Of a stretch of DNA of 64,000 nucleotides, positions 1 through 64,000 are shown piece by piece. Position 1 is the stretch's first letter, and every line of letters starts with the position of its first letter. The stretch is from the NCBI GenBank assembly GCA_049513715.1, contig JBEKVV010000002.1, positions 1 to 64,000 on the forward strand. The letters are read 5' to 3'. Origin of the DNA: Candidatus Bathyarchaeia archaeon. Its GTDB lineage: Archaea; Thermoproteota; Bathyarchaeia; 40CM-2-53-6. The translations under genes and the position numbers were made by a program. The notes below the pieces were generated by a model. The model had not been told where the DNA came from. It made no database searches and saw nothing but the letters and a program-made list of their open reading frames with translations.

Positions 1-791
1 AACTCATGGAATCTGTTGAATGGCCGCTTAAGAAGCCTGAAGTATTCAAGAGAATGGGAATCAATCCGCCGCGTGGAATCCTGCTCTACGGACCACCTGG
101 TTCCGGTAAGACGCTGCTAGCACGAGCAGTAGCAACAGAAAGCGAGGCCAATTTCATTTCAATAAAAGGTCCAGAAATATTCTCCAAGTGGGTTGGAGAG
201 TCAGAGAAGGCTATCCGCGAAGTCTTTCGAAAAGGAAGAACCGCAGCTCCCGCAATAATATTCTTCGATGAATTGGATGCCATAGTGCCGAGACGCGGGT
301 TGGGATACGCTGATTCTGGAGCCAGCGAACGGGTGATAAGTCAGCTCCTGACTGAAATCGACGGCATAGAAACATTGCAGAACGTTCTCGTAATCGCAGC
401 CACCAATCGACCGGACATGCTAGATCCAGCAGTGATGAGACCTGGAAGATTCGATAGACTGATCTACGTGCCCTCGCCAGACTTCGACTCACTCAAAGAG
501 ATCTTCAAGATTCACGCAGGCTCAATGCCCCTCTCTAAAGACGTGTCATTGGACGAACTCGCAAGGAAAGCACAAGGCTATTCAGGCGCAGACATCGAAG
601 CAATCTGCAGAGAAGCGGCCATGAACGCTTTACGAGAAGACGTAGATGCCACAGAGGTCTCAAGGCGAGACTTTGATGAAGCAATGGAACGAGTTGGTCC
701 TAGCATAGCCCCAGAAGACGATGCATGGTACCAGAAATTCTCCAAGAGACTCAGAAGAGAAAGAGCCGCAGTACGTACGCCGGTAGCCTAG
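1..791 (+). CDS. cdc48: CDC48/VCP AAA+ ATPase, C-terminal D2 part (5' end lies outside the window)
   Basis: GPPGSGKT Walker A, IIFFDELD Walker B, RPGRFDR arginine finger, SKWVGESEK pore loop; frame is open to the window edge. Confidence 0.95.
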   Translation, partial: LMESVEWPLKKPEVFKRMGINPPRGILLYGPPGSGKTLLARAVATESEANFISIKGPEIFSKWVGESEKAIREVFRKGRTAAPAIIFFDELDAIVPRRGLGYADSGASERVISQLLTEIDGIETLQNVLVIAATNRPDMLDPAVMRPGRFDRLIYVPSPDFDSLKEIFKIHAGSMPLSKDVSLDELARKAQGYSGADIEAICREAAMNALREDVDATEVSRRDFDEAMERVGPSIAPEDDAWYQKFSKRLRRERAAVRTPVA

Positions 792-807
792 GCCAAGTGA
801 TTGCTCG

Positions 808-940
808 TTGGAAAAAGTATGGGGGCCACGACCATTACAACTCTCTGTCATTGGCGTCATCGGACGAAAGGGTCCGTTCACCGATGACGAACTATTAAGG
901 GAGCTGAGGAATGGCAAAGAGGACATGAGCTTTCGCGAAC
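808..940 (+). pseudogene. Truncated small wHTH-like gene of the kind found after cdc48 in TACK archaea
   Basis: MEKVWGPRPLQLSVIGVIGRKGPFTDDELLREL..MSFRE, then an abrupt switch to glycosyltransferase-like sequence at 941. Confidence 0.5.
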
Positions 941-1108
941 AGAGTTCTCCATTACGCCAATCAGGAAGAGTTCAGGAGGTGCCTGGTAGAGGCTTTCGAA
1001 CAGGGAGATGAGTGGAGGAAAGCTAGAGAAGCGGCGAAGAGATGCAGCGAAGAGCGTGAAAGCGGGAAAATCGCAAGAATGTTTATTGAACTCTTCCAGA
1101 CCATCTAG
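941..1108 (+). pseudogene. 3' remnant of a glycosyltransferase paralog
   Basis: Manual translation RVLHYANQEEFRRCLVEAFEQG..KIARMFIELFQTI* aligns with the C-terminus of 1291..2370 (EILKYRTADEFEACLIEVMESG..KIAERYIELFQKL). Confidence 0.75.
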
Positions 1109-1290
1109 TCTTCGTCAATTAGAGCCTTACCAAGGAAGGTTACTGCATTGCAAATCTTCTGCTTACATAACTTTATCTTTCTCGCTCATACTATTTCATA
1201 ACGCGGGAACTAAGAAACCTTTTAGAAACTCCATCAACGTGCAGACATTGTAGTACCGAGGTTCCTGAATTGAAAGTCTATGCCTAGTAG

Positions 1291-2370
1291 ATGTTACCTT
1301 TGAAGATTGGTATGATGGGCGCTTGGAACCTTGATGCAGGTTCCTCCGTTCACGCCGAGCTGATAGGAAGAGAATGGGTTAGAAAAGGACATGATCTCCG
1401 GCTCTATTCCTATCGTCAATCAGATTTTCATGGAACCACATTCGTGGGAGAGGATGAGAGCTACGTCACCAGGTGTTTCCGAGTCAGTGGATATCTTGAT
1501 CCTCGACCAATACTGAATTCTGATCATGATATTTTCGTTGTACAGAACCTAGGTATGCTTCCAAGAGACGATTTGAGGAAGATCTTTCACCGCATTAGAA
1601 AGAATGCTAGAACCGTGAACATAATACATGAGGCTAAACTTCCCTCCGACCCTTCATTCTACCAGTTTCAATGGGAATCTATAGTCTGCTTCGACCAGAG
1701 ATACAGGAAGTTTCTTCGCGAGGCCTTCCCAGAAGAGAAAATCCACGTCATACCCTTCCCATGTCACCCCATTGCAAAAGGGAATAAAGCGGAAGCGAGA
1801 CTAAGACTGGCTCTGCCACTGAATTGTAAAATTTTGCTGGTATTCGGTCAACACGTCGAGAAAGATCTTGAATTGCTGCAGAGCATCTCAACGTTGGGAA
1901 TACGCTACCCCATCCTACTCCTAGTGGTCAGCATCCATGCACCAAATCGAATAGTGGCCCGCAACATTCAGGTGGATATCAGGAACGAAGCTCCAAACAT
2001 AGGGAGGCTCTACGACTACTTGCACGCCTCCGACGCTCTTATTCTCAATAGGCAGGTTGAGACGAAAGCAGTCGTTTCGAGCACAGCCCATCAATGCCTT
2101 GGTTCAGGCTGCCCAATCATAGCGCTGGACTCACCGTTCTTTAAGAACTTCCATAAGGAGATCCTGAAGTACAGAACAGCGGATGAATTTGAGGCCTGCT
2201 TAATTGAGGTCATGGAAAGCGGTAACATGTTGATGAAAACTATCCAAGCAGCGGAAGAGTACGTCAGGAAGAATACGGCTGAGAAGATAGCTGAGAGATA
2301 CATCGAATTATTCCAGAAACTCTTGGCGCAAAGTTTGACGACACATGAAATGGAAACTAGCACTGTGTAA
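1291..2370 (+). CDS. GT-B fold (GT4-like) glycosyltransferase
   Basis: N-terminal G.SVHAELI..EW...GH, C-terminal ASDALIL..SSTAHQCLGSGCPII and final KIAERYIELF helix. Confidence 0.75.
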   Translation: MLPLKIGMMGAWNLDAGSSVHAELIGREWVRKGHDLRLYSYRQSDFHGTTFVGEDESYVTRCFRVSGYLDPRPILNSDHDIFVVQNLGMLPRDDLRKIFHRIRKNARTVNIIHEAKLPSDPSFYQFQWESIVCFDQRYRKFLREAFPEEKIHVIPFPCHPIAKGNKAEARLRLALPLNCKILLVFGQHVEKDLELLQSISTLGIRYPILLLVVSIHAPNRIVARNIQVDIRNEAPNIGRLYDYLHASDALILNRQVETKAVVSSTAHQCLGSGCPIIALDSPFFKNFHKEILKYRTADEFEACLIEVMESGNMLMKTIQAAEEYVRKNTAEKIAERYIELFQKLLAQSLTTHEMETSTV

Positions 2371-2741
2371 ATGTAACTCTCGTCTGAATCTTTCTCTCTT
2401 TCATCACTGGGTCCAACTCCTCGTAGGAGCTGTGAACATATTTCGAAAGCTCTGATTAGAACCGCTTGATCTCTTGTCTATGCTCTAGCCAACTTTTCTG
2501 AGATTTCCATCCCATGTGCTCACACGCAAGATACCTACTTGCTGCCGGGAAATATGTGCATGTCCATGCGCCTCTGGATATTGTAAGGCCGTCTCATGTG
2601 TGTGCCTCTGTTGGTGCGCACACACAACAAGAGACCTGATGTCTCTAAAGAAGGAAAATAGTAGTCTGAACATGTATCGAGTAGAGAACCACTTAACTGT
2701 TAGAGTAGAATGCTGACTCAGGCTAGATACTTTGCTCTTTC

Positions 2742-3032
2742 ATGACGGTAAGGTCGGGTGTTAGCGTGGACACTGTCGAATCTCACAAGAAGTTTGAGAG
2801 AAAGACTCGCCTGAACTTTCCATTGGTCAGCGATCACGACAAGTAGATCTCGAGAACCTACGGAGTTCTGAGTGAAGATGGTTCGCACGCGCAGAGAATG
2901 ACATTCATTATTGACAAAGAAGGCCAAATCGCTCGAGTCTTCACGAACGTCGACATCACAAAACACACGCATGAAGTCGTCGACGCACTCAAGCGACTTA
3001 CATTTACAAAGCCTGATGGCATCAGGGCATAG
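2742..3032 (+). pseudogene. BCP/peroxiredoxin C-terminal fragment with internal stop
   Basis: GVSVDTVESHKKF..LNFPLVSDHDK*ISRTYGV..RMTFIIDKEGQI; in-frame TAG at 2844-2846; N-terminal peroxidatic Cys region absent. Confidence 0.8.
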
Positions 3033-3183
3033 TGGGGGCGAAAATTCAAAGAAATGCGCGTTTCTGCGGCAGGCGCCAAACAGTCCTGAACAGTCAGGTC
3101 AGCAAATTCGGGGGTAGGTCTAGAACCAAATGTCAATTAGCTGGTATTGATTCCAGGGAGGCAATGCTAGGTGAAAGAGCTTA

Positions 3184-4101
3184 CTGAAGCTTACGAGGAT
3201 TGAGGCGAATCCTATCATTAGACCGAGGGCCGGTGTGGATTGGGAAGATGATGGGACATTCAACCCAGCGGCAGTCGCTGCAGGGAACACGATTCATCTA
3301 CTCTACCGAGCTGTGGACGCTAACAGGGTCTCGCGTTTGGGCTATGCACAGTCACAGAACGGAACAGACATATCGTTTCGTTCTGCTCACCCGGTTCTTG
3401 AAGGCTCTGCGGATTGGGAGGAGTTCGGATGCGAGGATCCCCGTTTGACCCCCCTCGACGGGACGTACTATGTTACGTACACCGCCTTTTCGCGTCGAGG
3501 GCCGCGCATTGCGTTGGCGTCAACGAAAGATTTTATGCATTTTGAGAAGTATGGGCTGGTTGGGCCGGACCGAGATGACAAGGACTGCGTCCTCTTCCCC
3601 GAGAGATTGAATGGAAAGGTTGCAATGCTGCACCGACTTGATTCGAAGATTCAGATTGCTTACTTCGACAATCTTGATACAGTCATCGATTCCCAAGAGT
3701 TCTGGCGCGAATATGTAGCCCACTTTGATGACTTTGAGATTATTGGACCCAAATATCGTTGGGAAGAATGGAAAGTTGGTGTCGGCCCTCCACCCATCAA
3801 AACGGATCGCGGATGGCTCGTGATTTATCATGGCGTGAATGTGCAGCGAATCTACCGTGTAGGGGCACTTCTGCTTGATTTGGACGAACCCGCCAAGATT
3901 CTAGCGCGGACTAGGAAGCCCATACTTGAACCCGAAATGGAGTTTGAAAAACGCGGTCTTGTCCCAAACGTTGTCTTCCCAGAAGGAGCAGTTATTCGCG
4001 ATGGTGATCTTTTGACTTATTACGGTGGAGCTGACAGGGTCTCCTGCGTGGCGAAGGCTCAGATCGACGATTTTCTGGACGAATTGGAAAGAGGCACATA
4101 A
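3184..4101 (+). CDS. GH130-family glycosidase/mannoside phosphorylase
   Basis: FNPAAV, LLYRA, GCEDPR, DKDCVLFPE, LHR, NVVFP, YYGGAD motifs; family-like sequence (LTRIEANPII) extends upstream of 3235 to a CTG at 3184 preceded by GGTGA. Confidence 0.9.
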   Translation: MKLTRIEANPIIRPRAGVDWEDDGTFNPAAVAAGNTIHLLYRAVDANRVSRLGYAQSQNGTDISFRSAHPVLEGSADWEEFGCEDPRLTPLDGTYYVTYTAFSRRGPRIALASTKDFMHFEKYGLVGPDRDDKDCVLFPERLNGKVAMLHRLDSKIQIAYFDNLDTVIDSQEFWREYVAHFDDFEIIGPKYRWEEWKVGVGPPPIKTDRGWLVIYHGVNVQRIYRVGALLLDLDEPAKILARTRKPILEPEMEFEKRGLVPNVVFPEGAVIRDGDLLTYYGGADRVSCVAKAQIDDFLDELERGT

Positions 4102-4273
4102 GGATTATAGTCGAACGTGTCAGGCGACGAACGCCTAATCCTAATCGGCGTCGACGAAAACTACAACACGGAACAATTCTATTCTCCATCAAGGGTTCAG
4201 GAACTTCTTGCGTGCTCCGAAAATCGTATTCATATAGGCTTCCTTCACAAAGCGCACCTTAAGTATCACTCAG

Positions 4274-4843
4274 GTGCGCCCTCTGGCCGAACACAAAACG
4301 TTCATCAACATAGAGAACGTGGTCGCGACCGCAACTATCCATCAGAATATTGATTTGAACTCTATCGTACGCGTATTCCCTGGCGTAGAATATAGGCCTG
4401 AGCAATTTCCGGGCTTAGTATATCGATTGAAGAAACCGAAGGCCACCACTTTGATCTTTGGTTCAGGTAAAATGGTCTGTACTGGGGCGAAGTCGGAGCG
4501 GCAGGCTCGCAAGGCCGTCATGAAAGTTGTAGATGAGCTCAAACGAAACGGAATCGTCATTCTAAGTAAGCCTGAGATTCAGGTTCAAAATATTGTGGCG
4601 TCGGTAGGTTTAGGCGGCCATATTGATTTGGAAAAGTCGACCTACTCACTGAAACGCACCATGTATGAGCCTGAACAGTTTCCGGGTCTGATTTATCGAA
4701 TGGATGATCCAAAGGTTGTAATTCTGGTTTTCAGCAGTGGAAAACTAGTTTGCACCGGAGCGAAGAAGGAGGGGGAAGTTCACCGAGCAGTTACGAAACT
4801 GCAAGAGACGCTTGAAGAGAAGAGCCTAATAACATACGAATGA
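4274..4843 (+). CDS. tbp: TATA-box binding protein
   Basis: Two repeats NVVA..YRPEQFPGLVYR..LIFGSGKMVCTGAK and NIVAS..YEPEQFPGLIYR..LVFSSGKLVCTGAK. Confidence 0.97.
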   Translation: MRPLAEHKTFINIENVVATATIHQNIDLNSIVRVFPGVEYRPEQFPGLVYRLKKPKATTLIFGSGKMVCTGAKSERQARKAVMKVVDELKRNGIVILSKPEIQVQNIVASVGLGGHIDLEKSTYSLKRTMYEPEQFPGLIYRMDDPKVVILVFSSGKLVCTGAKKEGEVHRAVTKLQETLEEKSLITYE

Positions 4844-4972
4844 GCGGCTTTGGTTGAGCAGCATTTTGAGGGCGATTTTTCGGCCCGATTTGTTGGCTAG
4901 CAATAGTTATTTTATGAGTGGAAATTCGGCACCACACTGAGCCGGTTCTCGTTTCAGATATTTGTTGAATTC

Positions 4973-5224
4973 CTATTTCCGACGCGTTCTTCGGGGAACT
5001 CTAATCTTTTTGAGTTTTCCAAATCGTCGCAGCACGGAGGTCGGGGCCGACTCCATGATGAGTCTTCGTCCTGAGAATTTGACATGTAACATGGCGCCTT
5101 TGCCGAACGGGAAGTTTGAGTCCGTTGTCAGTTTTGTAGGGAGATAGATGCGAGGCGACTCGTAGATTCTACCGTCGGGCATCTTCTTCTTGGTTATAAT
5201 GTAACTGGTCACTGCTTCCCTCAT
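4973..5224 (-). CDS. Small AbrB/MazE-like DNA-binding protein
   Basis: PRIYLPTKL..FPFGKGAMLHVKF..RLIME swapped-hairpin pattern. Confidence 0.55.
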   Translation of the reverse strand: MREAVTSYIITKKKMPDGRIYESPRIYLPTKLTTDSNFPFGKGAMLHVKFSGRRLIMESAPTSVLRRFGKLKKIRVPRRTRRK

Positions 5225-5630
5225 GGTTTGACACTTTCGGGTTCAAACTTAGACGGACAACAATGACGAGTTAACGGATTCTACAATGAACAAGTCAAAA
5301 TCGCAAGGATTCGACGCCACGCTCACGGCTGGCGGATGCCAATACAACCGCACCCCATGGACACACACATGTCTGGAAGCATGCTGCTCCATTGGAAAGC
5401 GGGCTCTGTCTCGTGAACACTAGTCATTGAAAGAGCATGTGCCTGAGGATGAGAAAAGGAAACCGAGAAAGTTGCATACTGCGGTAATGACCGCAACTTC
5501 ACCAAACAACGCGAGCTGATGCAAAGGTCTCAGCTGATAGCAGCTTTCACGGCACATTGAAACAATGATTCACCTGGTTGTGCGATTCTAGTTGGGCTAA
5601 GTACTTTATACCAATCAGCCCAATGGAGCT

Positions 5631-5903
5631 GTGATTGTGATGACGACAGGTTTTGATGAGTTCGATAACAGAATCCATGACTTAGCTGAACGTGAAGACG
5701 AATGTGATGGCCTGTTCGAAGAAATTAAGAATGGCAACGGCGAAAACTCACTGCGCTATTTTGCACTGAGAGATTCCTGCAAAGAGTTGAGAAAAGGAAT
5801 TTTCAGGAGCGCTATGTCAGCGGGACTAACGCGAGAAAGAATCAAGACGGAGATCGAAAAAGCGAGAAACCATACGACCGCCAATAACGTGAAGCAGACT
5901 TAG
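5631..5903 (+). CDS. Hypothetical helical protein
   Basis: 90-aa ORF with upstream CTTTATA box; no recognised motif. Confidence 0.45.
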   Translation: MIVMTTGFDEFDNRIHDLAEREDECDGLFEEIKNGNGENSLRYFALRDSCKELRKGIFRSAMSAGLTRERIKTEIEKARNHTTANNVKQT

Positions 5904-5993
5904 GAAGAATCAGTAGAATCACCATGGTTTTTCTTGCGGAACTGGTTCAAGCGCTGAAATAGGCTCTCCGTCGTCAGTTAGTGGCTTCATGCC

Positions 5994-6134
5994 GTGTGTG
6001 GTACTCGGGGTGCGAGCATTTGAATTTGAACCGTAGGTTCAGGCGGTTCTTTTTGTGTGTGTGGTCTAGCTGGTGCGGGCAACGGAAATTGAACCAGTCA
6101 TTTTGTGTGTGTGTGCGCACCACTAGACCCACAC
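5994..6134. repeat. Left cluster of tRNA-3'-end-like repeats (two direct copies plus one inverted partial copy)
   Basis: gtgtgtggt..ggtgcg(a/g)gca-N4-aa(t/a)ttgaacc at about 5994 and 6055; inverted cgcaccactagacccacac at 6116-6134. Confidence 0.8.
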
Positions 6135-6199
6135 ACGCGAGGAACCACAAAGAAAGATGTTGTTAAATTCCAAGCCAGCCTACAGACTAGATTCAATCC

Positions 6200-6646
6200 A
6201 TGTTCAGGTATGCTAACGTTACGGTGATGGTGTCAGATCTCGAACGTGCCGTTCAGTTCTACACACGGACTCTTGGCTTGTCATTGAAGAATCGTTATGG
6301 GAATGAGTTTGCGGAAGTTGAAGCTCCCGGATTGACGATTGGATTACACCCTTCAATTGAACATGGCCCTAGCCCTGGCAGGTCGGAAAGCCTTTCGATC
6401 GGGCTAGGCGTTGAAGACCTCGACAAGGCGATGAATGAGCTGAGAAATAGAGGAGTACAATTCTTGCCTAATGTAATTGAGGACGGTGCGCTTCGAATCG
6501 CTTACTTCACAGACCCTGATAATAACCCACTTTATCTTGCTCAGATGCGACAGTGGCCCAGCCAAATTGCTACTGTGACGATAACGGCTGCAAAGACTGT
6601 TCTGATCAGCAAGCCGATGAACAGTAGATTAATAATTGTGTGGTAA
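6200..6646 (+). CDS. VOC/glyoxalase family protein
   Basis: VMVSDLERAVQFYTRTLGL and AYFTDPDNNPL motifs. Confidence 0.9.
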   Translation: MFRYANVTVMVSDLERAVQFYTRTLGLSLKNRYGNEFAEVEAPGLTIGLHPSIEHGPSPGRSESLSIGLGVEDLDKAMNELRNRGVQFLPNVIEDGALRIAYFTDPDNNPLYLAQMRQWPSQIATVTITAAKTVLISKPMNSRLIIVW

Positions 6647-6668
6647 TCTGTGCAGTTTGTGATGGTAC

Positions 6669-7082
6669 ATGTTTCTTAATATGCTAATGTTCTACGTGCC
6701 TTACCTGGCGTTACTACTCCGAGTGGTTGTAGGAGCATCAATCGTAATGCACGGGTACCCGAAGCTGAAAAATCCCCAAGCGACTCTCAAATGGACCGGG
6801 GGTCTCGGTGTTCCGGCAGCCGCTACGGTTGCTGTAATCGTGCTTGAATTCTTTGGAGGAATAGCACTCATTCTCGGGTTCCTAGTCCCAATAGTAGCCT
6901 TCTTCATCGCCCTAGAGATGATTGGAACCATCGCATTGAAGAAGACTAAGATGAATGCGCCTTATCTTATCGGGGATAATGCAGCAGCATACGAACCTGA
7001 TGTGCTATACCTTCTGCTTGCAGTGACGATGATCGTTCTCGGCGCAGGCGCCTTCTCGTTGAGTGCCCCATTAGGAATATGA
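6669..7082 (+). CDS. DoxX family membrane protein
   Basis: LLLRVVVG..HGYPKL..EFFGG..G; YE..LYL..GAGAFSL. Confidence 0.88.
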   Translation: MFLNMLMFYVPYLALLLRVVVGASIVMHGYPKLKNPQATLKWTGGLGVPAAATVAVIVLEFFGGIALILGFLVPIVAFFIALEMIGTIALKKTKMNAPYLIGDNAAAYEPDVLYLLLAVTMIVLGAGAFSLSAPLGI

Positions 7083-7238
7083 GTAGTGAAGGACACTAAG
7101 CCTGACGAGTTGATAATTGACCCAACGTTCTCAGCTGACAGACAAAGTGAGGAAGGCTGAGGACCGGTGGGAGTGTTAGCTACCTTGCACATTCACAATC
7201 ACCTAGTGATGTCCGCTTTCAACTTCGGCGATTAAAAG

Positions 7239-7982
7239 TTAAAAACTTCTTGGTAACTGCACCCGTCTCGGTACGCCTGTGGTTATGCTTTCAAATCCAG
7301 TGAACGGCTTGGCTACTGTGATGCCCTGAGAGGTGATCTTGAACTCCCTCAGCGCTTTGTCATGATCGCTTCCTCTAAGCTTCAACACGACCAACGCTTT
7401 CCGCATGGTAGACTCGATCTCTACCAGTCTCAGGAGAATGATGCAGTCTGCAACTCGACTGAGCCCCACATTGGTTAACAGGCTTTGGCCAATGATTCCC
7501 GGCGCTTCCCAGGTGCACAGCGAACTAATCTGCTTGGTTTTGAAATAGTTGAGGAGTCGGTAAGCTTCCTTTCTGACCTCCTTCTCTTCAATGTACATTC
7601 CAAGATTGCTGAGCGAGTCAATCACGATCCTTCGAGGCTTAACTTGCCTGATGGGCTCATCAAGGAAGTGCTTGGTCCCATGGCTTTCAAGGAGAAGCTC
7701 TGGTGAAGTACAGATTAGCCTGAGTTTGTTCTCCTGTTCCAGCCGCCTCAAATCCCATCCAAAATTCTTCGCGTCTCGGTAGATTTGGTTGGGCATTTGT
7801 TCGAAGGTTACAAAGATTCCGTTCTCCCCGAACCGGGTTGCACCATTCACGAGATACTGCAAGCCAAGAGTCGTCTTCCCAGTCCCAGCACCTCCCGCAA
7901 CGATTACTGTGTCGCCTGCAACGAAGCCACCGCAGAGCATTTTGTCGAGTTGAGTTACTCCAGTCCTTACGCGGTCCACCAC
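7239..7982 (-). CDS. KaiC/RAD55-family single-domain ATPase
   Basis: TGVTQLDKMLCGG, GGAGTGKT, VTFEQ, RIVIDSLS, KLRGSDH motifs. Confidence 0.92.
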   Translation of the reverse strand: MVDRVRTGVTQLDKMLCGGFVAGDTVIVAGGAGTGKTTLGLQYLVNGATRFGENGIFVTFEQMPNQIYRDAKNFGWDLRRLEQENKLRLICTSPELLLESHGTKHFLDEPIRQVKPRRIVIDSLSNLGMYIEEKEVRKEAYRLLNYFKTKQISSLCTWEAPGIIGQSLLTNVGLSRVADCIILLRLVEIESTMRKALVVLKLRGSDHDKALREFKITSQGITVAKPFTGFESITTGVPRRVQLPRSF

Positions 7983-7984
7983 GA

Positions 7985-8263
7985 TCAGTCTGCCCTCCTT
8001 TTGAGCTGATTCGAAATGATTTCTTGAATCTGGTTGTCCCTATTCGTGTCGAAAGAAAGTACATCCAACTTACCGAACCTTTGCTTTACCAGAACGCCGA
8101 GATCAACCAAGTCTTTCACATCCGCCTCTATCTCACTAGCAGTTCTTCCAATCCTCCGGGCCACGCCCTCGATAGTATCAGTTAGCCCTGGATTGTTGTG
8201 AAAGAGTATCAAAAGATCCGCCTTGGTATCTGAGGAAAGTAACTTGCTATATATTTCATCCAA
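7985..8263 (-). CDS. Winged-helix protein coupled to the KaiC-like gene
   Basis: LLILFHNNPG..DTIEGVARRIGR..IEADVKDLVDLGVL; 2-bp gap to the ATPase gene. Confidence 0.75.
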   Translation of the reverse strand: MDEIYSKLLSSDTKADLLILFHNNPGLTDTIEGVARRIGRTASEIEADVKDLVDLGVLVKQRFGKLDVLSFDTNRDNQIQEIISNQLKRRAD

Positions 8264-8264
8264 T

Positions 8265-8585
8265 TTACCCTTGCTCCTTCAGCAGTATTTTCTTTACATT
8301 CTCAATGCATTCAGCAAACGAAGAATTTTGCTTCTGATCCAAACTCAAACCCAACTTCGCGCATAATCTTCGAACAATCGCCCTCCCCAAAACGCCCCCA
8401 CCAACACCGAACGACCCGTTAAGTGCTGAAGAGAGCTCTTTCACGTGTGACGGAATATCTTCCCTTGACAGCCCAAGATAGGCAGAGCAATGACGATCGA
8501 AAGCCTCAGCAACATTCTTACCCAGAACCGCGGCTATGGTTTCCTCAACCGATTCAACAAGTGTTCTATTGAAACGCATCTCCAA
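8265..8585 (-). CDS. DUF3227/NitrOD5-like small helical signalling protein
   Basis: VEETIAAVLG..LSREDIP..LSSALNGSFGVGG.VL.RAIVRRL..KLGL pattern typical of KaiC-associated archaeal domains. Confidence 0.65.
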   Translation of the reverse strand: MEMRFNRTLVESVEETIAAVLGKNVAEAFDRHCSAYLGLSREDIPSHVKELSSALNGSFGVGGGVLGRAIVRRLCAKLGLSLDQKQNSSFAECIENVKKILLKEQG

Positions 8586-8822
8586 GCTCGGTGCGTCAGT
8601 CTCATTACGGGTTAAAGAGGGCTACCAGCAGTTTAGTGTAGTCAACCGTCCCTCATACACTTTCTGCATCACAAAGTGGGAATATTCGAAATAAGCGAAA
8701 TATGAAAAAAGGAGATGGCTTGGGAACAAGACAGAAAGAAAGCGTATCACTGAAGCTATTCTTTCTATTCATCCATCGATTCGAGTTGTGGTTCTGAGCA
8801 CCGTTTTTGTCCTTGTGGTAGA

Positions 8823-8910
8823 GTGTGGGTCTAGTGGTGCGGGCACCGTAATTTGAACCGTGGTTTTCGTGTGTGTGGGTCAGCTGGTGCGGGCAAGCAA
8901 ATTTGAACCG
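8823..8910. repeat. Right cluster of tRNA-3'-end-like repeats (two direct copies)
   Basis: gtgtgggtctagtggtgcgggcaccgtaatttgaaccg (8823) and gtgtgtgggtcagctggtgcgggcaagcaaatttgaaccg (about 8871). Confidence 0.8.
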
Positions 8911-8974
8911 GCTTATATGTACCGGTAAATTGGGGTTGAAATCCCCTTACCCCATCTCTGAACTAGCAGATTAT

Positions 8975-9014
8975 GTGGGTTCGAACGAGGGTGTAAAGCG
9001 GACTCCCCGCACCA
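8975..9014 (+). other. Interrupted tRNA-Leu 3' fragment (att-like scar)
   Basis: GTGGGTTCGAA-[16 nt]-ACTCCCCGCACCA; matches archaeal tRNA-Leu T-arm and acceptor end except that the usual TCCC is replaced. Confidence 0.5.
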
Positions 9015-9319
9015 TGTTTTCGCGTATAACATATGCTAGACGTAATTTTCATGGGACGACGCGTGCTTGGGTGTGCGTTTCAACATGTGGTGTGGTTTTG
9101 TGGGGAAAACACGTTACCGATCCCTAATCGTGTTGGAGAACTGTGTTATCACAAACAGCTGCACAAATGTAAGACAAGTGTAGGTAATATTAGGGTTCGT
9201 CTATACGGGCCTACGGTGCAGAATCCGGATTTGATTAGCCCGCAGACTGCAGTCCTAACATGCAATTCATAGCGCTGATACCTGTTCGAGCTTAATAGAA
9301 TACCCAGTTATGATAGCCT

Positions 9320-10630
9320 ATGCCAAAACTGGACGAGCCCGCTCCAGACTTCTTAGCAGACTCAAACAAGGGGGAGATCACTCTCGCAGCTTATCGAGGC
9401 AAATGGGTTGTTCTATTTGCATACCCAGCTGACTTCACACCTATCTGCGAAATGGACCTCCTCGGTTTCGCGAGGAACAAATCCGTCTTTGATAGCCTAG
9501 GAGTCCAGTTCATCGGATGGAGTGTTGACACTGTTGCGTCACACTTAAGATGGATTGAGGAGGTGAAGGAAAAGACTGGTGTGGAAATAAACTACCCATT
9601 GATAGCTGATCCTGACAGGAAATTAGCTACGACATACGAAATACTCCACCAAGAGAAAGATGTGGCAAACCGTGGAATATTCATCATTGACCCGGAGGGT
9701 ATTCTGAAGTTCAGCGCAACCTATGCGTTAGATGTTGGAAGAAGCGTCAAAGAAGTTGAAAGAATTATCAAGGTTCTTCAGAGAGCTAGGGAACTGCGGC
9801 ATCTTGAGGACTTTGAACGCGCCTCGGAGCTGAGCAGATATGAAGCGTCAATCAAGGTAGATGAAATCCATACGGATCCTCTTGAAGAAGCCAAGAGGAT
9901 CATTAGCGAAGCGGAAGGGGAAAGAGTCACACTTCGTCTCCTAGGGGGATTGGCTATTCGGCTACACTGCCACGGAAAGCACTCGGGTCACTTGCGAAAT
10001 TATAATGATATAGACCTCTTTGGATTCGCAGAACAACGTGAGGAAATCGAGTTGTTCTTCGCGAAGCATGAATACTCCCCAAACGCGTCGTTCAACATGA
10101 ACTCCGTAATGCTGGGTAGGTTACAATTCGTCAGTGCCAAGCATGCGAAGAGCGTCGATGTATTTCTAGACAAGCTCCGTATGCAGCATACTTTGGACTT
10201 TAGCCAGCGTATCCGATTAGACGATGTAACGATCCCGATAACCGACCTTCTCTTGGCCAAGCTTCAGATGGAAGGTAAAATCGAGGCCAGGGATGCCAAA
10301 GACATAGTGGCTATTCTTGAAGATCATGAGCTCGGACACGATGATGCCAAGGAAATCCTGAACTTAGATTACTTGGCGCATCTGTGCTCTCAGGATTGGG
10401 GTTTGTACAAAACCGTTACAGCGAGTTTGGAGAAGATCCGGCGAGTCATTGAGTCTGATGTTTCAGTTCAATGTGTCGGTATGGAGGCTGCGGAGTTAAT
10501 GCGGAAAGTTGATGCTATTCGTGATTCACTAACTTCACGGCGGAAGGGGCTTAGATGGAGAGTTAGAAGCCTGTTGGGTGAGAGAGTGAAGTGGTACACG
10601 GTCGTTGAGGTGGACGAGGAAGAAGTCTGA
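9320..10630 (+). CDS. Peroxiredoxin fused to a nucleotidyltransferase-like domain
   Basis: N-terminal YPADFTPICE, WSVD, RGIFIIDPEG, GRSVKE; C-terminal LLGGLAIRLH..DIDLFG..VDVFLD..LLLAKLQ..DWG paralogous to 13462..14277. Confidence 0.85.
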   Translation: MPKLDEPAPDFLADSNKGEITLAAYRGKWVVLFAYPADFTPICEMDLLGFARNKSVFDSLGVQFIGWSVDTVASHLRWIEEVKEKTGVEINYPLIADPDRKLATTYEILHQEKDVANRGIFIIDPEGILKFSATYALDVGRSVKEVERIIKVLQRARELRHLEDFERASELSRYEASIKVDEIHTDPLEEAKRIISEAEGERVTLRLLGGLAIRLHCHGKHSGHLRNYNDIDLFGFAEQREEIELFFAKHEYSPNASFNMNSVMLGRLQFVSAKHAKSVDVFLDKLRMQHTLDFSQRIRLDDVTIPITDLLLAKLQMEGKIEARDAKDIVAILEDHELGHDDAKEILNLDYLAHLCSQDWGLYKTVTASLEKIRRVIESDVSVQCVGMEAAELMRKVDAIRDSLTSRRKGLRWRVRSLLGERVKWYTVVEVDEEEV

Positions 10631-10712
10631 TAGCACCTGCTCGAAGTTGCGCAAAGGCAGGAGAGGCCACATACACTGAATACGTCGCTGCTATGCATCG
10701 CAAACCGGTCAT

Positions 10713-11078
10713 CTAGCGAGCTGCCCTTAGATTAGTGCGAGCATTTTCGCTGAAGATCGCGTCATCGATCGCGTCTAGGATCTTGCCATTTAACTTGTAG
10801 ATATTTGAAAGTCGTAGGAAAATACGAATATGAAGAGTTTCATTGTCTGTGCTACCCAATAGCGCGGCTGCCCTTAACGATGGCCTATGACCGAGTTCAC
10901 TCGTTGACTCATTATCCCCTAGATACAAGGCTTCCAAGGCAATCATCGCATCTTCAGAATCCGTTTCACTCATGCACGCATTGAAGCGGCGGGTTGGCAC
11001 ATTCACGCATTGCATCTGGCCAGATCGGGTTGCGGGGCTGGTGAATTCTGAATTCTGGGTTCTGAATTGCGCCACCAA
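10713..11078 (-). pseudogene. Fragment of an ApeA-like HEPN domain protein
   Basis: IALEALYL..SELGHRPSLRAAALLG pattern; the expected downstream R-x4-H motif is missing. Confidence 0.55.
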
Positions 11079-11266
11079 TGGCGGGTTCGTCTCTACATTG
11101 CACGCCAGGTTGCTGTGAATCTCGGTGCTATCGGAGGAGTATTTTTGGCGGATGAGGAATCGGAATGAACAGAAGGGAGAACTAGATTCGATACGTCATC
11201 ATATTTACTGTTCTTATCACGAATTTATAAGCGCAGCTCGAGTGATTTATCATCGGTCAACTAACG

Positions 11267-12424
11267 ATGTCGTTTATCTTTCACTCACCAACCCGAATCA
11301 GCTTTGGCGTCGGATCATCAAAGAAAGTAGGTGACGAAATCAGGAACGCGAATGCAACCAAAGCACTGGTTGTAACGGACCCAGGAATTGTGAAAGCAGG
11401 CATAGCAGACGAAGTCATGACCTTGATCAAAAATAGCGGTGTCGAGGCACATCTCTTCGACCAAGTTCAGCCAAACCCGCGAGACACAGACTGTATCAAG
11501 GGCGCTGACTTTGCAAGAGAAAAGAAAGTGCAGATCATAGTAGGCCTTGGAGGAGGCAGCCCCATGGACACCGCGAAGTGCATCGGAGTCCTGATGACCC
11601 ACGAAGGAACTCCGGTTGATTGGGACGCCAACAAACGGCTACTGGAAAGAAACATCACACCACTCATCTGCATCCCGACCACAAGTGGCACCGGTAGCGA
11701 GGTAACGAACTGGTCCGTAATCACCGACACGAAGCGCAAATTCAAGATGAGCATAGGTGGCAACTCCAAGATCGCCCCCTTCCTTGCATTAATCGACCCA
11801 GCCCTCACTGTGAAGATGCCGACAATAGTTACAGGATCCACTGGGATGGACGCATTGGTTCACGCGATAGAAGCTTACACTTGCCGTGTCTCTAACCCAA
11901 TTTCGGACGCCCTCGCACTCCGTGCAATCCAGTTAATCGCACACAGCCTCCTCACCGCTGTCAGGAACGGCGGTGACATGCAAGCACGAACTGACATGAT
12001 GCTTGCCAGTACTCTCGCCGGTATGGCCTTCAATAGTGCAGATGTTGCATCGGTTCACTCAATGGCAGAAGCGGTTGGCGGAATATTCGATACGCCCCAC
12101 GGCATAGCCAACTCCATGTTCTTGCCGATCATATTCGAAACTAACATCCCGTCGAACCCGGCTAAACATGCTCAAGTAGCTGAACTGTTAGGTGTCAAGA
12201 GAGGATCCCGATCAGACCTCGAGGTTGCCAAGGAAGGAGCTTCGAAGCTCAAGCAACTCGCTAAAGATGTGAAAACACCAACACTCAGAGAATTGAAAGT
12301 CGATAAAAAGGATCTTCCCACCTTGGCCAGTTATGCTGCTGAGAACGTCGCTACCAAAAGCAACGCGGTTCCCCTTACTCAAGCGGACTATCTGCGACTC
12401 TTTGAGAAATGCTTTGCAGAATGA
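11267..12424 (+). CDS. Iron-containing alcohol dehydrogenase
   Basis: GGGSPMDTAK, PTTSGTGSEVT, DALVHAIEAY, HSMAE..HG metal ligands. Confidence 0.95.
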   Translation: MSFIFHSPTRISFGVGSSKKVGDEIRNANATKALVVTDPGIVKAGIADEVMTLIKNSGVEAHLFDQVQPNPRDTDCIKGADFAREKKVQIIVGLGGGSPMDTAKCIGVLMTHEGTPVDWDANKRLLERNITPLICIPTTSGTGSEVTNWSVITDTKRKFKMSIGGNSKIAPFLALIDPALTVKMPTIVTGSTGMDALVHAIEAYTCRVSNPISDALALRAIQLIAHSLLTAVRNGGDMQARTDMMLASTLAGMAFNSADVASVHSMAEAVGGIFDTPHGIANSMFLPIIFETNIPSNPAKHAQVAELLGVKRGSRSDLEVAKEGASKLKQLAKDVKTPTLRELKVDKKDLPTLASYAAENVATKSNAVPLTQADYLRLFEKCFAE

Positions 12425-12500
12425 CGGCAGTTCGACCGAACTACAGTAACTTGTTGAAAAGGGTTGATAGATTCTGTTGTTGAATGAGGAGCTCACTTGA

Positions 12501-13451
12501 ATGGAGTACTCCATACTTTTCGTTACGGACCTTCACGGCTCCGATGTATGTCTGAAGAAGGCGGTGAATGGAGCGAAGGCGTACAAGGCAAATGCTCTGA
12601 TAATTGGCGGGGACATAACTGGCAAGTTCGTTGTCCCAGTCATTAAGGGACCGAATGGGTTTACTGCGGAATTCCAAGGGACCAAGTACGCAGCCAAAAC
12701 AGAAGAAGAACTGCAGAGAGTCTACAAAATCATGGCAGACTCTGGACAATACCCCTACATGACCAGTGATGAGGAATTCGAAGACGCTAGAGTCAGCAAG
12801 GAAAAGACCGAGGCAATATTCACTAACCTTGTGATTGAGCGACTCAAAGAATGGTTGAAAATCATAGAGGAACGAATGAAGAACACTGGAATAGGCGTGT
12901 TCATAACGGGTGGAAATGATGACTTCTATACGATCTCCGAAATTCTCAGAAGCAGTGAAGCTGTCACTAACCCTGAAGACCGAGTCGTTGAGGTAGGGGG
13001 ACATGAAATGATCAGCTCAGGTTATAGCAACATGACTCCGTGGAAGTGCCCCCGAGATATACCCGAGGAGGAGCTTGCAAAGAAGCTCGAAGAGATGGCA
13101 GGCCAAGTGAAGGACCCTAAGAAATCCATCTTCAACATTCACGTCCCCCCATACGATACTCCAATCGACCTGGCCCCTGACCTCGATGCAACACTCAGAC
13201 CCAAGATGTCAGGAGCCGAAGGTGGGTTCAAGATGGTTCACGTTGGGAGCACCGCGGTGAGGGGAATCATAGAAAAGTACCAACCTCTGGTTGGCCTACA
13301 CGGCCACATACATGAATCCAGAGCGGCTGTTAAGATCGGCAAAACCACTTGCCTCAACCCTGGCAGCGAATATGGCGAAGGAATTCTCCGCGGTGTCCTT
13401 CTCAATCTATCCCCTGACAAAGTCGTCAACTATTCATTCTTCGCAGGGTAA
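12501..13451 (+). CDS. Calcineurin-like (Icc-related) metallophosphoesterase
   Basis: TDLHG, GGD, GGNDD, HVPP, HGHIHES, NPGSEY. Confidence 0.92.
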   Translation: MEYSILFVTDLHGSDVCLKKAVNGAKAYKANALIIGGDITGKFVVPVIKGPNGFTAEFQGTKYAAKTEEELQRVYKIMADSGQYPYMTSDEEFEDARVSKEKTEAIFTNLVIERLKEWLKIIEERMKNTGIGVFITGGNDDFYTISEILRSSEAVTNPEDRVVEVGGHEMISSGYSNMTPWKCPRDIPEEELAKKLEEMAGQVKDPKKSIFNIHVPPYDTPIDLAPDLDATLRPKMSGAEGGFKMVHVGSTAVRGIIEKYQPLVGLHGHIHESRAAVKIGKTTCLNPGSEYGEGILRGVLLNLSPDKVVNYSFFAG

Positions 13452-13461
13452 GTGACATCAT

Positions 13462-14277
13462 GTGAAAGCCGCAGACAACGCATTCGTGGGAGAGGCATTA
13501 CGAATAGTCGAAAGCGCAGAGAAACAAGGAATCAAACTCAGAATAATGGGAGCAATTGCGATTCGCCTCCATGCTACCCGTATGCTTGAACAGAGTCAGA
13601 CTCTGAAAAGAGATATTACGGACATAGATTTTGTTGGGTACAGCAAACAGAAAAGCAAAATCGAGGACCTGATAATACAAGCAGGATACGACGAACTCAG
13701 AGCCATGCTCACTCCAGGGCTCCTACTTAATCGAATGATCTTCATCAGCAAAGACCCAGGCAAACACATCGACGTCTTCCTCGATCAGCTGCAGATGTGC
13801 CACACGGTCGATTTCAAGGACTGCCTAGATCTCGACTACCCAACCATATCTTTAGCCCATCTTCTTCTTCAAAAGATGCAGATCGTGAGAATCAACGAGA
13901 AGGACATCAAAGATACGCTCGCGCTACTTCTCGAACATGAGATGGGGAAGAGTGACAAAGAGACGATAGACGTTGAACTAATCACTAAGACGCTATCGGA
14001 AGACTGGGGCTTCTACTACACCGTAACCACAAACCTAGGGAAAGTAAGAACATTCATGGACACATACAAGCTAACAGAAGAAGACAGAGCGGTGATCAAC
14101 AAGAAACTCGACACTTTGATCAGCGCAATAGAAAACCAACCGAAAAGTCTGCGATGGAAGTTGAGAGCGAAGGTTGGCACGAAACAGAAATGGTACAATG
14201 AAGTCGAGGAAGTGGAAAGAGCAACCCATCTGACGGAAAACGGCAACAACAACTCCGGTGACGTTCCAGCCAATTGA
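13462..14277 (+). CDS. Uncharacterised nucleotidyltransferase-fold protein
   Basis: IMGAIAIRLH..DITDIDFV..IDVFLD carboxylate triad followed by helical domain (LLLQKMQ..KDIKD..DWGFY). Confidence 0.75.
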   Translation: MKAADNAFVGEALRIVESAEKQGIKLRIMGAIAIRLHATRMLEQSQTLKRDITDIDFVGYSKQKSKIEDLIIQAGYDELRAMLTPGLLLNRMIFISKDPGKHIDVFLDQLQMCHTVDFKDCLDLDYPTISLAHLLLQKMQIVRINEKDIKDTLALLLEHEMGKSDKETIDVELITKTLSEDWGFYYTVTTNLGKVRTFMDTYKLTEEDRAVINKKLDTLISAIENQPKSLRWKLRAKVGTKQKWYNEVEEVERATHLTENGNNNSGDVPAN

Positions 14278-14912
14278 ATGACGAACCATCAGCTCGCAAC
14301 GACTTCACATTAGGCCCGAAACCGAATGTGCAAGATCTCCTAGCCCTGATCACGACGGCAGACGCGTACCGCAACTTCATTTTCGGTAACCTTGAAGAAT
14401 TTCACAAAGATATAACCGCCAAGAAATTCGGAACAGATATTTTGACTGCCTGGGATGAAACCTATCAGTCCCTAAAGCGACTCGAAGCTGCGGGAAGATC
14501 AATCCCGGGCCTAGAAACGATCTGGAAGATGCGGTCCACGTCCCTCGTAGGGGCGATGATGCTGGTAGTCCTAACTATGGTGTCCATCATGACGCGGTTG
14601 AATGTTTGGCTTTTCTATGGGTCCTTCTACGGAGCACTGATAATGCTGGCTGTTTCGGGTGCCTCAAGCTATCTCTCGAGTAGACGAATCAACGCTTACG
14701 TACGGAGACAAAGCGGGAGACATGGAGCCGACATGAAAACCATTAAGGCCTTTATTCAGAAGTTGTTGAATTCACTGTCGCGTTATTTTCACGTTACAAA
14801 GGCCAATGCTGCAAAGTATCCTCTTGACCTCTACAATGTTGACTACAGGCGAATACACATTATGAAAAGCCCGGGGTTCCGCAGAACATACGAAGTCATC
14901 ATCGAGACCTGA
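14274..14912 (+). CDS. Hypothetical protein with two transmembrane helices
   Basis: Two hydrophobic segments; overlaps the NTase stop by 4 nt. Confidence 0.7.
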   Translation: MNDEPSARNDFTLGPKPNVQDLLALITTADAYRNFIFGNLEEFHKDITAKKFGTDILTAWDETYQSLKRLEAAGRSIPGLETIWKMRSTSLVGAMMLVVLTMVSIMTRLNVWLFYGSFYGALIMLAVSGASSYLSSRRINAYVRRQSGRHGADMKTIKAFIQKLLNSLSRYFHVTKANAAKYPLDLYNVDYRRIHIMKSPGFRRTYEVIIET

Positions 14913-15049
14913 TTAGATACCTGGCAAACAGAGAGCTGAAGCGACTCCCTTTTCGCGCAGAATCAATTAGCTTCTAACAGGTTTTTCGTGGACTTGGCAT
15001 ATAGACGATTTTGGAAGTATATTCTTCAACTTAAGGAGCGAACTCTATA

Positions 15050-16705
15050 TTGGAAACTCTCAAATGCACATTGGGTCGCAAAACACAGATTCGTAGACCT
15101 TCCTTGGCAACGGACTCGAAGGTATTCGTTAGAACCGCTTCAGGACTTGTCCGAACCATTAGCCCGTGGGGAGCCTTGGGTATGGCATTCGTGATGCCAG
15201 GTATCCTGAACCCTGCTTACCTGGGTGAATGGGGCGCAGGTCTGTACCCGAACTCATACGAGCCTGCCTCCGTGGGCGCGCTTGTTGTGCTTCTCCCAGT
15301 CATGGCCGTGTTCTACCTGTTCTCGGTTGCGATGCCACGTTCCGGAGGAGACTACATCTACGTCTCCAGGACACTAACGCCTGTTCTTGGGCTTGTAACC
15401 AGCTGGACCTTCTCGGTGGTCTTTTGGAGTTGGGCAGGCTTTCAAGGCGTGGTCACTTTCATTTATGGTCCGGCGGTCGACTTCATCGCACGAGGCCAAA
15501 TGACCGGCGATCAAGGACTCATCAACTTGGGCCTTCTAATCTACAACAATCCGTGGGTCCTTTGGATTCTAGCGACGCTGCATACTCTGGTCATGGGGCT
15601 CATAGCGTGGAGGGGAACTAAGGCAAGCGTAATGACAATGTACGTTGTTTGGGCCGCCTCAACAATCGGACTCATCGCGATGGCCATATCATGGATGGGT
15701 ATGCCCTCGCTTGATTTCTTCAAGGCCAATATGCTCAGAATGACCGGTGTTGATTACAACTCGATAATTACGACTGCCCGACAAAATGGTTGGACTGGGG
15801 GATACTATGCCCTGCCCACTATCTACGCCGGAGTTACCTACGTCATGCTCAACACTCTTGGCAACCAGGGAGTAGCCACAGTCGCTGGCGAAGTTAAGGA
15901 AGTTAAGAAAGCCACCTTCTTTGCACTGTTCGGTTCACTTGGATTGATGGCCCTCTACTGGCTCCCTCAGTACCTCTTCCTATTCGAGATTGGAGGACGT
16001 GATTTCACTAGCGCATCCGCGTACCTCTTCCAGATCGGAAAGAACCCATTCATCATAGAACCCGTATGGACCTACATGACTGCGATTGCATCGAACAACC
16101 CACTCCTAACCACGATTTACACGTACACATACGCAATGGCTAGCTGGGCAATCGGTTTCGGTGGCCTATACTTCAGCACAAGGGCAGTCTTCGCTTGGGG
16201 ATTTGATAGGGTCTTTCCTGAGTTCGTGAACAAGGTCAACAAGAGAGGAGTCCCGGTGGGAGCCATAGCCGTGGCCACATTCGGTGCGTGGGTGTGGACT
16301 ACACTCAACGTGTGGTTCCCGCAGTACATTAGGCTCATCGGATACACGACCTGCGTCTGGGCAATAGCTTGGGTTATCTTGGGAATTGCCGCGATTGCGT
16401 TCCCTTACCGCAGAAAGGAAGTCTTCCAAAAGTCCCCCGACGTAGTTCGAAGAAAAGTGCTCGGGTTACCTGTCATCGTCCACATGGGCTGGATGACCGT
16501 AGTTGTCGGAGGATTTATCGCATATGCAACCTTCCTCCCCGCAATAACTGGAACAAATGTGTGGTATTCATTTACACCATTCTTGACAACGGTGCTCACG
16601 CTAATGCTCATACCCGTTGTGATATTCTACGGCTACTACCTCTACCGAACACGAGTCGGCAAAGTGAGAATGGACATACAATTCAAGGAAATTCCACCCG
16701 ACTGA
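15050..16705 (+). CDS. APC-family amino acid/amine permease (start may be TTG 15104)
   Basis: FVRTASGLVR, MPRSGGDYIYVSR, GEVK, FDRVFP, FKEIPPD; about 12-14 TM segments. Confidence 0.92.
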   Translation: METLKCTLGRKTQIRRPSLATDSKVFVRTASGLVRTISPWGALGMAFVMPGILNPAYLGEWGAGLYPNSYEPASVGALVVLLPVMAVFYLFSVAMPRSGGDYIYVSRTLTPVLGLVTSWTFSVVFWSWAGFQGVVTFIYGPAVDFIARGQMTGDQGLINLGLLIYNNPWVLWILATLHTLVMGLIAWRGTKASVMTMYVVWAASTIGLIAMAISWMGMPSLDFFKANMLRMTGVDYNSIITTARQNGWTGGYYALPTIYAGVTYVMLNTLGNQGVATVAGEVKEVKKATFFALFGSLGLMALYWLPQYLFLFEIGGRDFTSASAYLFQIGKNPFIIEPVWTYMTAIASNNPLLTTIYTYTYAMASWAIGFGGLYFSTRAVFAWGFDRVFPEFVNKVNKRGVPVGAIAVATFGAWVWTTLNVWFPQYIRLIGYTTCVWAIAWVILGIAAIAFPYRRKEVFQKSPDVVRRKVLGLPVIVHMGWMTVVVGGFIAYATFLPAITGTNVWYSFTPFLTTVLTLMLIPVVIFYGYYLYRTRVGKVRMDIQFKEIPPD

Positions 16706-16769
16706 GCTTATGGACGGAACTTTCCCTGAATTGTTCCCATACCTTTTCTTCACGCGCACCCGTGGATGA

Positions 16770-17579
16770 TTGGTCAGTGAGTATGCAGTGAAGAGTATGA
16801 ACGTCAAAGGCAAAGTAGCTCTCATAACCGGAGTTGCAGGACCTGCAGGGATTGGCTTCGCATCGGCCAAAAGACTGGGTCAGGAAGGAGCAATCCTTGC
16901 AATTGCCGATGTATCGAACGAGGTCGATGAACGAGCAAGAGAACTACGGGCACTTGGAGCCCAAGTCACACCTTTCAAGTTGGACATCACGAAACTGAGC
17001 GAGGTCACTGCGATGGTTGAGAGCTTGCTCAAGGAACGGGGAAGAATCGACATACTCGCAAACATAGCAGGTTTAGGACCGAGGGGAAAATCATTCAGCC
17101 TCGGCAAGCTTTTCGTTGACATGACAGAGGAAGAGTGGGACAACCAAATTGCAGTGAATCTGAAGACGACTTTCAACTGCATCAAAGCCGTTCTTCCAAC
17201 CATGATAAGGCAGAGGTACGGAAGAATCGTCAACATGTCCTCCGTAACCGGAACGAATGTATCCGACCCCGCGGCCGCAGCTTACTCAGCAGCCAAGGCA
17301 GCTATTTCCGGTTTAACGAAAGCCCTGGCGCTCGAAGTCACTGGATATGGAATAACAGTGAACGCCATTTGCCCAGGCTGGATAGACACAGGACGAGAAC
17401 TGGAAAGGAAAGCCGGACTTGCCAGCCCAATGAAACGTGCAGGAAAACCAGACGAAGTAGCCAACTTAGTACTGTTTCTGGCATCGGACGAATCATCGTA
17501 CATGAGCGGACACGAAATAGTCGTAGACGGCGCTAACACTCTGCAGGAATACAAGGGCGAAGGAGAACTCGTCTTCTAG
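16770..17579 (+). CDS. Short-chain dehydrogenase/reductase
   Basis: TGVAGPAGIG, NIAG, SS, YSAAK, NAICPG. Confidence 0.93.
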   Translation: MVSEYAVKSMNVKGKVALITGVAGPAGIGFASAKRLGQEGAILAIADVSNEVDERARELRALGAQVTPFKLDITKLSEVTAMVESLLKERGRIDILANIAGLGPRGKSFSLGKLFVDMTEEEWDNQIAVNLKTTFNCIKAVLPTMIRQRYGRIVNMSSVTGTNVSDPAAAAYSAAKAAISGLTKALALEVTGYGITVNAICPGWIDTGRELERKAGLASPMKRAGKPDEVANLVLFLASDESSYMSGHEIVVDGANTLQEYKGEGELVF

Positions 17580-17839
17580 TGTAGGCACGTTACAGTCGTT
17601 AACGCTGAGACTTCGAAGAGAGTATCGATAAGCAATTCCGACACAAGAAAGAGGAAAGGAGGTACTTCGCTGGTCAAACTCCCAATTCTTTATCGTCCAC
17701 GCACATCCTCAATCTCCAAGCCCAATCAATGCGTCAGGTCTGGTTCGCCTCACGACGCGTAACAACCAGTCAAATGCACCAAACTCAGAGATGCCATGAT
17801 GCCCTTTCGCGAAATGCAGATCACTCACGACTAGAATGG

Positions 17840-18661
17840 TCAATATAGACAGTCACAGGCACTGATGCAAAGGGGTAATTTTCTCCCCACTTTTGCCACA
17901 CGGAGTGTTACAACAGCTAAGCATAGTGTGATTCCCGCGATGATCGCTGGGGTTTGCCATTCAGGGATGCTTGTGAATTGTTGGCTTTCAACTAGAAGAG
18001 ACCACGATGTCACAAGGGTAGATCTGTCGGCTCCGGGGACTGTCAATTGGAATGGTTGCCGGTTGGCGAGGGGTATGGTAGCTGGGTCCGTCGAAGTCAT
18101 GCCCACGTAGACGACATTCCCGTCGGCGCCGTAGAACGTGCCCACGACTTTCGTGTAATCGCTTTCTGTGTTGCCGTTGTTCTGCACAAAGCCAGTGAGC
18201 ACTATTGAGCCGTAGATGTCTCTCGTGGCATTAACCGCGTAAGCGTTCAACGCGAAGGTCACGGGCTGGGACTCGTGGAATTCCAGGCTGAGCGTGTAGC
18301 TACTTACAGCCCCTGAATTAGCCGCATTATCTTCCATCACATTAAAGCCAGCAGCCTCGCCTGGTGACAGGTTGTTGAGGAAAGTGTAGGCTGCAGGAAA
18401 GTCGATTATGCTTCCGTTTTGGGCTCGCAGCGTCGCCGAAATTCTGATCTGGGTGAGCCATACGTTGCCCGTGTTCAAGACTTCACCAACGACGTGCCAA
18501 TCGCCATTCAGGTCAATGTACGTGGTTTCCTTCTGGAGTTGAGCGTTGATTGTAGCAAACGCTGGACGAAAGAGCCAAGGAGCGCTAATCACGAAAAGAG
18601 CAACAATGAACAAAACGGTGGTTTTCTTCAATTCTCGATCCAGCCTTCTCCTACCAGCCAT
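17840..18661 (-). CDS. Secreted protein with two FxLYD-like domains and PEF-CTERM-like anchor
   Basis: Signal peptide; repeats VVGEVLNTG and LTGFVQNNG..VVGTFYGADG; IPEW + TM + basic tail. Confidence 0.75.
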   Translation of the reverse strand: MAGRRRLDRELKKTTVLFIVALFVISAPWLFRPAFATINAQLQKETTYIDLNGDWHVVGEVLNTGNVWLTQIRISATLRAQNGSIIDFPAAYTFLNNLSPGEAAGFNVMEDNAANSGAVSSYTLSLEFHESQPVTFALNAYAVNATRDIYGSIVLTGFVQNNGNTESDYTKVVGTFYGADGNVVYVGMTSTDPATIPLANRQPFQLTVPGADRSTLVTSWSLLVESQQFTSIPEWQTPAIIAGITLCLAVVTLRVAKVGRKLPLCISACDCLY

Positions 18662-18761
18662 TAGGCTTCATCTTGAATCTTGCGCCTCTCAGGAGTTGTC
18701 TGCATGGAAACCTGCAAATGTAAATATGCTGAACCGTTTCCAAACAGTATGGGAATTTGCA

Positions 18762-19085
18762 TTGGAAAATCTCGGCAAGGTTCTGAAGCTCAAAGACGCT
18801 GTGTCCTACCAAGAGGGAAGTATTGTAAGCCGCACCTTGATCGATAAGGAAAGTGGCACGGTCACACTTTTCGCGTTTGATGAGGGCCAAGCCCTGAGCG
18901 AGCACACGGCCCCGTTCGATGCATTGGTCATAGTTGTTGACGGCGAGGTGGACATCACCATCTCAGGCAATGTGTCCCACCTGAAAGAAGGGGAGATGAC
19001 GATCCTGCCAGCAAAGAAGCCGCACGCACTCAAAGCGGTGACGCGGTTCAAGATGGCCTTGGTTATGATACGAAGCCAAAAGTAG
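18762..19085 (+). CDS. Cupin domain protein
   Basis: SIVSRTLI..VTLFAFDEGQALSEHTAPFDA..PHALKA; TTG at 18762 more plausible than 18546. Confidence 0.9.
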   Translation: MENLGKVLKLKDAVSYQEGSIVSRTLIDKESGTVTLFAFDEGQALSEHTAPFDALVIVVDGEVDITISGNVSHLKEGEMTILPAKKPHALKAVTRFKMALVMIRSQK

Positions 19086-19131
19086 ATAGGCCGAACAATC
19101 AGCCATAGAACCTCATGCAAGCCAACTCGAG

Positions 19132-19884
19132 TTGTCGGTGTCACTGAACGTGAGCGACAACGATATTCCCGGGGGCCTATCCAAGGACCTCTGGCGTGAG
19201 GTCGTCAAAGCAATTGAAGATGCCATCCCACTCTACGACAACATAAACGACCTCATTTCATTCGGAAGAGCGCAGAAGGCTAGGATGTACGCAGTACAAA
19301 ACCTGGCACTAGCGGAGGGAGCGCGCGTTCTGGATGGCGGCATTGGCCCAGGCGCAACCTCAAAGCTCGTGTTATCAACGCTCAATTCGGGCCTATTGGT
19401 AGGGTTGGACGGTTCGGTGAGGCAACTCAAGGCCGCGAGGCAGAACTTGGCATACAACTCGAATCAGATGCTTGAGTTCGTTAGGGGGTCGTTTGAGTTC
19501 CTCCCGTTTCGGGACGAGTGCTTCGATGGAATCGTGACCTCCTTCGCCTTCAGAGATAGCTTAGACATGTCTAGGTCTATCAGCGAGTATTCGCGCGTAT
19601 GCGATGGCAAGGGAAGTTTCGCTATCGCGGACATCGCCAAACCCGACAACCAACTGAAGAGGGCTGGAGCGATGTGGTACATGCGTTACATTATGCCCCT
19701 AATCGCCAAAGTCGCCGTCCGGGGAAGAATTAGGGGCAACCCGTGGCGAATGATCGTCCCAACCTACATCTCACTGCCAACAACGAAGGTCATCGTATCC
19801 ATGGTGAAAGAGAAATTCGTGAAAGTCGAACTGAAAGAGTTCCTGTTAGGCGGCGCTATTGTCATAATCGGACGAAAATCTTGA
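19132..19884 (+). CDS. UbiE/MenG-like SAM-dependent methyltransferase
   Basis: YDNINDLISFG, VLDGGIGPG, LPFRDECFD, SFAFRD. Confidence 0.85.
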   Translation: MSVSLNVSDNDIPGGLSKDLWREVVKAIEDAIPLYDNINDLISFGRAQKARMYAVQNLALAEGARVLDGGIGPGATSKLVLSTLNSGLLVGLDGSVRQLKAARQNLAYNSNQMLEFVRGSFEFLPFRDECFDGIVTSFAFRDSLDMSRSISEYSRVCDGKGSFAIADIAKPDNQLKRAGAMWYMRYIMPLIAKVAVRGRIRGNPWRMIVPTYISLPTTKVIVSMVKEKFVKVELKEFLLGGAIVIIGRKS

Positions 19885-20247
19885 ATCAGAAACCTAAAAC
19901 GAGCACGACGGAAGCATTCTTCCTTGGTGCAAGGGACTTCAAACAACTTGAATGGCCGGGCATACCCACCCTTCAATTGGTGGAATCACCCTACTACTAC
20001 CTTTCATTCTCAGCGAGGAGGTAGTTGGTCGCCTGCGACCAAGCAGTTGGTCAGGAGCTGCCTGACGCAATCCGAAATAGCGGCATTTCACCCGTGAATA
20101 GGCTACATTTCAACGCATAATGGCAGCCAACGGGTAGTTCACCCTTTTCCCCAGAATGACGGGTATTGTCTTCACTGTGAAGCATTCTCCATTGGTGCTC
20201 ATGGTAAACGTTTTCTGCTGGATTGCATGAATTCATTTTGGTTTGAC

Positions 20248-20295
20248 ATGTCTTGGAAATACACTGACGAGTACTACAAGAATAAAGACGCCTAA
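20248..20295 (+). pseudogene. Displaced 5' end of the methyltransferase at 27887..28726 (attL side)
   Basis: ATG TCT TGG AAA TAC ACT GAC GAG TAC TAC AAG AAT = MSWKYTDEYYKN, joining in frame to YKNYTRQTWDEC at 27902 through shared TACAAGAA. Confidence 0.8.
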
Positions 20296-20324
20296 ATCTA
20301 CTTACCGTTATACTGAGAGTTCGA

Positions 20325-20888
20325 TTACACGTCGAAGCCTTGTTCTCGCATTTCTTCCACCGTTGGAATCTTCACTATCATACGCGGTTCCCCGTCTTTC
20401 GTTTTGTACGCCATAACCCAGAGGGCATTGAGATCGACATGTCTGCCGCCTGGTAAGGTGTGGCGTTCTGGAATGTTGACTTCTTTGAAGAATGGTTTCC
20501 CGTTGGCATCGAAGTCAATTGCGGGTGTTCCAAACCAGAAGGCTTTCTTGTGTACTCTTTGAACTTCATTCCATACTCGACGGAAATCTTTTCGCTTCTG
20601 AGCCTCGACATCGTTCTTAGAGACTTCGAGGCCGCGAGAAGTCTGTAAGAGGACACGTCCTAGTGCCTTGATGTGGTACTTCTTTTCTACATGGTCAACG
20701 GCTCCGTAGTCTTTCAACGGATTCATGTTTACGCTGAACCATCGCTCGGATATTTTCGCGGCGGACCTGATTTCCTTCCAGCTTGAGCCCTCTTCATTTT
20801 TGTCTAGGTGTTCAAGGATTTTGATTTGATATTCATTTGGCTTGAAGTTGGAAATCGTCTTCTTTTCTTTCATCTTCATTTGTGGCAC
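20325..20888 (-). CDS. Winged-helix transcriptional regulator (repressor-like)
   Basis: QIKILEHL..SSWKEIRSAAKISERWFSVNMNPL..YHIKALGR; divergent from the main element operon. Confidence 0.7.
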   Translation of the reverse strand: MPQMKMKEKKTISNFKPNEYQIKILEHLDKNEEGSSWKEIRSAAKISERWFSVNMNPLKDYGAVDHVEKKYHIKALGRVLLQTSRGLEVSKNDVEAQKRKDFRRVWNEVQRVHKKAFWFGTPAIDFDANGKPFFKEVNIPERHTLPGGRHVDLNALWVMAYKTKDGEPRMIVKIPTVEEMREQGFDV

Positions 20889-20890
20889 TT

Positions 20891-20940
20891 CAGTACAGTT
20901 GCTTTACTACAGTACAGTTCTTTACATTACCATTATAAAC
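20891..20940. promoter_or_regulatory. Divergent promoter with tandem operator-like repeats
   Basis: CAGTACAGTT(G)CTTTAC at 20891 and 20910, then TTATAAAC box at 20933. Confidence 0.55.
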
Positions 20941-20972
20941 GCTTTGGAAGTGTATTCAATGCTTGGATAGCC

Positions 20973-21086
20973 ATGGAACAATGGAAATACATTCGCATTA
21001 CTGAGGAAGTGCACGACAAATTAACTGGCTTAGGGAAGAAAGGCGAATCCTACGACCAAATTCTAAGGCGGGTTCTGCCTGAATGA
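20973..21086 (+). CDS. Small ribbon-helix-helix-like DNA-binding protein
   Basis: MEQWKYIRITEEVHDKLTGLGKKGESYDQILRRVL, typical archaeal K.GESYD.ILRR family. Confidence 0.75.
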   Translation: MEQWKYIRITEEVHDKLTGLGKKGESYDQILRRVLPE

Positions 21087-21178
21087 ACATCGCGTATAGT
21101 TGCCCGTTCTGCCCCTGGCGTAAGTCCTCGACAACGATTCCGGAAATTCGGGCGCACCTGGAGGAAAACCACCGTTGA
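21083..21178 (+). CDS. 31-aa C2H2 zinc-finger protein (absent from ORF track)
   Basis: MNIAYSCPFCPWRKSSTTIPEIRAHLEENHR*; ATGA and TTGA overlaps with both neighbours. Confidence 0.7.
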   Translation: MNIAYSCPFCPWRKSSTTIPEIRAHLEENHR

Positions 21179-21510
21179 GTAAATGCCCAAGTTGCGGAGC
21201 GATTCTCGAATTAGTAGTCGGCACCGATTACACGAAAGCGCAAGCCATCTTAGGCACTAAGGCTTCGGGAAGCGATCTCACCAATGAACAGCTAGCCGTT
21301 CTGAAGTGGAAACAATCGCAGAAGAGGGAGGCGCTTTCCACCCTACTCGTCACAACGGAGCTGCTTAACATCCCCATAGCCAAACTGCTCTATGAACGTT
21401 TGAAGTCATCCTCGAATTTGAGTTGGAAACTAGGAGAAATAACGTACAAACTCAGCAGAACCGACGCCGCGGAATTTCTACAACGCTGGTCACCAATTGC
21501 TGCTCGCTGA
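21175..21510 (+). CDS. Hypothetical protein with N-terminal CPSCG knuckle
   Basis: Translationally coupled in the element operon. Confidence 0.65.
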   Translation: MSKCPSCGAILELVVGTDYTKAQAILGTKASGSDLTNEQLAVLKWKQSQKREALSTLLVTTELLNIPIAKLLYERLKSSSNLSWKLGEITYKLSRTDAAEFLQRWSPIAAR

Positions 21511-21724
21511 ATGCGTGACCTGCCGAGATAATCCTGGCGAACGGGTTTGCCGCCACGGGCTTGGAATGTGGGCTGTCGTTAGACATGACGACATCACGGG
21601 GTTATGGTTCGACCTACACGGCCACATCCACACAAATCATAAGATGGCGATTCTTCCGGCCACGAAATACCAAGTCATCATTCTGCCTTCGCATAAGTCA
21701 CTCGTGCCAACGGAGATTACTTGA
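21497..21724 (+). CDS. Small Cys/His-rich hypothetical protein
   Basis: CVTC..C.H..HGHIH; overlaps both neighbours. Confidence 0.5.
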   Translation: MLLAECVTCRDNPGERVCRHGLGMWAVVRHDDITGLWFDLHGHIHTNHKMAILPATKYQVIILPSHKSLVPTEIT

Positions 21725-22944
21725 TGCTTGAAAATGAAATCGTTGAGTTCTCTCCCGAAAGCCGAGACAGCGCCCTGAAACTACTCAGAGAACCAAACCT
21801 ATGGAATACGATGGACCAGGAATTAGAGATCGCAATCAAAGAAGACTTGGAAGGACGGCAAGGAACCTTTGCGATTGAACTCACCGCGTTTCTACCTAAG
21901 CCCGCTCATCTAATGTTGCTGGGTTCAAGCGCCATCGGCAAAACTTGGCTAGCGAAGCAGACAAGCGCATTCATTCCCGTCGAATATGTGCAAACCCTAG
22001 GATCCTCTACGCAGAGGGCTTGGTTCTACTGCGGCGAAGCCATTTACAAACCACATCCCATAATTCCCATGAAACAAGTAATTGACTATTACAAGGTTGA
22101 TTGGCGAAACAAAGTTGTCATAATTCTTGACAACGTGAGGCCGGAAACAATCAAGGACCTCAAACCGATAATGAGCCATGACGGACCAGTCATCGAACTC
22201 CAAACCACCGAACGAACGCAAGGCGGATCATTGAAAACCCGACGCGTGAAAACGCTTGGCTGCCCGGCTTTCGTGAACTGTTCGACTTGGCTTCAATGGG
22301 GCGCCGAGCTAACCAGCCGCCATTACTACTTAAGCCCGAAGGATAGTCCGCAGAAGTATGAGGCCGCCGCCAACTATCTCGACCAGGAATTTACGACGGG
22401 GCAAGCGCCAACAAGTAAGATAATTCCAATAATTCATGATGCAATACGTTACTTAGTGGGTCAAAACCTCAAAACGGTAATTCACCCCAATGTGATCGGG
22501 AAACTGAGAGAACGGTTCACGTGGAAATCAGGCCGCGACGTCCGCGATTATGAACGGGCCGCAACAATCACACAGGCCGTCGCGTGGTTCCATGCCCTAC
22601 AAAGAGAGCGCACAGAGCAGGGCGACGTAATAGCGGATGAACGAGATCTAGCGATTGTGAACGGCTTCATAGAGCCCCTACTGCGAACAAGCCGGTACGG
22701 AACAAGCAACGAAGTGTTAGACTACTATGAACGCGTGCTGAAGCCCCTAGCCGCAAACGGAGATGTTCACCACGCAGACGCCGCCACAAAATATCTCCAA
22801 GTCTACGATCGGCCCATAAAACGCGACGAAATTTACCAATACAACACAGTCCTCGAAGGCTTAGGCCGAATCGAACTCATCCAAGACCCGCAAGACAAAC
22901 GACGCCGCCTCATACGAATAACGGACACGCAAACACAACTATGA
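21721..22944 (+). CDS. P-loop ATPase, putative replicative helicase/primase-associated protein with C-terminal wHTH
   Basis: GSSAIGKT Walker A, VIILDN Walker B, ELTSRHY and GRDVRD arginine motifs, QDPQDKRRRLIRI wing. Confidence 0.7.
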   Translation: MMLENEIVEFSPESRDSALKLLREPNLWNTMDQELEIAIKEDLEGRQGTFAIELTAFLPKPAHLMLLGSSAIGKTWLAKQTSAFIPVEYVQTLGSSTQRAWFYCGEAIYKPHPIIPMKQVIDYYKVDWRNKVVIILDNVRPETIKDLKPIMSHDGPVIELQTTERTQGGSLKTRRVKTLGCPAFVNCSTWLQWGAELTSRHYYLSPKDSPQKYEAAANYLDQEFTTGQAPTSKIIPIIHDAIRYLVGQNLKTVIHPNVIGKLRERFTWKSGRDVRDYERAATITQAVAWFHALQRERTEQGDVIADERDLAIVNGFIEPLLRTSRYGTSNEVLDYYERVLKPLAANGDVHHADAATKYLQVYDRPIKRDEIYQYNTVLEGLGRIELIQDPQDKRRRLIRITDTQTQL

Positions 22945-23171
22945 GGAATGGAAGTGTGCCAATGAAACAGGAAATAGATGCTAATAGAAAGTGTGTCATT
23001 GAAGAATCAATCATAACACCACACAATCACCTAGCATCTACTTTTCACAAATACTCTCCCGGGAAGTGTGTTATTGTGAGAGCTGGTTCTTGTTGGGGTT
23101 TGGTACACCGTTCGAGTCCAATTTATTGGATGGAGTGTTACTATGATAATATTCGTTTGGTTGTGGTGTAA

Positions 23172-23519
23172 ATGAGCGAAGAACAACGGAAAACAGGCGG
23201 GCAACCGGACAACTTGAACGCCATGAAAGGCATAGGCGTCGAGCTCAAGAACTATGATCTGAACCAGGTTTCCGACTGCTTCCGCCTATTGCAGGTCATA
23301 ACGGAAGCCGTTCTTCAAGGACGCATAGGCGCAAGGGCCGCGGGCGCAGCAAACAACGCAATACGAATCATCCTCAGCTATCACAGCGATATTGCCCAAG
23401 TCGCAGAGAACAAGCGATTAATCGAGGAATCTAAGCGTCGAATCAAGGAGCTTGAGGCCAAACTGGACGAATTACAGCAACCTGTTTCACGCGTGAAACA
23501 AGAGGCGAATCAGCCTTGA
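23172..23519 (+). CDS. Putative terminase small subunit
   Basis: GGQPDNLNAMK resembles the GGQPGNxNA N-terminus of TerS-like proteins; C-terminal coiled coil; overlaps TerL start. Confidence 0.6.
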   Translation: MSEEQRKTGGQPDNLNAMKGIGVELKNYDLNQVSDCFRLLQVITEAVLQGRIGARAAGAANNAIRIILSYHSDIAQVAENKRLIEESKRRIKELEAKLDELQQPVSRVKQEANQP

Positions 23520-24973
23520 GCCTAGCTCTACAGGAACAAGAGGCCCATGAGATCCGCTTAGCCATAGACCACGTTCTATCTAGGCTTCCCACGGAGCGCA
23601 TAGACTTCAAGAAACTAGCGAAGGGTTGGCCTGCCTTCCAATCTGGGTTAATGGTCTATTCAGGCTTGAAGAAAGGCGAACCATTCAACCCCTTCCCCTA
23701 CCAAACTAGGGCGTTTGATTCCTTCTTTCTAAATGAGAAGACCGCCCTGCAATGGTCGAGGCAGACGGGTAAAACCGTGTGTACGGGCGCGTATGTTGTT
23801 TACCTTGCGAAGCAGGTTCCTGGGTTAACTGCGCTGGTTGCTTCATTCAGGCATGAGCAAAGCGTTCTATTGGTGGATGCTGTTTATGGCTGGTCAAAGT
23901 GGCACCGAGATCCAAGCTATGAAGCGAACCTTCCACGTCGACGGGCTCAAACCCACGTCTATTTCGAGAACGGTTCTAAGTTGTTCGCGGTTCCTCACGG
24001 TGAGGCCTCGATGGGGCGAACCTTGGATTTGCTAATCTTTGACGAAAGCCAAGAGATTCCGGACGAAGACCTACGGGCCAGTTCGCCAACTACCGCGGCA
24101 AGTGGTGGGCGTAGAATCTGGATTGGGACCGCGTTTGCGCCGGAAGGGTTCTGGTACGAGATCACGCAGGCCCCGCGGAAGCACGGTTTCAATTTGATTC
24201 GGGTTCCATATCAAGATGCTCTAGCGCCTAATGGTCCGGTGATTTCTGAGGCGGTTGAAGCGGACCGTTTGCTTTTGACGCCTGCTCAATGGAAAATGAA
24301 CTACGAGCTTACAGCCATTGCGGGCGTTAACAGGTTCTTTGAACGCGACCGCATCCTGGCCTGTCACAGTGTTGGACCGTTAGAGCCGATTCCTAAAGAC
24401 GCGCTATGGCTTGCAGGGCACGACCACGCAATAACACACGATGAATCTGTTTTGATGGCCGGTCCTTTGGTTAATGGTGTTTGGCATCAGAACCTTGTTG
24501 TGAGTTTTCCGCGAGGTATGCCTTTGAATCGGCAAGCCGAACGCGCCCTAACCGTTCTACCGGCAAACTGCACACTACACATAGATTCAACCGGCGAGGC
24601 GGGCGTTCAAATGCTAAGCGAATACGCTAGGCTTTCCGTGAACGTTCGCGCTTTCGACTACGGCAGGGCGGACGCGAAACCGCACCTAATGAGCCAGCTA
24701 TGGCAATGGATCCAAAACGGCAAGGTCCGAATCTATGACCAAGCCACAATAGACCAGCTCATAGCTTTCCGGTTCCATCTTTCAAGCACCGGGCATGAGA
24801 TTTACGGAGATGCAAGCCACGCGGACGACCGGGTGAACGCCCTTGCCTTGGCGATTGAAGGGGCCGCGCAAACACGCGAAGACAAGGGCGAATTTTCAGC
24901 CCTTTTCGTTGGCGGCGTGAATGATGGATCGGACCTAGCGGGCGCGATTGAGCGATGGAATGAGGTGATGTAA
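23516..24973 (+). CDS. terL: Terminase large subunit
   Basis: PFPYQ adenine motif, SRQTGKT Walker A, LLIFDESQ Walker B, IGT coupling motif, RNase H acids GHD..D, IDSTG, HADDRVNALALA. Confidence 0.9.
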   Translation: MSLALQEQEAHEIRLAIDHVLSRLPTERIDFKKLAKGWPAFQSGLMVYSGLKKGEPFNPFPYQTRAFDSFFLNEKTALQWSRQTGKTVCTGAYVVYLAKQVPGLTALVASFRHEQSVLLVDAVYGWSKWHRDPSYEANLPRRRAQTHVYFENGSKLFAVPHGEASMGRTLDLLIFDESQEIPDEDLRASSPTTAASGGRRIWIGTAFAPEGFWYEITQAPRKHGFNLIRVPYQDALAPNGPVISEAVEADRLLLTPAQWKMNYELTAIAGVNRFFERDRILACHSVGPLEPIPKDALWLAGHDHAITHDESVLMAGPLVNGVWHQNLVVSFPRGMPLNRQAERALTVLPANCTLHIDSTGEAGVQMLSEYARLSVNVRAFDYGRADAKPHLMSQLWQWIQNGKVRIYDQATIDQLIAFRFHLSSTGHEIYGDASHADDRVNALALAIEGAAQTREDKGEFSALFVGGVNDGSDLAGAIERWNEVM

Positions 24974-24976
24974 GCC

Positions 24977-25150
24977 TTGAAGAAACTGTTAGAGGACGTT
25001 CTGCCGCATCCTTGCCCTGAATGTGGTGGTCGCTTAATCCTCACGAAATGGGTTCCCGAAACCGAGCTGGAAAAGAAACCGGTGATTCAAGTTCAATGTG
25101 ACCGCTGCCGCAAATTCCTAGCAGGCCAAGAGGAAGCGTTCTCAAAATGA
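24977..25150 (+). CDS. 57-aa zinc-ribbon protein (absent from ORF track)
   Basis: MKKLLEDVLPHPCPECGG..VQCDRCRKF; GAGGTGA upstream; ATGA overlap with next ORF. Confidence 0.7.
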   Translation: MKKLLEDVLPHPCPECGGRLILTKWVPETELEKKPVIQVQCDRCRKFLAGQEEAFSK

Positions 25151-25500
25151 CAATCTCCACCGCTGTTTACGTGATGCAAGTTCTACAGAAAATGCGTAGC
25201 TTAGATGAACAGATGTCGCAATTGCGCAAGCACCTTCTTGAAGTGAACGCGGCGGAATGTCTTACGCCTCATTGTGGAGAACCGGCCCGGTGGCCTAGTC
25301 GATGGTGTCGTAACTGCCGGATCGAGCGTACGCGGATGCTTGGAAGGGAACGCGCAAGACAGTTCAGAGTCAACAAACGTAACGCGCGTAACGCACCCCT
25401 TACCCCTTCTATTGGGACGAATAGCAATGCACAACCCATTCAAGAAACAACCAATCTCGCCCAACCCTGCACCATTCGAGACCAAGGAAACCCTAGTTAG
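25147..25500 (+). CDS. Hypothetical Cys-containing basic protein
   Basis: CLTPHC..WCRNCR followed by Arg-rich helix. Confidence 0.55.
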   Translation: MTISTAVYVMQVLQKMRSLDEQMSQLRKHLLEVNAAECLTPHCGEPARWPSRWCRNCRIERTRMLGRERARQFRVNKRNARNAPLTPSIGTNSNAQPIQETTNLAQPCTIRDQGNPS

Positions 25501-25771
25501 ATTTCTTGGCTCACTAGCTGGGAAACTTGTAACCGGCGAAGTTTCCGTTCCACAGGCTGAAGCAACCATTCGCATTATCGGCAAATTCTACGAAGCATTG
25601 ACATTGAAAGATTTCGCGCTCGCCATCATCACGCCTCCCGAACCTGAACCAGAACCGAAATCTAAAGCCTACAACGTGACAACGGACGAACAATCAGCCA
25701 AAATGGACGCCCAAGCGAAAGCCGGTAATGAACTTCTCAATCGTTTCAGCGAACGCGGAGTAATTCAGTGA
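25427..25771 (+). CDS. Hypothetical protein, weakly similar to the TerS-like ORF
   Basis: LVRFLGSLAGKLVTGEVSVPQAEATIRII versus FRLLQVITEAVLQGRIGARAAGAANNAIRII; ATG at 25427. Confidence 0.5.
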   Translation: MHNPFKKQPISPNPAPFETKETLVRFLGSLAGKLVTGEVSVPQAEATIRIIGKFYEALTLKDFALAIITPPEPEPEPKSKAYNVTTDEQSAKMDAQAKAGNELLNRFSERGVIQ

Positions 25772-25775
25772 AGGG

Positions 25776-26060
25776 GTGAGAACACAAATGAATGAAGAAG
25801 AACGCAAACTATCCGAAGCCGAATTTGAAAAAGGCCTAGGCGACATGGTTAAGACGCTAAAGATGCTGAGTCGCGTTTCTCCGGCTTGGAAGAAAAAGGT
25901 AACAAGGAAAATCGCCGAAGCATTCAGCGAAGATGAAGGCGAATCAGAAAGCGAGGCTAAGGCAGCGCGACCGGTGAGAACCGAAGACGGAATGACAAAG
26001 GCGTTCAACGCAGAAATAAAACCGGCTTTGCAAAAGCGTTTCGGAGTCACGCACCAGTGA
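25776..26060 (+). CDS. Hypothetical helical protein
   Basis: Co-directional with the operon, SD-like GGGGTGA before the internal ATG. Confidence 0.6.
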   Translation: MRTQMNEEERKLSEAEFEKGLGDMVKTLKMLSRVSPAWKKKVTRKIAEAFSEDEGESESEAKAARPVRTEDGMTKAFNAEIKPALQKRFGVTHQ

Positions 26061-26089
26061 CCGGAAATCTGGTTGGAGGTGAAATGTGA

Positions 26090-26641
26090 ATGAGTGCAAT
26101 TAGCATCCCGCAAGAACCCTTCGACATGAAGAGCATAGGCTTCGATCCCAGCCAAGAAATTCCATTGGAAAACATCAACCCTGGTAGGCTTTCAGCTACC
26201 GCGAAAGTCGAATTGACCGTCCTACACGAAGACGGTTCGATGTTACGCGAACTTTTCATCGAAAAGGTTGGCCGAAGTCAAGAGGAAATAGCCAAGGACA
26301 TCAAAAAGGCCGAAGCTCAAGGACTTTACCAAAACAGCGAAGATTGGCAACGAATCAGAATGCTTGAACGACGCGAAAAACCGAAAGCGTACATTTTCCG
26401 ATACAAAGGCCTACTCAAAGAACTCAACGACTACATCAACGGTGTGTCGGTGGATACTGGCCAGGGCATCAAAACAGTCAGCGAAGGACACCCACGGACT
26501 TGGATCATAGGACGAAATGATTCATTCGGAAACTTAGACATTGAACAAAACTACGACAAAATTCTCAAGTACCACAACGATAGCGGCCGATTCAGCGAAA
26601 TCGTTGAAACCTCCTGGGATTTCGTGAAGAAGCAACGTTAA
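26090..26641 (+). CDS. Hypothetical protein (183 aa)
   Basis: Strong GGAGGTGA SD upstream; no recognised motif. Confidence 0.7.
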   Translation: MSAISIPQEPFDMKSIGFDPSQEIPLENINPGRLSATAKVELTVLHEDGSMLRELFIEKVGRSQEEIAKDIKKAEAQGLYQNSEDWQRIRMLERREKPKAYIFRYKGLLKELNDYINGVSVDTGQGIKTVSEGHPRTWIIGRNDSFGNLDIEQNYDKILKYHNDSGRFSEIVETSWDFVKKQR

Positions 26642-26720
26642 GGTGACTGGCGATGACGGCCCGCTTTTTTGTTAGGTTTACCAGCTGGGCCCAGCCTTCA
26701 CATTTTCGAGGTGAAATCAA

Positions 26721-26816
26721 ATGGTGAATGAATTTACATGCGGCGATTGCGGCCAGAAAGGTTCTTTGAACAAGGGGCTTGAGGAAGCAATCAAGCTCTG
26801 GCTCAAAGAGGCTTGA
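26721..26816 (+). CDS. 31-aa ORF, possibly a chimeric remnant
   Basis: GAGGTGA SD; MVNEFTCGDCGQKGSLNKGLEEAIKLWLKEA*, half a zinc knuckle plus an RHH-like tail. Confidence 0.35.
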   Translation: MVNEFTCGDCGQKGSLNKGLEEAIKLWLKEA

Positions 26817-26824
26817 GGGAAGGG

Positions 26825-27868
26825 CTAGTTCTCTGAAACCTTTATGCCCTTCACGGCCTCAACGAACTTCTTGAACCCTTCCGGGTCTTTCTGCATCGCG
26901 TTCTGCATAGCCACCCACAGATCCGTCTCGGGAACAACAACCGTCCCAGCGTAGACCTTCCTAAGCTCCGACCACATCCACGGCTCATCTCGATAGCATT
27001 TCTCGTAACCGCGCTGGTCGAGGATATGCCCTATTGCGAACTCTCCGACTTCATAAGGAACCTTGCTGAGCGTGCATCTTGTCTTGAAGCAGTCGCGCAT
27101 TTCGTGGACCGAGATATGGCCTTGAGTTGGTGGAATTGGTGCACGTTTCAAAGCGGTGTGAAAAGCTGAGCCCAGATATTGAACCATTAGGTTGTAGTGC
27201 TCAAAGCTGAAGGGGTGTCCTTTCTCGGTGCTGAACGGTAAAGTCACACCGGATGCCACGATCTCTTTTAGGAGTGTTACTGGAATCAGGGAAAAGTAGG
27301 GTTGTGGGTTCGTCTTGCGGTCCTGGAAGTTGAACCTGAAATATTCTTGGCTCGGGTTGCTGGCAAGATAGGCTTTCACGCGTTCCCAGGTCTCGGGTGA
27401 GTTGAATTTCAGAAGTTCACTTATGCCCCAGCCGCAATGAAGCATGAGTTTCAGCATGACGTTGTAGGGTTTCGAGGCGGAATTACAGACCGCTTGAGCC
27501 TCTTCCCAGCTTAAGCTGCCTGCCTGCCTTGTGCTCTTGGGATGCTTCAGGCGGTCCGCGGGTGGATAAATCCCGTGGAAGCGAACCCAGTTCTTCATCG
27601 CCATTAGGGCCAAGTGTTTGCCGACTGGGGTTAAGCCGTTCGAGTTTTTGGCGTGTGTCCAGAAGGCGTTAACGTCCTGCTTCGCTTGGCTCAAAGCCTC
27701 TTGAGGCGTTAGGGCCATGCCGCTGAGTAGTCTTCGCAAATAGTGGCGGTAGGATTTCACCGCGTGTTTGCTTAGTTCTTGATTTTGGATCTTGCTTTCA
27801 ATCCACTGGTCGATGAGGGGGGATTCTTTCGCCCATGATTGGTCGCTCAAGGTTCTTACCTGCACCAT
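26825..27868 (-). CDS. Tyrosine recombinase/integrase
   Basis: SAM-like N-domain (VKSYRHYLRRL), HCGWGISELL box I, RKT, HEMRD, AIGH and GYEK box II motifs. Confidence 0.88.
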   Translation of the reverse strand: MVQVRTLSDQSWAKESPLIDQWIESKIQNQELSKHAVKSYRHYLRRLLSGMALTPQEALSQAKQDVNAFWTHAKNSNGLTPVGKHLALMAMKNWVRFHGIYPPADRLKHPKSTRQAGSLSWEEAQAVCNSASKPYNVMLKLMLHCGWGISELLKFNSPETWERVKAYLASNPSQEYFRFNFQDRKTNPQPYFSLIPVTLLKEIVASGVTLPFSTEKGHPFSFEHYNLMVQYLGSAFHTALKRAPIPPTQGHISVHEMRDCFKTRCTLSKVPYEVGEFAIGHILDQRGYEKCYRDEPWMWSELRKVYAGTVVVPETDLWVAMQNAMQKDPEGFKKFVEAVKGIKVSEN

Positions 27869-27886
27869 CTACGGTATAACTTACTT

Positions 27887-28726
27887 ATGAATGTACGCTT
27901 TTACAAGAACTACACTCGGCAGACATGGGACGAATGCGCAGAAAAGTATGTGCCCTTACAGGGCCAGCTTGTCCCGTTTCACAGAATCCTTCTGGATAAC
28001 ATAAAACCACGACCGGCTGAGCGAGTACTTGACGTTTGCACTGGTCCAGGCGAGCCAGCTATGACCATCGCCGCAATGGTTGCACCAAACGGCCAAGTCG
28101 TAGGAATCGATCTATCCGCCAACATGACGGAAATCGCGACGAAAACCGCTGCAAAACGCCAGCTCCAAAACATTCAATTCCTCACGATGGATGCCGAAAA
28201 AATCGAATTGCCGCCGGCAAGCTTCGATCTCGCGGTATCGTGCTTCGGATTTCAAATCGTAACTGAGCCTGAGGTCGCTGCCCGGGAAATCCTTCGCGTC
28301 CTGAAACCAAATGGGCGTGCAGGCTTCACAGTTTGGAGTACGGGAGACAGAGCCACCGCCATAGATGTCCTGATTGGTCCCATGCTTGAACACGCGACGC
28401 CCGATGAGAACGGCTACTTACCCACACCATACGAGCTCGGGGGACCGGGCGAATTGGTCGAGATGCTGCAAAAGGTAGGGTTCGAGAAAACCAAAGAGGT
28501 ACGAACGCCTGGCGTTTGGACTGCCCATACCGCCGAGGAATACCTGACAATGATACTTGAGGGGACACCGCTCGGGCATTCCTTAAGCGAAGAGGACCCT
28601 GATGTCCAAAAGCTAATTGTGAAGAAGGCTCGTGAGAACATCGAACGTTATGAAACCGCCCAGGGCGTCAGTATTCCAACTGAATGCGTAGTCGTCCTCG
28701 CATCCAAGAGCACAAGCACCTACTAA
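27887..28726 (+). CDS. Class I SAM-dependent methyltransferase (integration target, N-terminus supplied by element)
   Basis: VLDVCTGPGEP, GIDLS, MDAE, SFDLAVS, LKPNGR; ATG 27887 lies inside the element. Confidence 0.9.
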   Translation: MNVRFYKNYTRQTWDECAEKYVPLQGQLVPFHRILLDNIKPRPAERVLDVCTGPGEPAMTIAAMVAPNGQVVGIDLSANMTEIATKTAAKRQLQNIQFLTMDAEKIELPPASFDLAVSCFGFQIVTEPEVAAREILRVLKPNGRAGFTVWSTGDRATAIDVLIGPMLEHATPDENGYLPTPYELGGPGELVEMLQKVGFEKTKEVRTPGVWTAHTAEEYLTMILEGTPLGHSLSEEDPDVQKLIVKKARENIERYETAQGVSIPTECVVVLASKSTSTY

Positions 28727-28824
28727 GTTGGTGGAGCTTCCATTTTCCTGAGTGAACGATTCATTAATCAGGTTTTGAACCAATGCTTCTTCCAAAGTGC
28801 TAGACTCTGGGACAAAGAACGCAG

Positions 28825-29670
28825 TTGGGACAGATGGAATTCAAGGAACTTGGAAAGACCGGAGTGAAGGTTCCAGTTCTCGGCTTGGGAACATGGGGCA
28901 TAGGAGGCCGCAGTAGTAGGTACACTGCTGCGGATGCTCAGGCCGTGCAGGCCCTACGGATGGGCTTGGATCTGGGGATGCTCTTCATCGATACCGCGGA
29001 GTTTTATGGGCATGGGCATTCGGAAGAAATAGTTGCGGACGCAATAGGCGACAGGCGAGAAAGTGTCTTCCTTGCAACAAAAGTTTCACCCGAACATTTC
29101 GGGCACGATGACGTGTTGAAGGCCTGCGAAGCGAGCCTGAAACGGCTCAAGGTTAGCTATGTAGATCTCTACCAGCTTCACTGGCCCAACCCAAGCATTC
29201 CAATTTCGGAAACGATGAAAGCTATGGAGCGTTTGGTTCTTGAGGGAAAGGTCCGGCACATTGGTGTAAGCAACTTCTCAGTTCGTCAGACCCGGGAGGC
29301 ACAAGCATCCCTCTCCAAAGCCACATTAGCCGCGAATCAAGTCGATTACAGCCTTCTTGACAGGTCAATCGAGAAGGACTTGCTACAATACTCTCAGAGG
29401 GAACACATCACCGTCATCGCTTACAGCCCCCTCGCGAAAAGCCAAATACCGAAAGGCGGGCGGGGAGGGAAGTGGCAAATCCTCGATGATATCGCAAAGA
29501 GAAACGAGAAGACTAGGTCACAAGTAGCCTTGAATTGGTTAATCGCTAAAGAGGGGGTCGTAACTATCCCGAAGGCAGCCTCGCTTGAACACGTGAAGGA
29601 GAACGCAGGTGCCGTCGGCTGGGCCTTGAGCGGGGAGGATCAGAAGGCTTTGGAAGACGCCTTCACGTAA
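28825..29670 (+). CDS. Aldo/keto reductase
   Basis: LGLGTW, IDTAEFYG, ATKV, DLYQLHWP, IGVSNF, AYSPL, IPKA. Confidence 0.95.
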   Translation: MGQMEFKELGKTGVKVPVLGLGTWGIGGRSSRYTAADAQAVQALRMGLDLGMLFIDTAEFYGHGHSEEIVADAIGDRRESVFLATKVSPEHFGHDDVLKACEASLKRLKVSYVDLYQLHWPNPSIPISETMKAMERLVLEGKVRHIGVSNFSVRQTREAQASLSKATLAANQVDYSLLDRSIEKDLLQYSQREHITVIAYSPLAKSQIPKGGRGGKWQILDDIAKRNEKTRSQVALNWLIAKEGVVTIPKAASLEHVKENAGAVGWALSGEDQKALEDAFT

Positions 29671-29737
29671 AGTCCATAACACTTGGAAGGCGCTGTCTCT
29701 GTCCCAACCTGAAGGAGAATTCGAGTATGTCGCTCGG

Positions 29738-29950
29738 GTGGCCGCGCGCATTGTGAGGATGTTTCAACGTTACACCCAAAACATTGACCCCGAAGATGAA
29801 CGGTTCATAGGCTTCATCGCACAATACCTTAGGGATAGAGATGTGAAAGACCCGAAGGCGCTACGGTACTCAGAGCTCTACAAGCTCATCAAGGAAGGAA
29901 TTCGCACGTACCTCAGCCAACGAGAATCATCGTCGAGCGCTAGAAAATGA
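29738..29950 (+). CDS. Hypothetical protein
   Basis: ATGA-coupled to the downstream kinase. Confidence 0.55.
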   Translation: MAARIVRMFQRYTQNIDPEDERFIGFIAQYLRDRDVKDPKALRYSELYKLIKEGIRTYLSQRESSSSARK

Positions 29951-30525
29951 AAAAAGTCATCATCGTGACAGGCACGCCTGGGACAGGCAAGACGACTATA
30001 TCAAGACAACTCGCCGAGGAGATAGGCGCGCGTTACCTTCCACTAACACAACACGTTTCCTCATACGGGTTGTACAGTGGAGTTGACGTGCGCAGGAACT
30101 CCAAGGTGATGGACCTAAAGAGAACGCGAGCAGACCTGAAAAGGCTCCTTTTGAAAGAAGACAAAACCATAGTTGTTGATTCCCACATACCCGACGTGAT
30201 AGCCCCAAAAAGCCTCGTCAAACGCGTCCTCGTGCTACGCTGCCACCCCAAGGTACTCAAATCTCGACTTCGAGCGAAGAAGTGGAAACAAGAAAAGGTC
30301 CAAGAAAACCTGCTCGCAGAAATTCTCGACGCCTGCTTGCTTGAGGCGGTAGATTACTATGGGTGGAGGCCTGTTTTCGAAATTAACACTTCCCATGGGA
30401 GTGTGAGGCGCTGCGTGACTCTGGCGAAGGCCAGTCTAAGGGGCAAATCTCGAAAGAAAGGTCGGAGTTTCGATTGGATAACCACGTTGAACCGCGAACA
30501 TTCACTCCTCAGATACTTGAAGTGA
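29947..30525 (+). CDS. Atypical adenylate kinase (AK6/Fap7 family)
   Basis: TGTPGTGKTT, VVDSH, VLRCHP..L..RL..KVQEN..AEIL. Confidence 0.9.
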   Translation: MKKVIIVTGTPGTGKTTISRQLAEEIGARYLPLTQHVSSYGLYSGVDVRRNSKVMDLKRTRADLKRLLLKEDKTIVVDSHIPDVIAPKSLVKRVLVLRCHPKVLKSRLRAKKWKQEKVQENLLAEILDACLLEAVDYYGWRPVFEINTSHGSVRRCVTLAKASLRGKSRKKGRSFDWITTLNREHSLLRYLK

Positions 30526-30531
30526 AATAGG

Positions 30532-30759
30532 TTGGAGAAACCAAAGAAGCAATACTTGGTAGTTAGCTGCACAAAATGCGCCCGCTACCTTCTCGCCGTC
30601 TCGGACAAGAAAACTAGATCATGTCCTTACTGTGGGAAACGGGTTTCAATGGAAACTGCCAAGATTGTTGCGCGGTCAGAGAATCCTGAAGAGGCTCGGT
30701 CAGCTCTTCAAGAAATGAAGGCGCGTGAGCACGGGGGCCGACTTGCTGTTAAGGGTTAG
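30532..30759 (+). CDS. DUF1922-like zinc-ribbon protein
   Basis: CTKC..KTRSCPYCG..EEAR. Confidence 0.75.
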   Translation: MEKPKKQYLVVSCTKCARYLLAVSDKKTRSCPYCGKRVSMETAKIVARSENPEEARSALQEMKAREHGGRLAVKG

Positions 30760-30783
30760 CTCCGATAATGTTACTAACCCGTC

Positions 30784-31236
30784 ATGCCATGGTGGGGGAG
30801 AACTTCAATGTCATCGTTACCAGACCGACGGTTCATGGAAGAAATGACTGTCCTACTTCAAAAAGTGGTCACCATTTCGACCTCTGGCGGAAAGAATTAT
30901 ACCGGTGTGTTGTCCGGCGTTGATTCGCACACGCTCAACATTTGCCTAACAAACGCCAAAGATGATTCAGGGCATATCTTCCACAAACTCTTCCTCAACG
31001 GCAGCGCCGTAGCCCAGATATTCAGCGCTGAGAAACCCTTCGACCTCCAAGCCCTAGCGGAAAGGCTTGAGCGTGTCTTCCCAAGGATGGTCAAGACGAG
31101 CGAGGGAGCTGGCGTGATCCTTGTTATGGACAGAATTAGGGTTTCGGAGAAGGGAATGTTGGAAGGTTCCGGGCCGGCTGCAGAAAGAGTCCAGAAGGTT
31201 TACGATGAGTTCATGCGTGCCCAAACCCCGACATAA
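30784..31236 (+). CDS. Sm-like protein with C-terminal domain (SmAP3 type)
   Basis: Sm fold (YTGVLSGVD..LNICLTNA..FLNG) plus FDLQALAERLERVFP..GPAAERV. Confidence 0.88.
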   Translation: MPWWGRTSMSSLPDRRFMEEMTVLLQKVVTISTSGGKNYTGVLSGVDSHTLNICLTNAKDDSGHIFHKLFLNGSAVAQIFSAEKPFDLQALAERLERVFPRMVKTSEGAGVILVMDRIRVSEKGMLEGSGPAAERVQKVYDEFMRAQTPT

Positions 31237-31254
31237 CCCAAGCCTCTGACCGAA

Positions 31255-32871
31255 TTGTCGTTCGAGGTACGGAACAAAGACCTACTCGGCCGAATAGGCC
31301 GACTTCACACCAAACACGGAACCATAGAAACTCCCCTGCTTCTTCCAGTTGTCAACCCAAACTCCCAAACAATCCCAGCGAAAGAGCTGCGCAGCAACTT
31401 TGGATTTGACGCTCTAATCACCAACTCTTACCTAGTATGGCGGAGGCACCGGGAAGAGGACGCAGTGCCGAAGATACACGAATTGCTCAACTTTGACGGC
31501 GTCATAGAAACAGACTCGGGCGCATACCAGATTCTCCAATATGGCGATGTGGAAGTTCAGCCGAAAGAGATCATTCGTTTCCAAGAGGAGCTGGGCAGCG
31601 ATATCGCTGTAATACTCGACATTCCCACCGGCCAAGAGGTTTCGAAGAAATATGCAAAATGGACTGTAGATGAAACCCTGCGAAGAGCTGATGACGCCCT
31701 CAAACTGATCTCGGCACGGGATACCCTGTGGGTTGGGCCGGTGCAAGGAGGGATGTACCCCGACCTTGTGGCCTACTCTGCAGCCCAAATGGCCAAGAAA
31801 GATTTTTCCGTTTACGCCCTGGGCAGCCCCACCCCGGTAATGCAACAATACCGTTACGATACGTTAGTCGACATGATTATGGCAGCGAAACAGAACCTCC
31901 CACCCCACAAGCCGTTGCACCTGTTCGGTGCAGGTCATCCCATGATGTTCGCGTTAGCCGTTGCGTTGGGCTGCGATATTTTCGACTCCGCCTCATACGC
32001 CCTCTTCGCTCGAAACGGCCGCTACATGACCACTCAGGGAACAGCGAAGATCGAGGACATGGAATACTTTCCCTGCAACTGCCCAGTATGCCACAACAAA
32101 ACCCCCAACGACCTACGGAAACTACTACTAATGGAGCGTGAGCGATTCCTCGCCGCCCACAACCTCCACACGTGCCACAGCGAGCTACAGACTGTGAAGC
32201 AGGCGATAGTTGATGGAAGGCTCTGGGAGCTCGTTGAATCTAGGTCCCGAAGCCACCCTGCCCTTCAACTTGGATTCCAGAGGCTACTCAAATATGCTGA
32301 ACTTCTAGAGCCGAACACACCCGTTTACAAGAAGAAAGGCCCCTTCGTCATTGATCCAGATTCTCTGAACCGCCCAGAAGTTCTGCGGTACGAGAAATCC
32401 CTTCTCGAACGATACAGCCCACCCGCCCACGTCAAGAACGTTGCACTCATACCCGAATACTACATGAAACCCTTCCAAGAAAATCCCGAGCAAGGCTCTT
32501 TCCTCTCGAAACTCGAGCAACGAAGTGACTTGCACATTTGCTCATACGGCCTTGTCTTCGGCGTGGTACCTCAAGAATTACTGGACGTCTACCCCCTCTC
32601 ACAGACCGAAGACGCCCTAACACCTACGCCAGTGACCATGCACCGTGCTACAACACTAATATTGAGCTACTTGAAAGCTGCAAATTACTCACTTTGCATG
32701 ATCGTAACTTCAGAACCTTGGCAAATGAGAATCGCTAAGTTCATCAAAGCCAAGAAACCCAAGCATTTGAAGATGAAAATCATCAAGACGAACGAAGATG
32801 AAAAACGAAAGGTCCCTGCGCAGATTCTCCGTGAGCTGAGGACAAGAAAACGGCGTCAGCGAATAAGCTAA
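31255..32871 (+). CDS. tgtA: Archaeosine tRNA-guanine(15) transglycosylase (no PUA domain)
   Basis: TDSGAYQ, LDIPT, PVQGG, HLFGAGHP, DIFDSASY, CNCPVC..H. Confidence 0.95.
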   Translation: MSFEVRNKDLLGRIGRLHTKHGTIETPLLLPVVNPNSQTIPAKELRSNFGFDALITNSYLVWRRHREEDAVPKIHELLNFDGVIETDSGAYQILQYGDVEVQPKEIIRFQEELGSDIAVILDIPTGQEVSKKYAKWTVDETLRRADDALKLISARDTLWVGPVQGGMYPDLVAYSAAQMAKKDFSVYALGSPTPVMQQYRYDTLVDMIMAAKQNLPPHKPLHLFGAGHPMMFALAVALGCDIFDSASYALFARNGRYMTTQGTAKIEDMEYFPCNCPVCHNKTPNDLRKLLLMERERFLAAHNLHTCHSELQTVKQAIVDGRLWELVESRSRSHPALQLGFQRLLKYAELLEPNTPVYKKKGPFVIDPDSLNRPEVLRYEKSLLERYSPPAHVKNVALIPEYYMKPFQENPEQGSFLSKLEQRSDLHICSYGLVFGVVPQELLDVYPLSQTEDALTPTPVTMHRATTLILSYLKAANYSLCMIVTSEPWQMRIAKFIKAKKPKHLKMKIIKTNEDEKRKVPAQILRELRTRKRRQRIS

Positions 32872-32902
32872 ATCACTACACAGCGGCGTACATTAGTCTC
32901 GG

Positions 32903-33124
32903 TTGATGACGACAATGAACTTGGAGCAAGTCAAGCAAGAAATCACGAATCTCAGCACCACGCCTGTAGCAGAAAAAATGTATCCCATAACATCGGATTG
33001 GGTTCCGGTAACTGATGTCCTCGCAATATTGAACAGGTTCGAGAAACATTGGAAGAAATACCAGGAAGGCAAAAAGAGCGAGGCCGAAACGAAATTGGTA
33101 AACGAAATTCTTGGCGTAGCCTAA
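32903..33124 (+). CDS. Hypothetical protein
   Basis: 73-aa co-directional ORF. Confidence 0.5.
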   Translation: MMTTMNLEQVKQEITNLSTTPVAEKMYPITSDWVPVTDVLAILNRFEKHWKKYQEGKKSEAETKLVNEILGVA

Positions 33125-33203
33125 CTCCCGCGACAACTCTGCATGATTTTGCTGCTTTCGCAGGTTTTATTTGAAGTAAGAGTGCACTATTTGGGCGAGT
33201 AAT

Positions 33204-34265
33204 TTGGATAGACATCAGGTTTTGAGGCACCCTACTCGGCCGATTAAGATCGACCCAGACAAAACTGTCAGCGAATTGGTAAGCGAGATGGCGTTGACTG
33301 GGTTTCAGGGCCGCAAGCTCGGAGAAGCAGCTGATGCATGGACTGCGATGCTCAAGAAACGTGAAATAGTCATCTGGATGGGCGTTGCTGGTGCCATGGT
33401 TCCTGCTGGCATGCGTGAACTTATCACATACTTAATCAGGCGAAGGATGATCGACGTCCTCGTCACAACTGGTGCAACCCTCTATCATGACGCTTACGAG
33501 AGCATCGGCGGCAAACACTTTCTCGGAACAGATCAAATTGATAATGTGATGCTGCGAAGGCACAGAATCGACAGGGTTTACGATGTCTACGCAGACGAGA
33601 GGAAATTCTACCAATTGGACGTTATGATTGAGAAAGAATTCTCGTCCCGTCTGCAGCCTGGAAGGCCATATTCCTCCAGGGAGGTCATGCATGAGTTCGG
33701 AAAATGGGTATCCGAGATGGCTGGGGGCAGAGACGGAATTTGTATTTCCGCTTACGAATCGGGCGTCCCAATATTCGTGCCCGCATTCTGCGACAGTGGT
33801 ATGGGTTTCTCGTTGATGTTCTCCAATCGACGAAGGAAGCGCCACATCATCGTCGACCACATGAGGGACGTTGATGAAAGCTCTAGAATAACTGAGAAAT
33901 CGAGGAACACCGCGGTGATCATAGTTGGCGGGGGCGTCCCAAAGAATTTCATTCAACAAACCGCCGTGATTGCCAGCTACCAAACACGGCACGACCGCAC
34001 GCACAACTTCGCGATTCAGTTCACCACCGATGTTCCACAGTGGGGTGGGTTGAGCGGGTCAACTTTCGAAGAAGCCCAGAGTTGGGGCAAATACAACGCC
34101 CGCGCCACAATGGTCCAATGTTTCGCCGATGCAACAATTTCCTTGCCCGTTGTCGTCCAGGCTTTGAGCCAACGTTACAAGAGGCTTAGAAGGCGTGTTC
34201 CTAGGTTCCATTGGAACCATCAACGGGGGGCCCTACAAGTGCAGTTCCAGCCCGCTAGGCTGTGA
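33204..34265 (+). CDS. dys: Deoxyhypusine synthase family protein
   Basis: GFQGRKLG, VTTGA, GGGVPKNF, GGLSGSTFEEAQSWGK with active-site Lys, DATI. Confidence 0.92.
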   Translation: MDRHQVLRHPTRPIKIDPDKTVSELVSEMALTGFQGRKLGEAADAWTAMLKKREIVIWMGVAGAMVPAGMRELITYLIRRRMIDVLVTTGATLYHDAYESIGGKHFLGTDQIDNVMLRRHRIDRVYDVYADERKFYQLDVMIEKEFSSRLQPGRPYSSREVMHEFGKWVSEMAGGRDGICISAYESGVPIFVPAFCDSGMGFSLMFSNRRRKRHIIVDHMRDVDESSRITEKSRNTAVIIVGGGVPKNFIQQTAVIASYQTRHDRTHNFAIQFTTDVPQWGGLSGSTFEEAQSWGKYNARATMVQCFADATISLPVVVQALSQRYKRLRRRVPRFHWNHQRGALQVQFQPARL

Positions 34266-34277
34266 GTCGCGGGTCGG

Positions 34278-34580
34278 TTAGCCGTATTTGTAGGATATTC
34301 CGAACCCGCCCTTCGGGTTCTTCCAGCCAACGTCATAACAGGCGATTCTGCACGCGCCGCACTCGACGCACGCATCATAGGTTATGGTGATCCTGTTCTC
34401 TTCCCACTTGTAGACATCTGTCGGGCACACCCTGATGCAGACGAAGTTGAACGGGCATTTCAAGCACATCTTCGGGTCCTTGATCCACAGGTGGGGTTCT
34501 TCGTCGACCTTGAAGCGGTCGCGGTATAGCTTGTCCTCGATCGATAAGGCCTTCTGCGCGGTCAACTGAAGAGCCTCCAT
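34278..34580 (-). CDS. fixX: FixX ferredoxin-like protein
   Basis: C..C....C...CP and CVECGACRIAC, W.NPKGGFGISYKYG. Confidence 0.93.
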   Translation of the reverse strand: MEALQLTAQKALSIEDKLYRDRFKVDEEPHLWIKDPKMCLKCPFNFVCIRVCPTDVYKWEENRITITYDACVECGACRIACYDVGWKNPKGGFGISYKYG

Positions 34581-35842
34581 ATGTGGTAAAGATCGCGTGC
34601 CAGCCCAAGCCTAGAGCGGCGCTTGAACAATGTTGATTTCAGTTCCTTCATCTTGGCAGCTTTTGTGTCATCATCAACGACATGCCACATGTACGCTAGT
34701 TCGTTTAGTGTCTCAGGATAGAGTGTGAAGAAGTATGGGTTTGATGAGAAGAATGTCGGTATCTCTCGGTATTTTCTTAGATCCTTGAGGACAAAGCTCT
34801 GCTCTAGCCTTCGCTTGTAGTTGGCTAGGGTGCGTGATGAATAGTCGTTTCTTTTCTTTGCCTCGATGATGGTTTCTCCCGCTATGATCCCTGAAGTCAT
34901 TGCGAGGTTGGTGCCTTCCCAGTTGATGGCGTTGACAAGCATCGCCGCGTCGCCGGCGACCAGCATGCCGTCTGTGTAGATTCTTGATACGTAATCGTAA
35001 CCCCCTTCGGGGATCAAGTGGGCTGAGTACTCCTTCAGTTCCGTATCTTGGATGAGCGGGGCGATTGATGGGTGGTTCTTGAATTGTTCCATCAGGATGT
35101 TGGGGCGTTGGCCGCTCTTGTCTAGGTCTCGTATGCTGACGCCGATTCCCAGCGAGATGGTGTCCCTGTTAGTGTACATGAATCCGGCATGCATCCCAGG
35201 CCCCCACCCAACTAGGAGCGCTGCGATGCCTTCGTCCGGTTTCAGGTTGAAACGCTCCTCGATCTTCTGTTTCGGTAGCGCCAGAACTTCCTTTACGGCG
35301 AGGACTACCGCGTTAGGTGGTATCTCCTCCCTCAACCCGGCCTGTTTCGACAGCATGGAGTTGACGCCGTCACCGGCCACCACCACATCCGCCAAGACAT
35401 CACCGCGTTCTGTCTTGACCCCAATGATCTTCCCGTTTTCCTTGATGACATCGTCCGCTGTGGTTCTATTGATTATTGTGGCGCCTGCGTCTTCTGCGAG
35501 TTTAGCAAACCATGGGTCGAATTTTGCGCGGTGCACGGTAAACGCGTTGTAGCGGTCATTGAAGCGCTGGTTCCTGTGGCTGAGTAGGAGATGTGAATCT
35601 TTCGAGAGAAACCAGTACTGGTACTCAACAACATGTCTCTCAACCGGGGCCGTCTTCCAGAACTCAGGGGCAATTTTCTCAGTTTGGTGTCTGAAGATGA
35701 CGCCGCCGAACATGTTCTTGGCGCCCGGCCTCTCGCCTTTCTCCAGGACGAGAACGTTGAGGCCAGCCTTCGCCATCGTGTAGGCTGCTGCGATGCCTGC
35801 AGGTCCCGCCCCGACAACTACTGAGTCGAACTTGTCTGCCAT
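34562..35842 (-). CDS. fixC: FixC ETF:quinone oxidoreductase-like flavoprotein
   Basis: GAGPAG, EKGERPGAKNMFGG, EYSAHLIPEGG, GDAA. Confidence 0.93.
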   Translation of the reverse strand: MADKFDSVVVGAGPAGIAAAYTMAKAGLNVLVLEKGERPGAKNMFGGVIFRHQTEKIAPEFWKTAPVERHVVEYQYWFLSKDSHLLLSHRNQRFNDRYNAFTVHRAKFDPWFAKLAEDAGATIINRTTADDVIKENGKIIGVKTERGDVLADVVVAGDGVNSMLSKQAGLREEIPPNAVVLAVKEVLALPKQKIEERFNLKPDEGIAALLVGWGPGMHAGFMYTNRDTISLGIGVSIRDLDKSGQRPNILMEQFKNHPSIAPLIQDTELKEYSAHLIPEGGYDYVSRIYTDGMLVAGDAAMLVNAINWEGTNLAMTSGIIAGETIIEAKKRNDYSSRTLANYKRRLEQSFVLKDLRKYREIPTFFSSNPYFFTLYPETLNELAYMWHVVDDDTKAAKMKELKSTLFKRRSRLGLARDLYHIWRLFS

Positions 35843-37734
35843 GGTGCCAACTCAGCTATGCCAACGGTCCTTAGTTCCTCAATTAGTGCTGGGACAATCT
35901 TGAAGAGGTCGCCTACTACGCCGAAATCTGCCATCTTGAAGATAGGTGCGTTTGAATCACGGTTAATGGCAACTATGTAATCCGCGTTCATTATCCCGAC
36001 AATGTGTTGGATTGCTCCCGAAATTCCAACGGCAATGTAGAGCCGCGGCCGAACCGTTAGCCCTGTCTGGCCCACTTGATGCTCATAACCAATCCAACCC
36101 GACCGCACAGCGGCCCGCGAGGCCCCAAATTGCCCGTGCAGGACACTCGCCAGCTCCTCGATCAAGCCAAAGTTCTTGGCTGAACCTAGCCCTCTCCCGC
36201 CGGACACGATGACATGTGCGTCCTCTAACCTGACGCCTACCTTCTCAATTGGCACGAAATCGATGACTTCCGTGTTCACGTCGCTTGGTCTGAGGTCCAC
36301 CTTCACGTTGACAATTTCCCCGGCACGGCCAGCCATCGGTGGGAGGCCTTTCATGACGCGTGGCCTCACGCTGGCCATCGTTGGCCGATGTTTGGGGCAG
36401 ATGATCGTCGACATCAAATTGCCGCCGTAGTCCGGCCGCGTCCCCATGAATGTTCCAGTTTCAATCTCAACATCCAATGCAGTGCAGTCGGCGATCAACC
36501 CTGTTTCTAAGAATGTTGCGGCTGAGCCAGCTAAGTCTCGCCCGCGGATGGTTCCGCCTATTAGCAGCGCTTCGGGCTTGAATTGTCTGACCGCCTCTTT
36601 CATAGCGACTGCATAGGGCTGTGTTCTATAATCCTCTAGACGCTCGTCTTCAACTACGTAGACCTTGTCGGCACCATGCCGGAAAGCTTCCTTCGCCAAG
36701 GGCGAAACATTGTTGCCAATCACGATCGCTGCCAGGTTGGTGCCGTAAATTCGCGCCAATCGTCTTCCTTCACCAAGAAGTTCCCAGGCCACTGGGGCAG
36801 GCTTACCGTGAAATTGTTCAACGAAAACCCAGACCTCTCCAAACTTTCTCAAGTTACCTTGGTTGGCCATTGTGGGAGCACTCAAAGATTCAGGCGTAGA
36901 AACCGGTGGTGCCGTCTGTTCCGAAGTCCCGAATGCCTTGACTTGAATCAGCTTTTTCACCAGCCATTCTGCTGCACCTCGCGGGTCCGAGGTTCCGTCG
37001 AAGACCTCGCCTTGCTTTCTGCCTGGGGGTGGGAAAACCTTCTTCACAATGGTTGGTGAGCCTTTCAAGCCTAGAAAGTTTGATTCGGCCTCTATCTTGT
37101 TCTTGTCCCAGATTTCAATTTGTGTTTGCTTTGCCTTGAGCATTCCCTGGATAGTGAACTTCCTCGGTTTGTTTACTTCCTCTGTGACCGTCAGAACTGC
37201 GGGCAGGTTAGCTTTGACGGTTTCAATTCCGTCGTCAAAACGATGTCTGGCGACGATTGTCCTAGCCTGAGGGTCCAGCTTCTCAATCTTGGTCACATTC
37301 GAGATTATCGGGACGTTGAACCTCACGGCGAGGCCAGGGGGAACTTGCCCGGTCTCTCCGTCAATGGCGACTCTTCCGGTTATGATGAGATCGAACGGGT
37401 TTGTCTCCGCGATTTTGGTGATGCTCTTCCAGAGTGTGTATGAGGTTGCAAGCGTGTCTGCGCCAGCCATCTCCCTGTCCGACACCATGAATGCTCGATC
37501 TACGCCCATTGCCAGAGCTTCCCGAAGGCCCTCCTGCGCCTGGAGTGGCCCCATCGCAACAGCAGTGATTGTGGCACCCAGCCTCTCCTTGAGTCGAATC
37601 GCTTCTTCGATGGCGTTAAGGCAGAGGGGATTGACGATTGAGGGAACTCCCTCACGAATCAGATTTAGTGTGATCGGGTCGAAACGAATATCGGTTGCAT
37701 CGGGAACGTGTTTGACGCAGACCACAATATGCAA
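35818..37734 (-). CDS. fixAB: Fused electron transfer flavoprotein beta+alpha subunits (FixA-FixB)
   Basis: N-half VCVKHVPD, GADTLAT, DGETGQV; C-half ADCT, RPDYGGN, SGGRG, QVGQTG, GISGAIQH. Confidence 0.92.
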   Translation of the reverse strand: MHIVVCVKHVPDATDIRFDPITLNLIREGVPSIVNPLCLNAIEEAIRLKERLGATITAVAMGPLQAQEGLREALAMGVDRAFMVSDREMAGADTLATSYTLWKSITKIAETNPFDLIITGRVAIDGETGQVPPGLAVRFNVPIISNVTKIEKLDPQARTIVARHRFDDGIETVKANLPAVLTVTEEVNKPRKFTIQGMLKAKQTQIEIWDKNKIEAESNFLGLKGSPTIVKKVFPPPGRKQGEVFDGTSDPRGAAEWLVKKLIQVKAFGTSEQTAPPVSTPESLSAPTMANQGNLRKFGEVWVFVEQFHGKPAPVAWELLGEGRRLARIYGTNLAAIVIGNNVSPLAKEAFRHGADKVYVVEDERLEDYRTQPYAVAMKEAVRQFKPEALLIGGTIRGRDLAGSAATFLETGLIADCTALDVEIETGTFMGTRPDYGGNLMSTIICPKHRPTMASVRPRVMKGLPPMAGRAGEIVNVKVDLRPSDVNTEVIDFVPIEKVGVRLEDAHVIVSGGRGLGSAKNFGLIEELASVLHGQFGASRAAVRSGWIGYEHQVGQTGLTVRPRLYIAVGISGAIQHIVGIMNADYIVAINRDSNAPIFKMADFGVVGDLFKIVPALIEELRTVGIAELAPWQTSSTQ

Positions 37735-37873
37735 ATCGCTTCAGCCTGCTTAGATGATTTTAAGGTCGGTTCAGCCTCTTTTGGACTGAACTGATTTTTC
37801 GTTGCGTGAGGGCACGGTCTAACCTTTTAGTGTTTCCTGAAACGAAATGACGGCAACTAATGGAGCATGTGGC

Positions 37874-38137
37874 CTATTCATTATCTGATTCGGAATCGTC
37901 CGGACCAGATTCTGAGGCTTCCGCCGCTCCCTGCGTAGCTGCTGCGCGTTCCGCTTCAACAACCTTTAGCCTAGTCACATAACCCGCTATTCTATTGCGA
38001 AGGCGTTTGGACGGGGTCTCTACCAGTTGATTCACGCCTTCTTTGTCTGATTCAAATTCTCCCGTAAAGTGGTCGGGATATCGCCTCAAGAGTTCACGGG
38101 ATACCCGTTTTACGGTTTCAGTTCGAACTTTACCCAA
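37874..38137 (-). CDS. rps17e: 30S ribosomal protein S17e
   Basis: GKVRTETVKR..FTGEFESDK..SKRLRNRIAGYVT; TTG start at 38137. Confidence 0.95.
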   Translation of the reverse strand: MGKVRTETVKRVSRELLRRYPDHFTGEFESDKEGVNQLVETPSKRLRNRIAGYVTRLKVVEAERAAATQGAAEASESGPDDSESDNE

Positions 38138-38310
38138 ATGCAACAGCTCTTGCGCGGAACTTGACATGAGCACGCCGTAACTCACATAAACTTTGCTAAT
38201 AGGGGTGTTGTCAAGTTGTTGTCGGCTTCTTTGGGGTGTCAAAACTCGTCGGCTGAGAAGCGTTCTGGATTAGCGTTACCCATTTGTTCTTCTTTATGAG
38301 ATAGTCAATT

Positions 38311-38562
38311 TCAGTTGCGTTGGTACTTCCACCAAACGAGTAGATTCACAGTAAGCGCTACGAGGGTCATAGTAGTCGCAGCAAAAGCGAACTCCCATGT
38401 TACGAGTTGATGGTTCCTCAAGAGAGCGTAGAAGATTACCGTATCTGCAATGGCGACTACGAGCAGCACCCGCACGAAGAGACTTTGTTTGCTTGTCAAT
38501 CCTTTCAAATCTGAATTGCCTCTAACTTCACTGCTTTGGATCTTTGTATTTAGCGCTTGCAT
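38311..38562 (-). CDS. Small two-TM hypothetical protein
   Basis: Two hydrophobic segments. Confidence 0.45.
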   Translation of the reverse strand: MQALNTKIQSSEVRGNSDLKGLTSKQSLFVRVLLVVAIADTVIFYALLRNHQLVTWEFAFAATTMTLVALTVNLLVWWKYQRN

Positions 38563-38625
38563 TCCGAATTATTGAAATTTACAGCCATAATTAGCCGATA
38601 TAGACTTGACAAAATCGAATTGAGC

Positions 38626-39126
38626 CTAGCAATCAAGTTCTTCTTCAAGTGCTTGGATGGCTTCTCCTACCAAAGCATCGATCTTTAGGGCGTACAGATC
38701 TGGACTCATATAGATGTAGGAATCCGTGCCGATGGTTCTGATATACCCGTAATTGTTGGTTCCTCCGTCTGGTTGCATCACTGGCTCATTAAGTCTGGGA
38801 ACAAAACGGTATGCTTCTTGCACCTTGCGCCAAGTGTCAATGCCTAGTAGCCCTGCAAGTTCAGGTCGCATAGCATCGTATGTAGCGGTTATGAAAGGAA
38901 ACTCATAGACCGATATCGCAAACGTATGACCCCCTGTCTTAGCAGCTTCGTTGGCTGCCTTGGACACAGTAATGTGAACCGCTTTGAGTTCTGCTAGAAG
39001 AGATCGTTTGATCCGCAGACTTCTACGGTTGTCTTTCCACCATTGGCTCAATTGAGCCAGCAAGAAACCAACGATTACTCCAGCGAGTGTCGATAATATG
39101 GAAGGCAAAGCATCTGAGAGGTTCAA
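38626..39126 (-). CDS. Hypothetical protein with N-terminal TM helix
   Basis: TLAGVIVGFLL..RSLLAEL pattern common in mobile cargo. Confidence 0.55.
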   Translation of the reverse strand: MNLSDALPSILSTLAGVIVGFLLAQLSQWWKDNRRSLRIKRSLLAELKAVHITVSKAANEAAKTGGHTFAISVYEFPFITATYDAMRPELAGLLGIDTWRKVQEAYRFVPRLNEPVMQPDGGTNNYGYIRTIGTDSYIYMSPDLYALKIDALVGEAIQALEEELDC

Positions 39127-39142
39127 TCTTCAATCTCTATGT

Positions 39143-39306
39143 TCATGGTGTAACTTTCTTGTACTTGGCATTTTGGATCAGAGTGAGCCACTTGTCTTGT
39201 CCTTCAACTTGTATCCCTGCCAAGTCTGCGGGCGTCTTTCCATCCAATCCCATGTGTGGGCGAACACAGTTGTGGAAAATCTGCATTCCCTTTTGATTTT
39301 CTTGTG
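39143..39306 (-). mobile_element. C-terminal remnant of an archaeal DDE (IS6-like) transposase
   Basis: GMQIFHNCVRPHMGLDGKTPADLAGI..KWLTLIQNA. Confidence 0.8.
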
Positions 39307-39308
39307 AA

Positions 39309-40094
39309 CTAGGCTTCACTTGAATTCGGCACAAGCCTTTTGAAATTCTGCCACACGGCATCTTGGGTGTCTTCAGTGCTGATGGATTTGATTTCGGCGA
39401 TCTTGTGGGCCACATGGATTACGAAAGATGGCATCGTTACTTTGCCTTCGAACTGTGGACCACGAAATCGAACTGGGCCGTCGGTTTCCGTGAGTACGGT
39501 GCTGATGTCAGCTAAGCGGACCAATTCCTGAAGCCTGCGCGAGTACAATAACGCCGGGCCAAACGAGATCAGGTAACCACGGTCTCCGCAAATCTTGAGT
39601 TGGTCGGTCGTTCCATCGAACCAGTGCAGGAGCACCCTCTGAAGCCGGAAGTTCGGAAGTACATTCAACACATCTTCGACCGCAGACCTGGAATGGATGA
39701 TCACAGGCAGCTCGTTTTGTTCTGCCAAGTGAAGGAAAAACTGGAATACCTCTCTTTGCCGTTTCTTACGCTCCAAGTCCTGAGTGTACGTTCCATCTAG
39801 CCCTATCTCGCCGATGGCTTTCACGTGTTTGTGGGTCTCTTGGAGGAGCTTCTCGAATTCTCTGAGCTTGCAGTCTTCGGTCTTGGTGGCTGTGGAAGGG
39901 TGGACCCCTACGGCTGCAAGAATCAGGCCTTGGTGGCGTTTTGCTAAAGCTACGGTTTCCACAGACGTTTCGTAGTCCACTGCATTTGAGAGCAGTTGCG
40001 AAACACTGTTCCTTACTGCGTCCTGAACGATGAATTCGACCTGGCCAGCGTAACCTGGATCGGCTACGTGTAGGTGTGCGTCAATGTAGGTCAA
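39309..40094 (-). CDS. tatD: TatD family nuclease
   Basis: IDAHLH, GVHP, IGEIGLD, IHSR, LHWF, TETDGP. Confidence 0.95.
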   Translation of the reverse strand: MTYIDAHLHVADPGYAGQVEFIVQDAVRNSVSQLLSNAVDYETSVETVALAKRHQGLILAAVGVHPSTATKTEDCKLREFEKLLQETHKHVKAIGEIGLDGTYTQDLERKKRQREVFQFFLHLAEQNELPVIIHSRSAVEDVLNVLPNFRLQRVLLHWFDGTTDQLKICGDRGYLISFGPALLYSRRLQELVRLADISTVLTETDGPVRFRGPQFEGKVTMPSFVIHVAHKIAEIKSISTEDTQDAVWQNFKRLVPNSSEA

Positions 40095-40299
40095 TTGGGA
40101 AACTTCCGAAGTGGAATTATTGCTGAATATAACTCAATCCTAGGGGGCAGTTGGGGCTATGGGCTTGTTTTTTGCAATAAAACCGTTCGCATCCCCCAAT
40201 GTAGGCTACGAATAACAAAACATTAGCCCTACGTGCCCTATTCCCTCTAATGAAGAAGTTTTAATAGCTTCAATCCCCTCGCGTGAAGAATCGTGGTTT

Positions 40300-40524
40300 T
40301 TGATGGCCCCACATGAGCTTTCCACAGCCGCAGTCCGTAGGCTAATCGAAATGGCCGGAGCCGACCGAGTTGGCGACGACGCGGTTGAGGAACTCGGAAA
40401 GATACTGGAGGACTTCGCGGTCAAAGTCGGGACGGAAGCTACGGGCTTGGCGAAACATGCAGGCAGAAAGACCGTAAAAGCTCAGGACATTCAACTGGCC
40501 ATCAAGAGAGTGCCGCCGCCTTAG
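40300..40524 (+). CDS. Archaeal histone (HMf family)
   Basis: RLIEMAGADRVGDDA..AKHAGRKTVKAQDIQLA. Confidence 0.95.
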   Translation: MMAPHELSTAAVRRLIEMAGADRVGDDAVEELGKILEDFAVKVGTEATGLAKHAGRKTVKAQDIQLAIKRVPPP

Positions 40525-40614
40525 AACACCCTACCTATGCGCTTAGCGCGTTAGAGTCTGCTTTATCGCTAAACACAAAATGTTCGAAAACCAGTTCAGA
40601 TCGCCGTTCTTGTA

Positions 40615-40998
40615 TTAGTGGCAGGGTTTCGCTTTCTGCATCTCAGACTTCTGGGAGGTCTTAAAGGATAGGCCACAGCCGCAACTGGCCACGGCGTTGG
40701 GGTTGTTGAACTTGAAACCAGATGACTGTACGGTCTCATAGTAATCGACCTGCATCCCCTTCAGGAACTCCATGCTCTTGGGGTCCACAACAACCTTGCA
40801 TCCCTCAGATTCTAAGACGAAGTCGTCGGGTTTCGTGAAGCCCAAGGCCATGCTGTAGTTGAGGCCAGCGCAACCGCCGCCGATCACGAAGATTCTGAGC
40901 GCTTTTCCTTCGTTTTCCGGTTTCTGGAGTATCGCTTTGACTCGGGCGAGGGATTTGTCGGTTAATGTGAGTGGTGGTTGTGTTATTGTTGTTTCCAG
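40615..40998 (-). CDS. HesB/IscA A-type Fe-S carrier
   Basis: GGGCAGLNY, VDY..SGFKFNNPN..CGCG.SF; family-like sequence (LTLTDKSLARVKAIL) continues to CTG at 40998. Confidence 0.92.
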   Translation of the reverse strand: METTITQPPLTLTDKSLARVKAILQKPENEGKALRIFVIGGGCAGLNYSMALGFTKPDDFVLESEGCKVVVDPKSMEFLKGMQVDYYETVQSSGFKFNNPNAVASCGCGLSFKTSQKSEMQKAKPCH

Positions 40999-41172
40999 CG
41001 GTTTGACCCCCGATCATAAAAGCTCTTTCCCCAGGTAATTTGACTCCGCACTGTCCTTCCAAAAGCGTACTCACATGCTCTCGGAAGAGCAAGTAGAAAA
41101 GTGACATCTTCTCCCTTGATTCCAAGCCCCCTTAAATCCTAGGAAAACTCAATCATGAATGAGGTGTAACCG

Positions 41173-41253
41173 TTGGTTAAGAAGAAGAGCAAGCTGAGGA
41201 TCACAGAGAGCTCACCTAGGGTCGAGACAACAGAGGAAGAGTACGTCGCGTAG
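41173..41253 (+). CDS. Possible 26-aa small protein
   Basis: GAGGTG SD, TTG, MVKKKSKLRITESSPRVETTEEEYVA*. Confidence 0.35.
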   Translation: MVKKKSKLRITESSPRVETTEEEYVA

Positions 41254-41367
41254 ATTCACCCAGAAGCGGTAATCCCCGCGGAACTCTACAGACGCTATTG
41301 GTGTGAGCGCTGCTCAGGATTAGATAAGAATTTAACTTGTTCCCAGAGACCTGACACAAGAACAGAG

Positions 41368-41703
41368 TTGGCCGCCCTCCCGGTTCTAGTAGCAGGCCTT
41401 CACGGCCACGGTCTCATAATCCTCGGAGCAGTCGTGCTATTCGTCTTGGTCATTTGGTACGTTTTCAAAGTCAAGAATACGTTCGCTCACATACCACGGC
41501 TGGAAAAACCTTGGGTCGTGCTCGAGGGCGGAGTAGCATTACTTTTTCTAGGGATTGTATTGATCGCATTAAAGGACGTCATGGGTGTTTCATTCGGCCT
41601 CTTTGAGGACGTAGATGACACCATCATCACTGCCTCAGCGTTGTTCATTTTTGCCGCTATGGTCTTGATGAAAAGGGCTTGGACTGTAAACGAGATCGAG
41701 TGA
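41368..41703 (+). CDS. Small multi-TM protein coupled to KaiC-like ATPase
   Basis: Three hydrophobic helices; 1-bp gap to next gene. Confidence 0.65.
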   Translation: MAALPVLVAGLHGHGLIILGAVVLFVLVIWYVFKVKNTFAHIPRLEKPWVVLEGGVALLFLGIVLIALKDVMGVSFGLFEDVDDTIITASALFIFAAMVLMKRAWTVNEIE

Positions 41704-41704
41704 A

Positions 41705-42373
41705 TTGCAGCAGGCTCTCCCCGGTTTCAGGCTTAATGTCCCAAGCCTAGACACGCATATCTTCCCACCGGGAACCACTATCCTTCTAACGGGCAAACCG
41801 GGCATAGGTAAGTCCGTCTTTGCGGAGCAATTCCTCTGGGAGGGCCTACAGCAGGGCCAGCACGGAATCTACATCGTCACTGACACATCAGGCGACACGC
41901 TGAGAAAGAAAGCGGAATCCGCCGGGGGAAACGCTGGTCTAGAAGTGGTAAACCTCTTCATGGAAAAGCCACGCCTGATAAACGACATCTCAATCTCAAT
42001 TCACCAGGCAATTTCGAAATCCGAGGGCCAGCCAATCCGACTGGTCTTTGACTCCCTTTCCACGTTGGGCATGATGCTCAAACCGGACGTGCTCCCTCCA
42101 TGGGTACTCGACCAACGTGCTCGTCTCACAAAACACGGCTCGAACGTTCTGGCTTTGATGGTCTATGATGTTGGTATTCATCCGCCCCAAATAACTCGGA
42201 GTCTTCAGGTTCTCTCTGATGTAGTCCTTCAAATGAAGTTCGAGGAGCTCGCCAAAGAGCCGAATAGACTCTTTCGCGTTTTTAGTACGCGAGGTGCACC
42301 CCACAGCGCGCAATGGTACCCATTCACCATAGACGACGCCGGCCTCCGATTTACAGAACTCACTGCAAAGTGA
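41705..42373 (+). CDS. RAD55/KaiC-family ATPase
   Basis: GKPGIGKS, RLVFDSLSTL, SDVVLQM, RGAPHSAQWYPFTI. Confidence 0.88.
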   Translation: MQQALPGFRLNVPSLDTHIFPPGTTILLTGKPGIGKSVFAEQFLWEGLQQGQHGIYIVTDTSGDTLRKKAESAGGNAGLEVVNLFMEKPRLINDISISIHQAISKSEGQPIRLVFDSLSTLGMMLKPDVLPPWVLDQRARLTKHGSNVLALMVYDVGIHPPQITRSLQVLSDVVLQMKFEELAKEPNRLFRVFSTRGAPHSAQWYPFTIDDAGLRFTELTAK

Positions 42374-42462
42374 GCCCACGGCACGCATCGACATTTTGTC
42401 GTTACAGTCGCGAAGATTTCGTTAAGTTTTTAACCTAACCATGACACGGCACGCAAATTGCC

Positions 42463-43437
42463 ATGTCTACTAGCATCATGTTTAGTGGAAACGGGGAGCT
42501 GAACTCGCAGCGAGTCGCAGACCTGAGTTCCCAAGCCGAGATGAAAGGCTTCGACGGATTGTGGTTTGGGGAAACCACTCTTCGAGATGCATCGGTCACA
42601 GCCACCATTGCAGCCTGCGCCACCAAGAAGATTGCATTGGGTACCTCTATTGTGAACGTGTTCACAAGGTCTCCTAGCCAGCTAGCTTTGATGGGTGCTA
42701 CAATCAACGAGTATAGCGGTGGAAGGTTCACACTCGGCTTAGGCGTCAGCACCGCGGCAATTGTGGAAAGTTGGCACGGACAACCCTTCCAGGAACCCAT
42801 GGAGAGAATCGACGAAACCGTCAAACTCTTGCGCCAATACTTCTCGGGTGAAAGGTTCAGCCATCAGGGTGCGTTCTCGTCCCCCGTGAACGCTCGGCTG
42901 AGAACTAAACCTGCGCCGAAGATCGCGCTGGCGGCTCTGAACGACCAGATGATCAAGAAGGCCGCCTTCCTAGCAGACAGGGTCATTCTGAACCTATACC
43001 CACCTGCAAGGATCAAACATGCAATTGCACTTCTTGAGAAAGGTTGGAAGGAAAGCGGGAGACAAGATCGTCCAATGCTCTCGGTTATGCTCTACTCGTA
43101 TGTCTTGGGCGACGATGAACGCGGCCTCGATGCTGCAAAGGAGCTAGTGAGCTTCTACGCCAGCGCCCCAGCTTATTCCAAACTCTTCGAGAGCTTGGGG
43201 TTTAGGTCGCAGGCGCAGGCTATGATTGAAGCTTGGAAAGCCAAGGACAAAGATTCCGTTAAGAAAATCGTCAGCCGAGAGATGATAGATCAAATGGTGC
43301 TCCTCGGAACGGTACAGGATCTGAGAGAACGTGTGAAGCTTTACCATGAGGCTGGTGTGGATGATGTGTTCATTTCACCTTCTCCATTCGGAGATTACCA
43401 GGCCAACATCCAAGAGGTCATACACCACTACTTCTAG
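42463..43437 (+). CDS. LLM-class (luciferase-like, probably F420-dependent) oxidoreductase
   Basis: AE..GFDGLW.GE, LGTSIVN..TRSP, SGGRFTLGLG. Confidence 0.88.
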   Translation: MSTSIMFSGNGELNSQRVADLSSQAEMKGFDGLWFGETTLRDASVTATIAACATKKIALGTSIVNVFTRSPSQLALMGATINEYSGGRFTLGLGVSTAAIVESWHGQPFQEPMERIDETVKLLRQYFSGERFSHQGAFSSPVNARLRTKPAPKIALAALNDQMIKKAAFLADRVILNLYPPARIKHAIALLEKGWKESGRQDRPMLSVMLYSYVLGDDERGLDAAKELVSFYASAPAYSKLFESLGFRSQAQAMIEAWKAKDKDSVKKIVSREMIDQMVLLGTVQDLRERVKLYHEAGVDDVFISPSPFGDYQANIQEVIHHYF

Positions 43438-43602
43438 GCTTGGGAAATCACAGGCCTTCGCTCTGATTTCACCGTATTCAGGCTCCATCTTGAAGGTCCC
43501 TCATTTGGTGACTCATTGCGACAGGTAACTGTGTTCTTGTATCGAGTGGAAACGTAATCTGTTTTAAGGCCGGCAACTTGCCGCTTCCTTCGAGGATGCT
43601 GG

Positions 43603-44397
43603 TTGTCACAGGTTAAGAAGAAGACTGTACCTCAGGCTCTGCTACCTGCAAATCTGATCTTGCCACTGCGGATTTTTATGGGTGTCACATTCCTCTATGC
43701 TGGAATACAGCATCTGACCGACCCTTCCTACTTTGACCCTTCGAAACCAGGTTACATTGGGCATTTGATATCGCAGTACGCGGTTGGCTCACCAATTCAC
43801 GATTTCCTACTTGGCGTTGTTGCACCGAACGCCGTTACCTTCGGCTACGCTGTAGCCGTAGGGGAATCCTTGATTGGAGTAGCTGTTCTGCTTGGTTTTC
43901 TATTTAGAATCGCCGTGTTCTTCGGGCTCGTGTTGAACTTCACGTTCTTCCTCTCCGCAACTTGGAATGCCTTCCCATTTTATTTCGGGTCGGACATTGT
44001 GTTTGTTTTCGCTTGGCTCACGCTTTTGTTCACAGGCCCGCAAGCGCGACTCAGTTTAGATGGGGTCTTGGCGAGGCGGGTGAAGTCCATGCAATGGTTG
44101 GTCCCGCCTACGGTGCAGACAGGTATTGCTGCGGAGAGCGTGGTTGAAAGTCCAACCCCGACGAAGGTGCAAGTTCCAGTCCCAGAGAGAGCGAAACTCT
44201 ACCCCAAACAAGTGGCTGAAGTCAACAGAGCATTCGAAAGGATAGAGCAGCAGTTTGTTTCACATGAAGAAACCCAAACGATTCTGGAGTTCGTCCGAGC
44301 ATTTGTAATCAGCCTCGGAGTAGACCGAAACGAGGCGAACAAGATTCTGAGCGGTATCAATAATATCGTGAACAGAAGCGGATGGGACCAACCCTAA
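43603..44397 (+). CDS. doxD: TQO small subunit DoxD-like membrane protein
   Basis: LPLRIFMGVTFLYAG..DP.YF..GE..IG..FFLSATW..PFYFGSDIVF. Confidence 0.75.
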   Translation: MSQVKKKTVPQALLPANLILPLRIFMGVTFLYAGIQHLTDPSYFDPSKPGYIGHLISQYAVGSPIHDFLLGVVAPNAVTFGYAVAVGESLIGVAVLLGFLFRIAVFFGLVLNFTFFLSATWNAFPFYFGSDIVFVFAWLTLLFTGPQARLSLDGVLARRVKSMQWLVPPTVQTGIAAESVVESPTPTKVQVPVPERAKLYPKQVAEVNRAFERIEQQFVSHEETQTILEFVRAFVISLGVDRNEANKILSGINNIVNRSGWDQP

Positions 44398-44418
44398 CAG
44401 TAGGCGAGGCTGTAGAGC

Positions 44419-45036
44419 ATGTCTGGACAATCCGAGAGCGAACAATTCTCGCAAGAACTCAGAAAGAAGTACGGACTTCGGGTCCCGGTTGAAGTCATAA
44501 CTTCCGTCTATTCTTCAAAACCTAAACTGCGGGTACTGCTGTCTCGGACATCGTTCAGGCAAGAAGCTGTCCACACACGTGAGCGGGCTCAGAGAGAGCG
44601 AAGAAACTTCTTGCGTAACCTAATGGGGCTTGCAGTTATCGCCGTACCGCTCTTGGTTTGGATGAAGATTGCTTCCACACCTCAACCCCAAGCACCGTCG
44701 TATGTCTTGAACCCCAGTGCAGCAGGGGGGAAAGTGTTGGCGAATGCCAGCAGCATCCCAGCCGGTCAATCGATTACGCTTGATGATCCTTCTTTTGGCC
44801 CCTTCCTCCTGATTCATTTGAGTAACGGACAATTTGTGGCCTATAGCGCGATCTGTACTCACGCTGGTTGCCAAGTTCAATTCGACCCTGGGACTCGTCA
44901 GATTGCGTGCCCATGCCATGGGGCAGTCTTCGACCCCAACAACTCAGCCGCGGTTATTGCCGGCCCAGCACCATCCCCGCTGCAAAGAATTCCGATCACA
45001 TATGACTCACAGACCGGTAACATCTACCTACAGTAG
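44419..45036 (+). CDS. Rieske [2Fe-2S] protein with twin-arginine-like TM segment
   Basis: CTHAGC and CPCHG; RRNFL before a hydrophobic helix. Confidence 0.92.
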   Translation: MSGQSESEQFSQELRKKYGLRVPVEVITSVYSSKPKLRVLLSRTSFRQEAVHTRERAQRERRNFLRNLMGLAVIAVPLLVWMKIASTPQPQAPSYVLNPSAAGGKVLANASSIPAGQSITLDDPSFGPFLLIHLSNGQFVAYSAICTHAGCQVQFDPGTRQIACPCHGAVFDPNNSAAVIAGPAPSPLQRIPITYDSQTGNIYLQ

Positions 45037-45128
45037 CCATCCTTCCATCCACCAATATTCGCCAAATCCGTGACGCATAGGTAAGCTGTAAAAGGCGAGA
45101 ATCGCCAAAGGTTGTTGGCGAGAGATAC

Positions 45129-46560
45129 TTGCGTAAGCCAATCTACTTGATTATGATCCTCATCTGGTCTGTGATTGCACTGGTTGCGATTCCAGCGGGT
45201 TATTCATACTATTGCACAGTTCAGGTTGACAGCGTGGACCACCCAACTTCTGTCGGTCCGGGGCAGAGTTTTCAAGTGAACACTCATGTCACGGCGAGTT
45301 GCCCCGCACAGCTTCCAGACTTCACCTCAGTTCGGGTTGACGTCGTCGACGCCGCCTCGAACATGGCTCTTTCAACTGGTGAGTTCGCGAGCGGGTACTC
45401 TTTCGCCCATGGTGGTGGCGCGGCAAGTGGAGTAGTGACGAGTAACCTTAACGCTCCATCCCTGGCAGGGCCCTGGTCTCTGCTTGCAGAAGCATTGTTC
45501 TATCGAGGAAGTTACCTAATGTCAGCAGCACAGCAACCATTCACAATTCAAGTTGGCAGCGCACAACCACCTGAATCTCTCACAACCATCACGATTCTTC
45601 AAAATGGCGGGTTCGAAAATGGCACGGCTAACTGGCAATTGATGCAAGGAAGTTCGGGATACGATTCCATTTCCACATCCGTCATCCACTCAGGATCACG
45701 CGCGCTTGCGACGACGTTGGTTTCTCCTCCACCAGGTAGTAACTTGCTTGCGCCTACGGTCGTCGGCGTTTCTCAGACCGCGTCGGTATCAAACCTTCGC
45801 GGCCTCACAATTGATGCTTGGTACGTGACACAAATTCTTACGTCGCAAGCCGCCGCAAGAGTCAGAGTGAAAATCAATGACCTCACATTGAACTACTACG
45901 TTAAGTTCGGGCCGCTCACCTCAGCGACCTCCGGCGACACGGATACCACGAAATCCTTGTTCCTGTCAAACTGGGACTGCATCTCTTGGTGTGAGGTATC
46001 CCGAGATGTGGGCGCCGACTTCCGAACAATGTTCAGCGCGGCAGCGGTCGGTTCAATTTTCGGGTCAGGGCCAGCCACGGTAACGGTGGCTTTGGAGCTT
46101 CTCGGGTACGGCATCATTCCCACCAGCCAATTCATCTTTTGGGACGATGTACAATCCAATGCGCAAGTTCCCGGTCCAACATCCAACTCGCTGACCACTT
46201 TTGTCGTGGAACCCACAACCACCATAGCATCAACAACCACTAACGAAGTCATGATTTCGACAAGTCAAGAAACAGTAACGCAGAACACGGCTCTGACAAA
46301 TTCTCAGACAGGAACTGAAAATGTGACTACACCCCTTGCACAAAACGGCCTGCCTGCGCTTTCTAACTCAAGTGGCTTGCTCGTAGTGACGGTGGCTGCG
46401 ATTCTTATTGTTGCAGCAGTTGGTTACATGCTTACGTAAGAAAGCGCCGGCGCCCTCGAAGCCTGACGTGAAAGAGGGCAAACGGTACTGTTGGAACTGT
46501 GGGAGCGAACTACGGCAAAATGCAGGATTCTGCGGAACATGTGGATCCGAGCAACGTTGA
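45129..46560 (+). CDS. Membrane-anchored surface protein; C-terminal double zinc ribbon separated by a frameshift at about 46434
   Basis: Signal peptide, QNGGFE carbohydrate-binding-like domain, Thr-rich linker, TM, stop at 46439; +1 frame continues RKKAP..CWNCG..FCGTCG*. Confidence 0.75.
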
Positions 46561-46605
46561 CACAACCGTGGTTGATGATCCGAGACATCTTTTTAGCTCG
46601 GTAAC

Positions 46606-47079
46606 TTGGTCACCCCGTCACGCTCCGCGAATGTTGGTGAATTGTTGAGGCTCGTTGCGCTTTCAGCCATACTGGTAGGCGTCGTTGGTGCATCTTGGAG
46701 TTGGCACTTACTTCAGTGGTACATTTCCGCCAACGCTCTGACCGCCTGCATTCTCGGAACGCAGTGTCCAGAGGTGTTTCAGACATCATTTTCATATTTC
46801 TACGGGGTTCCAATTCACTTGCTCGCTGTGGCATGGTTCACCTTGCTAGCCTTGATTGCTGGAATCAGGGCATACGGCATCCAAAGCGCCTCAATCGTTG
46901 GCCTAGGTATCGGGGCTTTGTGCATCCCAGCGATAATATACCTAGACTACATTCAACTCGCGGTAATCCATGCCATTTGCTCAGACTGTGAACTGGCGCA
47001 TATACTGGGGCTGATTCTGTTCGCATTGTTCGTCGTCATCTACAGATCTGACAGAAGGAGCAAGAAGCACAAAACGTGA
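46606..47079 (+). CDS. VKOR family membrane thiol oxidoreductase
   Basis: C.....C..V..S.FS..GVP loop and ICSDC motif. Confidence 0.88.
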   Translation: MVTPSRSANVGELLRLVALSAILVGVVGASWSWHLLQWYISANALTACILGTQCPEVFQTSFSYFYGVPIHLLAVAWFTLLALIAGIRAYGIQSASIVGLGIGALCIPAIIYLDYIQLAVIHAICSDCELAHILGLILFALFVVIYRSDRRSKKHKT

Positions 47080-47165
47080 GAACTCACGTGAGGATTTCCC
47101 TGTTGCAGTGAATTACTCTCCGAAATGGTCTCATGCGGCGATTAGGCAAAGTTTAAGCGTTTGTT

Positions 47166-47816
47166 TTGGTTGCTCGTAATTTCCGTGTGAGCACATTGAG
47201 TTCCAAGAAAGCCAACAAGATTCCCGCTCCGAAAAAGGGTCACGGACTCAGCAAGGGCGAGAAGGTCGCCATTCCCATCATAATCATAATTGCAATCTGG
47301 GCCGTTTGGTCATTCAGCCAACCTGCACCAGCGGCGACTAGCCTTTCGGTTACGTACTCCTCTACGCCTTCTTTGACTCAATCGGGTGGTGCCCCCGACT
47401 TTACTCTGCCTGTGGTTGGATCCAATGGGTTGACTGGGCAGACAGTCACATTGTCCTCGTTTCGAGGCAAAGTCGTGTTGGTGGAGTTTATGGAACCTTG
47501 GTGCCCGCATTGCCAAAACATGGCCCCAGTCCTGGGCAGCATCTATGCCCAATATGGAGCCAACGTGACTTTCATTACAGTAGCGGGGCCCTGGAACGGC
47601 GCGACGGCAGGCGACGCCGCTAATTTCATCCACAATTACGGGACCAGCTGGGTATACGTCTACGACTCGTCAGGCAACGTGTTCAGCAACTATGGAGTGA
47701 ATTCAACACCAACTTTCTTCGTAATAGGAAAGGACGGGTCCATCGTTAGCAATTTCACAGGAGAACAAAGCGCTAGCACGCTATCTAGCGCTCTATCCGC
47801 CGCGATTAATACCTGA
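47166..47816 (+). CDS. TlpA/ResA-like membrane-anchored thioredoxin
   Basis: APDFTL, GKVVLVEF..WCPHC, YGV..TPTFFVI. Confidence 0.9.
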   Translation: MVARNFRVSTLSSKKANKIPAPKKGHGLSKGEKVAIPIIIIIAIWAVWSFSQPAPAATSLSVTYSSTPSLTQSGGAPDFTLPVVGSNGLTGQTVTLSSFRGKVVLVEFMEPWCPHCQNMAPVLGSIYAQYGANVTFITVAGPWNGATAGDAANFIHNYGTSWVYVYDSSGNVFSNYGVNSTPTFFVIGKDGSIVSNFTGEQSASTLSSALSAAINT

Positions 47817-47983
47817 ACACTGGTACCTGTCACACGTATAGAAGAGCTAGAGCGTGTCCGCATTCAGCGTCGCGGTACAGCGCTTGCTAAACTGCACACA
47901 TTCTGTGACCACAATCCGTCCGTACGCGATGTGCTCTGGTCTTTAATTGGCTGATGACGAACCGCCATCGGAAGGTGTAACAT

Positions 47984-49240
47984 GTGAAAGCATGGTTCAG
48001 CGGGCGACTCTGGTCGCACCGTGACTTCAAGCGGCTCTGGTTCAGTGATACGGTCAGCCAGTTTGGCAACCAGTTTACAGGCCTCGCCCTTCCAATCCTT
48101 GCTGTGCTCTCCCTTAATGCCTCCGCCTTCGACCTAGGTTTACTCCTGGCACTCCAGACCATCCCCTTTCCAACTCTCGGTTTGTTCGTGGGCGTGTGGG
48201 CTGACCGACTGAGAAAGCGTCCGATTATGGTCACTTGTAACCTTGGCCGCATGGCAACTTTAGCATCGATCCCGATAGCTTACTTCTTGAACGCGTTGAC
48301 ACTCTACCAGCTGTTTGTCGTTGCGGCTGTGAACGGTATCTTCACAGTCTTCTTCGAAATAACCTACCAATCATACCTCCCCGTTCTGATAGATCGTGTT
48401 GATTTGGTGGAAGGTAACGCCAAGTTGCAAGCCAGTGCTTCTGGAGCGCAGGTTGTTGGTCCAGGCATAGCTGGGATCGTGTACCAGTTCATAGGCGGCG
48501 CTCTCACAATTGCAGTGGACGCCGCAGGCTATCTCGCTTCAGCTTTGGCATTGTTTTCGATTAGGAAGAACGAACAAAAGCCTATCGTGGATGCTCAGCC
48601 GAATCACAAATCCGGCTTCTTTGTTGAGATGAAGGAGGGAGTGGGGATCGTATTCCGCCACTCACTCCTCTGGAGGTTGATGAGTTGTACTGCCACCGCA
48701 AACTTCGGGGGCGCAATAGGCGGTGCCGTTTTCGTAATCTTCTTGCTGAATATGCTGAAGTTCTCGCCTGCCCTAATCGGCATTGTCGGAACCGTAGGGG
48801 CAGTCGGCTTCTTCTTGGGAACAATCTTCAGCCCTAACATAACAAAGCGCATTGGGCTAGGTCCATCAATCGCCCTTTCAATCGTCGTTTCAGTCGTCAA
48901 TGTGCTTTCACCGCTTGCGCTTTACGGCGCGGCGTTTCCAATAATCGCAGGAATCGGCTTCGTAACTGGCTTGGCGTTGCCAGTTTACAACATTAACCAG
49001 GTAAGCCTACGTCAGACAATAGTCCCGGATAGGTTGCAGGGTAGAATGAACGCGACATTTCGAACAGTAAATTGGGGCACCCTGCCGGCCGGCTCAATCA
49101 TAGGAGGATTACTCGGCACGTACCTTGGCATTGTTCCTACCATCTTGATTGGCGGAGCCATAGCTGGCCTAGCTGTGTTGTGGGTAATCGCAGGGGAAGT
49201 AATAGGGCTGAAGGAGATACCCAAAATCGAGCTGACCTGA
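47984..49240 (+). CDS. MFS transporter (MFS_3-like)
   Basis: DFKRLW..VSQFG, GVWADRLRKR, VPDRLQGRMNA; 12 TM. Confidence 0.92.
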   Translation: MKAWFSGRLWSHRDFKRLWFSDTVSQFGNQFTGLALPILAVLSLNASAFDLGLLLALQTIPFPTLGLFVGVWADRLRKRPIMVTCNLGRMATLASIPIAYFLNALTLYQLFVVAAVNGIFTVFFEITYQSYLPVLIDRVDLVEGNAKLQASASGAQVVGPGIAGIVYQFIGGALTIAVDAAGYLASALALFSIRKNEQKPIVDAQPNHKSGFFVEMKEGVGIVFRHSLLWRLMSCTATANFGGAIGGAVFVIFLLNMLKFSPALIGIVGTVGAVGFFLGTIFSPNITKRIGLGPSIALSIVVSVVNVLSPLALYGAAFPIIAGIGFVTGLALPVYNINQVSLRQTIVPDRLQGRMNATFRTVNWGTLPAGSIIGGLLGTYLGIVPTILIGGAIAGLAVLWVIAGEVIGLKEIPKIELT

Positions 49241-49548
49241 GTCAGGTGAAACTTACCTGCCCTCATATGAGTCAGCTAGTGCAGCATCAGTATTGATGAA
49301 ACCAGCACTGTGGAGGGGGTCCCGCTAAGGTGAATGTCGACCTTGGCAGCACCCTGTCCCACAAGCTGGCCCAGATAATCTCCATACAACATCAGATCAA
49401 ATTCGCCAGCCAAAATAACCTGCAACAGCGATGAAATCAGCAGAAAGTGTGAGAGCGTGGTCGTTGTTGATCGCATCCGGTAAAGAGAGTCATTACGGTT
49501 GGTTCGAAAGGCACAAATCCGATTCCCACAATTGAAGTTCCGATTCCT

Positions 49549-49950
49549 ATGAACAGCGATCACGAGATTCTGGAGGAATTAAGGAAGATACGTGAGGCAA
49601 TGACACCGAAGTCTCCTCCACCTCCTGCGAAGCCGAAAGGCATCTGGGCAGAGTTTATGGATTTTATTGGGAAAGCTGGCGTCATAGGGTTGGCTGTTGG
49701 CTTCATTATGGGCACGTACATTGGGAAAGTAGTTTCAGCGCTCGTTCAGGACATCATTATGCCCATTCCCGGTGCCCTGATACCTGGGGGCGATTGGAGG
49801 AAAGCGGTTGTCAGTTTGCCCATAGGCCAAGGCATGAATTTCGCAGTAGGAGACTTTGTCGGCGTGATCATTGATTTTCTGATAGTAGTAGTTGTGGTCT
49901 TCTTCATAGCCAAGTATGCTGGAAAAACCATTGAAAAAGCGAAGCCGTGA
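49549..49950 (+). CDS. mscL: Large-conductance mechanosensitive channel family protein
   Basis: EFMDFI..VIGLAVGFIMG..VSALVQDIIMP..GDF..IIDFLIV. Confidence 0.88.
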   Translation: MNSDHEILEELRKIREAMTPKSPPPPAKPKGIWAEFMDFIGKAGVIGLAVGFIMGTYIGKVVSALVQDIIMPIPGALIPGGDWRKAVVSLPIGQGMNFAVGDFVGVIIDFLIVVVVVFFIAKYAGKTIEKAKP

Positions 49951-50165
49951 AAAACGCCGGCAATAGGCGAAGGAAAGAAAAAGAAGAGATAGTCGACTCC
50001 GATTTCAAGTCTGTAAGCCAATTGCAACAGCCTTACGCCAGTCATCTTCGCCGCTCTTCTAGCGGACGCAGTCCTGACGGTTGCAGTACTTGTGAAGTCA
50101 AAATGCAGGACTCAATCAAGCCCTCTCTAACCGGGAGGCCTACAGACGATTTTGGGACCGAACTC

Positions 50166-50564
50166 CTACCATGTTCTTGTGAGACCTCTAACTTTGTCAA
50201 ATGCTCTGTCTGTGGATACAACCGACCCATCCAATTGCATGGCCTCGGCCGCAATGCCTGCGTCGAAATACTCAAGGTCTGTTTCTTCCTCGAGTCTTGA
50301 CGTCATGTAGAAAGTGGAAGGACTGAGTTTCGCGACTTTTCGGTCTATAAGGGGATAGTCTCGTAGGAGTAAGGCATATTTCTCCATTCTCTCCTCGAAT
50401 GTGAAGCCTCTACTCTTCAAAGTGATATCGAATTCGAAGAGTGCGAAGGCGCCCAAGTAAACTTCTTGTTCACCCACTAGCTGCAGATGCTTCTTAGCGC
50501 GCTCATGGTGTTTATCGTTCGAATCTGCGGTAGCGAAGAGAACAACCGTATCCAGAACGGGCAA
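50166..50564 (-). CDS. vapC: PIN-domain toxin
   Basis: VLDT, E, YFDA, VSTDRAFD. Confidence 0.88.
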   Translation of the reverse strand: MPVLDTVVLFATADSNDKHHERAKKHLQLVGEQEVYLGAFALFEFDITLKSRGFTFEERMEKYALLLRDYPLIDRKVAKLSPSTFYMTSRLEEETDLEYFDAGIAAEAMQLDGSVVSTDRAFDKVRGLTRTW

Positions 50565-50789
50565 CTAGTTTTTCCTTCGGAATATGAAGCGTGACGCTTC
50601 ATGTCGTTCTTCCTTAAACTCAAATCCTGTTAGGCTAGCCGTGAATTTGCGGTCACCTAGTGCTACTAGGATCACGCCCCCTTTGAAGGGAATAGCGACA
50701 AGTCTATCTCCCTTGTTGATGCCTGCGACTTTTCGTGTCTTCTTGTCGAGAACGACTCTACACTTGTCGTCCAGTGCGACTTCGCCCAA
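50565..50789 (-). CDS. vapB: AbrB-type antitoxin
   Basis: LDDKCRVVL.K..RK..GI..GD; abuts vapC. Confidence 0.8.
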   Translation of the reverse strand: MGEVALDDKCRVVLDKKTRKVAGINKGDRLVAIPFKGGVILVALGDRKFTASLTGFEFKEERHEASRFIFRRKN

Positions 50790-50906
50790 GCGTCATCTAG
50801 TTTAGAGGTTTGCTGTCCCACATATTAGGCATATTTCCCACCATGGTGAAGAACAATCTACATAATTGCAGATTGCAAAGAAACCGCAAGGCAAACCAAA
50901 AAGGGT

Positions 50907-51042
50907 TGGCGCCGGGGGGTGGGATTTGAACCCCCTCAGTTCCTGTGCGGGGCTGGATGAACACCCGATGTTCGTTGTCTTCGACAGCACCGTCCCTGGA
51001 CAATCAGGTTCACCTGCTAAGCTACGGCAATCACGCACTAAA
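50907..51042 (-). repeat. int(N)/att module A ending in tRNA-Ser 3' end
   Basis: TTTAGT box, TTG 51003, MSRDGAVEDNEHRVFIQPRTGTE, GGGGTTCAAATCCCACCCCCCGGCGCCA. Confidence 0.8.
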
Positions 51043-51095
51043 CTCTTAGGTTCAAATCTGCCCGACTGAGACGACAAACACGAAAACGGATGAAA

Positions 51096-54000
51096 CTAAA
51101 GCCTATGGAGTGCTGCTTCCGCTTTCTCTAGGTCTCTTTTGGCGCCAAGCTTTCTGAAGATCTCAACTGCCATCTCGAGGTGTCTTCGGGACTCGGCGGG
51201 GGATGCTTTCGCGATTGCTTCCGCATATTCAACTAAGGCTTTGGCGCGGTAGTATGGCCAACCAGCCTTCTCCCACAGGTTAAGAGATTCCAAGTATTTT
51301 TCTTCAGCAGCCTTCCGGTCGCCACGCGCGAACAGGACGAGGGCTTCAGCTTGTGATGCCATAGCTAAGCCCGCATCACTCTTCAACGTTTCAGCCAGCC
51401 GCCTAGCCCACTCAGACATTTTCCGAGTCTCCTCCCATCTCCCGCCTTTTGCGTGGAGCGAAGTTAGCTGAAGGAGGGTCTCGACGTGGAGCAAGGGTTC
51501 CGTGGTGAATTCCCAATTCCTGAACGCGTCCACGGATTTTTCGAAGTGTGTTCTGGCTTCCTGTTCTTTGCCCTGTTCCAGCCTCAGTAATCCTAAAGCT
51601 AGGTTTGTGGTCACGATGACGGTGATCTTGGGGACTTTTTCGGTCAGGTGCTCGGCTGCTTGAAGAATTTTCTCAGCCTCTCCCAAGTCTCCCATGCTCA
51701 GGGCGTACCATCCTCTCCAGGCTTCGTGTTCGACTGTGGTGATGTCGATTCCGATTCCCAGTCGCTCCATGATCGCGTCTGATTTCTGGAATTGTTCCAA
51801 AGCGCTCGCCCAGTCTCCTCGAAGCCAGTCGAGGACCGATAACCACCACAAGCCTCGTGCCTCCGAAGTCATCAGGTTTGCGCTCTTGGCTAGTTCGACG
51901 GCCTTCAGGGCAAACTCACGTGCCTTCCCTAAGTTCCTAGGGTAGGTGTAGAAGCTCAAGTTGAAGACGCAATTCCGCGCTACCAAAAGGTCTTCGTGCT
52001 GTAAAGCTAGCTCGTACGCTTGATGCCAGAGCGGCAGACCTTCATCAATTTTCCCTGTGTCAGTTAGGTAAGACCCTTGCATGCTAAGTGCGCCTGCTAC
52101 GGCTTGGGTGTTGTTCGTCTTCTTCCCCACTTCTAGAGCCTTCTCAGCCCACATGTTTGCCTCATCAAATTGATCCATGAGCCCAAGAAACCATGCCAGT
52201 GAATAGTAGGTCGAGGCTGCCTCGGAGCTATCGGGTTCGCCCTGCAGGTAATTGAGGCCACGCTTCATGACGATCGTAGCCTCTTGAGCACCCGGTTCGC
52301 TCTTCACGGTGGTGATCGCTTCGGCGATTTCCCTGCATGTTCGTGCGCATGCCTTGTTATCATGTGATTTTTCGAAGATTGAGAGCGCCTGTTCATAGGA
52401 TTGTGTACTGTTCTTGAGGTGGCCAGTGAACGCGTAGCATGCACCTAGCTTCTCTAACAAGGTTGCTGTCTCTCCTGCTTTCTCTCCTTCGAGGTCGAGG
52501 AGCTCCACTGCCCGTCTGTAGTCTTTGATCGCGGGCTCGTAAGCGTAAATTGATTTGTTCAAGTCGCCGGCAATAACTGAATACTTGATGCAGCGCTCTA
52601 TGTCGCCGCCTTCCGAGAAATGGTTCGCTATGGCTTCGGCATGCCTGTCCAACTTCTTTGAGTAGAGTTTCTCCATCGCCTCGGCAATCTTGAGGTGATA
52701 CCTAGCTCGCTTGATTTGGATCAAGTCGTCGAGCAACATCTCTCTGATCCGATTATCCGAAAATCTGAACTTGCTCTTCTCACGGGGAACTTCGACGACC
52801 AAGCCCTGAGAAATAACTGCTTCCAGCCTTTGAACCAGTTGATCTTCAGTCGCCTTCGATACTTCCAGAAGAATTTCGAAGTCAAATTCGGGGCCAATCA
52901 CGGCGGCCCAAACCAGTACACCCAGAGTGTCAGGCTCTAACTTTGACAGCCTCGACCTCAACGTAGATTTTACGCTCTCAGGAACAACAATCTCCTGAAT
53001 CGGTTTTCTGTCCCAACCTCCCTCGGTGCGGAATATGGTACCGTCCTCGACAAGTGAACGGAGCACTTCTTCTACGAAGAAGGGGTTGCCGCCGGTTGTC
53101 TTGTGAATGATATCTGTAAACTCCGTGCTTACCTGTTTTTCTCCGAAGATCCGGTCGATGAGTTCGACTGTATCCTCCTGCCTTAAACTCTTGACCGGCA
53201 AGCTCTCAAGAAGCCTATCCCTGTTGAGTTTCGCCAACATCTTATGGATTGGTGTGTCGGGCCCAGCATCTTCGGTTCGATACGTGCAGACTACCAAAAC
53301 TCGAAGGTTGCCCGTACTCCTCACGAAATACTCGAGCAGATCAAGCGACGCTTGATCAGCCCACTGCAAGTCATCGAACAGAAGAAGGAGTGGCGTTTCC
53401 TTAGAGATGGATGTTAGAAAATGGGTTATCGACTCGAAGAGCCTGATCCTGTCCTGCTGTTCGCCGAGCGGCTTAGACGGTGGAACAGTTCCAATTTTGG
53501 CCGCTATATCTGGCACTAGCCTAGCAAAATCTGAAACGTGCGTGCCCAGCATCCTACGAATTAGCTCGCCAGGAGCCTCGCCGATGTACTCGCGGCTCAC
53601 TTCGACCCACGGAGCGTATGGGATCCTATCCTCAGATCCTCTTCCCACTAAAACGGTCGCATCCCTCGACCGCGCGTACGATGCCAATTCGCGCATGAGA
53701 CGGGTTTTGCCTACGCCGGCTTCACCGTGGAGTGCTACTATGGATGATTTGTTGTTGAATGCGTCGTCGAGGGCGCCTTTGAGCTTCGAAACTTCATCCG
53801 TTCGGTTCACAAGGGGTGTTAGCCAACGAGGTTCCCGGAAGGCAACGGTAGGAATCGACGCCTCCTCGCTTGGAGCATATTCGAACATTAACTCAGTAAG
53901 CCCAAGTTCCTTTTCAGTTACGGTTATTCCTTGCATCCATTTTACGAGAAGTGATTTCTTTTCCCCTTCTTCGACGATTTCCAGATTACCGTCGAAGAGC

Positions 54001-54542
54001 CCTACAACGGCTTGGACTTCCTCGTCGGCATGCATGTGCGGATTGAAGACAGCCAGCGTCGTTATGTTCTTCGCTCGTAAGCGTTCTAGGAGCTCAGTCA
54101 ACCATTTTCGAGTTTGAAGAGCCTTATGTCGAAGCAGAACATCAGACAAGATATCCAGCACTACACGCTTAGGTTGAACCGAACTTAGTGCGTCGGTTAT
54201 CTGGAAGTTCACGTCAGTCAGATTGTCAATCCCCTTACCCGGGATCACGTTCTTGGAAGGCGGAACGGGCTTGTCGCTGCAAATAAGTGAACGCTCATAT
54301 TCCATCTCAGTCGGCACGATAGACTGGGCCGAGGATAGCGTTCGACAGATCAGCAGGCTAGATTCCTGAACGCCCTTGAGGAAATTCCGCAGCAGAACCG
54401 GAACCTCGTCGCTTGCGGCAGCGTTCAGCACAACCATAGAACCAGCAAGAAAACCGCCCTGTAGAGCCTCATCCAGCCTACCGTAACCCGTCGAAACCTT
54501 AGCCCGTAAGGTAGGACTGATCGAAGCCCCTTCGTTAGTCAA
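51096..54542 (-). CDS. Multidomain signalling protein: degenerate KaiC/RAD55 domain + STAND-like AAA ATPase + TPR repeats
   Basis: STGYGRLDEALQGG with eroded Walker A; GEAGVGKTRL, LLFDDLQWAD, TGGNPFFVEE; long TPR array. Confidence 0.88.
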   Translation of the reverse strand: MTNEGASISPTLRAKVSTGYGRLDEALQGGFLAGSMVVLNAAASDEVPVLLRNFLKGVQESSLLICRTLSSAQSIVPTEMEYERSLICSDKPVPPSKNVIPGKGIDNLTDVNFQITDALSSVQPKRVVLDILSDVLLRHKALQTRKWLTELLERLRAKNITTLAVFNPHMHADEEVQAVVGLFDGNLEIVEEGEKKSLLVKWMQGITVTEKELGLTELMFEYAPSEEASIPTVAFREPRWLTPLVNRTDEVSKLKGALDDAFNNKSSIVALHGEAGVGKTRLMRELASYARSRDATVLVGRGSEDRIPYAPWVEVSREYIGEAPGELIRRMLGTHVSDFARLVPDIAAKIGTVPPSKPLGEQQDRIRLFESITHFLTSISKETPLLLLFDDLQWADQASLDLLEYFVRSTGNLRVLVVCTYRTEDAGPDTPIHKMLAKLNRDRLLESLPVKSLRQEDTVELIDRIFGEKQVSTEFTDIIHKTTGGNPFFVEEVLRSLVEDGTIFRTEGGWDRKPIQEIVVPESVKSTLRSRLSKLEPDTLGVLVWAAVIGPEFDFEILLEVSKATEDQLVQRLEAVISQGLVVEVPREKSKFRFSDNRIREMLLDDLIQIKRARYHLKIAEAMEKLYSKKLDRHAEAIANHFSEGGDIERCIKYSVIAGDLNKSIYAYEPAIKDYRRAVELLDLEGEKAGETATLLEKLGACYAFTGHLKNSTQSYEQALSIFEKSHDNKACARTCREIAEAITTVKSEPGAQEATIVMKRGLNYLQGEPDSSEAASTYYSLAWFLGLMDQFDEANMWAEKALEVGKKTNNTQAVAGALSMQGSYLTDTGKIDEGLPLWHQAYELALQHEDLLVARNCVFNLSFYTYPRNLGKAREFALKAVELAKSANLMTSEARGLWWLSVLDWLRGDWASALEQFQKSDAIMERLGIGIDITTVEHEAWRGWYALSMGDLGEAEKILQAAEHLTEKVPKITVIVTTNLALGLLRLEQGKEQEARTHFEKSVDAFRNWEFTTEPLLHVETLLQLTSLHAKGGRWEETRKMSEWARRLAETLKSDAGLAMASQAEALVLFARGDRKAAEEKYLESLNLWEKAGWPYYRAKALVEYAEAIAKASPAESRRHLEMAVEIFRKLGAKRDLEKAEAALHRL

Positions 54543-54643
54543 ATTCCCAGACGCCTAAACCCACCTAGTCTTCAGCCCGCCCAAAATAGTTACGGTCTAT
54601 CGCAACCCAAGCTTATCTTCGTCCCACTGAGGGAGGGGAACTC

Positions 54644-54889
54644 ATGATTCTCTGTAACAAGTTCGGTTTCGTCAAAGTTAGACAAAAAGGCAGTCATATA
54701 GCACTGGAACGGGATGGAACATTCGTCACAGTACCAGTGAAGGAAATTCGGGCGGGTCTCCTAAACAGAATTCTAAGAGATTGCAACATAGGTAGAAACG
54801 ATTTTATCGAATCTTGGCAATACTTAATCGAATTAGTGGCGAACCCCAGCGCGTACGCTAAGAAAGCTGGCGCCGGGGGTGGGATTTGA
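54644..54889 (+). CDS. hicA: HicA-like mRNA interferase, orphan, possibly degenerate
   Basis: GFVKVRQKGSH..VTVP..EIRAGLLNRIL; no adjacent hicB. Confidence 0.75.
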   Translation: MILCNKFGFVKVRQKGSHIALERDGTFVTVPVKEIRAGLLNRILRDCNIGRNDFIESWQYLIELVANPSAYAKKAGAGGGI

Positions 54890-55003
54890 ACCCCCGTGGT
54901 TTTCCCTGCTTGACTGGATGAACTCCGGAAGTTTGTCAGGGCGCGAGCCGTTCTCGTCGATCAACTAAACTCACGCTTCACTAATCGCATATCCTACACT
55001 AAA
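54868..55003 (-). repeat. int(N)/att module B ending in tRNA-Ser 3' end
   Basis: TTTAGT box, TTG 54964, MIDENGSRPDKLPEFIQSSRENHGGSNPTPGA. Confidence 0.8.
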
Positions 55004-55068
55004 TGTTTAGGTCAACATCGGACAATGTTGAGGTCAAATTCCTGTGCGCCAGCTGAGCCGACGGCGAC

Positions 55069-56433
55069 TTATTTCGTGAGGCCACACTGTCTCCTGAGTT
55101 TCTCCACGAGTTCTAGGTATCGGGGGTCGGCTCTTGCCTTGGCGAGGAGTGGCGAGTACATCATCGTTGAGGGAGTTATCGTATGGGCTTCGAGAGCCTT
55201 GTTCAGGTGCTCGAAGTATGAGTCGAGGTCTCCGAGGGCATGGTAGACGTACGCCATGAAGTTGAAGCCGACAGGCCCCATCTTGGCGTCCTCAATCTTC
55301 TTGACAGCGAGCAGCGCTTTCTCTCTGTTGCCCTCCCAAGCGGCGAGCATTCCTCCCATCCAGATGATCCGAGAATTGGTGGGATCGAGCCTCTCGACCT
55401 TTGAATGGAACTCCCTAGCCTTCTCCAAGTTCCCCTTGATCAGGTAGTACTCCATCATGCCCCTGTAGGTGAACGCCGGAGCCATCTGCTCGGTTGTACC
55501 CCAAAGCTCTAGCGCCTCCTTCTCCCTCCCGACCCAGAGGTATGTCGTCCCGAGAAGCCAGATCAATCTGGGGCTGATGGGGTCCAAGCGGTAGGCAGCC
55601 TCAATCTGTTTCACCATCTCAGCCGGGTCTCCTTTTAGTCCAGCTATTTCGGACAGCAAGCGATGGGGGGTTGGGAGGCTGGGGTTGAGTTCCAGCGCCC
55701 TTCTCGCCTCCGCCTCCGAGCCCGGCACATCGTCCTCGGTGAATAACATGTTCGAAAGCGCCGCGTGAGCCTCCGCAAGGTCAGGGTCGAGGTCGATGGC
55801 ACGCGGCACTGTTGACTTCACATTTGAGAGGGAGACGTCAGCGGGCTCGTAGCCACCGTCACCAAGCAATGTGTGGCACTCTCCAATCTCTACGTACGCT
55901 CTCGCGAACTTGGGATCCAGCTCTATGGCCTTCTCGAAGAGGCCTATGGCCTGTCTGGCTGAGGCCGCGGTGGCCTCCCTTAACAGTTCCCTGCCCCGGA
56001 GAAAGTTGTTGTACGCCTCGATGTTCTCGGTAGGCTTCTTCTCCAGGGTTCTCTTCTCAGAGTCGAGGAGCTGTGTTCTGAGTTCTCCTGCGACTTTCTC
56101 CGCTATCTCGCTCTGGACGGCGAAGATGTCGTCCAAGTTCTTGTCGTAGTGGGAGGACCAAAGGTGTTCCTCGGTGGCTGCGTTGATTAACTGGACTGTG
56201 ACTCTGACCCGGTTTCCCGCTTTCCTTACGCTACCTTCTATCAGAGATCCGATATTCAGTTCCTTTCCTACCTCCGAGGCTCCCTTCTGAGAACCCTTAT
56301 ACTTCATCACCGACGTTCGAGCTATGACCTTCAGACTCTTCACTTGGGCAAGCCTGTCAATCAGCTCCTCCGTCATACCGTCTGCGAAGTATTCATCATT
56401 CGGATCGGGGCTCATGTTTTGCAGCGGCAACAC
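55069..56433 (-). CDS. TolB-N-like + TPR protein (tail of cyclase-associated type), probably 5' truncated
   Basis: RIAVLPLQNMSPDPNDEYFADGMTEELI..VIARTS..EGSVRKAGNRVRVTVQL..DIFAVQSEIA; no upstream catalytic domain. Confidence 0.85.
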   Translation of the reverse strand: MLPLQNMSPDPNDEYFADGMTEELIDRLAQVKSLKVIARTSVMKYKGSQKGASEVGKELNIGSLIEGSVRKAGNRVRVTVQLINAATEEHLWSSHYDKNLDDIFAVQSEIAEKVAGELRTQLLDSEKRTLEKKPTENIEAYNNFLRGRELLREATAASARQAIGLFEKAIELDPKFARAYVEIGECHTLLGDGGYEPADVSLSNVKSTVPRAIDLDPDLAEAHAALSNMLFTEDDVPGSEAEARRALELNPSLPTPHRLLSEIAGLKGDPAEMVKQIEAAYRLDPISPRLIWLLGTTYLWVGREKEALELWGTTEQMAPAFTYRGMMEYYLIKGNLEKAREFHSKVERLDPTNSRIIWMGGMLAAWEGNREKALLAVKKIEDAKMGPVGFNFMAYVYHALGDLDSYFEHLNKALEAHTITPSTMMYSPLLAKARADPRYLELVEKLRRQCGLTK

Positions 56434-56668
56434 GGCGATCCTATGCTTGTCAAGCGTTGCCTGAGTGTGAGAAAATGCCGGAGGAACGAAACTCTTCGAG
56501 CGAGCAGGGTCGATTGGTTGGAAGGGTCGTCACTACTCCTGGTGTGCTGCTACTTGATAGCAAACCACCAGAATATTGGTTTTCATGGATGCGGCCGAGG
56601 TTGCTGAGGGAACATAGAATTTCCCGAAGAAACTCAATGCTGCGAATGAAAATCGCGGGTTCGGTCAG

Positions 56669-56845
56669 TGGCGCCGGGGGTGGGATTTTCACCCCGTGGG
56701 TGTGTCCGAAACACCCCACGGCTGGATTTGAACCCCCCGCACTTTTTGTGCTTGGCTGGATGAACACCGGATGTTTATTGTTGGATGAGCTTTTCTCGTC
56801 GGACAATCGGTTCACGAACGAACATAGTGCATATCTTGGACTAAA
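56669..56845 (-). repeat. int(N)/att module C with 41-bp hairpin insertion in the tRNA-Ser 3' end
   Basis: TTTAGT box, TTG 56806, MSDEKSSSNNKHPVFIQPSTKSAGGSNP; GGATTT duplicated at 56683 and 56724. Confidence 0.8.
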
Positions 56846-56854
56846 CTCCTCTGG

Positions 56855-57508
56855 TCAGTCCTCGATTGCCACTACTCTTACCGGGGCGCCTGTTACTCCT
56901 TTGACTTTCAGAGGGAGAGCTATCAACTTGAACCGTGTTTTGGAAAGCGCTTGTAAGTTCACCAGTCCATTAATGTACGGTATTCCATTCCGGAGCAGAA
57001 TCTTGTCCGGAATCAATTCAGTCGGTGGAATGCGGGGGTCGCAAAACAGAGCGACGTCACCTGCGACAAGTTTCACCTTGCGTTCAACCAGCCATTGAGC
57101 AGCCTCATTGGACATATGCGGCGTATTCGACACATAATCTTCCGACCCCCAATGGCTCTCCCAACCCGTTCGAACCAGTGCAATGTCTCCCTTCCCAATA
57201 TTCGACCCTATGCGGTCGAAGTCTTCAGGGGTTAAGCAGCTCAGCGGTTTTCCTTTGTTTTTGAAATCAAGCAATTCTGCCTCTCCCATGAGCAAGTCCA
57301 GCGGTAATTCAGAGCTTCGCATAGAACCTACGAAGAAATGCGATGGTGCGTCTATATGTGTGCCAACATGATCTGCGATGACGATCTTGTATGCGTCGTA
57401 TCCAATCACCCCGATCTCAGCGATTCTCTCAATCTCAATCGGGGGAAACGGCGAACCATACGTCCAGGCCCCAACCGCAATCTCTCCTGAGAGATCAATG
57501 ATTTTCAC
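56855..57508 (-). CDS. Cyclase family (kynurenine formamidase-like) metal hydrolase
   Basis: IIDLS, HVGTHIDAPSHF, LVRTGW, LPLK..GAPVRVVA; GGAGG SD before GTG 57508. Confidence 0.9.
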   Translation of the reverse strand: MKIIDLSGEIAVGAWTYGSPFPPIEIERIAEIGVIGYDAYKIVIADHVGTHIDAPSHFFVGSMRSSELPLDLLMGEAELLDFKNKGKPLSCLTPEDFDRIGSNIGKGDIALVRTGWESHWGSEDYVSNTPHMSNEAAQWLVERKVKLVAGDVALFCDPRIPPTELIPDKILLRNGIPYINGLVNLQALSKTRFKLIALPLKVKGVTGAPVRVVAIED

Positions 57509-57721
57509 AGAGACTAACCTCCAAGCAAGAACTGCGTTCCAGCACATTAAAAGAGATTGATACTTCGACTGGAGTGGCGTTACGTTTCGCGGAGAATAAT
57601 TACGAATTACGTAACTGTTGACGCATCCAACATTAGCAATACGTAGAGTTGGGTTCCAATTTGCAAGGCAATCGAAATTGTCAAATACTAGGCCCCAAGC
57701 TGACTCCAACAGGGATTTCCG

Positions 57722-59329
57722 GTGAGCTCGGAAAGGTCTGAGGTTTTTGCGAGAAAAGCTAGCGGTCTTGTACGCCATGCGTCGTGGTTTGATGGGTTCC
57801 TGACTAGCATTGGTACTATGAACATGATTTGGATTGGTGTTTCCTTCATCTGGGCCCTGTCCCTGTTCCCTGGATCGTACTTTGACGTCTCCATAATCCT
57901 AGCCACCGTCCTATGCCTCTTCAACGCCGTTCTCTTCGCGCAGTTCTCCTCAATGATGCCTCGCTCTGGCGGAGATTATGTTTTCAACAGCCGTGGCCTG
58001 ACGCCCAGCCTCGGCTTTTCCGTGAACTTCAGCATGGTCGTCTGGAACCTGTTTTGGATCGCGTACACTTCCTGGATCTTAAGCTCCGTATACGCCTCAT
58101 CAGTCTTCACAATAATTGGCACAGTCCTGAAGTCAGACTACTGGACCGCGTTGGGTACACAGGCTGCGCAACCTCTCGTATCCTTCATAATTGGCGCCAT
58201 AGTCGTCTTGTTCATCGGCTTCATCACGTTCATGGGCCTCCGCCCGTTCTTCAATGTCATGAAAGTAGCCTTCGTCATCGGCATGATCGGAATCTTCGCA
58301 CTCATCTTCGTCTTGGCCACCTCGTCCCAACAGGCGTTCGTAAACGCCTTCAACGGATTCGTCGGTCCCGGCGCCTACGATTCGGCCATTAGCACAGCAG
58401 TCAAGAATGGTTACACGGCCGGGACGAGAAATTGGACCAACACAATCATGGCAATCGCAATCGCCTTCCAGCCACTCGGCTTCTCGGTTTGGTCATCATA
58501 CATCTCCGGCGAGATTAAGGACGCAAAACGATTCAAAACCAACGCACTCTCGATAGTTGGCAGCCTAGTCGTGATGGCAGTCTTCCTTCTGATCTTCTGG
58601 TATCTGTCCGTGGCGGTCTTCGGCTACGACTTCATGGGCGCCACAGGCTTTCTCTTCTACAACGCTCCAAGTGCATCTCCACTCTCGATTCCTCCAAGCA
58701 CGAATTTCTTCGGTTCACTCTTGGCACCAAACTTGACCTTGGATTTGCTGATTGGAATCGGTTTCCTCGCATGGGCTTTCCTCTACGCGCCGCAATCAAT
58801 GCTCATGGTTAACAGGTGCATGCTGGCTTGGACAATCGACCGACTCGCGCCGAAGAAATTCGGAGAAGTGAACTCACGCTTCCACACGCCAACATACGCA
58901 ATCCTACTATCAACCCTTCTCGCACTGGTCTTTCTAGGTGTCTTCGTTTTCACAACGGGCTGGTTCTCAATCTATGGGTTCAACGCCTTCATAGGTGGCG
59001 GAACGATCACTTTCATAGCAGTAGGAGTCGCAGGAATACTCTTCCCATACAGGAAATCCACCAAAGACATCTTCAAATCCTCCCCAGCCAACCAACGCGT
59101 ACTCGGCATCCCGGTAATGACAATCAATGGAATCGTAACGGTTCTCTTCATGAGCTTCGTAACAATCCTTTACCTCCTACCATGGAGTGGAGTCAACACC
59201 GCTCCTTCAGTCGGGTTCATCGTCTTCCTGTACATACTGGGATTCGTTTGGTACTATGCAACAAGGGCTTATCAGAAGAGAAAGGGTGTCCCGGTAGAGC
59301 TAGCCTTCAAAGAGATACCGCCGGAATAG
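57722..59329 (+). CDS. APC-family amino acid/amine permease
   Basis: FARKASGLVR, MPRSGGDYVFNSR, SGEIK, FKEIPPE. Confidence 0.92.
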   Translation: MSSERSEVFARKASGLVRHASWFDGFLTSIGTMNMIWIGVSFIWALSLFPGSYFDVSIILATVLCLFNAVLFAQFSSMMPRSGGDYVFNSRGLTPSLGFSVNFSMVVWNLFWIAYTSWILSSVYASSVFTIIGTVLKSDYWTALGTQAAQPLVSFIIGAIVVLFIGFITFMGLRPFFNVMKVAFVIGMIGIFALIFVLATSSQQAFVNAFNGFVGPGAYDSAISTAVKNGYTAGTRNWTNTIMAIAIAFQPLGFSVWSSYISGEIKDAKRFKTNALSIVGSLVVMAVFLLIFWYLSVAVFGYDFMGATGFLFYNAPSASPLSIPPSTNFFGSLLAPNLTLDLLIGIGFLAWAFLYAPQSMLMVNRCMLAWTIDRLAPKKFGEVNSRFHTPTYAILLSTLLALVFLGVFVFTTGWFSIYGFNAFIGGGTITFIAVGVAGILFPYRKSTKDIFKSSPANQRVLGIPVMTINGIVTVLFMSFVTILYLLPWSGVNTAPSVGFIVFLYILGFVWYYATRAYQKRKGVPVELAFKEIPPE

Positions 59330-59390
59330 AGCACTATTCATCTACTTCCGGCGTATTCCAGACACCTAGCCGACCCTGTGTAGCCGACAA

Positions 59391-60398
59391 TTGGAAGGTG
59401 GGCTGCAGCGAACATTGAGCGTGAAGCCTCTAGCATTTGAGACGGGAAAGAAGAGAATCAGGCTGTACTACACATCAGACGTTCATGGCTCAACTACTTG
59501 CTTCAAGAAATTCCTCAACTCCGCCAGAGCTTATGAGGCTGACATAATCATCTTGGGTGGCGATCTCTCAGGCAAACTGATCATCCCCATCTTCAAGGAA
59601 GGCCCTGACAGCTACTCTGCGAAGTTCCAGGAACGTCACGTTACAGTTAGTGGAGAACTACAGCTGAAAGAGCTTCTGGCGAAAATCCGTTTCACCGGCT
59701 CATACTACGTCATCCTCGAAAGAGGAGAGGAATCCAAGTTCGCGGCGGAAAGCGAGCGGGAAAAACTCTTCGCGCAGGTTCTCATGGATGCAATTCGTGA
59801 ATGGGTGCAGCTCGCTGAGGAACGCCTCAAAGACTCAAAAACAATATGCCTCATCATGCCCGGCAACGATGATCCGATGGATATAGATTCAATTCTCAAC
59901 GGAAGCTCGCGAATAGTGAACCCGGATGGCAGATTAATCACTATAGACGGGACCTATGAAATGGCAAGCACCTCTTTCGGGAACATAACGCCTTGGAGTT
60001 GCCCAAGGGACATACAAGAAACTGAGCTTGAAGCTAAGCTGGAAACAGCCTGTGCCGCCATCAAATCTCCACAGACTGCCTTGTTCAACTTCCACGTTCC
60101 GCCCTATGATTCAGGATTAGACTTGGCACCGAAGCTGGATGCGAATTTGAAGATCGTAACCGAAATGGGACAACCCGTGATGATACCGGTCGGAAGCCAC
60201 GCAGTCAGAGAAGTCATAGAGAAATACCAGCCACTGGCTGGGCTTCATGGTCACATTCATGAATCAAAAGGCACAACCACGATCGGCCGAACCTTCTGCG
60301 TTAACCCCGGCAGCGAATACGCCGAAGGGCTCCTACATGGCGCAATCATGGACATTGAGAAAGGCAAACTCCGAAATTACGTGCTAACACAAGGATGA
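59391..60398 (+). CDS. Calcineurin-like metallophosphoesterase
   Basis: SDVHG, GGD, PGNDD, HVPP, HGHIHES, NPGSEY. Confidence 0.92.
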   Translation: MEGGLQRTLSVKPLAFETGKKRIRLYYTSDVHGSTTCFKKFLNSARAYEADIIILGGDLSGKLIIPIFKEGPDSYSAKFQERHVTVSGELQLKELLAKIRFTGSYYVILERGEESKFAAESEREKLFAQVLMDAIREWVQLAEERLKDSKTICLIMPGNDDPMDIDSILNGSSRIVNPDGRLITIDGTYEMASTSFGNITPWSCPRDIQETELEAKLETACAAIKSPQTALFNFHVPPYDSGLDLAPKLDANLKIVTEMGQPVMIPVGSHAVREVIEKYQPLAGLHGHIHESKGTTTIGRTFCVNPGSEYAEGLLHGAIMDIEKGKLRNYVLTQG

Positions 60399-61327
60399 TC
60401 ACAATGAAGTTATTCTACGTAACCGACATTCACGGGGCTGAGATATGCTTCCGGAAATTCTTCGCTGCCATCCGCGAGTACAAAATCGACGTAGCTCTCC
60501 TGCTAGGCGACCTCTCCGGAAAAGTGACAGTTCCAATCCAGAAGAAGGACGAGACATACACGTGCAAAGTTCTAGGCTCGGACCTCGTAGCCCGAAATGC
60601 CACCGAGCTAGCTGACCTGCAAGCGAAAATTGCCAACATAGGGTACTACAGCTACGTAGCCTCCCCACAAGAGGTCGAGGAAGTGTACAAGAATCCTGAG
60701 AAGAACGACGAGCTATTTCAGAAGCTCATTATCGAAAGGCTGCAACGCTGGATGCAAGTCGCAGACGAGAAACTCCGAGGCTCAAAAGTCAAGGTCTACA
60801 TTGGGGCTGGGAACGATGACCCGTTCGCCATTGACCCCGTGCTGGATCGTTCAGACCGGGTTACAAACATGAATGAAAGGTTAATCAATATTGAAGGTTA
60901 CGAAGTCATTACCACAGCCTTCTCAAACCCAACCCCATGGAACACGCCTAGGGAGTGCAGCGAGGGGGAGTTGGGCAAGAAAATCGAAGAACTCGCCAGC
61001 AAGGTCACTAGGATGGAGACGGCAATATTCAACTTCCACGTCCCGCCCTACGGATCACTACTCGACAATGCACCAGAACTGAAAGACCTACAACCAGTCG
61101 CAGGTTCCGTTGTGAACGTGGGTAGTACTGCAGTTGCAGAAGCAATTGAAAAACATCAACCCCTGCTCGGGCTTCATGGTCATATTCATGAATCAAAAGC
61201 AGCACAGAAGATTGGAAGGACCCTGTGCGTTAACCCAGGGAGCGAATACTCAGACGGAATTCTACGCGGCGTAGCCGTCAATCTTGAAAATGGCAGAATC
61301 AAGAACTACATTTTCACATCTGGCTGA
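60395..61327 (+). CDS. Calcineurin-like metallophosphoesterase (tandem paralog)
   Basis: TDIHG, LGD, AGNDD, HVPP, HGHIHES, NPGSEY. Confidence 0.92.
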   Translation: MITMKLFYVTDIHGAEICFRKFFAAIREYKIDVALLLGDLSGKVTVPIQKKDETYTCKVLGSDLVARNATELADLQAKIANIGYYSYVASPQEVEEVYKNPEKNDELFQKLIIERLQRWMQVADEKLRGSKVKVYIGAGNDDPFAIDPVLDRSDRVTNMNERLINIEGYEVITTAFSNPTPWNTPRECSEGELGKKIEELASKVTRMETAIFNFHVPPYGSLLDNAPELKDLQPVAGSVVNVGSTAVAEAIEKHQPLLGLHGHIHESKAAQKIGRTLCVNPGSEYSDGILRGVAVNLENGRIKNYIFTSG

Positions 61328-61354
61328 GCAACATCAAATCACGGTTGAGAACCT

Positions 61355-62116
61355 ATGGAATATCGAGCAGATTTGATGAGTTGGGCGGATTTCCAACGCG
61401 CCGTCAACCAAAACCGTCTGGTAATCCTGCCCATTGGTTCCCTGGAGCAGCACGGCCCACATCTCCCCCTTGGAACTGACACGATCACAGTACGGGGGTT
61501 AGCAGATCGTGTCGCAAAGCGGACGCGCGGAATTGTTGTTCCAGAAATCAGCTACGGGTTCAAACCCCAACCAGGGTCCTCCGCCGGCAACAATTTCCCG
61601 GGAACCTGCAGCCTAGACGGTTCAACCCTTACAATGCTGGTCAGAGACGTAGTTCGCGAACTTGTCCGGCACAAAGTCCGGCGGATTTTGATTCTAGACG
61701 GTCACTATGAGAACGCGCTGTTCATCAACGAAGGTGTAGACTTGGCGCTAAAAGATCTATGCATGCCAAAGCGCGTCAAAGTAGTGATTGCGAGGTGGTT
61801 TGAACTAATTCCTGCTAGTTTCTTCATGAAACACTTCGGGAAAGACTTCGAAGGCATGATGTACGAACACGCGTCCAAGGTTGAGACCTCAGTGATGATG
61901 GCCTTGAACCAAAGGAGCGTTCAGAAAAACCGAATGAAAAATGACAGGCCCATTAGAAGGGAGAACTACACGGTCCTACCCGAAAGCAGCGAATTCATCC
62001 CGAAATCCGGCGTCCTGTCCTCCGTCTTTCCATCCTCAGCGAAAATTGGTGAAGAACTCGTAAATTACGCCGTCAGGGAAATCGTCAAGATTGCCGGGAA
62101 AGAGTTTCCTGAGTAG
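61355..62116 (+). CDS. Creatininase (creatinine amidohydrolase) family protein
   Basis: EQHGPHLPLGTD, FPGTCSLDG, GHYEN, EHA..ETS, SGVLS. Confidence 0.92.
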   Translation: MEYRADLMSWADFQRAVNQNRLVILPIGSLEQHGPHLPLGTDTITVRGLADRVAKRTRGIVVPEISYGFKPQPGSSAGNNFPGTCSLDGSTLTMLVRDVVRELVRHKVRRILILDGHYENALFINEGVDLALKDLCMPKRVKVVIARWFELIPASFFMKHFGKDFEGMMYEHASKVETSVMMALNQRSVQKNRMKNDRPIRRENYTVLPESSEFIPKSGVLSSVFPSSAKIGEELVNYAVREIVKIAGKEFPE

Positions 62117-62127
62117 GTCGCGGAAGC

Positions 62128-63747
62128 CTACTCAGGTGGAAGTTCTTTGAATGCCTGGTTGATGTCGACTCCTCTTCGTTTCTGATACGCAGCGTTGACA
62201 AAGTACCAGATGGCGCATACGAGGAGAATTCCCGCTGTGTACACGATTGGCACTGGTGCATTGTAACCCAGTTCGGGGGCCGTTAAGTAAACTGCGACTA
62301 GAGAGCCGCTGGCGATCGCCGCTAGGACTCCAACTACGGTGATTAGAGGAACAGGGCCTACTTTGTAACGGCTCATCGGTGATGCTTCGAAGGTTTGCCG
62401 GCGCCTCTTCCAGAAGACAATCGCCGCCAGTGAGGTCACAAACACCACCCCTGTGGGGCCTGCTACGGCTCCAACCGCAATGACAGAGTAGAACGGCGGC
62501 CAGAAGTCGAACAGGTAAGCTGCGACTAGGCTGACTGCGAAGCACAGAATTGTCGGTTTTATGGGTGTGTGAGTTCGCGAGCTAACAGAACCCATCCACG
62601 CCGGTAGCATCCTGTCAAGGGACATCGCGATCCAGATTCTTGTGACGATAACGAATTCGCTTGCTGCAATGAAGAACCCGCCAGCAATCAATCCCAAGGA
62701 GACCAGTACAATGAGAACAGGGTTTGTGGTCAGCATTGACACCAAGAGGCTGACAGTGGGGTAGAAGGGCACGACACTGTTGGGCAAGTAGTATGCGTTC
62801 GCAATTCGGTTCAAGAAGTCCCATCCGACTACACTCGTGAATAATGCAATCGGGACGAAGAGCGCAATCCACTGAAGGTAGAGGCCTGCGGCAGAAAATG
62901 ACAGGAACAACCGCTTGAAATCGTTAGCCCGTTTCACCTCTCCTAGAATCCCAGTCGACGCCCACATCGTCCAAGCAATGTAAATGCTAAGAACACTCAT
63001 CAGGAGGAATGTGTTCCGCCAGCTGAACGCTGGGACAACGTAACCGGCAGTAGTTGTTGCTTGAACTATGGCTTCGTACAGGTTCTGGCTTCCCATCAAA
63101 TTGCCCCAATAATTGAACGCACTATGGAAGCTTTGGCTATTCGCGCCAGCCAGGAGATAGATCAAAACTATGTTTGTGATTAGGGTGAAGGGGAACAGAA
63201 TCCACCGCTGGCTTCGAATCCACCACTTCAAAGGCACAACGGTTACAACTAACGAAAGTATACCCGTAATTACGGAAGCAGCAAACTGTCCGGTCGGAAT
63301 CTGGAGCCAGTTCGCCCACCCTATCAATGTGCCATTATTCTGGAGGGTGCCGATTAGGAGGAACACGGGGGCAAGGCCGAGGCTAGCAATTACGTAACCT
63401 CCGAACGCCACGAAGGTAGCAATCCAGATTACCGTGAACCAGCCCAACGGAAAAATCACGCCGATAGCTGGATGCAGGATTCTGCTTTGGTACACGTAGT
63501 CGCCGCCGGCTCTGGGCATTGATGACCCGAGGCCTGCATAGAGTGCATACAGCGGAAGCATAACGAGTAGACAGAGAGCAATCGACCATCCAAGGTCAGC
63601 GCCTGGCAGGTAGTATTGCGCGTAGGGCATGAAGTAGAACAGGAGGTAGAACCCTCCGGAGCCTGCAATGCCCCACCACGCGACATCGAAAAGCGACATC
63701 TCTCTGACAAGGCCGGATGATTTCCGTCGGAAAAGTTCCTGAGTCAT
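62128..63747 (-). CDS. APC-family amino acid/amine permease
   Basis: FRRKSSGLVR, MPRAGGDYVYQSR, GEVK, DRMLP, FKELPPE. Confidence 0.92.
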   Translation of the reverse strand: MTQELFRRKSSGLVREMSLFDVAWWGIAGSGGFYLLFYFMPYAQYYLPGADLGWSIALCLLVMLPLYALYAGLGSSMPRAGGDYVYQSRILHPAIGVIFPLGWFTVIWIATFVAFGGYVIASLGLAPVFLLIGTLQNNGTLIGWANWLQIPTGQFAASVITGILSLVVTVVPLKWWIRSQRWILFPFTLITNIVLIYLLAGANSQSFHSAFNYWGNLMGSQNLYEAIVQATTTAGYVVPAFSWRNTFLLMSVLSIYIAWTMWASTGILGEVKRANDFKRLFLSFSAAGLYLQWIALFVPIALFTSVVGWDFLNRIANAYYLPNSVVPFYPTVSLLVSMLTTNPVLIVLVSLGLIAGGFFIAASEFVIVTRIWIAMSLDRMLPAWMGSVSSRTHTPIKPTILCFAVSLVAAYLFDFWPPFYSVIAVGAVAGPTGVVFVTSLAAIVFWKRRRQTFEASPMSRYKVGPVPLITVVGVLAAIASGSLVAVYLTAPELGYNAPVPIVYTAGILLVCAIWYFVNAAYQKRRGVDINQAFKELPPE

Positions 63748-63793
63748 AACGTCTCAGGTGTTTGTTGGCCTGCTCAATCTGTAAAAGACTTTC

Positions 63794-63905
63794 GGCTCTA
63801 TCTTACGGATTCCGAAATGAGGCTCTATCTTACGGATTCCGAAATGAGGCTCTATCTTACAGATTCCGAAATGAGGCTCTATCTTACGGATTCCGAAATG
63901 AGGCT
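63794..63905. repeat. 27-bp tandem repeat, 4 copies plus 4 nt
   Basis: GGCTCTATCTTACGGATTCCGAAATGA at 63794, 63821, 63848 (one G to A change) and 63875. Confidence 0.95.
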
Positions 63906-64000
63906 GTTGACTGGATAACCCTGCAACCAAGCCACGGCGGAAAGCACTGTCGAGGTTTAGTAAGGCCTACGCGCAATTGCAAAACTGAACTAACTTGGCA

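Follow-up and report, generated by a model that had tools for sequence, protein, structure and literature searches.

We identified a complete, recently integrated mobile element of 7,627 bp in the genome of a peat Bathyarchaeia archaeon, which encodes a genuine large terminase (TerL) and in which neither a portal nor a capsid gene was detected. Coordinates refer to the window, the 64,000-nucleotide stretch of DNA that was analyzed, in which the element occupies 20283-27909 (Table 1). A preliminary description had proposed, for the same span, a self-replicating satellite that fills the capsid of a helper virus with its own terminase. The exact ends, the replication protein, and the maintained TerL stood up to the analysis, whereas a helper, an excised form, and any close relative in virus-derived contigs were not found. 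We tentatively favor a satellite that brings its own packaging motor and borrows the shell, portal, and tail of a head-tailed virus in the same host, a reading to which we give slightly less than an even chance.

The insert interrupts a SAM-methyltransferase gene within its 5′ end and agrees, in one register, with the span proposed earlier; all the ORFs listed at that stage were likewise found in their places. Both ends had been defined by a direct repeat. This repeat is present, but it consists only of the 8 bp TACAAGAA (a repeat search with a 12-nt minimum found none longer), and a shared 8-mer in two end regions is close to chance expectation, so the repeat by itself is no proof. Both ends are nonetheless fixed, because 9/9 non-self methyltransferase orthologues run straight through the junction (M[STA]WKYTD[ED]YYK[NK]Y[TA]R[EQ]TW). 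These came from 23 same-genus genomes searched, of which 10 matched, the host genome included. On the left, the native promoter region of the target gene lies directly upstream of the displaced 5′ end, whose N-terminus and upstream GGnAAAcGTTTTCT motif match 9 same-genus orthologues. On the right, the replacement start codon is at 27887, the attR core TACAAGAA is at 27902-27909, and the flank reads MNVRF-YKN-YTRQTWDEC. These junctions show that the element entered the methyltransferase gene by site-specific recombination at TACAAGAA, within codons 10-12, and that it restores the target with a start codon of its own.

Table 1 Features of the integrated element and its junctions (window coordinates)
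Feature	Position	Strand	Basis
Displaced native methyltransferase 5′ end	20249..20296	+	left flank 20249-20282 reads from its ATG as MSWKYTDEYYKN, then KDA and stop
attL core TACAAGAA	20275..20282		sequence and orthologue comparison
Winged-helix regulator, 187 aa, divergent from the remaining element	20325..20888	-	phrog_2440 transcriptional regulator, E 8.6e-6
RHH-like protein, about 37 aa (listed ORF 20808-21086)	20973..21086	+	DUF7557, VapB-antitoxin RHH
111-aa ORF, N-terminal CPSC motif	21175..21510	+	ORF listing
75-aa Cys/His-rich ORF	21497..21724	+	ORF listing
MCM-like AAA+ helicase, C-terminal winged helix, 407 aa	21721..22944	+	AF2 model and Foldseek
Iteron-like repeats, candidate origin	22945..23076		GAAGTGTGyyAwTG three times, at 22952, 22989, and 23064
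Conserved non-coding block ending in 12-bp palindrome CCAATTTATTGG	23077..23129		alignment with L037, L040, L041
Small helical protein, placed where a TerS would be, 115 aa	23172..23519	+	stop overlaps terL start
Predicted large terminase, ATPase and RNase H-like nuclease, 485 aa	23516..24973	+	phrog_2, phrog_7579
Zinc-ribbon protein, 57 aa	24977..25150	+	weak zinc-ribbon/Lar-like matches (Pfam, PHROGs)
117-aa ORF, CxxxHC..CxxC motif	25147..25500	+	no family (Pfam, PHROGs, PADLOC, NCBIfam)
165-aa ORF, overlaps 117-aa ORF in other frame	25274..25771	+	no family
94-aa highly charged ORF	25776..26060	+	Pfam matches at chance level only
183-aa ORF, largest without assignment	26090..26641	+	no family (Pfam, PHROGs, PADLOC, NCBIfam)
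Tyrosine integrase, 347 aa	26825..27868	-	NCBIfam XerA, E 3.2e-10, below cut-off
Replacement methyltransferase start (MNVRF), element-supplied	27887..27909	+	fused in frame at attR core

The preliminary description had credited TerL with intact ATPase and nuclease motifs. The identity of the protein is borne out by profile matches (phrog_2, E 4e-20; phrog_7579, E 1.8e-15), by the match of its C-terminal domain to the solved G20c/P74-26 TerL nuclease domain (5m1f/5tge, E 3.5e-4), and by the residues that we assign to Walker A, Walker B, and the nuclease acidic positions, which are invariant in 9 relatives. Matches were found by tblastn in 230 phage records, every one below 60% identity, those of best coverage being the terminase of Meiothermus phage MMP17 and Methanobacterium virus PhiF1. 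Closer relatives are encoded in 8 further protein clusters (71-80% identity) and in 7 non-identical metagenome contigs (69-78%); the virome search suggested earlier returned no close relative among the virus-derived contigs of IMG/VR. No relative was found at 30-69% identity and the closest outgroup stands at 28%, so we cannot name a virus lineage whose motor or portal would match. The dN/dS ratio is 0.05-0.20 in all 16 computable pairs (5 other pairs are saturated in dS), pointing to purifying selection that maintains terL across sister elements.

Such sister elements had been expected and were found. Their TerLs are 69-80% identical to that of the window, and those of L037, L040, and L041 are 86-90% identical among themselves. 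Next to terL, these three encode unrelated replication proteins, namely an ATPase of 566 aa for which no kinship was detected, a P4/D5 primase-helicase, and an MCM-like protein; in L040 and L042, a P4/D5 primase gene directly precedes those of the small partner and TerL. The terminase cassette is evidently kept, as far as its genes tell, while replication and accessory genes differ between elements. Four sister contigs reach 0.5-1.0 kb past terL and have no portal there; in these and in the window, terL is followed by a complete ORF of no more than 166 aa. PHROGs recognized no structural family in these contigs, nor did Pfam in L037, L040, L041, and L042. These comparisons bear on the possibility that a head-tailed provirus decayed to this element by losing its structural genes. 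TerL is otherwise a virus hallmark, and a published archaeal element with TerS and TerL only was read in this way in its original account (PMC6563490). Nevertheless, such a relic is improbable here, because the sister TerLs appear to be under purifying selection, one cassette is joined to three unrelated replication modules, and no portal follows terL in the window or the four sister contigs; the att sites are also exact, the integrase is intact, the target gene is restored, and the compact layout has no pseudogene-like gaps.

The small protein encoded before TerL is co-conserved with it (51-60% identity across 5 sister contigs), has a divergent form in L042 and L043 (19-20% identity), and shows a dN/dS of 0.20-0.35. 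Its earlier designation as TerS-like was not verified by Pfam, PHROGs, PDB sequence, or fold searches. The family, whose profile matches in 7/401 genomes, is also present in at least four elements without TerL; the C1 element of the host genome (G000), which has no TerL-like ORF, encodes a relative (hhalign probability 96.4%). The TerS label, which derives from the position of the gene, is weakened by these findings.

In line with the preliminary description, no portal or capsid gene was detected in the element, nor after terL in the four sister contigs that extend past it. The post-TerL ORFs had been put forward as candidates for capsid resizing or helper interference, a role for which we found no support: they match no structural family and are not conserved between sister elements. 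The 165-aa ORF, the true start of which is possibly the ATG at 25397, gave an hhalign probability of 3% against the TerS-like profile. The 183-aa ORF has a single relative outside its own cluster (P0028, 79% identity), and its atlas model (pLDDT 0.38) has no usable structural neighbor. The HK97-fold capsid proteins and portals known so far are much longer than this ORF, the largest without assignment, which argues against an autonomous, very small virus whose shell and portal would be built by unrecognized proteins from among the five small ORFs after terL. The variation of these ORFs between sister elements, where a capsid gene would be expected to be conserved, and their lack of structural-family matches count against it too, and we give little credence to such a virus, even though the five ORFs have no family and cannot be modeled, and a published report describes HK97-type genomes smaller than 11.6 kb whose gene sets are unusual (PMC13669383).

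The replication-type ATPase noted earlier proved to be an MCM-like helicase. Its AF2 model (pLDDT 85.5, pTM 0.86) finds MCM subunits as best Foldseek matches (E 7e-12, probability 1.0, TMq about 0.5) and, as modeled, it is the element's own replication protein. It has 15 homologues at 48-78% identity, and relatives are present in 38/401 Bathyarchaeia genomes. The repeat-rich gap that adjoins its gene does contain iteron-like repeats, as well as an imperfect inverted repeat. The iteron motif has four matches in the window, three of them lying within 125 bp in this gap, a candidate origin. The conserved block that follows aligns with the terminase-upstream regions of L037, L040, and L041 (four elements in total) and occurs once in the host genome; the pairing of its palindrome is retained across the aligned elements via changes on both sides. 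No tRNA or Rfam match was found in four sister loci or in L078, the locus covering this part of the window. The block may be a pac site or a control site of the terminase operon.

The 187-aa regulator matched no Pfam family and had weak wHTH matches in PADLOC. The RHH-like ORF starts 84 bp from it, and its label is weak (DUF7557, E 1.7e-4; VapB-antitoxin RHH, E 0.021; both under curated cut-offs). As for the proposed small zinc fingers, the 75-aa ORF is indeed Cys/His-rich, but the 111-aa ORF has two cysteines only; neither matched a family (Pfam and PHROGs for the former; these, NCBIfam, and PADLOC for the latter). The integrase keeps its HxxR and H..Y motifs and has a glycine in the box-I arginine position (AGLRVSEL against CGWGISEL in the alignment to Pyrococcus abyssi XerA, 4a8e). 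The integrase of L041 shares 22% identity with it (E 3e-15), and the host genome has five further matches at 26-58% identity.

As a satellite, the element would be excised and then replicated from the iteron region by the MCM-like helicase. Its terminase would recognize the conserved block upstream of the cassette and fill procapsids from a head-tailed virus of the same host with element DNA, probably in multimeric form by a headful mechanism; multimers must be assumed because a 7.6-kb unit is far under known tailed-virus capsid capacities. Helpers exist in principle, as head-tailed Bathyarchaeia viruses have been described in a preprint (10.1101/2023.08.24.554615), and the locus L067, clearly a provirus, gave matches for portal, capsid, and tail. 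The co-occurring provirus and the excised circle anticipated earlier were not seen. The whole host genome (99.4% complete) gave 0 matches to six portal, capsid, and encapsulin families (PF04860, PF05065, PF05133, phrog_9232, phrog_544, and PF04454), of which phrog_544 also matched in no control genome and is hence uninformative. Of the 24 runs listed with the element, the contigs of 4 were searched and showed neither a circular junction nor a same-strain empty site, a weak null since contigs lose rare forms.

That neither helper nor capsid was detected in the element or, by these six families, in its host also fits a TerL that serves outside capsids, in concatemer resolution or in anti-virus interference (competing for or cutting the DNA of an infecting virus, or occupying its procapsids), the element spreading by another route or vertically. 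Bathyarchaeia TerL-like genes are mostly outside proviruses: portal and capsid accompany 1/19 loci, and 9/19 are paired with an ABC/SMC-like ATPase weakly resembling the defense ATPases mad3, mad8, PtuA, and LmuB. The small partner, too, is found apart from TerL. Non-packaging uses of the TerL fold may exist within Bathyarchaeia. However, we consider this role unlikely for the present TerL, whose clade is separate from the ABC-linked group in a quick tree, which matched no PADLOC model, and which retains both ATPase and nuclease motifs, as a packaging enzyme requires. To our knowledge, no full-length TerL has a non-packaging role.

Among known systems, the PICI-like layout recognized earlier is confirmed: as in PICIs/SaPIs, there are a terminal integrase, divergent regulators, a replicase gene with an iteron-like, origin-like region behind it, and packaging genes, and classical members likewise have no capsid genes of their own. 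PICIs/SaPIs are bacterial, whereas the present element is archaeal and smaller (7.6 kb), with helper induction and packaging putative. Classical PICIs have a TerS or Ppi of their own and take TerL from the helper, unlike the present element with its full TerL. The cf-PICIs are described as satellites encoding their own TerS and TerL. In addition, they supply capsid, portal, and head-tail connectors themselves and take only tails from elsewhere; none of these three was found here.

The 11.2-kb Salinibacter ruber M8 plasmid pSR11 (NC_014026.1) carries, in this order, RHH, P4-type primase, unknown ORF, and terminase ATPase genes (the last phrog_7579, E 4e-96, in a PHROG scan), with no portal or capsid recognized by PHROGs. 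Its primase lies upstream of the terminase, as in L040 and L042; however, it is a bacterial free plasmid with ParA, and its terminase, the gene of which is apparently split, shares only 27% identity across 45% of the query. Small plasmid-derived archaeal elements, namely pSSVx/pSSVi, SRCEs, and NMV2S, are proposed to use helper virions. According to their accounts, pSSVx, pSSVi, and the SRCEs are parasites of spindle-shaped viruses, NMV2S is associated with an Asgard head-tailed virus but has no terminase, and none of these elements carries TerL (10.1101/2025.02.15.638363, 10.64898/2026.08.12.739948).

Finally, the preliminary description knew of no archaeal satellite of this kind. NitKor-E1 of Ca. 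Nitrosopumilus koreensis AR1, with an integrase, TerS, TerL, and no other viral gene in its published account, is a precedent, although this single case was presented as a cryptic integrated element and probable relic (Krupovic et al. 2019, PMC6563490). As described, it resembles the present element in being archaeal and integrated, with adjacent TerS/TerL as sole virus-like genes, a tyrosine integrase, mobile-element genes, and no capsid, portal, or tail. It belongs to another phylum, and the comparison is one of published gene content. NitKor-E1 is reported to carry VapBC and a restriction endonuclease, whereas the present element has an MCM-like helicase and, set against that account, is distinguished by its exact att sites, a conserved block in cis, and a family that appears to be under purifying selection and has swapped its replication modules.

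The element is real and its gene set is complete. Every ORF that the preliminary description listed between 20.3 and 27.9 kb was found again. The limits of the insert come from the gene it entered, which codes for a SAM-methyltransferase (Methyltransf_25, E 2.3e-22) on the right-hand side, where the protein begins MNVRF-YKN-YTRQTWDEC, and leaves a short coding fragment on the left. We searched for this methyltransferase in 23 genomes of the same genus and obtained matches in 10, including the Bathyarchaeia host genome G000 (2.79 Mb, 11 contigs, 99.4% complete), of which the window is C2:1-64000. At all nine non-self loci, the N-terminus reads M[STA]WKYTD[ED]YYK[NK]Y[TA]R[EQ]TW, which corresponds to the window's left fragment followed by its right-hand gene with nothing intervening, and the upstream GGnAAAcGTTTTCT motif is common to these loci and the window's left flank. 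Because the nine orthologues are uninterrupted across the junction, the insert measures 7,627 bp, and the boundaries first proposed from the sequence are the same. Those boundaries had been attributed to a direct repeat. The repeat is present, with no longer one at the termini in a repeat search, but at 8 bp it is not above chance on its own, and the ends are fixed by the comparison. On sequence grounds, the crossover falls inside TACAAGAA, at codons 10-12 of the methyltransferase gene, and a new start codon supplied by the right end of the element keeps the target gene open. A tRNA target was rejected, as the window contains no tRNA gene. Base composition does not set the element apart (GC 0.45-0.54 inside versus 0.50-0.53 in flanking bins). 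Just upstream of the methyltransferase promoter, two copies of a 20-nt repeat (18/20 identical) flank 268 bp of non-coding DNA, which may be what an earlier small insertion left behind.

The integrase matches archaeal XerA at E 3.2e-10, under the cut-off. Its HEMR and GH..RGY motifs are present, and in an alignment to XerA (4a8e) a glycine occupies the position of the box-I arginine. The integrase of sister contig L041, one of those with a close TerL, also has glycine there, with an arginine one residue later. Five further matches to the window integrase occur in the host genome (26-58% identity). The exact insertion implies that some enzyme worked. The stretch occurs in 24 peat and wetland runs, all of which may be the source of the DNA, and no RNA run with it is listed. 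In the contigs of four runs, the integrated form is in one piece and no circle junction was seen, although contigs cannot show rare forms. Low-depth contigs joining 20283 to the continuation of the gene were considered as a sign of excision and rejected: they diverge from the window upstream of 20248, agree in sequence with the related species G182 (L054) and represent another organism's empty site.

Features of the element, its host genome and related contigs
Feature	Location	Strand	Remarks
20-nt direct repeat	19911-19930, 20179-20198
Left methyltransferase fragment	20249-20296		encodes MSWKYTDEYYKN-KDA-stop
Terminal direct repeat, 8 bp	20275-20282, 27902-27909		TACAAGAA
Element	20283-27909		7,627 bp
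187-aa gene	left part of element	minus	ORF listing
Run of genes	20.8 to 26.6 kb	plus	ORF listing
Conserved block	23077-23129		candidate pac or control site
TerL	23516-24973		phrog_2 E 4e-20; phrog_7579 E 1.8e-15
347-aa gene (integrase)	26825-27868, right end of element	minus	ORF listing
Methyltransferase start (ATG)	27887
Second host element	G000:C1:374500-385000 (L116 about 8500-18900)		~10 kb
Third element candidate	G000:C2:114800-119000 (L131 about 6870-10720)		outside window
Small helical protein homologue	C2:118411-118713		in third element candidate
447-aa TerL	G000:C4:145900-150500 (L004 15900-19600)		Terminase_6N E 4.4e-17; Terminase_6C E 7.5e-6
304-aa TerL-like form	G000:C11 (L006 1332-2246)		ATPase only
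717-aa ORF	G000:C11 (L006:6269-8422)
L041 integrase	L041:173-1273		22% identical to window integrase
Treble-clef zinc-finger protein (PF23477)	L037:526-813		E 2e-15
Treble-clef zinc-finger protein (PF23477)	L041:2888-3130		E 4e-13
Replication gene, L041	by cassette		MCM-like distant homologue (hhalign probability 99.5%)
566-aa ATPase, L037	next to cassette		no kinship detected
Replication gene, L040 and L042	beside cassette		P4/D5-type primase-helicase
Replication gene, L043			P4/D5-type primase-helicase, by likeness to L042 only

TerL had been described as carrying both ATPase and nuclease motifs, and PHROG matches, PDB-domain matches and invariant residues bear this out, with Pfam Terminase_6N reaching only E 0.031, under the cut-off. 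SRQTGKT and LLIFDES, invariant in nine TerL relatives, are read here as Walker A and Walker B. A profile of the nine relatives matches the nuclease domain of G20c/P74-26 TerL (5m1f, 5tge; E 3.5e-4) across VDSTGE and HADDRVNALALA, and the equally invariant D303, D357, D437 and D438 are probably the nuclease acids. The protein therefore has the two parts that define a Caudoviricetes large terminase, an N-terminal ASCE ATPase and a C-terminal RNase H-like nuclease. Its lineage is isolated, because only 8 of the 1,164 matches at E <= 1e-3 in an exhaustive profile search reach E <= 1e-30 and the nearest outgroup is 28% identical. Among 5.8 billion proteins, eight further TerL clusters were found at 71-80% identity and the next only at 29%. 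Terminases were detected by tblastn in 230 phage records, every one below 60% identity, the best-covering being those of Meiothermus phage MMP17 and Methanobacterium virus PhiF1. There were no close relatives in IMG/VR, and a species-genome collection gave two bacterial TerLs only (26-28% identity).

The replication-type ATPase proposed earlier, a protein of 407 aa, has no family in Pfam, PHROGs or NCBIfam, and its assignment was upheld by structure. The AlphaFold model (pLDDT 85.5, pTM 0.86) has an MCM-type AAA+ core: each of the top 50 Foldseek matches is to an MCM chain (best E 6.9e-12, probability 1.0), and the protein is classed here as an MCM-like helicase that ends in a winged helix. 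The N-terminal OB-fold/zinc DNA-binding domain of cellular MCMs seems to be absent, since the matched chains have 590-720 aa and TMt is 0.30-0.37. Between the helicase and terminase genes, GAAGTGTGyyAwTG occurs three times within 125 bp, with one other match in 64 kb, and these repeats are a candidate origin. They are followed by a conserved block of about 55 nt that can be aligned with regions upstream of the terminase genes of three sister contigs, is unique in the host genome and ends in a 12-bp palindrome whose pairing is kept through changes on both sides; it could be a pac or control site. A likeness of the block to a tRNA T-arm was dismissed; neither the sister loci nor L078, a locus that covers the block, matched a tRNA or an Rfam family. 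The 187-aa gene encodes a winged-helix regulator (phrog_2440, E 8.6e-6), and the RHH label of the small regulator is backed by sub-threshold Pfam matches only. The five ORFs after TerL (57-183 aa) match nothing in Pfam, PHROGs, PADLOC or NCBIfam; the 183-aa ORF has one relative, and its Atlas model (pLDDT 0.38) gave no usable neighbour. No ORF of the element matches a conjugation-annotated family in Pfam or PHROGs.

The 115-aa protein encoded in front of TerL, with a gene that overlaps the terL start, had been called TerS-like. This name was not borne out: neither sequence nor fold searches recognised a TerS family or fold. Pfam, PHROGs, NCBIfam and PADLOC hold no family for it, PDB sequence matches were discarded as coiled-coil noise, and the AF2 model (pLDDT 66.5) has no Foldseek match at E <= 0.001. 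Its Atlas neighbours are unnamed small virus or archaeal proteins with scores below 0.9, and a complex prediction with TerL scored 0.00, which is evidence neither way. A small gene nevertheless lies directly upstream of terL in the window and in all seven non-identical sister contigs (five close and two divergent forms). A profile of the 115-aa protein found relatives in 7 of 401 genomes, including three places in the host, and four of the loci concerned have no TerL-like ORF by BLASTP at E <= 1e-3 (L116 and L131 in the host, at C1 and at 118 kb of C2, and L132 and L134 among G281:C154 and G182:C15). Either such loci are TerS-only elements, as in SaPIs, or the small protein serves this pool of elements more generally as a small DNA-binding factor. 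The C1 locus is a second integrated element of the host without a TerL-like ORF; it encodes a homologue of the small protein (hhalign probability 96.4%), an integrase 57% identical to that of the window element, an Orc1/Cdc6-like ATPase alongside and a 616-aa protein with a weak Ig-like match. The C2 locus is a third small element candidate, also without TerL, with a 391-aa integrase-like gene (23-26% identity to the window integrase). A 165-aa ORF was considered as a possible paralogue of the 115-aa protein and rejected (hhalign probability 3%).

A metagenome scan recovered one identical contig and seven related ones. Across the sister contigs, conservation is limited to TerL (69-78%) and the small protein encoded upstream of it (56-65%, tblastn), and the replication genes next to this cassette differ. 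The TerLs of L037, L040 and L041, which have three different replication genes, are 86-90% identical among themselves. TerL dN/dS is 0.05-0.20 in the 16 pairs with computable dS (five pairs are saturated), and that of the small protein is 0.20-0.35. Four sister contigs extend 0.5-1.0 kb past terL. Each has a complete, short ORF in the next position (166, 82, 87 and 98 aa), followed in L042 and L043 by an apparent divergent regulatory region. No structural families were found in the sister-contig proteins scanned with PHROGs, or with Pfam for L037, L040, L041 and L042. Treble-clef zinc-finger proteins are encoded in L037 and L041 upstream of their differing replication genes. Of the Caudoviricetes hallmark set (HK97-fold capsid, portal, TerL), only TerL was found in the element. 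Since a terminase usually counts as the mark of a complete tailed virus, one could read the element as the relic of a provirus of which the terminase is left. This is unlikely, because the family is under purifying selection with interchangeable replication modules.

TerL-like genes of lower similarity (<=32% identity) are present in 153 of 401 sampled Bathyarchaeia genomes. In a quick tree, the window TerL clade groups with four outgroup representatives, apart from these genes of the class, a placement resting on SH-aLRT only, with the careful search unfinished and long-branch warnings. We took 20 loci from large contigs, 19 of them with TerL by BLASTP. Portal, capsid and tail matches occur in only one of the 19 (L067), and six have a D5-like HTH protein encoded immediately upstream, in the TerS position. 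In nine, an ABC/SMC-like ATPase of ~480 aa (phrog_293, phrog_11143) comes next after the TerL-like gene. These pairs, in which the TerL-like protein is also ~480 aa, are found at L058, L061, L063, L066, L068, L069, L070, L074 and L075, in genomes G346, G367, G324, G229, G160, G157, G326 and G214; a small ORF of 111-176 aa is often ahead, and portal and capsid are absent nearby. Here a terminase may have a role other than packaging that has yet to be described, perhaps in defence; in the two ABC-linked loci scanned, PADLOC matches to mad3, mad8, PtuA and LmuB are weak. The two other TerL-like genes of the host are likewise in non-proviral settings. That on C4, with an RHH gene and a 126-aa ORF upstream, has an HtrA-type protease gene on one side and cellular genes on the other, without integrase, portal or capsid, and pairs in the tree with a same-genus copy (L076) as its sister. 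That on C11 is one of the TerL-like forms, about 290-305 aa long and lacking a nuclease domain, that recur in Bathyarchaeia genomes, and many matches in the class-wide search have 260-320 aa. The C11 locus also encodes a 717-aa ORF with weak, sub-domain Pfam matches to PF00161 (ribosome-inactivating protein, E 1.1e-7), DUF7671 and DUF7081. Outside Archaea, the 11.2-kb plasmid pSR11 of Salinibacter ruber M8 (NC_014026.1, L135) encodes RHH and a P4-family primase, then an unknown ORF and a terminase ATPase (phrog_7579, E 4e-96), and also a phrog_27743 member, ParA and a coiled-coil protein of 628 aa. With PHROGs, neither portal nor capsid was recognised on it, and the plasmid may show that small replicons bearing a terminase have a counterpart in bacteria.

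The absence of portal and capsid genes noted at the outset was confirmed, as none of the 14 ORFs matches such families in Pfam, PHROGs or NCBIfam. A search for a helper in the host genome gave no match to six portal, capsid and encapsulin families; phrog_544, without a match in any control genome, was uninformative. A helper-dependent, satellite-like life is the best mechanism available for the element, and we give it slightly less than an even chance. Somewhat more tentatively, these elements could be the first known case of satellites that exploit archaeal head-tailed viruses, with a strategy undescribed for bacterial satellites. The satellite would bring the whole packaging motor of its own lineage, namely TerL with its small partner and the cis site that goes with them, and the helper would contribute no more than procapsid, portal and tail. 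On this reading, the terminase cassette would act as a portable "packaging ticket", passed among plasmid-like backbones that are unrelated to one another and carry an MCM-like helicase, a P4/D5 primase or another ATPase. If helper capsids do package these elements, tailed-virus satellites would exist in Archaea, pipelines that take TerL as proof of a provirus would over-call proviruses, and hijacking with the motor only would be a new form of virus parasitism. Otherwise, a full TerL has some second job.

Among known systems, pSSVx and pSSVi are given as the only archaeal satellites known before spindle-shaped-virus satellites were added, according to the portion of Zhou 2025 available (10.1101/2025.02.15.638363). 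NMV2S, proposed as a satellite of an Asgard siphovirus, is without a terminase as presented in the available part of a 2026 preprint (10.64898/2026.08.12.739948). Tailed viruses of Bathyarchaeia have been described in a report whose accessible text does not use the word satellite (10.1101/2023.08.24.554615), and our topical literature searches listed no description of archaeal terminase-only satellites. In the accessible text on marine VEIMEs, small-subunit terminase homologues occur in the elements and the large subunit is referred to helper phages. A mirror image is provided by small genomes with capsid and scaffold and without terminase or portal, as excerpted from Nat Commun 2026 (PMC13669383). 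The layout of the element is that of a PICI: integrase, divergent regulators, a replicase with an adjacent candidate origin and packaging gene(s), without capsid genes. With an integrase and att sites and no capsid genes, it is also a cryptic integrated element (CIE), which the available text of Krupovic 2019 (PMC6563490) applies to integrase- and att-bearing elements not assignable to viruses, plasmids, casposons or IS elements. The same text states that a terminase was previously unseen in non-viral elements and calls NitKor-E1, with TerS, TerL and integrase, enigmatic and likely a relic; it was the only source on NitKor-E1 in a full-text literature search. NitKor-E1, the one archaeal element with a terminase and no capsid published before, has the same gene set as the window element. 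However, NitKor-E1 was set aside as a probable relic, whereas the window element is a precisely bounded and apparently recent insertion.

What the first reader, a model, noticed from the sequence alone, without database searches (positions are those of the whole stretch)
20248..27920. Integration inside a protein-coding gene with a built-in replacement N-terminus
Removing 20283-27909 rejoins MSWKYTDEY-YKN-YTRQTWDEC in frame. In the integrated state the element provides ATG 27887 (MNVRF-YKNYTRQ), so the methyltransferase frame survives. The reconstructed sites are symmetric around a 6-bp CAAGAA spacer: attB cgagt-acta-CAAGAA-ctac-actcg, attP ttta-CAAGAA-taaa. Most archaeal integrases target tRNA genes, so a CDS target with gene rescue is unusual. 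It could also change control of the host gene depending on excision state.
Basis: partly seen in the sequence, partly recalled or inferred. Interest (0 to 1): 0.72.

Follow-up and report, generated by a model that had tools for sequence, protein, structure and literature searches.

The report
Terminase-carrying element splits archaeal methyltransferase gene
A 7.6-kb mobile element sits inside the first codons of a methyltransferase gene of a peat archaeon and leaves an in-frame start codon, but that codon is likely a by-product of the element's own integrase promoter rather than a built-in repair, and the element itself, with a viral DNA-packaging motor and no capsid, is likely a parasite of tailed viruses.

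Summary
An 8-bp repeat (20275, 27902) bounds 7,627 bp; removing it gives a 283-aa SAM methyltransferase that matches empty alleles from other assemblies at 98-99%. ATG 27887 is in frame. 'Gene rescue' is not shown and is doubtful: the ATG is the reverse complement of part of a TATA-like box that sits 39-51 nt before the integrase start in 9 of 11 clade members examined; the new MNVRF start loses nearly invariant W3, Y5 and Y9; no promoter-grade site lies upstream; and a relative splits a glyoxalase gene with no replacement start, although another supplies an in-frame GTG. Replacing a gene's 5' end is known in bacteria (SXT/prfC, dusA); I found archaeal reports only for 3' ends, and this scan noted similar cases in other Bathyarchaeia (unchecked notes). 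New variant of a known kind; interest 0.45.

The parts
20202..20217 (+). Native BRE/TATA-like promoter of the methyltransferase, left outside the element
   Evidence: AANNNTTTT site 46 nt before ATG 20248, score 7.2; same site at -47 to -49 in 7 of 9 orthologues
20248..20295 (+). Stranded native 5' end of the gene; reads 12 native codons, then 3 element codons and a stop
20275..20282 (+). attL repeat TACAAGAA (probable 6-bp overlap CAAGAA, 20277-20282)
20283..27909 (.). Integrated element, 7,627 bp, 49.9% G+C
20325..20888 (-). Winged-helix-type transcription regulator, divergent from the main operon
   Evidence: phrog_2440 E 8.6e-6
20973..21086 (+). 37-aa antitoxin/RHH-like small regulator
   Evidence: PF24434 2e-5, PF02697 0.002, both under cut-off; paralogues in genome
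21175..21724 (+). Two small ORFs (111 and 75 aa), shared with the related element in L063 (64% and 33%)
21721..22944 (+). 407-aa P-loop ATPase, probable replication helicase-like protein (function inferred)
   Evidence: Walker A GSSAIGKT; AAA_5 E 0.03; 22% to the ATPase in front of the terminase genes in L079, E 2e-18
23172..23519 (+). Probable small terminase subunit (inferred from position and a recalled GGQPxN motif; no family hit)
   Evidence: directly before TerL here and in 5 of 7 related loci, 56-65% identity; Atlas look-alikes 0.87-0.89 in viral/archaeal clusters, lead only
23516..24973 (+). Large terminase subunit, ATPase and nuclease motifs intact
   Evidence: phrog_2 E 4e-20; Foldseek to G20c TerL nuclease E 4.7e-10, TM 0.75 by target; dN/dS 0.07-0.20 in unsaturated pairs
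24977..26641 (+). Zn-ribbon ORF (57 aa) and four ORFs without family hits (117, about 114, 94, 183 aa); none recognised as portal or capsid
26825..27850 (-). Tyrosine recombinase, probably starting at TTG 27850 (341 aa; ATG 27868 would give 347 aa); Gly148 in place of the box-I Arg, R184-K185, H255, R258, H281, Y288 conserved
   Evidence: NF040815 E 3e-10; alignment of 29; closest relatives start (M/L)TDLI or MSLVSDLI
27845..27860 (+). Best candidate outward promoter for ATG 27887; weak
   Evidence: score 3.3 at -42, below the median 3.7 of random coding windows
27886..27891 (-). TTCATA box, probable TATA box of the integrase; its complement contains ATG 27887-27889
   Evidence: 41 nt before TTG 27850; equivalent box in 9 of 11 clade members
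27902..27909 (+). attR repeat TACAAGAA
27887..28726 (+). Class I SAM-dependent methyltransferase in the integrated state: 5 element codons (MNVRF) plus native residues 10-283
   Evidence: Methyltransf_25 E 2e-22; model pLDDT 92, first helix starts at residue 7; fold like GtmA/TmtA

Best explanation
A 7.6-kb element with an intact tyrosine recombinase gene sits at codons 10-12 of a dispensable SAM methyltransferase gene; the in-frame ATG at its end is likely a by-product of the integrase's TATA box, so the gene is probably weakened or silenced rather than repaired, and the element is likely a satellite that would package its DNA into the heads of a tailed virus with its own terminase. Shown: the junctions, the empty allele in other assemblies, the open frame, the overlap of the ATG with a box conserved before the integrase start, the loss of conserved residues, the terminase and its purifying selection, the lack of recognisable portal or capsid. 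Inferred: the integrase recombines a circular attP with a short, partly symmetric site over a 6-bp overlap; members of this clade keep integrase and promoter within about 50 bp of the crossover, so whatever letters the promoter has face the host gene; TTTATA gives no start on the other strand, the TTCATA variant gives ATG. After integration the native promoter stays 7.6 kb away in front of a 15-codon stub. Excision, presumably on helper-virus infection, would restore the native gene.
For: Box at -39 to -51 in 9 of 11 members examined; TTCATA variant in 3 (window, G000:C1 element, L062), and in the other two the ATG is not followed by a host frame. In-frame start before a stop in 17 of 60 trial frames at such ends, ATG in 9 of 60 (crude, frames not independent). 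L060 splits a glyoxalase gene at codon 32-33 with an in-frame stop five codons before the site and no new start; an intact orthologue runs through. W3 88/91, Y5 89/91, Y9 87/91 in orthologues. Promoter scores: native 7.2, candidate 3.3. Close orthologues in only 9 of 22 same-genus genomes (67-100% complete), so loss is tolerable. Terminase: (8 relative clusters, 71-80%); swapped replication genes in front of the same TerS-TerL pair; no Phage_portal or Phage_capsid match in the genome.
Against: The promoter model is weak (median 4.8 upstream of genes against 3.7 in coding DNA) and the candidate site lies at almost the native spacing (-42 against -46), so low expression from ATG 27887 is not excluded. 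A second clade member (L063) also has an in-frame start (GTG, 7 codons before the site) and a third (G000:C5) keeps the host ATG inside its 17-bp repeat: 3 of 4 gene-start or in-gene cases leave an open frame. The integrated allele is intact, with no stop or frameshift. Start codons of the integrases were chosen by eye for 11 of about 26 loci. No helper virus, virion or excised circle was seen; related terminase contigs are short (1.4-7.2 kb), so capsid genes could lie beyond their ends.
Confidence: 0.55

Rival explanations
1. True rescue, as with SXT/prfC and dusA elements: the element supplies a weak outward promoter inside the integrase's 5' end and ATG 27887, giving a working 279-aa enzyme; the frame was selected because lysogens keep the gene.
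For: Frame open; F replaces Y9 and helix 1 from residue 10 on is kept; candidate site at -42 resembles the native promoter; L063 and G000:C5 keep open frames; a second species cluster has an alternative N-terminus in 2 of 3 members (P0019, P0304 against P0303); unchecked notes report similar cases in other Bathyarchaeia.
Against: New start has no similarity to the lost residues, unlike the dusA case (61% over 35 aa); ATG explained by the TATA variant; counter-example L060; no Shine-Dalgarno-like stretch before the ATG; gene patchy in the genus.
Confidence: 0.3
2. The element is a stranded relic of a head-tailed provirus that lost its structural genes, as proposed for NitKor-E1; the terminase has no current role.
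For: No portal, capsid or tail recognised; only the integrated form in 8 of 8 runs laid; published reading of NitKor-E1.
Against: Both att sites, integrase and terminase intact; terminase clade conserved at 71-80% with dN/dS 0.07-0.20 and only about 25% identity to the two IMG/VR hits; same compact order in L079.
Confidence: 0.2
3. A regulated gene switch (active-lysogeny type): controlled excision turns the full methyltransferase on.
For: Precise excision would rebuild the gene behind its conserved promoter.
Against: No empty or circular form of this strain in 8 runs, at contig depths of 10-478 (contigs drop rare variants); most strains of the species simply lack the element; the clade uses many unrelated targets.
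Confidence: 0.07
4. The 8-bp match is chance or an assembly error.
For: 8-mers recur (8 copies in the window).
Against: Orthologue N-termini, empty alleles, and single contigs spanning both junctions in 8 runs (which may include this DNA's source).
Confidence: 0.01

Closest known systems
SXT/R391 ICEs at prfC and dusA-specific elements such as IMEVchUSA3 (bioRxiv 10.1101/2021.06.18.448947, passages; PMC5812530, passages)
   Same: Tyrosine-recombinase integration in the 5' end of a coding gene, native 5' piece stranded, frame reopened by an element start codon.
   Different: There a new promoter and expression were measured and the new N-terminus resembles the old one (61% over 35 aa for dusA); here 5 unrelated residues, no clear promoter, archaeal host, and the clade has no fixed target gene.
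Cryptic integrated elements of Thaumarchaeota, NitEve-E2 and NitKor-E1 (PMC6563490, passages)
   Same: Short att sites, integration in coding genes (14 of 68), gene end replaced (NitEve-E2); NitKor-E1 has integrase, TerS and TerL and no other viral gene.
   Different: All 14 coding targets there are 3'-distal; NitKor-E1 was a single case read as a relic, whereas this terminase pair forms a conserved family. Sequence kinship to NitKor-E1 was not tested.
Bacterial phage satellites (PICI, VEIME; PMC9618062, passages; general PICI layout recalled)
   Same: Small att-bounded element with integrase, divergent regulators, replication-type ATPase, packaging gene, no capsid.
   Different: In the passages read satellites carry TerS and rely on the helper's TerL; this one has its own TerL. 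Described archaeal satellites (pSSVx, pSSVi, SRCEs) use spindle-shaped viruses (bioRxiv 10.1101/2025.02.15.638363, passages).
Head-tailed viruses of Bathyarchaeia, 'Fuxiviridae' and 'Kunpengviridae' (bioRxiv 10.1101/2023.08.24.554615, passages)
   Same: Terminase of the same superfamily; possible helper type in this host class.
   Different: About 32 kb or more with capsid, portal and tail; the element has none of these.

Membership tests
5'-end-replacing integrative elements (SXT/prfC, dusA type) | Site-specific integration inside the 5' coding end by a tyrosine recombinase | tested here: met
5'-end-replacing integrative elements (SXT/prfC, dusA type) | Element supplies an in-frame start codon | tested here: met
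   ATG 27887
5'-end-replacing integrative elements (SXT/prfC, dusA type) | New N-terminus resembles the displaced one | tested here: not met
   MNVRF for 9 native residues; W3, Y5, D7, E8 lost
5'-end-replacing integrative elements (SXT/prfC, dusA type) | Element supplies a promoter | tested here: inconclusive
   best site 3.3 against native 7.2, weak model
5'-end-replacing integrative elements (SXT/prfC, dusA type) | Host gene stays expressed and active | not testable with these tools
   no RNA holder listed
5'-end-replacing integrative elements (SXT/prfC, dusA type) | One conserved target gene with conserved replacement across the family | tested here: not met
   targets: methyltransferase, GNAT, glyoxalase, DUF58 start, metK upstream region; no replacement in L060
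PICI-like satellite of tailed viruses | Small att-bounded element with integrase, divergent regulators, replication-type gene | tested here: met
   replication role of the ATPase is inferred
PICI-like satellite of tailed viruses | Packaging gene(s) without capsid, portal or tail | tested here: met
   TerL and probable TerS; four ORFs stay unassigned
PICI-like satellite of tailed viruses | Excision, replication and packaging on helper infection | not testable with these tools
   only contigs available; no excised form; no match in IMG/VR for integrase or ATPase
Caudoviricetes provirus | Large terminase | tested here: met
Caudoviricetes provirus | HK97-fold capsid and portal | tested here: not met
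   none in element or, by two Pfam models, in the genome
SSV-type (split) archaeal integrase elements | attP inside the integrase gene, tRNA target | tested here: not met
   integrase whole, att about 50 bp upstream, no Rfam match 19500-29000

The most novel reading that the evidence does not exclude
An undescribed family of Bathyarchaeia satellites of head-tailed viruses that carry a complete terminase of their own (TerS plus TerL) but no capsid, and integrate with an Arg-less tyrosine recombinase at gene starts, where the integrase's TATA box doubles as a start codon for the interrupted host gene; helper infection would excise the element and restore the native enzyme.
Probability: 0.25. Interest if true: 0.75.

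Novelty: new variant of a known kind. Interest (0 to 1): 0.45.

Why it matters
It extends 5'-end integration, known from bacteria, to archaea with a clean empty-versus-occupied pair, and it shows how an apparent 'replacement start' can arise for free from an integrase promoter, a caution for similar calls. The terminase-only cargo, conserved in several relatives, makes the open question about NitKor-E1 (relic or satellite) testable and points to satellites of archaeal tailed viruses, for which I found no description in the papers searched.

Tried and rejected
IMG/VR scans with the integrase, the methyltransferase and the ATPase found nothing; the terminase alignment gave 2 distant loci there and 2 distant bacterial loci in GTDB contigs; among 401 class genomes no close terminase relative outside G000. 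The arm pattern TTACWTATGAAYGT-N4-TTTT hit only the two elements it was built from in 59 family genomes, so it adds no independent cases. No RNA holder listed; 8 of 24 DNA runs laid, contigs only. Atlas search of the 183-aa ORF gave no usable hit; PDB search of the ATPase gave nothing credible. The terminase model is poor outside the nuclease domain (mean pLDDT 49). Positional base profile upstream of 164 genes showed no sharp promoter peak. att sites could not be fixed for L058, L059, L061, L062, L064-L071, L079, L143-L149 and three further G000 integrases (part's output was cut); they are not in the target tally. G019 has both a clade integrase and the methyltransferase 3 kb apart, but the gene is intact and unrelated to that element. 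Repeat search inside the element gave only chance-level pairs. DNA around P0019/P0304 and P0061 could not be obtained. Paper searches; none listed an archaeal 5'-end replacement or a satellite of archaeal tailed viruses; PMC13626063 and PMC11529989 passages added nothing on this; the TIGER 'regulated gene integrity' paper was not held and no supplements were read, so archaeal cases may be listed there or in Table S2 of PMC6563490.
Full report
Observation. The repeat TACAAGAA lies at 20275-20282 and 27902-27909. Removing 20283-27909 gives one 283-codon frame from ATG 20248; in the integrated state ATG 27887 opens a 279-aa frame, and the stranded 5' end reads 15 codons to a stop. The repeat alone proves little (8 copies in the window). 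The proof is comparative: 102 of 120 listed homologues have W.Y..[DE]YY at the N-terminus, the motif occurs once in the genome, at the left junction, and 9 of 11 members of the gene's own 90% cluster begin with the native peptide while 2 begin MNVRF. So empty and occupied alleles both exist in this species. Eight of 24 listed peat and wetland runs were laid; each holds the whole stretch in one contig, and none shows an empty or circular form of this strain; 4 of 8 hold a low-depth relative that crosses the site without the element (these runs may include the source of this DNA and contigs drop rare variants). The host is probably a Bathyarchaeia archaeon, inferred from source names of homologues.

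Host gene. A class I SAM-dependent methyltransferase with a confident model (pLDDT 92; helix 1 spans residues 7-20) closest in fold to small-molecule methyltransferases such as GtmA; substrate not determined. Close orthologues are in 9 of 22 same-genus genomes of 67-100% completeness, and the downstream aldo-keto reductase is syntenic in 2 of 9 short loci. In 91 orthologues W3 (88), Y5 (89), Y9 (87) and Y10 (89) are nearly invariant. The crossover falls in codons 10-12, so MNVRF replaces nine residues and keeps none of W3, Y5, D7, E8; Y9 becomes F.

Integrase and sites. The gene at 26825-27850 (minus) is a tyrosine recombinase of a clade with 76 representatives at E up to 1e-10, found mainly in this family (12 of 58 other family genomes, 2 of the remaining class genomes among 401 searched). 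G148 stands where the box-I arginine is expected in 29 of 29 aligned sequences, while R184-K185, H255, R258, H281 and Y288 are conserved; an earlier scan note had described this clade. The sibling element in the same genome (57% identical integrase, 10.3 kb, 12-bp repeat upstream of metK) has the same layout: 6-bp spacer between 4-bp inverted arms and a shared arm motif at the same distance. L060 has only a 6-bp repeat.

Where the ATG comes from. Reading the integrase strand, a TT(T/C)AT(A/G/C) box lies 39-51 nt before the probable start codon in 9 of 11 clade members for which I could call a start by eye; closest relatives confirm a start at the TTG rather than the upstream ATG. This is the position and sequence of an archaeal TATA box (established knowledge). 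In the window it reads TTCATA at 27891-27886, and ATG 27887 is the complement of its CAT. The same variant, hence the same ATG, occurs in the metK sibling, where a stop follows after six codons, and in L062, where no host frame follows. At such ends a start precedes the first stop in 17 of 60 trial frames (ATG in 9; crude). A motif learnt from 704 upstream regions scores the native promoter 7.2 at -46, with the same site in 7 of 9 orthologues, and the best site before ATG 27887 only 3.3, under the median of coding DNA (3.7); the model is weak and that site has nearly native spacing, so low expression remains possible. An outward transcript from the TATA box itself would start beyond the ATG (inference from usual spacing).

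Other targets of the clade. Five sites could be fixed: this one; the metK upstream region; the start codon of a DUF58 gene, kept inside a 17-bp repeat (G000:C5); a GNAT gene directly after its ATG, with an in-frame element GTG seven codons upstream (L063; orthologues start at the same residues); and a glyoxalase gene at codon 32-33 with an in-frame stop and no new start (L060; intact orthologue L167). So the clade often lands at gene starts, an open frame is left in 3 of 4 gene cases, but it is not a rule. A second species cluster of the methyltransferase has another foreign N-terminus in 2 of 3 members; its DNA could not be fetched.

Cargo. The element runs: regulator (minus), small RHH-like gene, two small ORFs, a 407-aa P-loop ATPase, a doubtful 76-aa ORF, a 115-aa ORF, a 485-aa large terminase, a Zn ribbon, four unknown ORFs, integrase. 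The terminase call rests on phrog_2 (4e-20), a profile hit to the G20c nuclease (3.5e-4) and a fold match (4.7e-10). Eight relative clusters are 71-80% identical; seven non-identical metagenome loci were found, five with the 115-aa gene directly upstream, with different replication genes in front (primase-helicase in L077, a related ATPase in L079). dN/dS is 0.07-0.20 in pairs that are not saturated. L079 shows integrase, regulator, small genes, ATPase and the terminase pair within 7.2 kb. No portal or capsid was recognised in the element, in 11 ORFs scanned from the related loci (short contigs), or by two Pfam models in the genome.

Mechanism and odds. Most likely (0.55) the element entered as a circle by 6-bp-overlap recombination, separated a dispensable gene from its promoter, and left an open frame by way of its own promoter box; it would spread by packaging its DNA into a helper's heads. 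True rescue has 0.3, a provirus relic 0.2 (this concerns the cargo and overlaps the others), a regulated switch 0.07.

Comparison. [quoted passage not shown] In Thaumarchaeota 14 of 68 elements sit in coding genes, all 3'-distal, one replaces a stop codon, and NitKor-E1 has TerS and TerL alone, read as a relic (passages). Archaeal satellites described so far use spindle-shaped viruses (passages); marine bacterial satellites carry TerS (passages); tailed viruses of Bathyarchaeia exist (passages). Eight searches gave no archaeal 5' replacement and no satellite of archaeal tailed viruses; subscription papers and supplements were not seen. Unchecked notes of this scan report 5' insertions with element start codons in other Bathyarchaeia and read the metK sibling as a satellite.

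Verdict. Observation confirmed, interpretation partly supported, new variant of a known kind, interest 0.45; the terminase-bearing satellite reading (0.25 for the full novel case) would deserve 0.75.

Noticed in passing
G000:C1:374478-384751: Sibling 10.3-kb element upstream of metK: 57% identical integrase, Cdc6/Orc1-like gene, homologue of the probable TerS (31%), 616-aa adhesin- or tail-like ORF, no TerL.
   Followed up: partly
G000:C5:85608-98097: 12.5-kb element of the same integrase clade whose 17-bp repeat contains the ribosome-binding stretch and ATG of a DUF58 gene.
   Followed up: partly
L063:4665-17830 (G017:C5): 13.2-kb element inserted right after the ATG of a GNAT acetyltransferase gene, supplying an in-frame GTG; shares three genes with the window's element; its integrase is frameshifted.
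   Followed up: yes
L060:2224-11017 (G066:C17): 8.8-kb element splitting a glyoxalase/VOC gene at codon 32-33 over a 6-bp repeat, with no replacement start.
   Followed up: yes
proteins P0019, P0304 versus P0303; P0061 versus P0302: Other species clusters of the same methyltransferase with altered N-termini (10 foreign residues before Y5 in two assemblies; a 6-residue shorter start in one), possibly further insertions at this gene's 5' end.
   Followed up: partly
window 26825-27850: Integrase clade with Gly in place of the box-I Arg in 29 of 29 aligned sequences and an invariant Arg-Lys at 184-185.
   Followed up: partly
window 27875-27881 and 20307-20313: 7-bp inverted pair (GTATAAC / GTTATAC) almost symmetric about the attP core, possible arm or accessory-protein sites.
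   Followed up: no
L076:4896-5396: 166-aa ORF after the terminase in a related locus that looks to me (recalled, no family hit) like the end of a tail or baseplate protein.
   Followed up: no
window 20248-20330: The native promoter now points into the element's left end, antisense to the 3' end of the element's regulator gene.
   Followed up: no

Follow-up and report, generated by a model that had tools for sequence, protein, structure and literature searches.

Archaeal elements such as SSV1, pT26-2 and pTN3 encode suicidal integrases, as described in passages of PMC7253208 and PMC8371274. The attachment site (att) lies inside the integrase gene and is read in alternate frames, tRNA 3' ends are the targets, the halves int(N) and int(C) come to lie at opposite ends of the integrated element, and excision would require an integrase in trans. 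In the available text of PMC7253208, tandem integration of suicidal elements was not observed, one hybrid case excepted; that of PMC8371274 gives suicidal integrases a single origin, within the PF16795 group. A split integrase is also reported for NitEve-E3 (PMC6563490, available text). The Bathyarchaeia split integrase described here shares these features of SSV1, pT26-2 and pTN3.

We analysed a 64-kb window (the whole stretch of DNA considered) from a Bathyarchaeia archaeon with an assembly of 11 contigs (G000). Three modules (A, B and C) occur on the minus strand of the window, each consisting of an upstream arm, about 24 codons of int(N) and a displaced tRNA 3' end. A fourth module, D, lies past the window end (C2:72118-72310), and all four are downstream of an intact tRNA-Ser(GCT) at C2:77.4 kb, in the order tRNA-E1-D-E2-C-E3-B-E4-A-vapBC. 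A sequence-only reading of the window had suggested looking past position 64000 for a minus-strand tRNA-Ser followed by int(C). The tRNA is present, and the full int(C) was found behind tRNA-Ser(GCT) in a relative (G161) instead. The features are as follows.

56855..64000, no strand assigned: the portion of the 15.4-kb unit D-C that falls in the window (cyclase, permeases, metallophosphoesterases, creatininase), the unit running on to module D
56806..56845, minus: module C upstream arm, with TTTAGT (56845-56840) and an SD-like GTGA (56815-56812); putative promoter
56735..56806, minus: module C int(N), TTG plus 24 codons (LSDEK...HPVFIQPSTKSAG)
56669..56734, minus: module C att core, an intron-split stretch of tRNA-Ser(GCT)/Pro(TGG) from T-arm to CCA
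56686..56726, minus: module C T-loop intron, 41 nt, at 59/60, with a canonical bulge-helix-bulge
56657..56668, minus: int(C) 5' stub behind C (LTEP; FTEP in relatives)
55069..56433, minus: cargo of unit C-B, a 454-aa TPR protein; in relatives, too, modules are preceded by units like this
54965..55041, minus: module B upstream arm, with TTTAGT (55003-54998) and GTGA (54974-54971)
54893..54964, minus: module B int(N), TTG, 24 codons
54868..54892, minus: module B att core, T-arm to CCA
54644..54889, plus: orphan hicA, whose 3' end runs into att B
51096..54542, minus: cargo of unit B-A, a KaiC-like + AAA_16 (STAND) + TPR protein of 1148 aa
51004..51042, minus: module A upstream arm, with TTTAGT (51042-51037) and GGTGA (51014-51010)
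50933..51003, minus: module A int(N) from TTG, one base shorter before the T-loop than in B and C
50907..50932, minus: module A att core, with one extra C
50140..50906, minus: fifth unit, with a vapB-like gene (50565-50789) and vapC (50166-50564)

The observation of three like-spaced modules was borne out in positions, spacing, FIQ frame and cargo. TTTAGT begins at 51042 (A), 55003 (B) and 56845 (C) and the TTG at 51003, 54964 and 56806, a distance of 39 nt in all three modules, and the TTG frame contains FIQ in each. From TTG to the end of CCA, inclusive, we counted 97 (A), 97 (B) and 138 nt (C), equivalent to the 96, 96 and 96+41 given earlier. The equal spacing of A is the net of two changes (TTG to GGTTC of 71 rather than 72, and one extra C after the T-loop). 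The tRNA 3' end is common to tRNA-Ser(GCT) and tRNA-Pro(TGG), and the modules are assigned to Ser because of their position. This end, CCCACCCCC(C)GGCGCCA, occurs three times in the window and not once in 200 mononucleotide shuffles. A nucleotide HMM recovered nine module copies in the genome at E <= 1.6e-32, these nine being its training set, and the next match had E 0.0037.

A start codon is present at -72/-71 in 45 of 64 modules (TTG in 36, GTG in 6, ATG in 3) and absent from 19. No stop falls within 23 codons in any of the 45, which are related rather than independent copies. TTTAGT is exact at -39 in 9/45 and GTGA is found in 23/45; given this moderate conservation, a promoter role is presumptive. 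Values of pN/pS are 0.82-0.99 in all six frames and do not separate them, and thus do not support amino-acid selection on int(N). Two other frames were rejected: that one base off (..CSSSQA..GVQIPP), because the start codons are in the FIQ frame and the halves from a relative, G002, join there, and an antisense SSV-like frame (GFEPP), which has stops in 12/33.

Comparison with relatives indicates that the modules are likely int(N) halves of a tyrosine integrase split by its own integration. In G002 (contig C42), a 23.9-kb element has the module at one end and a full int(C) at the other, with a 24-bp direct repeat identical to the core in the window. Joined in silico, these halves encode a 341-codon tyrosine integrase with TTG at -72; the joint reads through in the FIQ frame, as expected if the modules are int(N) halves, the earlier proposal. 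Seven of nine attL/attR pairs tested gave open frames of 326-354 codons with the att site inside (Leu, Arg, Val and Ser/Pro-type cores), and two gave no open frame. Int(N) and int(C) are also at opposite ends of tRNA-integrated elements in G003, G014 (two), G016, G019 and L162. The integrase gene reads in the same direction as the tRNA: full int(C) begins in the T-arm right behind tRNA genes, and int(N), with its start codon, is at the far end of the element. The R-K-H-R-H-Y set of tyrosine recombinases is recognisable (R144, K169, R240, H263 and Y272 are invariant in 16 int(C) rows; the first H is mostly K), PF00589 is matched, and the predicted model (pLDDT 86) has a XerA/lambda-type fold (Foldseek XerA E 9.7e-13).

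G000 itself retains just int(N) halves and stubs. The earlier statement that no int(C) follows any copy holds for a full int(C) and fails for the short start behind C, PPPAPLTEP, which matches PPPAPFTEP of relatives. A full cognate int(C) was not found anywhere in G000, where a 39-residue piece (C2:375.1-375.3 kb) is the only one, and the integrase proposed to act in trans was thus not located in this assembly. Two intact integrases of G000 (C5:218.6 kb and C1:532 kb) were rejected as the trans enzyme, having E 0.018 and 3.1 to the family profile and long branches.

Membership of the SSV1 type, as suggested by the sequence-only reading, is contradicted by orientation, domain and profile scores. 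SSV1 and pT26-2 integrases are antisense to the tRNA, as read from their records, whereas the Bathyarchaeia split integrase is sense. Unlike in the SSV type, int(N) has only 10-30 codons, and the domain is PF00589 rather than PF16795 (for the latter, no match at E <= 0.1 in three int(C) proteins and none over cut-off in five genomes). Phrog_5127 was matched by SSV1 only. The hhalign probability to SSV1, pT26-2 and pTN3 is 0.3-0.6%, BLASTP against SSV, pTN3 and pT26-2 returned only 15-44-residue pieces (E >= 0.93), and HMM comparison gave 0.1 bits, -0.8 bits and no score. These values fall short of family-level similarity as given in the available text of PMC8371274 (30% over 60% of length).

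Intact integrases of Bathyarchaeia viruses and islands, here labelled zinc-ribbon integrases for their CxxC..CxxC N-terminus, have the same C-terminal 290 residues (31-51% identical). The split integrase scores 284-384 bits against them and about 0 against SSV1/pT26-2, and split and intact forms are intermixed in the tree. In contrast to the split forms, the intact integrases keep an N-terminus of 100-200 residues and have no T-arm in the gene (9/9 viral loci). The tree of split and intact forms has three changes, and one change is also compatible with it. Orientation, domain and scores make it likely that suicidal integrases have a second origin, independent of the known one. The literature searched contained no description of Bathyarchaeia split integrases; the supplement of PMC8371274 has 326 Bathyarchaeota rows. 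The module pattern had no matches in viral contigs, and a scan of single viral proteins found none.

We consider it probable that the blocks between these int(N) halves are integrase-less units stacked at tRNA-Ser(GCT) and moved by an intact integrase from another element. A circle carrying int(N)-att-int(C) would recombine near the T-loop and restore the tRNA. Each arrival would place its own int(N) before the previous int(C) and push older units downstream, making A the oldest. Where the junction was full and in frame, the enzyme would be restored and excision would follow, so the survivors would be those with int(C) stubbed or out of frame. Units without int(C) keep both arms and, judging from their sharing across species, may be remobilised in trans. 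The stacking by repeated integration proposed earlier is supported. The four att-to-att intervals keep both att sites and have no integrase or replication genes among the ORFs scanned, as in bacterial CIMEs, which likewise lost integration genes, kept att sites and were stacked by later arrivals (PMC5704250, available text). Here, by contrast, every boundary is half an integrase gene with a putative promoter arm and a start codon.

The cargo calls made earlier (TPR, HicA, STAND(AAA_16)-TPR and PIN) were right. A role for toxin-antitoxin genes as stabilisers, also proposed, gains no support from the gene content: hicA has no hicB beside it, and vapBC is itself an att-bounded passenger unit. A 1152-aa homologue of the B-A protein lies between tRNA-Ser and the module in G016. 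PADLOC made no defence-system call beyond generic TPR/NTPase pieces.

The 41 bp by which C is longer is a tRNA T-loop intron, read from the sequence. Its bulge-helix-bulge consists of a 4-bp helix (TTCA/TGAA) and two 3-nt AAT bulges, agreeing by inspection with archaeal tRNA introns; the minimum-energy fold pairs the intron stem and not the bulge-helix-bulge itself. Relatives of this intron (41-46 nt) are present in eight modules listed and in head tRNAs of relatives, and 59/60 introns in 9/64 att cores. T-loop introns may enter and leave the tRNA gene with the att swap. For Caldiarchaeum, att exchange was similarly proposed to bring introns into tRNA genes (PMC3293823, available text); that is one case, with a pNOB8-type element and a D-arm intron, whereas here the 59/60 introns recur.

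The module is present in 15 of 22 other genomes of the genus and in none of 18 outside it. Stacking of 2-5 units is frequent, the 29 att-to-att intervals measure from 0.28 to 15.4 kb with a median of 2.3 kb, and cassette number and order vary among relatives, as anticipated for a mobile array. None of 37 modules at 34 metagenome loci is followed by a full int(C), the pattern having been chosen to need a stub. A search for the Ser anticodon arm matched only 7/23 genomes because introns and variants break the pattern.

Three integrase-less units recur across species from att onward, at 78-88% identity against a background of 65-72% drawn from partial loci rather than whole genomes; this sharing of att-bounded units at raised identity counts in favour of the earlier reading. 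Two of the three are in other array positions or tRNA islands, and the left ends coincide with the 20-25-bp att core. A 0.8-kb one-gene unit has the first place at Ser in G018 and an inner place in the Pro island of G020 (88%, flanks 65-67%). The vapBC unit is 85-87% identical between G000 and G020 (background 65-72%); the G020 copy follows a tRNA-Pro-type att, where the identity begins. The KaiC-TPR unit of G000 is 78-84% identical to those of G015/G020, against about 70%.

From these comparisons the units are probably still mobile among related archaea. The array appears dormant in this assembly. The A/B and B/C excision joints looked for were absent from the contigs of four runs out of 24 listed, and depth was flat; rare variants are lost in such contigs. 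These four runs may be the source of the assembly, and the search covered the array apart from its tRNA-D part. None of the three joints listed connects two modules, and one, which reaches att B and has a side of 21 bases, was treated as a repeat artefact.

The lack of both a cognate int(C) and excision joints would also be expected if the units had come as full elements with int(C), shrunk in place and never moved again as integrase-less units. The int(C) stubs vary in where they end, the longest having about 120 residues; the absence of stops in int(N) agrees with a gene that stayed intact until it arrived; and bacterial accretion next to decayed elements has been described (PMC5704250, available text). 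The sharing of left ends without int(C) between species, in different positions and tRNA islands, argues against this, and we regard it as improbable. Still less probable is movement without an integrase on any single unit, by host homologous recombination between the modules (about 170 bp) and tRNA ends or by transfer of larger islands. For hybrid suicidal integrases, the published model invokes recombination between related elements (PMC7253208, available text). The identity of the 0.8-kb pair falls inside int(N), which fits homologous recombination between modules. Left boundaries at the att core and modules mutually only 61-76% alike speak against it, since 20-25 bp is short for RadA-type recombination.

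The fixed box spacing, the CCA end and the intact bulge-helix-bulge of C could instead suggest expressed split-tRNA 3' halves, or a tRNA-derived ncRNA family with its own promoters. This is very unlikely and largely refuted, because the upstream part joins int(C) in frame. In addition, the genome retains an intact tRNA-Ser(GCT), the tail is degenerate in 32 of 64 modules, and the module T-stem is mismatched (GGGGG/CCCAC). There is no Rfam match of note, and tRNA-Sec and known RNA families were likewise rejected.

Stacked units moved in trans thus remain the preferred reading. Beyond it, and with considerable doubt, the array might be an integron-like collector with an independently evolved suicidal integrase. 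Integrase-less cassettes with the promoter and start codon of the integrase would circulate among Bathyarchaeia, dock at tRNA-Ser/Pro and switch the enzyme on when in frame before a resident int(C); arrival would trigger reshuffling, frame mismatch would freeze it, and each swap could add or remove a T-loop intron. Integrons, including archaeal ones (10.1101/2022.02.06.479319, available text), likewise have small att-bounded units, newest at the head and variable between relatives. Unlike integrons, the array has no resident integrase (no IntI-type integrase was found there; TIGR02249 scored 62.7 against a cut-off of 265), has tRNA ends at the unit boundaries where integrons have attC, and has a largest unit of 15 kb.

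Because some att cores have 59/60 introns and others lack them, movement of tRNA introns by integration can be tested directly here, and the compact tRNA-targeting integrase could serve as a tool for mesophilic archaea. Stacks are common in this group, despite having been reported as unobserved, and the stub or frameshift at each junction suggests how they are stabilised. The matched intact and split relatives are material for asking how, and for what reason, att came to lie inside an integrase gene. With intact Bathyarchaeia integrases as its closest kin, the split family speaks for suicidal integrases having arisen a second time, against the single-origin view in the available text of PMC8371274.

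The array in the window is real and, on good evidence, is a stack of boundaries of the int(N)-att type derived from a Bathyarchaeia split integrase family, in which the tyrosine integrase gene is divided at the att site into a front part, int(N), and a back part, int(C). We reread the coordinates of three modules proposed by the sequence-only reading, each with a putative promoter arm, int(N) and a displaced tRNA 3' end, and found them as described:

Module A, minus strand: box 51042, TTG 51003, CCA end 50907
Module B, minus strand: box 55003, TTG 54964, CCA end 54868
Module C, minus strand: box 56845, TTG 56806, CCA end 56669

The tRNA end occurs three times in the window and in none of 200 shuffles, and ARAGORN identified no whole tRNA in the window. 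Spacing in module A is equal because one base fewer before the T-loop is offset by one extra C after it. The 41 extra bases of module C read as an intron at position 59/60, with a helix (TTCA/TGAA) and two bulges (AAT each). With this intron unspliced, the int(N) frame continues in frame into a stub, a short 5' remnant of int(C) (window 56450-56815); in relatives, introns of 42 nt leave the other frame open. Judged from sequence, splicing of the integrase message could serve as a frame switch.

A minus-strand tRNA-Ser followed by int(C) had been predicted past position 64000. The tRNA is there: an intact tRNA-Ser(GCT), which contains a D-loop intron, has its end at C2:77367 and shares the strand of the modules. 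However, no full cognate int(C) was identified in this genome (G000, in which the window is C2:1-64000), only a 39-residue piece; a relative, G161, has tRNA-Ser(GCT) and then a full int(C). Between this tRNA and the window sits module D, the fourth, at C2:72118-72310, giving the order tRNA, 5.3 kb, D, 15.4 kb, C, 1.8 kb, B, 4.0 kb, A, then vapBC. Cargo of the first unit is a KaiC-like/TPR gene (L001:10313-15174) into which an IS6-type transposase, bearing a SWIM finger, and an aspartyl-protease-like gene are inserted; the same gene is uninterrupted in G015 (692 aa). The remaining cargo is a block for amino-acid catabolism and transport, a gene for a TPR protein, and hicA with a STAND-TPR gene. 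There is no hicB near hicA, and HicB matches in G000 occur at C2:340 kb and C5:26 kb. KaiC-like/TPR and STAND-TPR genes recur, as the dominant cargo, directly upstream of int(N) (window 51096-56433; loci L037, L047, L048, L050, L051 of relatives). A 27-bp unit in five to six tandem copies (window 63767-63928) separates a permease gene (62128-63747) from a dehydrogenase gene.

The proposal that the modules carry int(N) holds. The decisive case is a 23.9-kb element in a relative (G002:C42), bounded by a 24-bp direct repeat that matches the window core exactly and with a window-type module as its right end. Joined in silico, its int(N) and int(C) give a 341-codon open frame from a TTG at -72, in the FIQ-type frame proposed earlier for int(N). 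Across attL/attR pairs, joining the far-end arm to int(C) gave a single open frame of 326-354 codons in 7/9, with att read in all three frames among the seven. A start codon is present at -72/-71 in 45/64 modules (TTG, GTG and ATG interchange; 19/64 have none), and in those 45 the first 23 codons are free of stops; the copies are related to one another. In an earlier set of 33 aligned, related modules (5/38 were dropped for want of an anchor), stops occur in 3/33 in the FIQ-type frame and 5-22/33 in other frames; pN/pS is 0.82-0.99 in every frame. Stubs behind modules in relatives translate as an integrase start. Full-length int(C) immediately follows tRNA genes, starts within the T-arm and shares the tRNA strand; it matches PF00589 with R, K, R, H and Y kept, and has a predicted XerA/lambda-type recombinase structure (pLDDT 86).

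Modules were identified in 15/22 other genomes of the genus vs 0/18 outside it. Five more copies occur in G000, far from an intact tRNA:

C4:240380-240560, one copy
C5:160180-160520, two copies
C3:523960-524140, one copy
C3:159920-160030, one copy

Most of these cores are degenerate, and the C3 and C4 copies are close to contig ends, each next to the same helicase-like fragment. Further families of att scars, which differ in their left arms, are scattered across G000 (e.g., C3:427310-427390, C5:206500-220150, C3:153914), and an intact 319-aa integrase follows tRNA-Leu at C5:218.6-219.5 kb. By ORF inspection, islands at L134 (G013:C16) and L133/L085 (G003, G002) are headed by full or frameshifted int(C) and look defence-like, since they hold genes for restriction-modification and for SMC/Mre11-like and HerA-like proteins.

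Each arrival would restore the tRNA and push older units away; module A would therefore be the oldest. The incoming int(N) would land in front of the previous int(C). Such a junction is expected to reconstitute the enzyme and lead to excision, and tandems of suicidal elements are reported as unobserved apart from one hybrid (PMC7253208). Surviving junctions have a shortened int(C): modules C and D carry stubs, and in G002 the older int(C) start behind the module is truncated and out of frame. None of 37 modules (34 metagenome loci; the selection pattern requires a stub) has a full int(C) behind it. The right half of each att would derive from the previous element, which may be why module C has an intron that the tRNA at the array head lacks. 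Introns of 59/60 type occur in 9/64 att cores and in some head tRNAs of relatives; intron gain by att exchange is proposed in PMC3293823. Two further 59/60 T-loop introns occur in G000 (C5:22176-22234, C1:340142-340212), one 97% identical to that of module C, in another scar, and one in a tRNA-Leu gene. The nearest bacterial analogue of the stack is CIME accretion (PMC5704250).

Excision, suggested as a sign of ongoing mobility, was not seen: outside the tRNA-D part of the array, matching contigs of 4/24 listed runs have no module-module joint and flat depth, in contigs that drop rare variants and come from runs that may be the assembly source. Cassette number and content do differ between arrays of relatives. 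Att-to-att intervals (n = 29) range from 281 to 15,398 bp, with a median of 2.3 kb. One unit of 0.8 kb, holding a single gene, directly follows tRNA-Ser in G018 but has an internal place in the tRNA-Pro island of G020, at 88% identity vs 65-67% for flanking genes (background from partial loci). Past module A, vapBC shares 85-87% identity with a G020 unit behind a tRNA-Pro-type att scar, starting at att (background 65-72%, partial loci); more distant copies (69-75%) occur in five other genus genomes, whose retrieved loci show no att of this kind. The KaiC-TPR unit, which has the first place in G000 and the second in G020, is 78-84% identical between G000 and both G015 and G020 (background about 70%, partial loci). 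Left ends of these shared units have no int(C) beyond a stub, so they seem to have moved already in their integrase-less form; the indirect evidence for movement of such units between species is good. In the 0.8-kb pair identity falls within int(N), as homologous recombination would give. The integron comparison survives as a partial likeness of working; the array is not an integron.

Membership in the SSV family, also proposed, is contradicted. The split family works like SSV-type enzymes but is not one of them: SSV1 and pT26-2 integrases are antisense to the tRNA, whereas this one is sense, without PF16795 or phrog_5127 matches. Hhalign probabilities are 0.6% (SSV1), 0.3% (pT26-2), 0.3% (pTN3) and 87.6% (pNOB8). 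For 20 intact integrases whose N-terminus is CxxC-rich, the family profile gives 284-384 bits; for pT26-2 it gives 0.1, for SSV1 -0.8 and for pTN3 nothing. In a tree with long outgroup branches and an unsure root, 16 split and 21 intact rows arise from one unresolved base (SSV1 branch 4.5). Genome loci of the integrase family are from Bathyarchaeia in 46/46 cases, which, with a homologue carrying that name, places the host of the window there. The family is present in 59/151 genomes of the class; 30 loci examined comprise 16 intact, 6 starting in the T-arm and 8 unclear, and viral loci are 9/9 intact. The literature consulted, in part, nowhere describes the family as split, and the portions of PMC10848311 and PMC3718332 consulted do not cover it. 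The consulted part of PMC8371274 lists no suicidal integrases other than SSV, pTN3 and pT26-2 and infers one origin. A split integrase is also described for NitEve-E3 (PMC6563490). Because the split family falls outside these three in the comparisons with SSV1, pTN3 and pT26-2, we conclude that suicidal integrases likely had a second origin.
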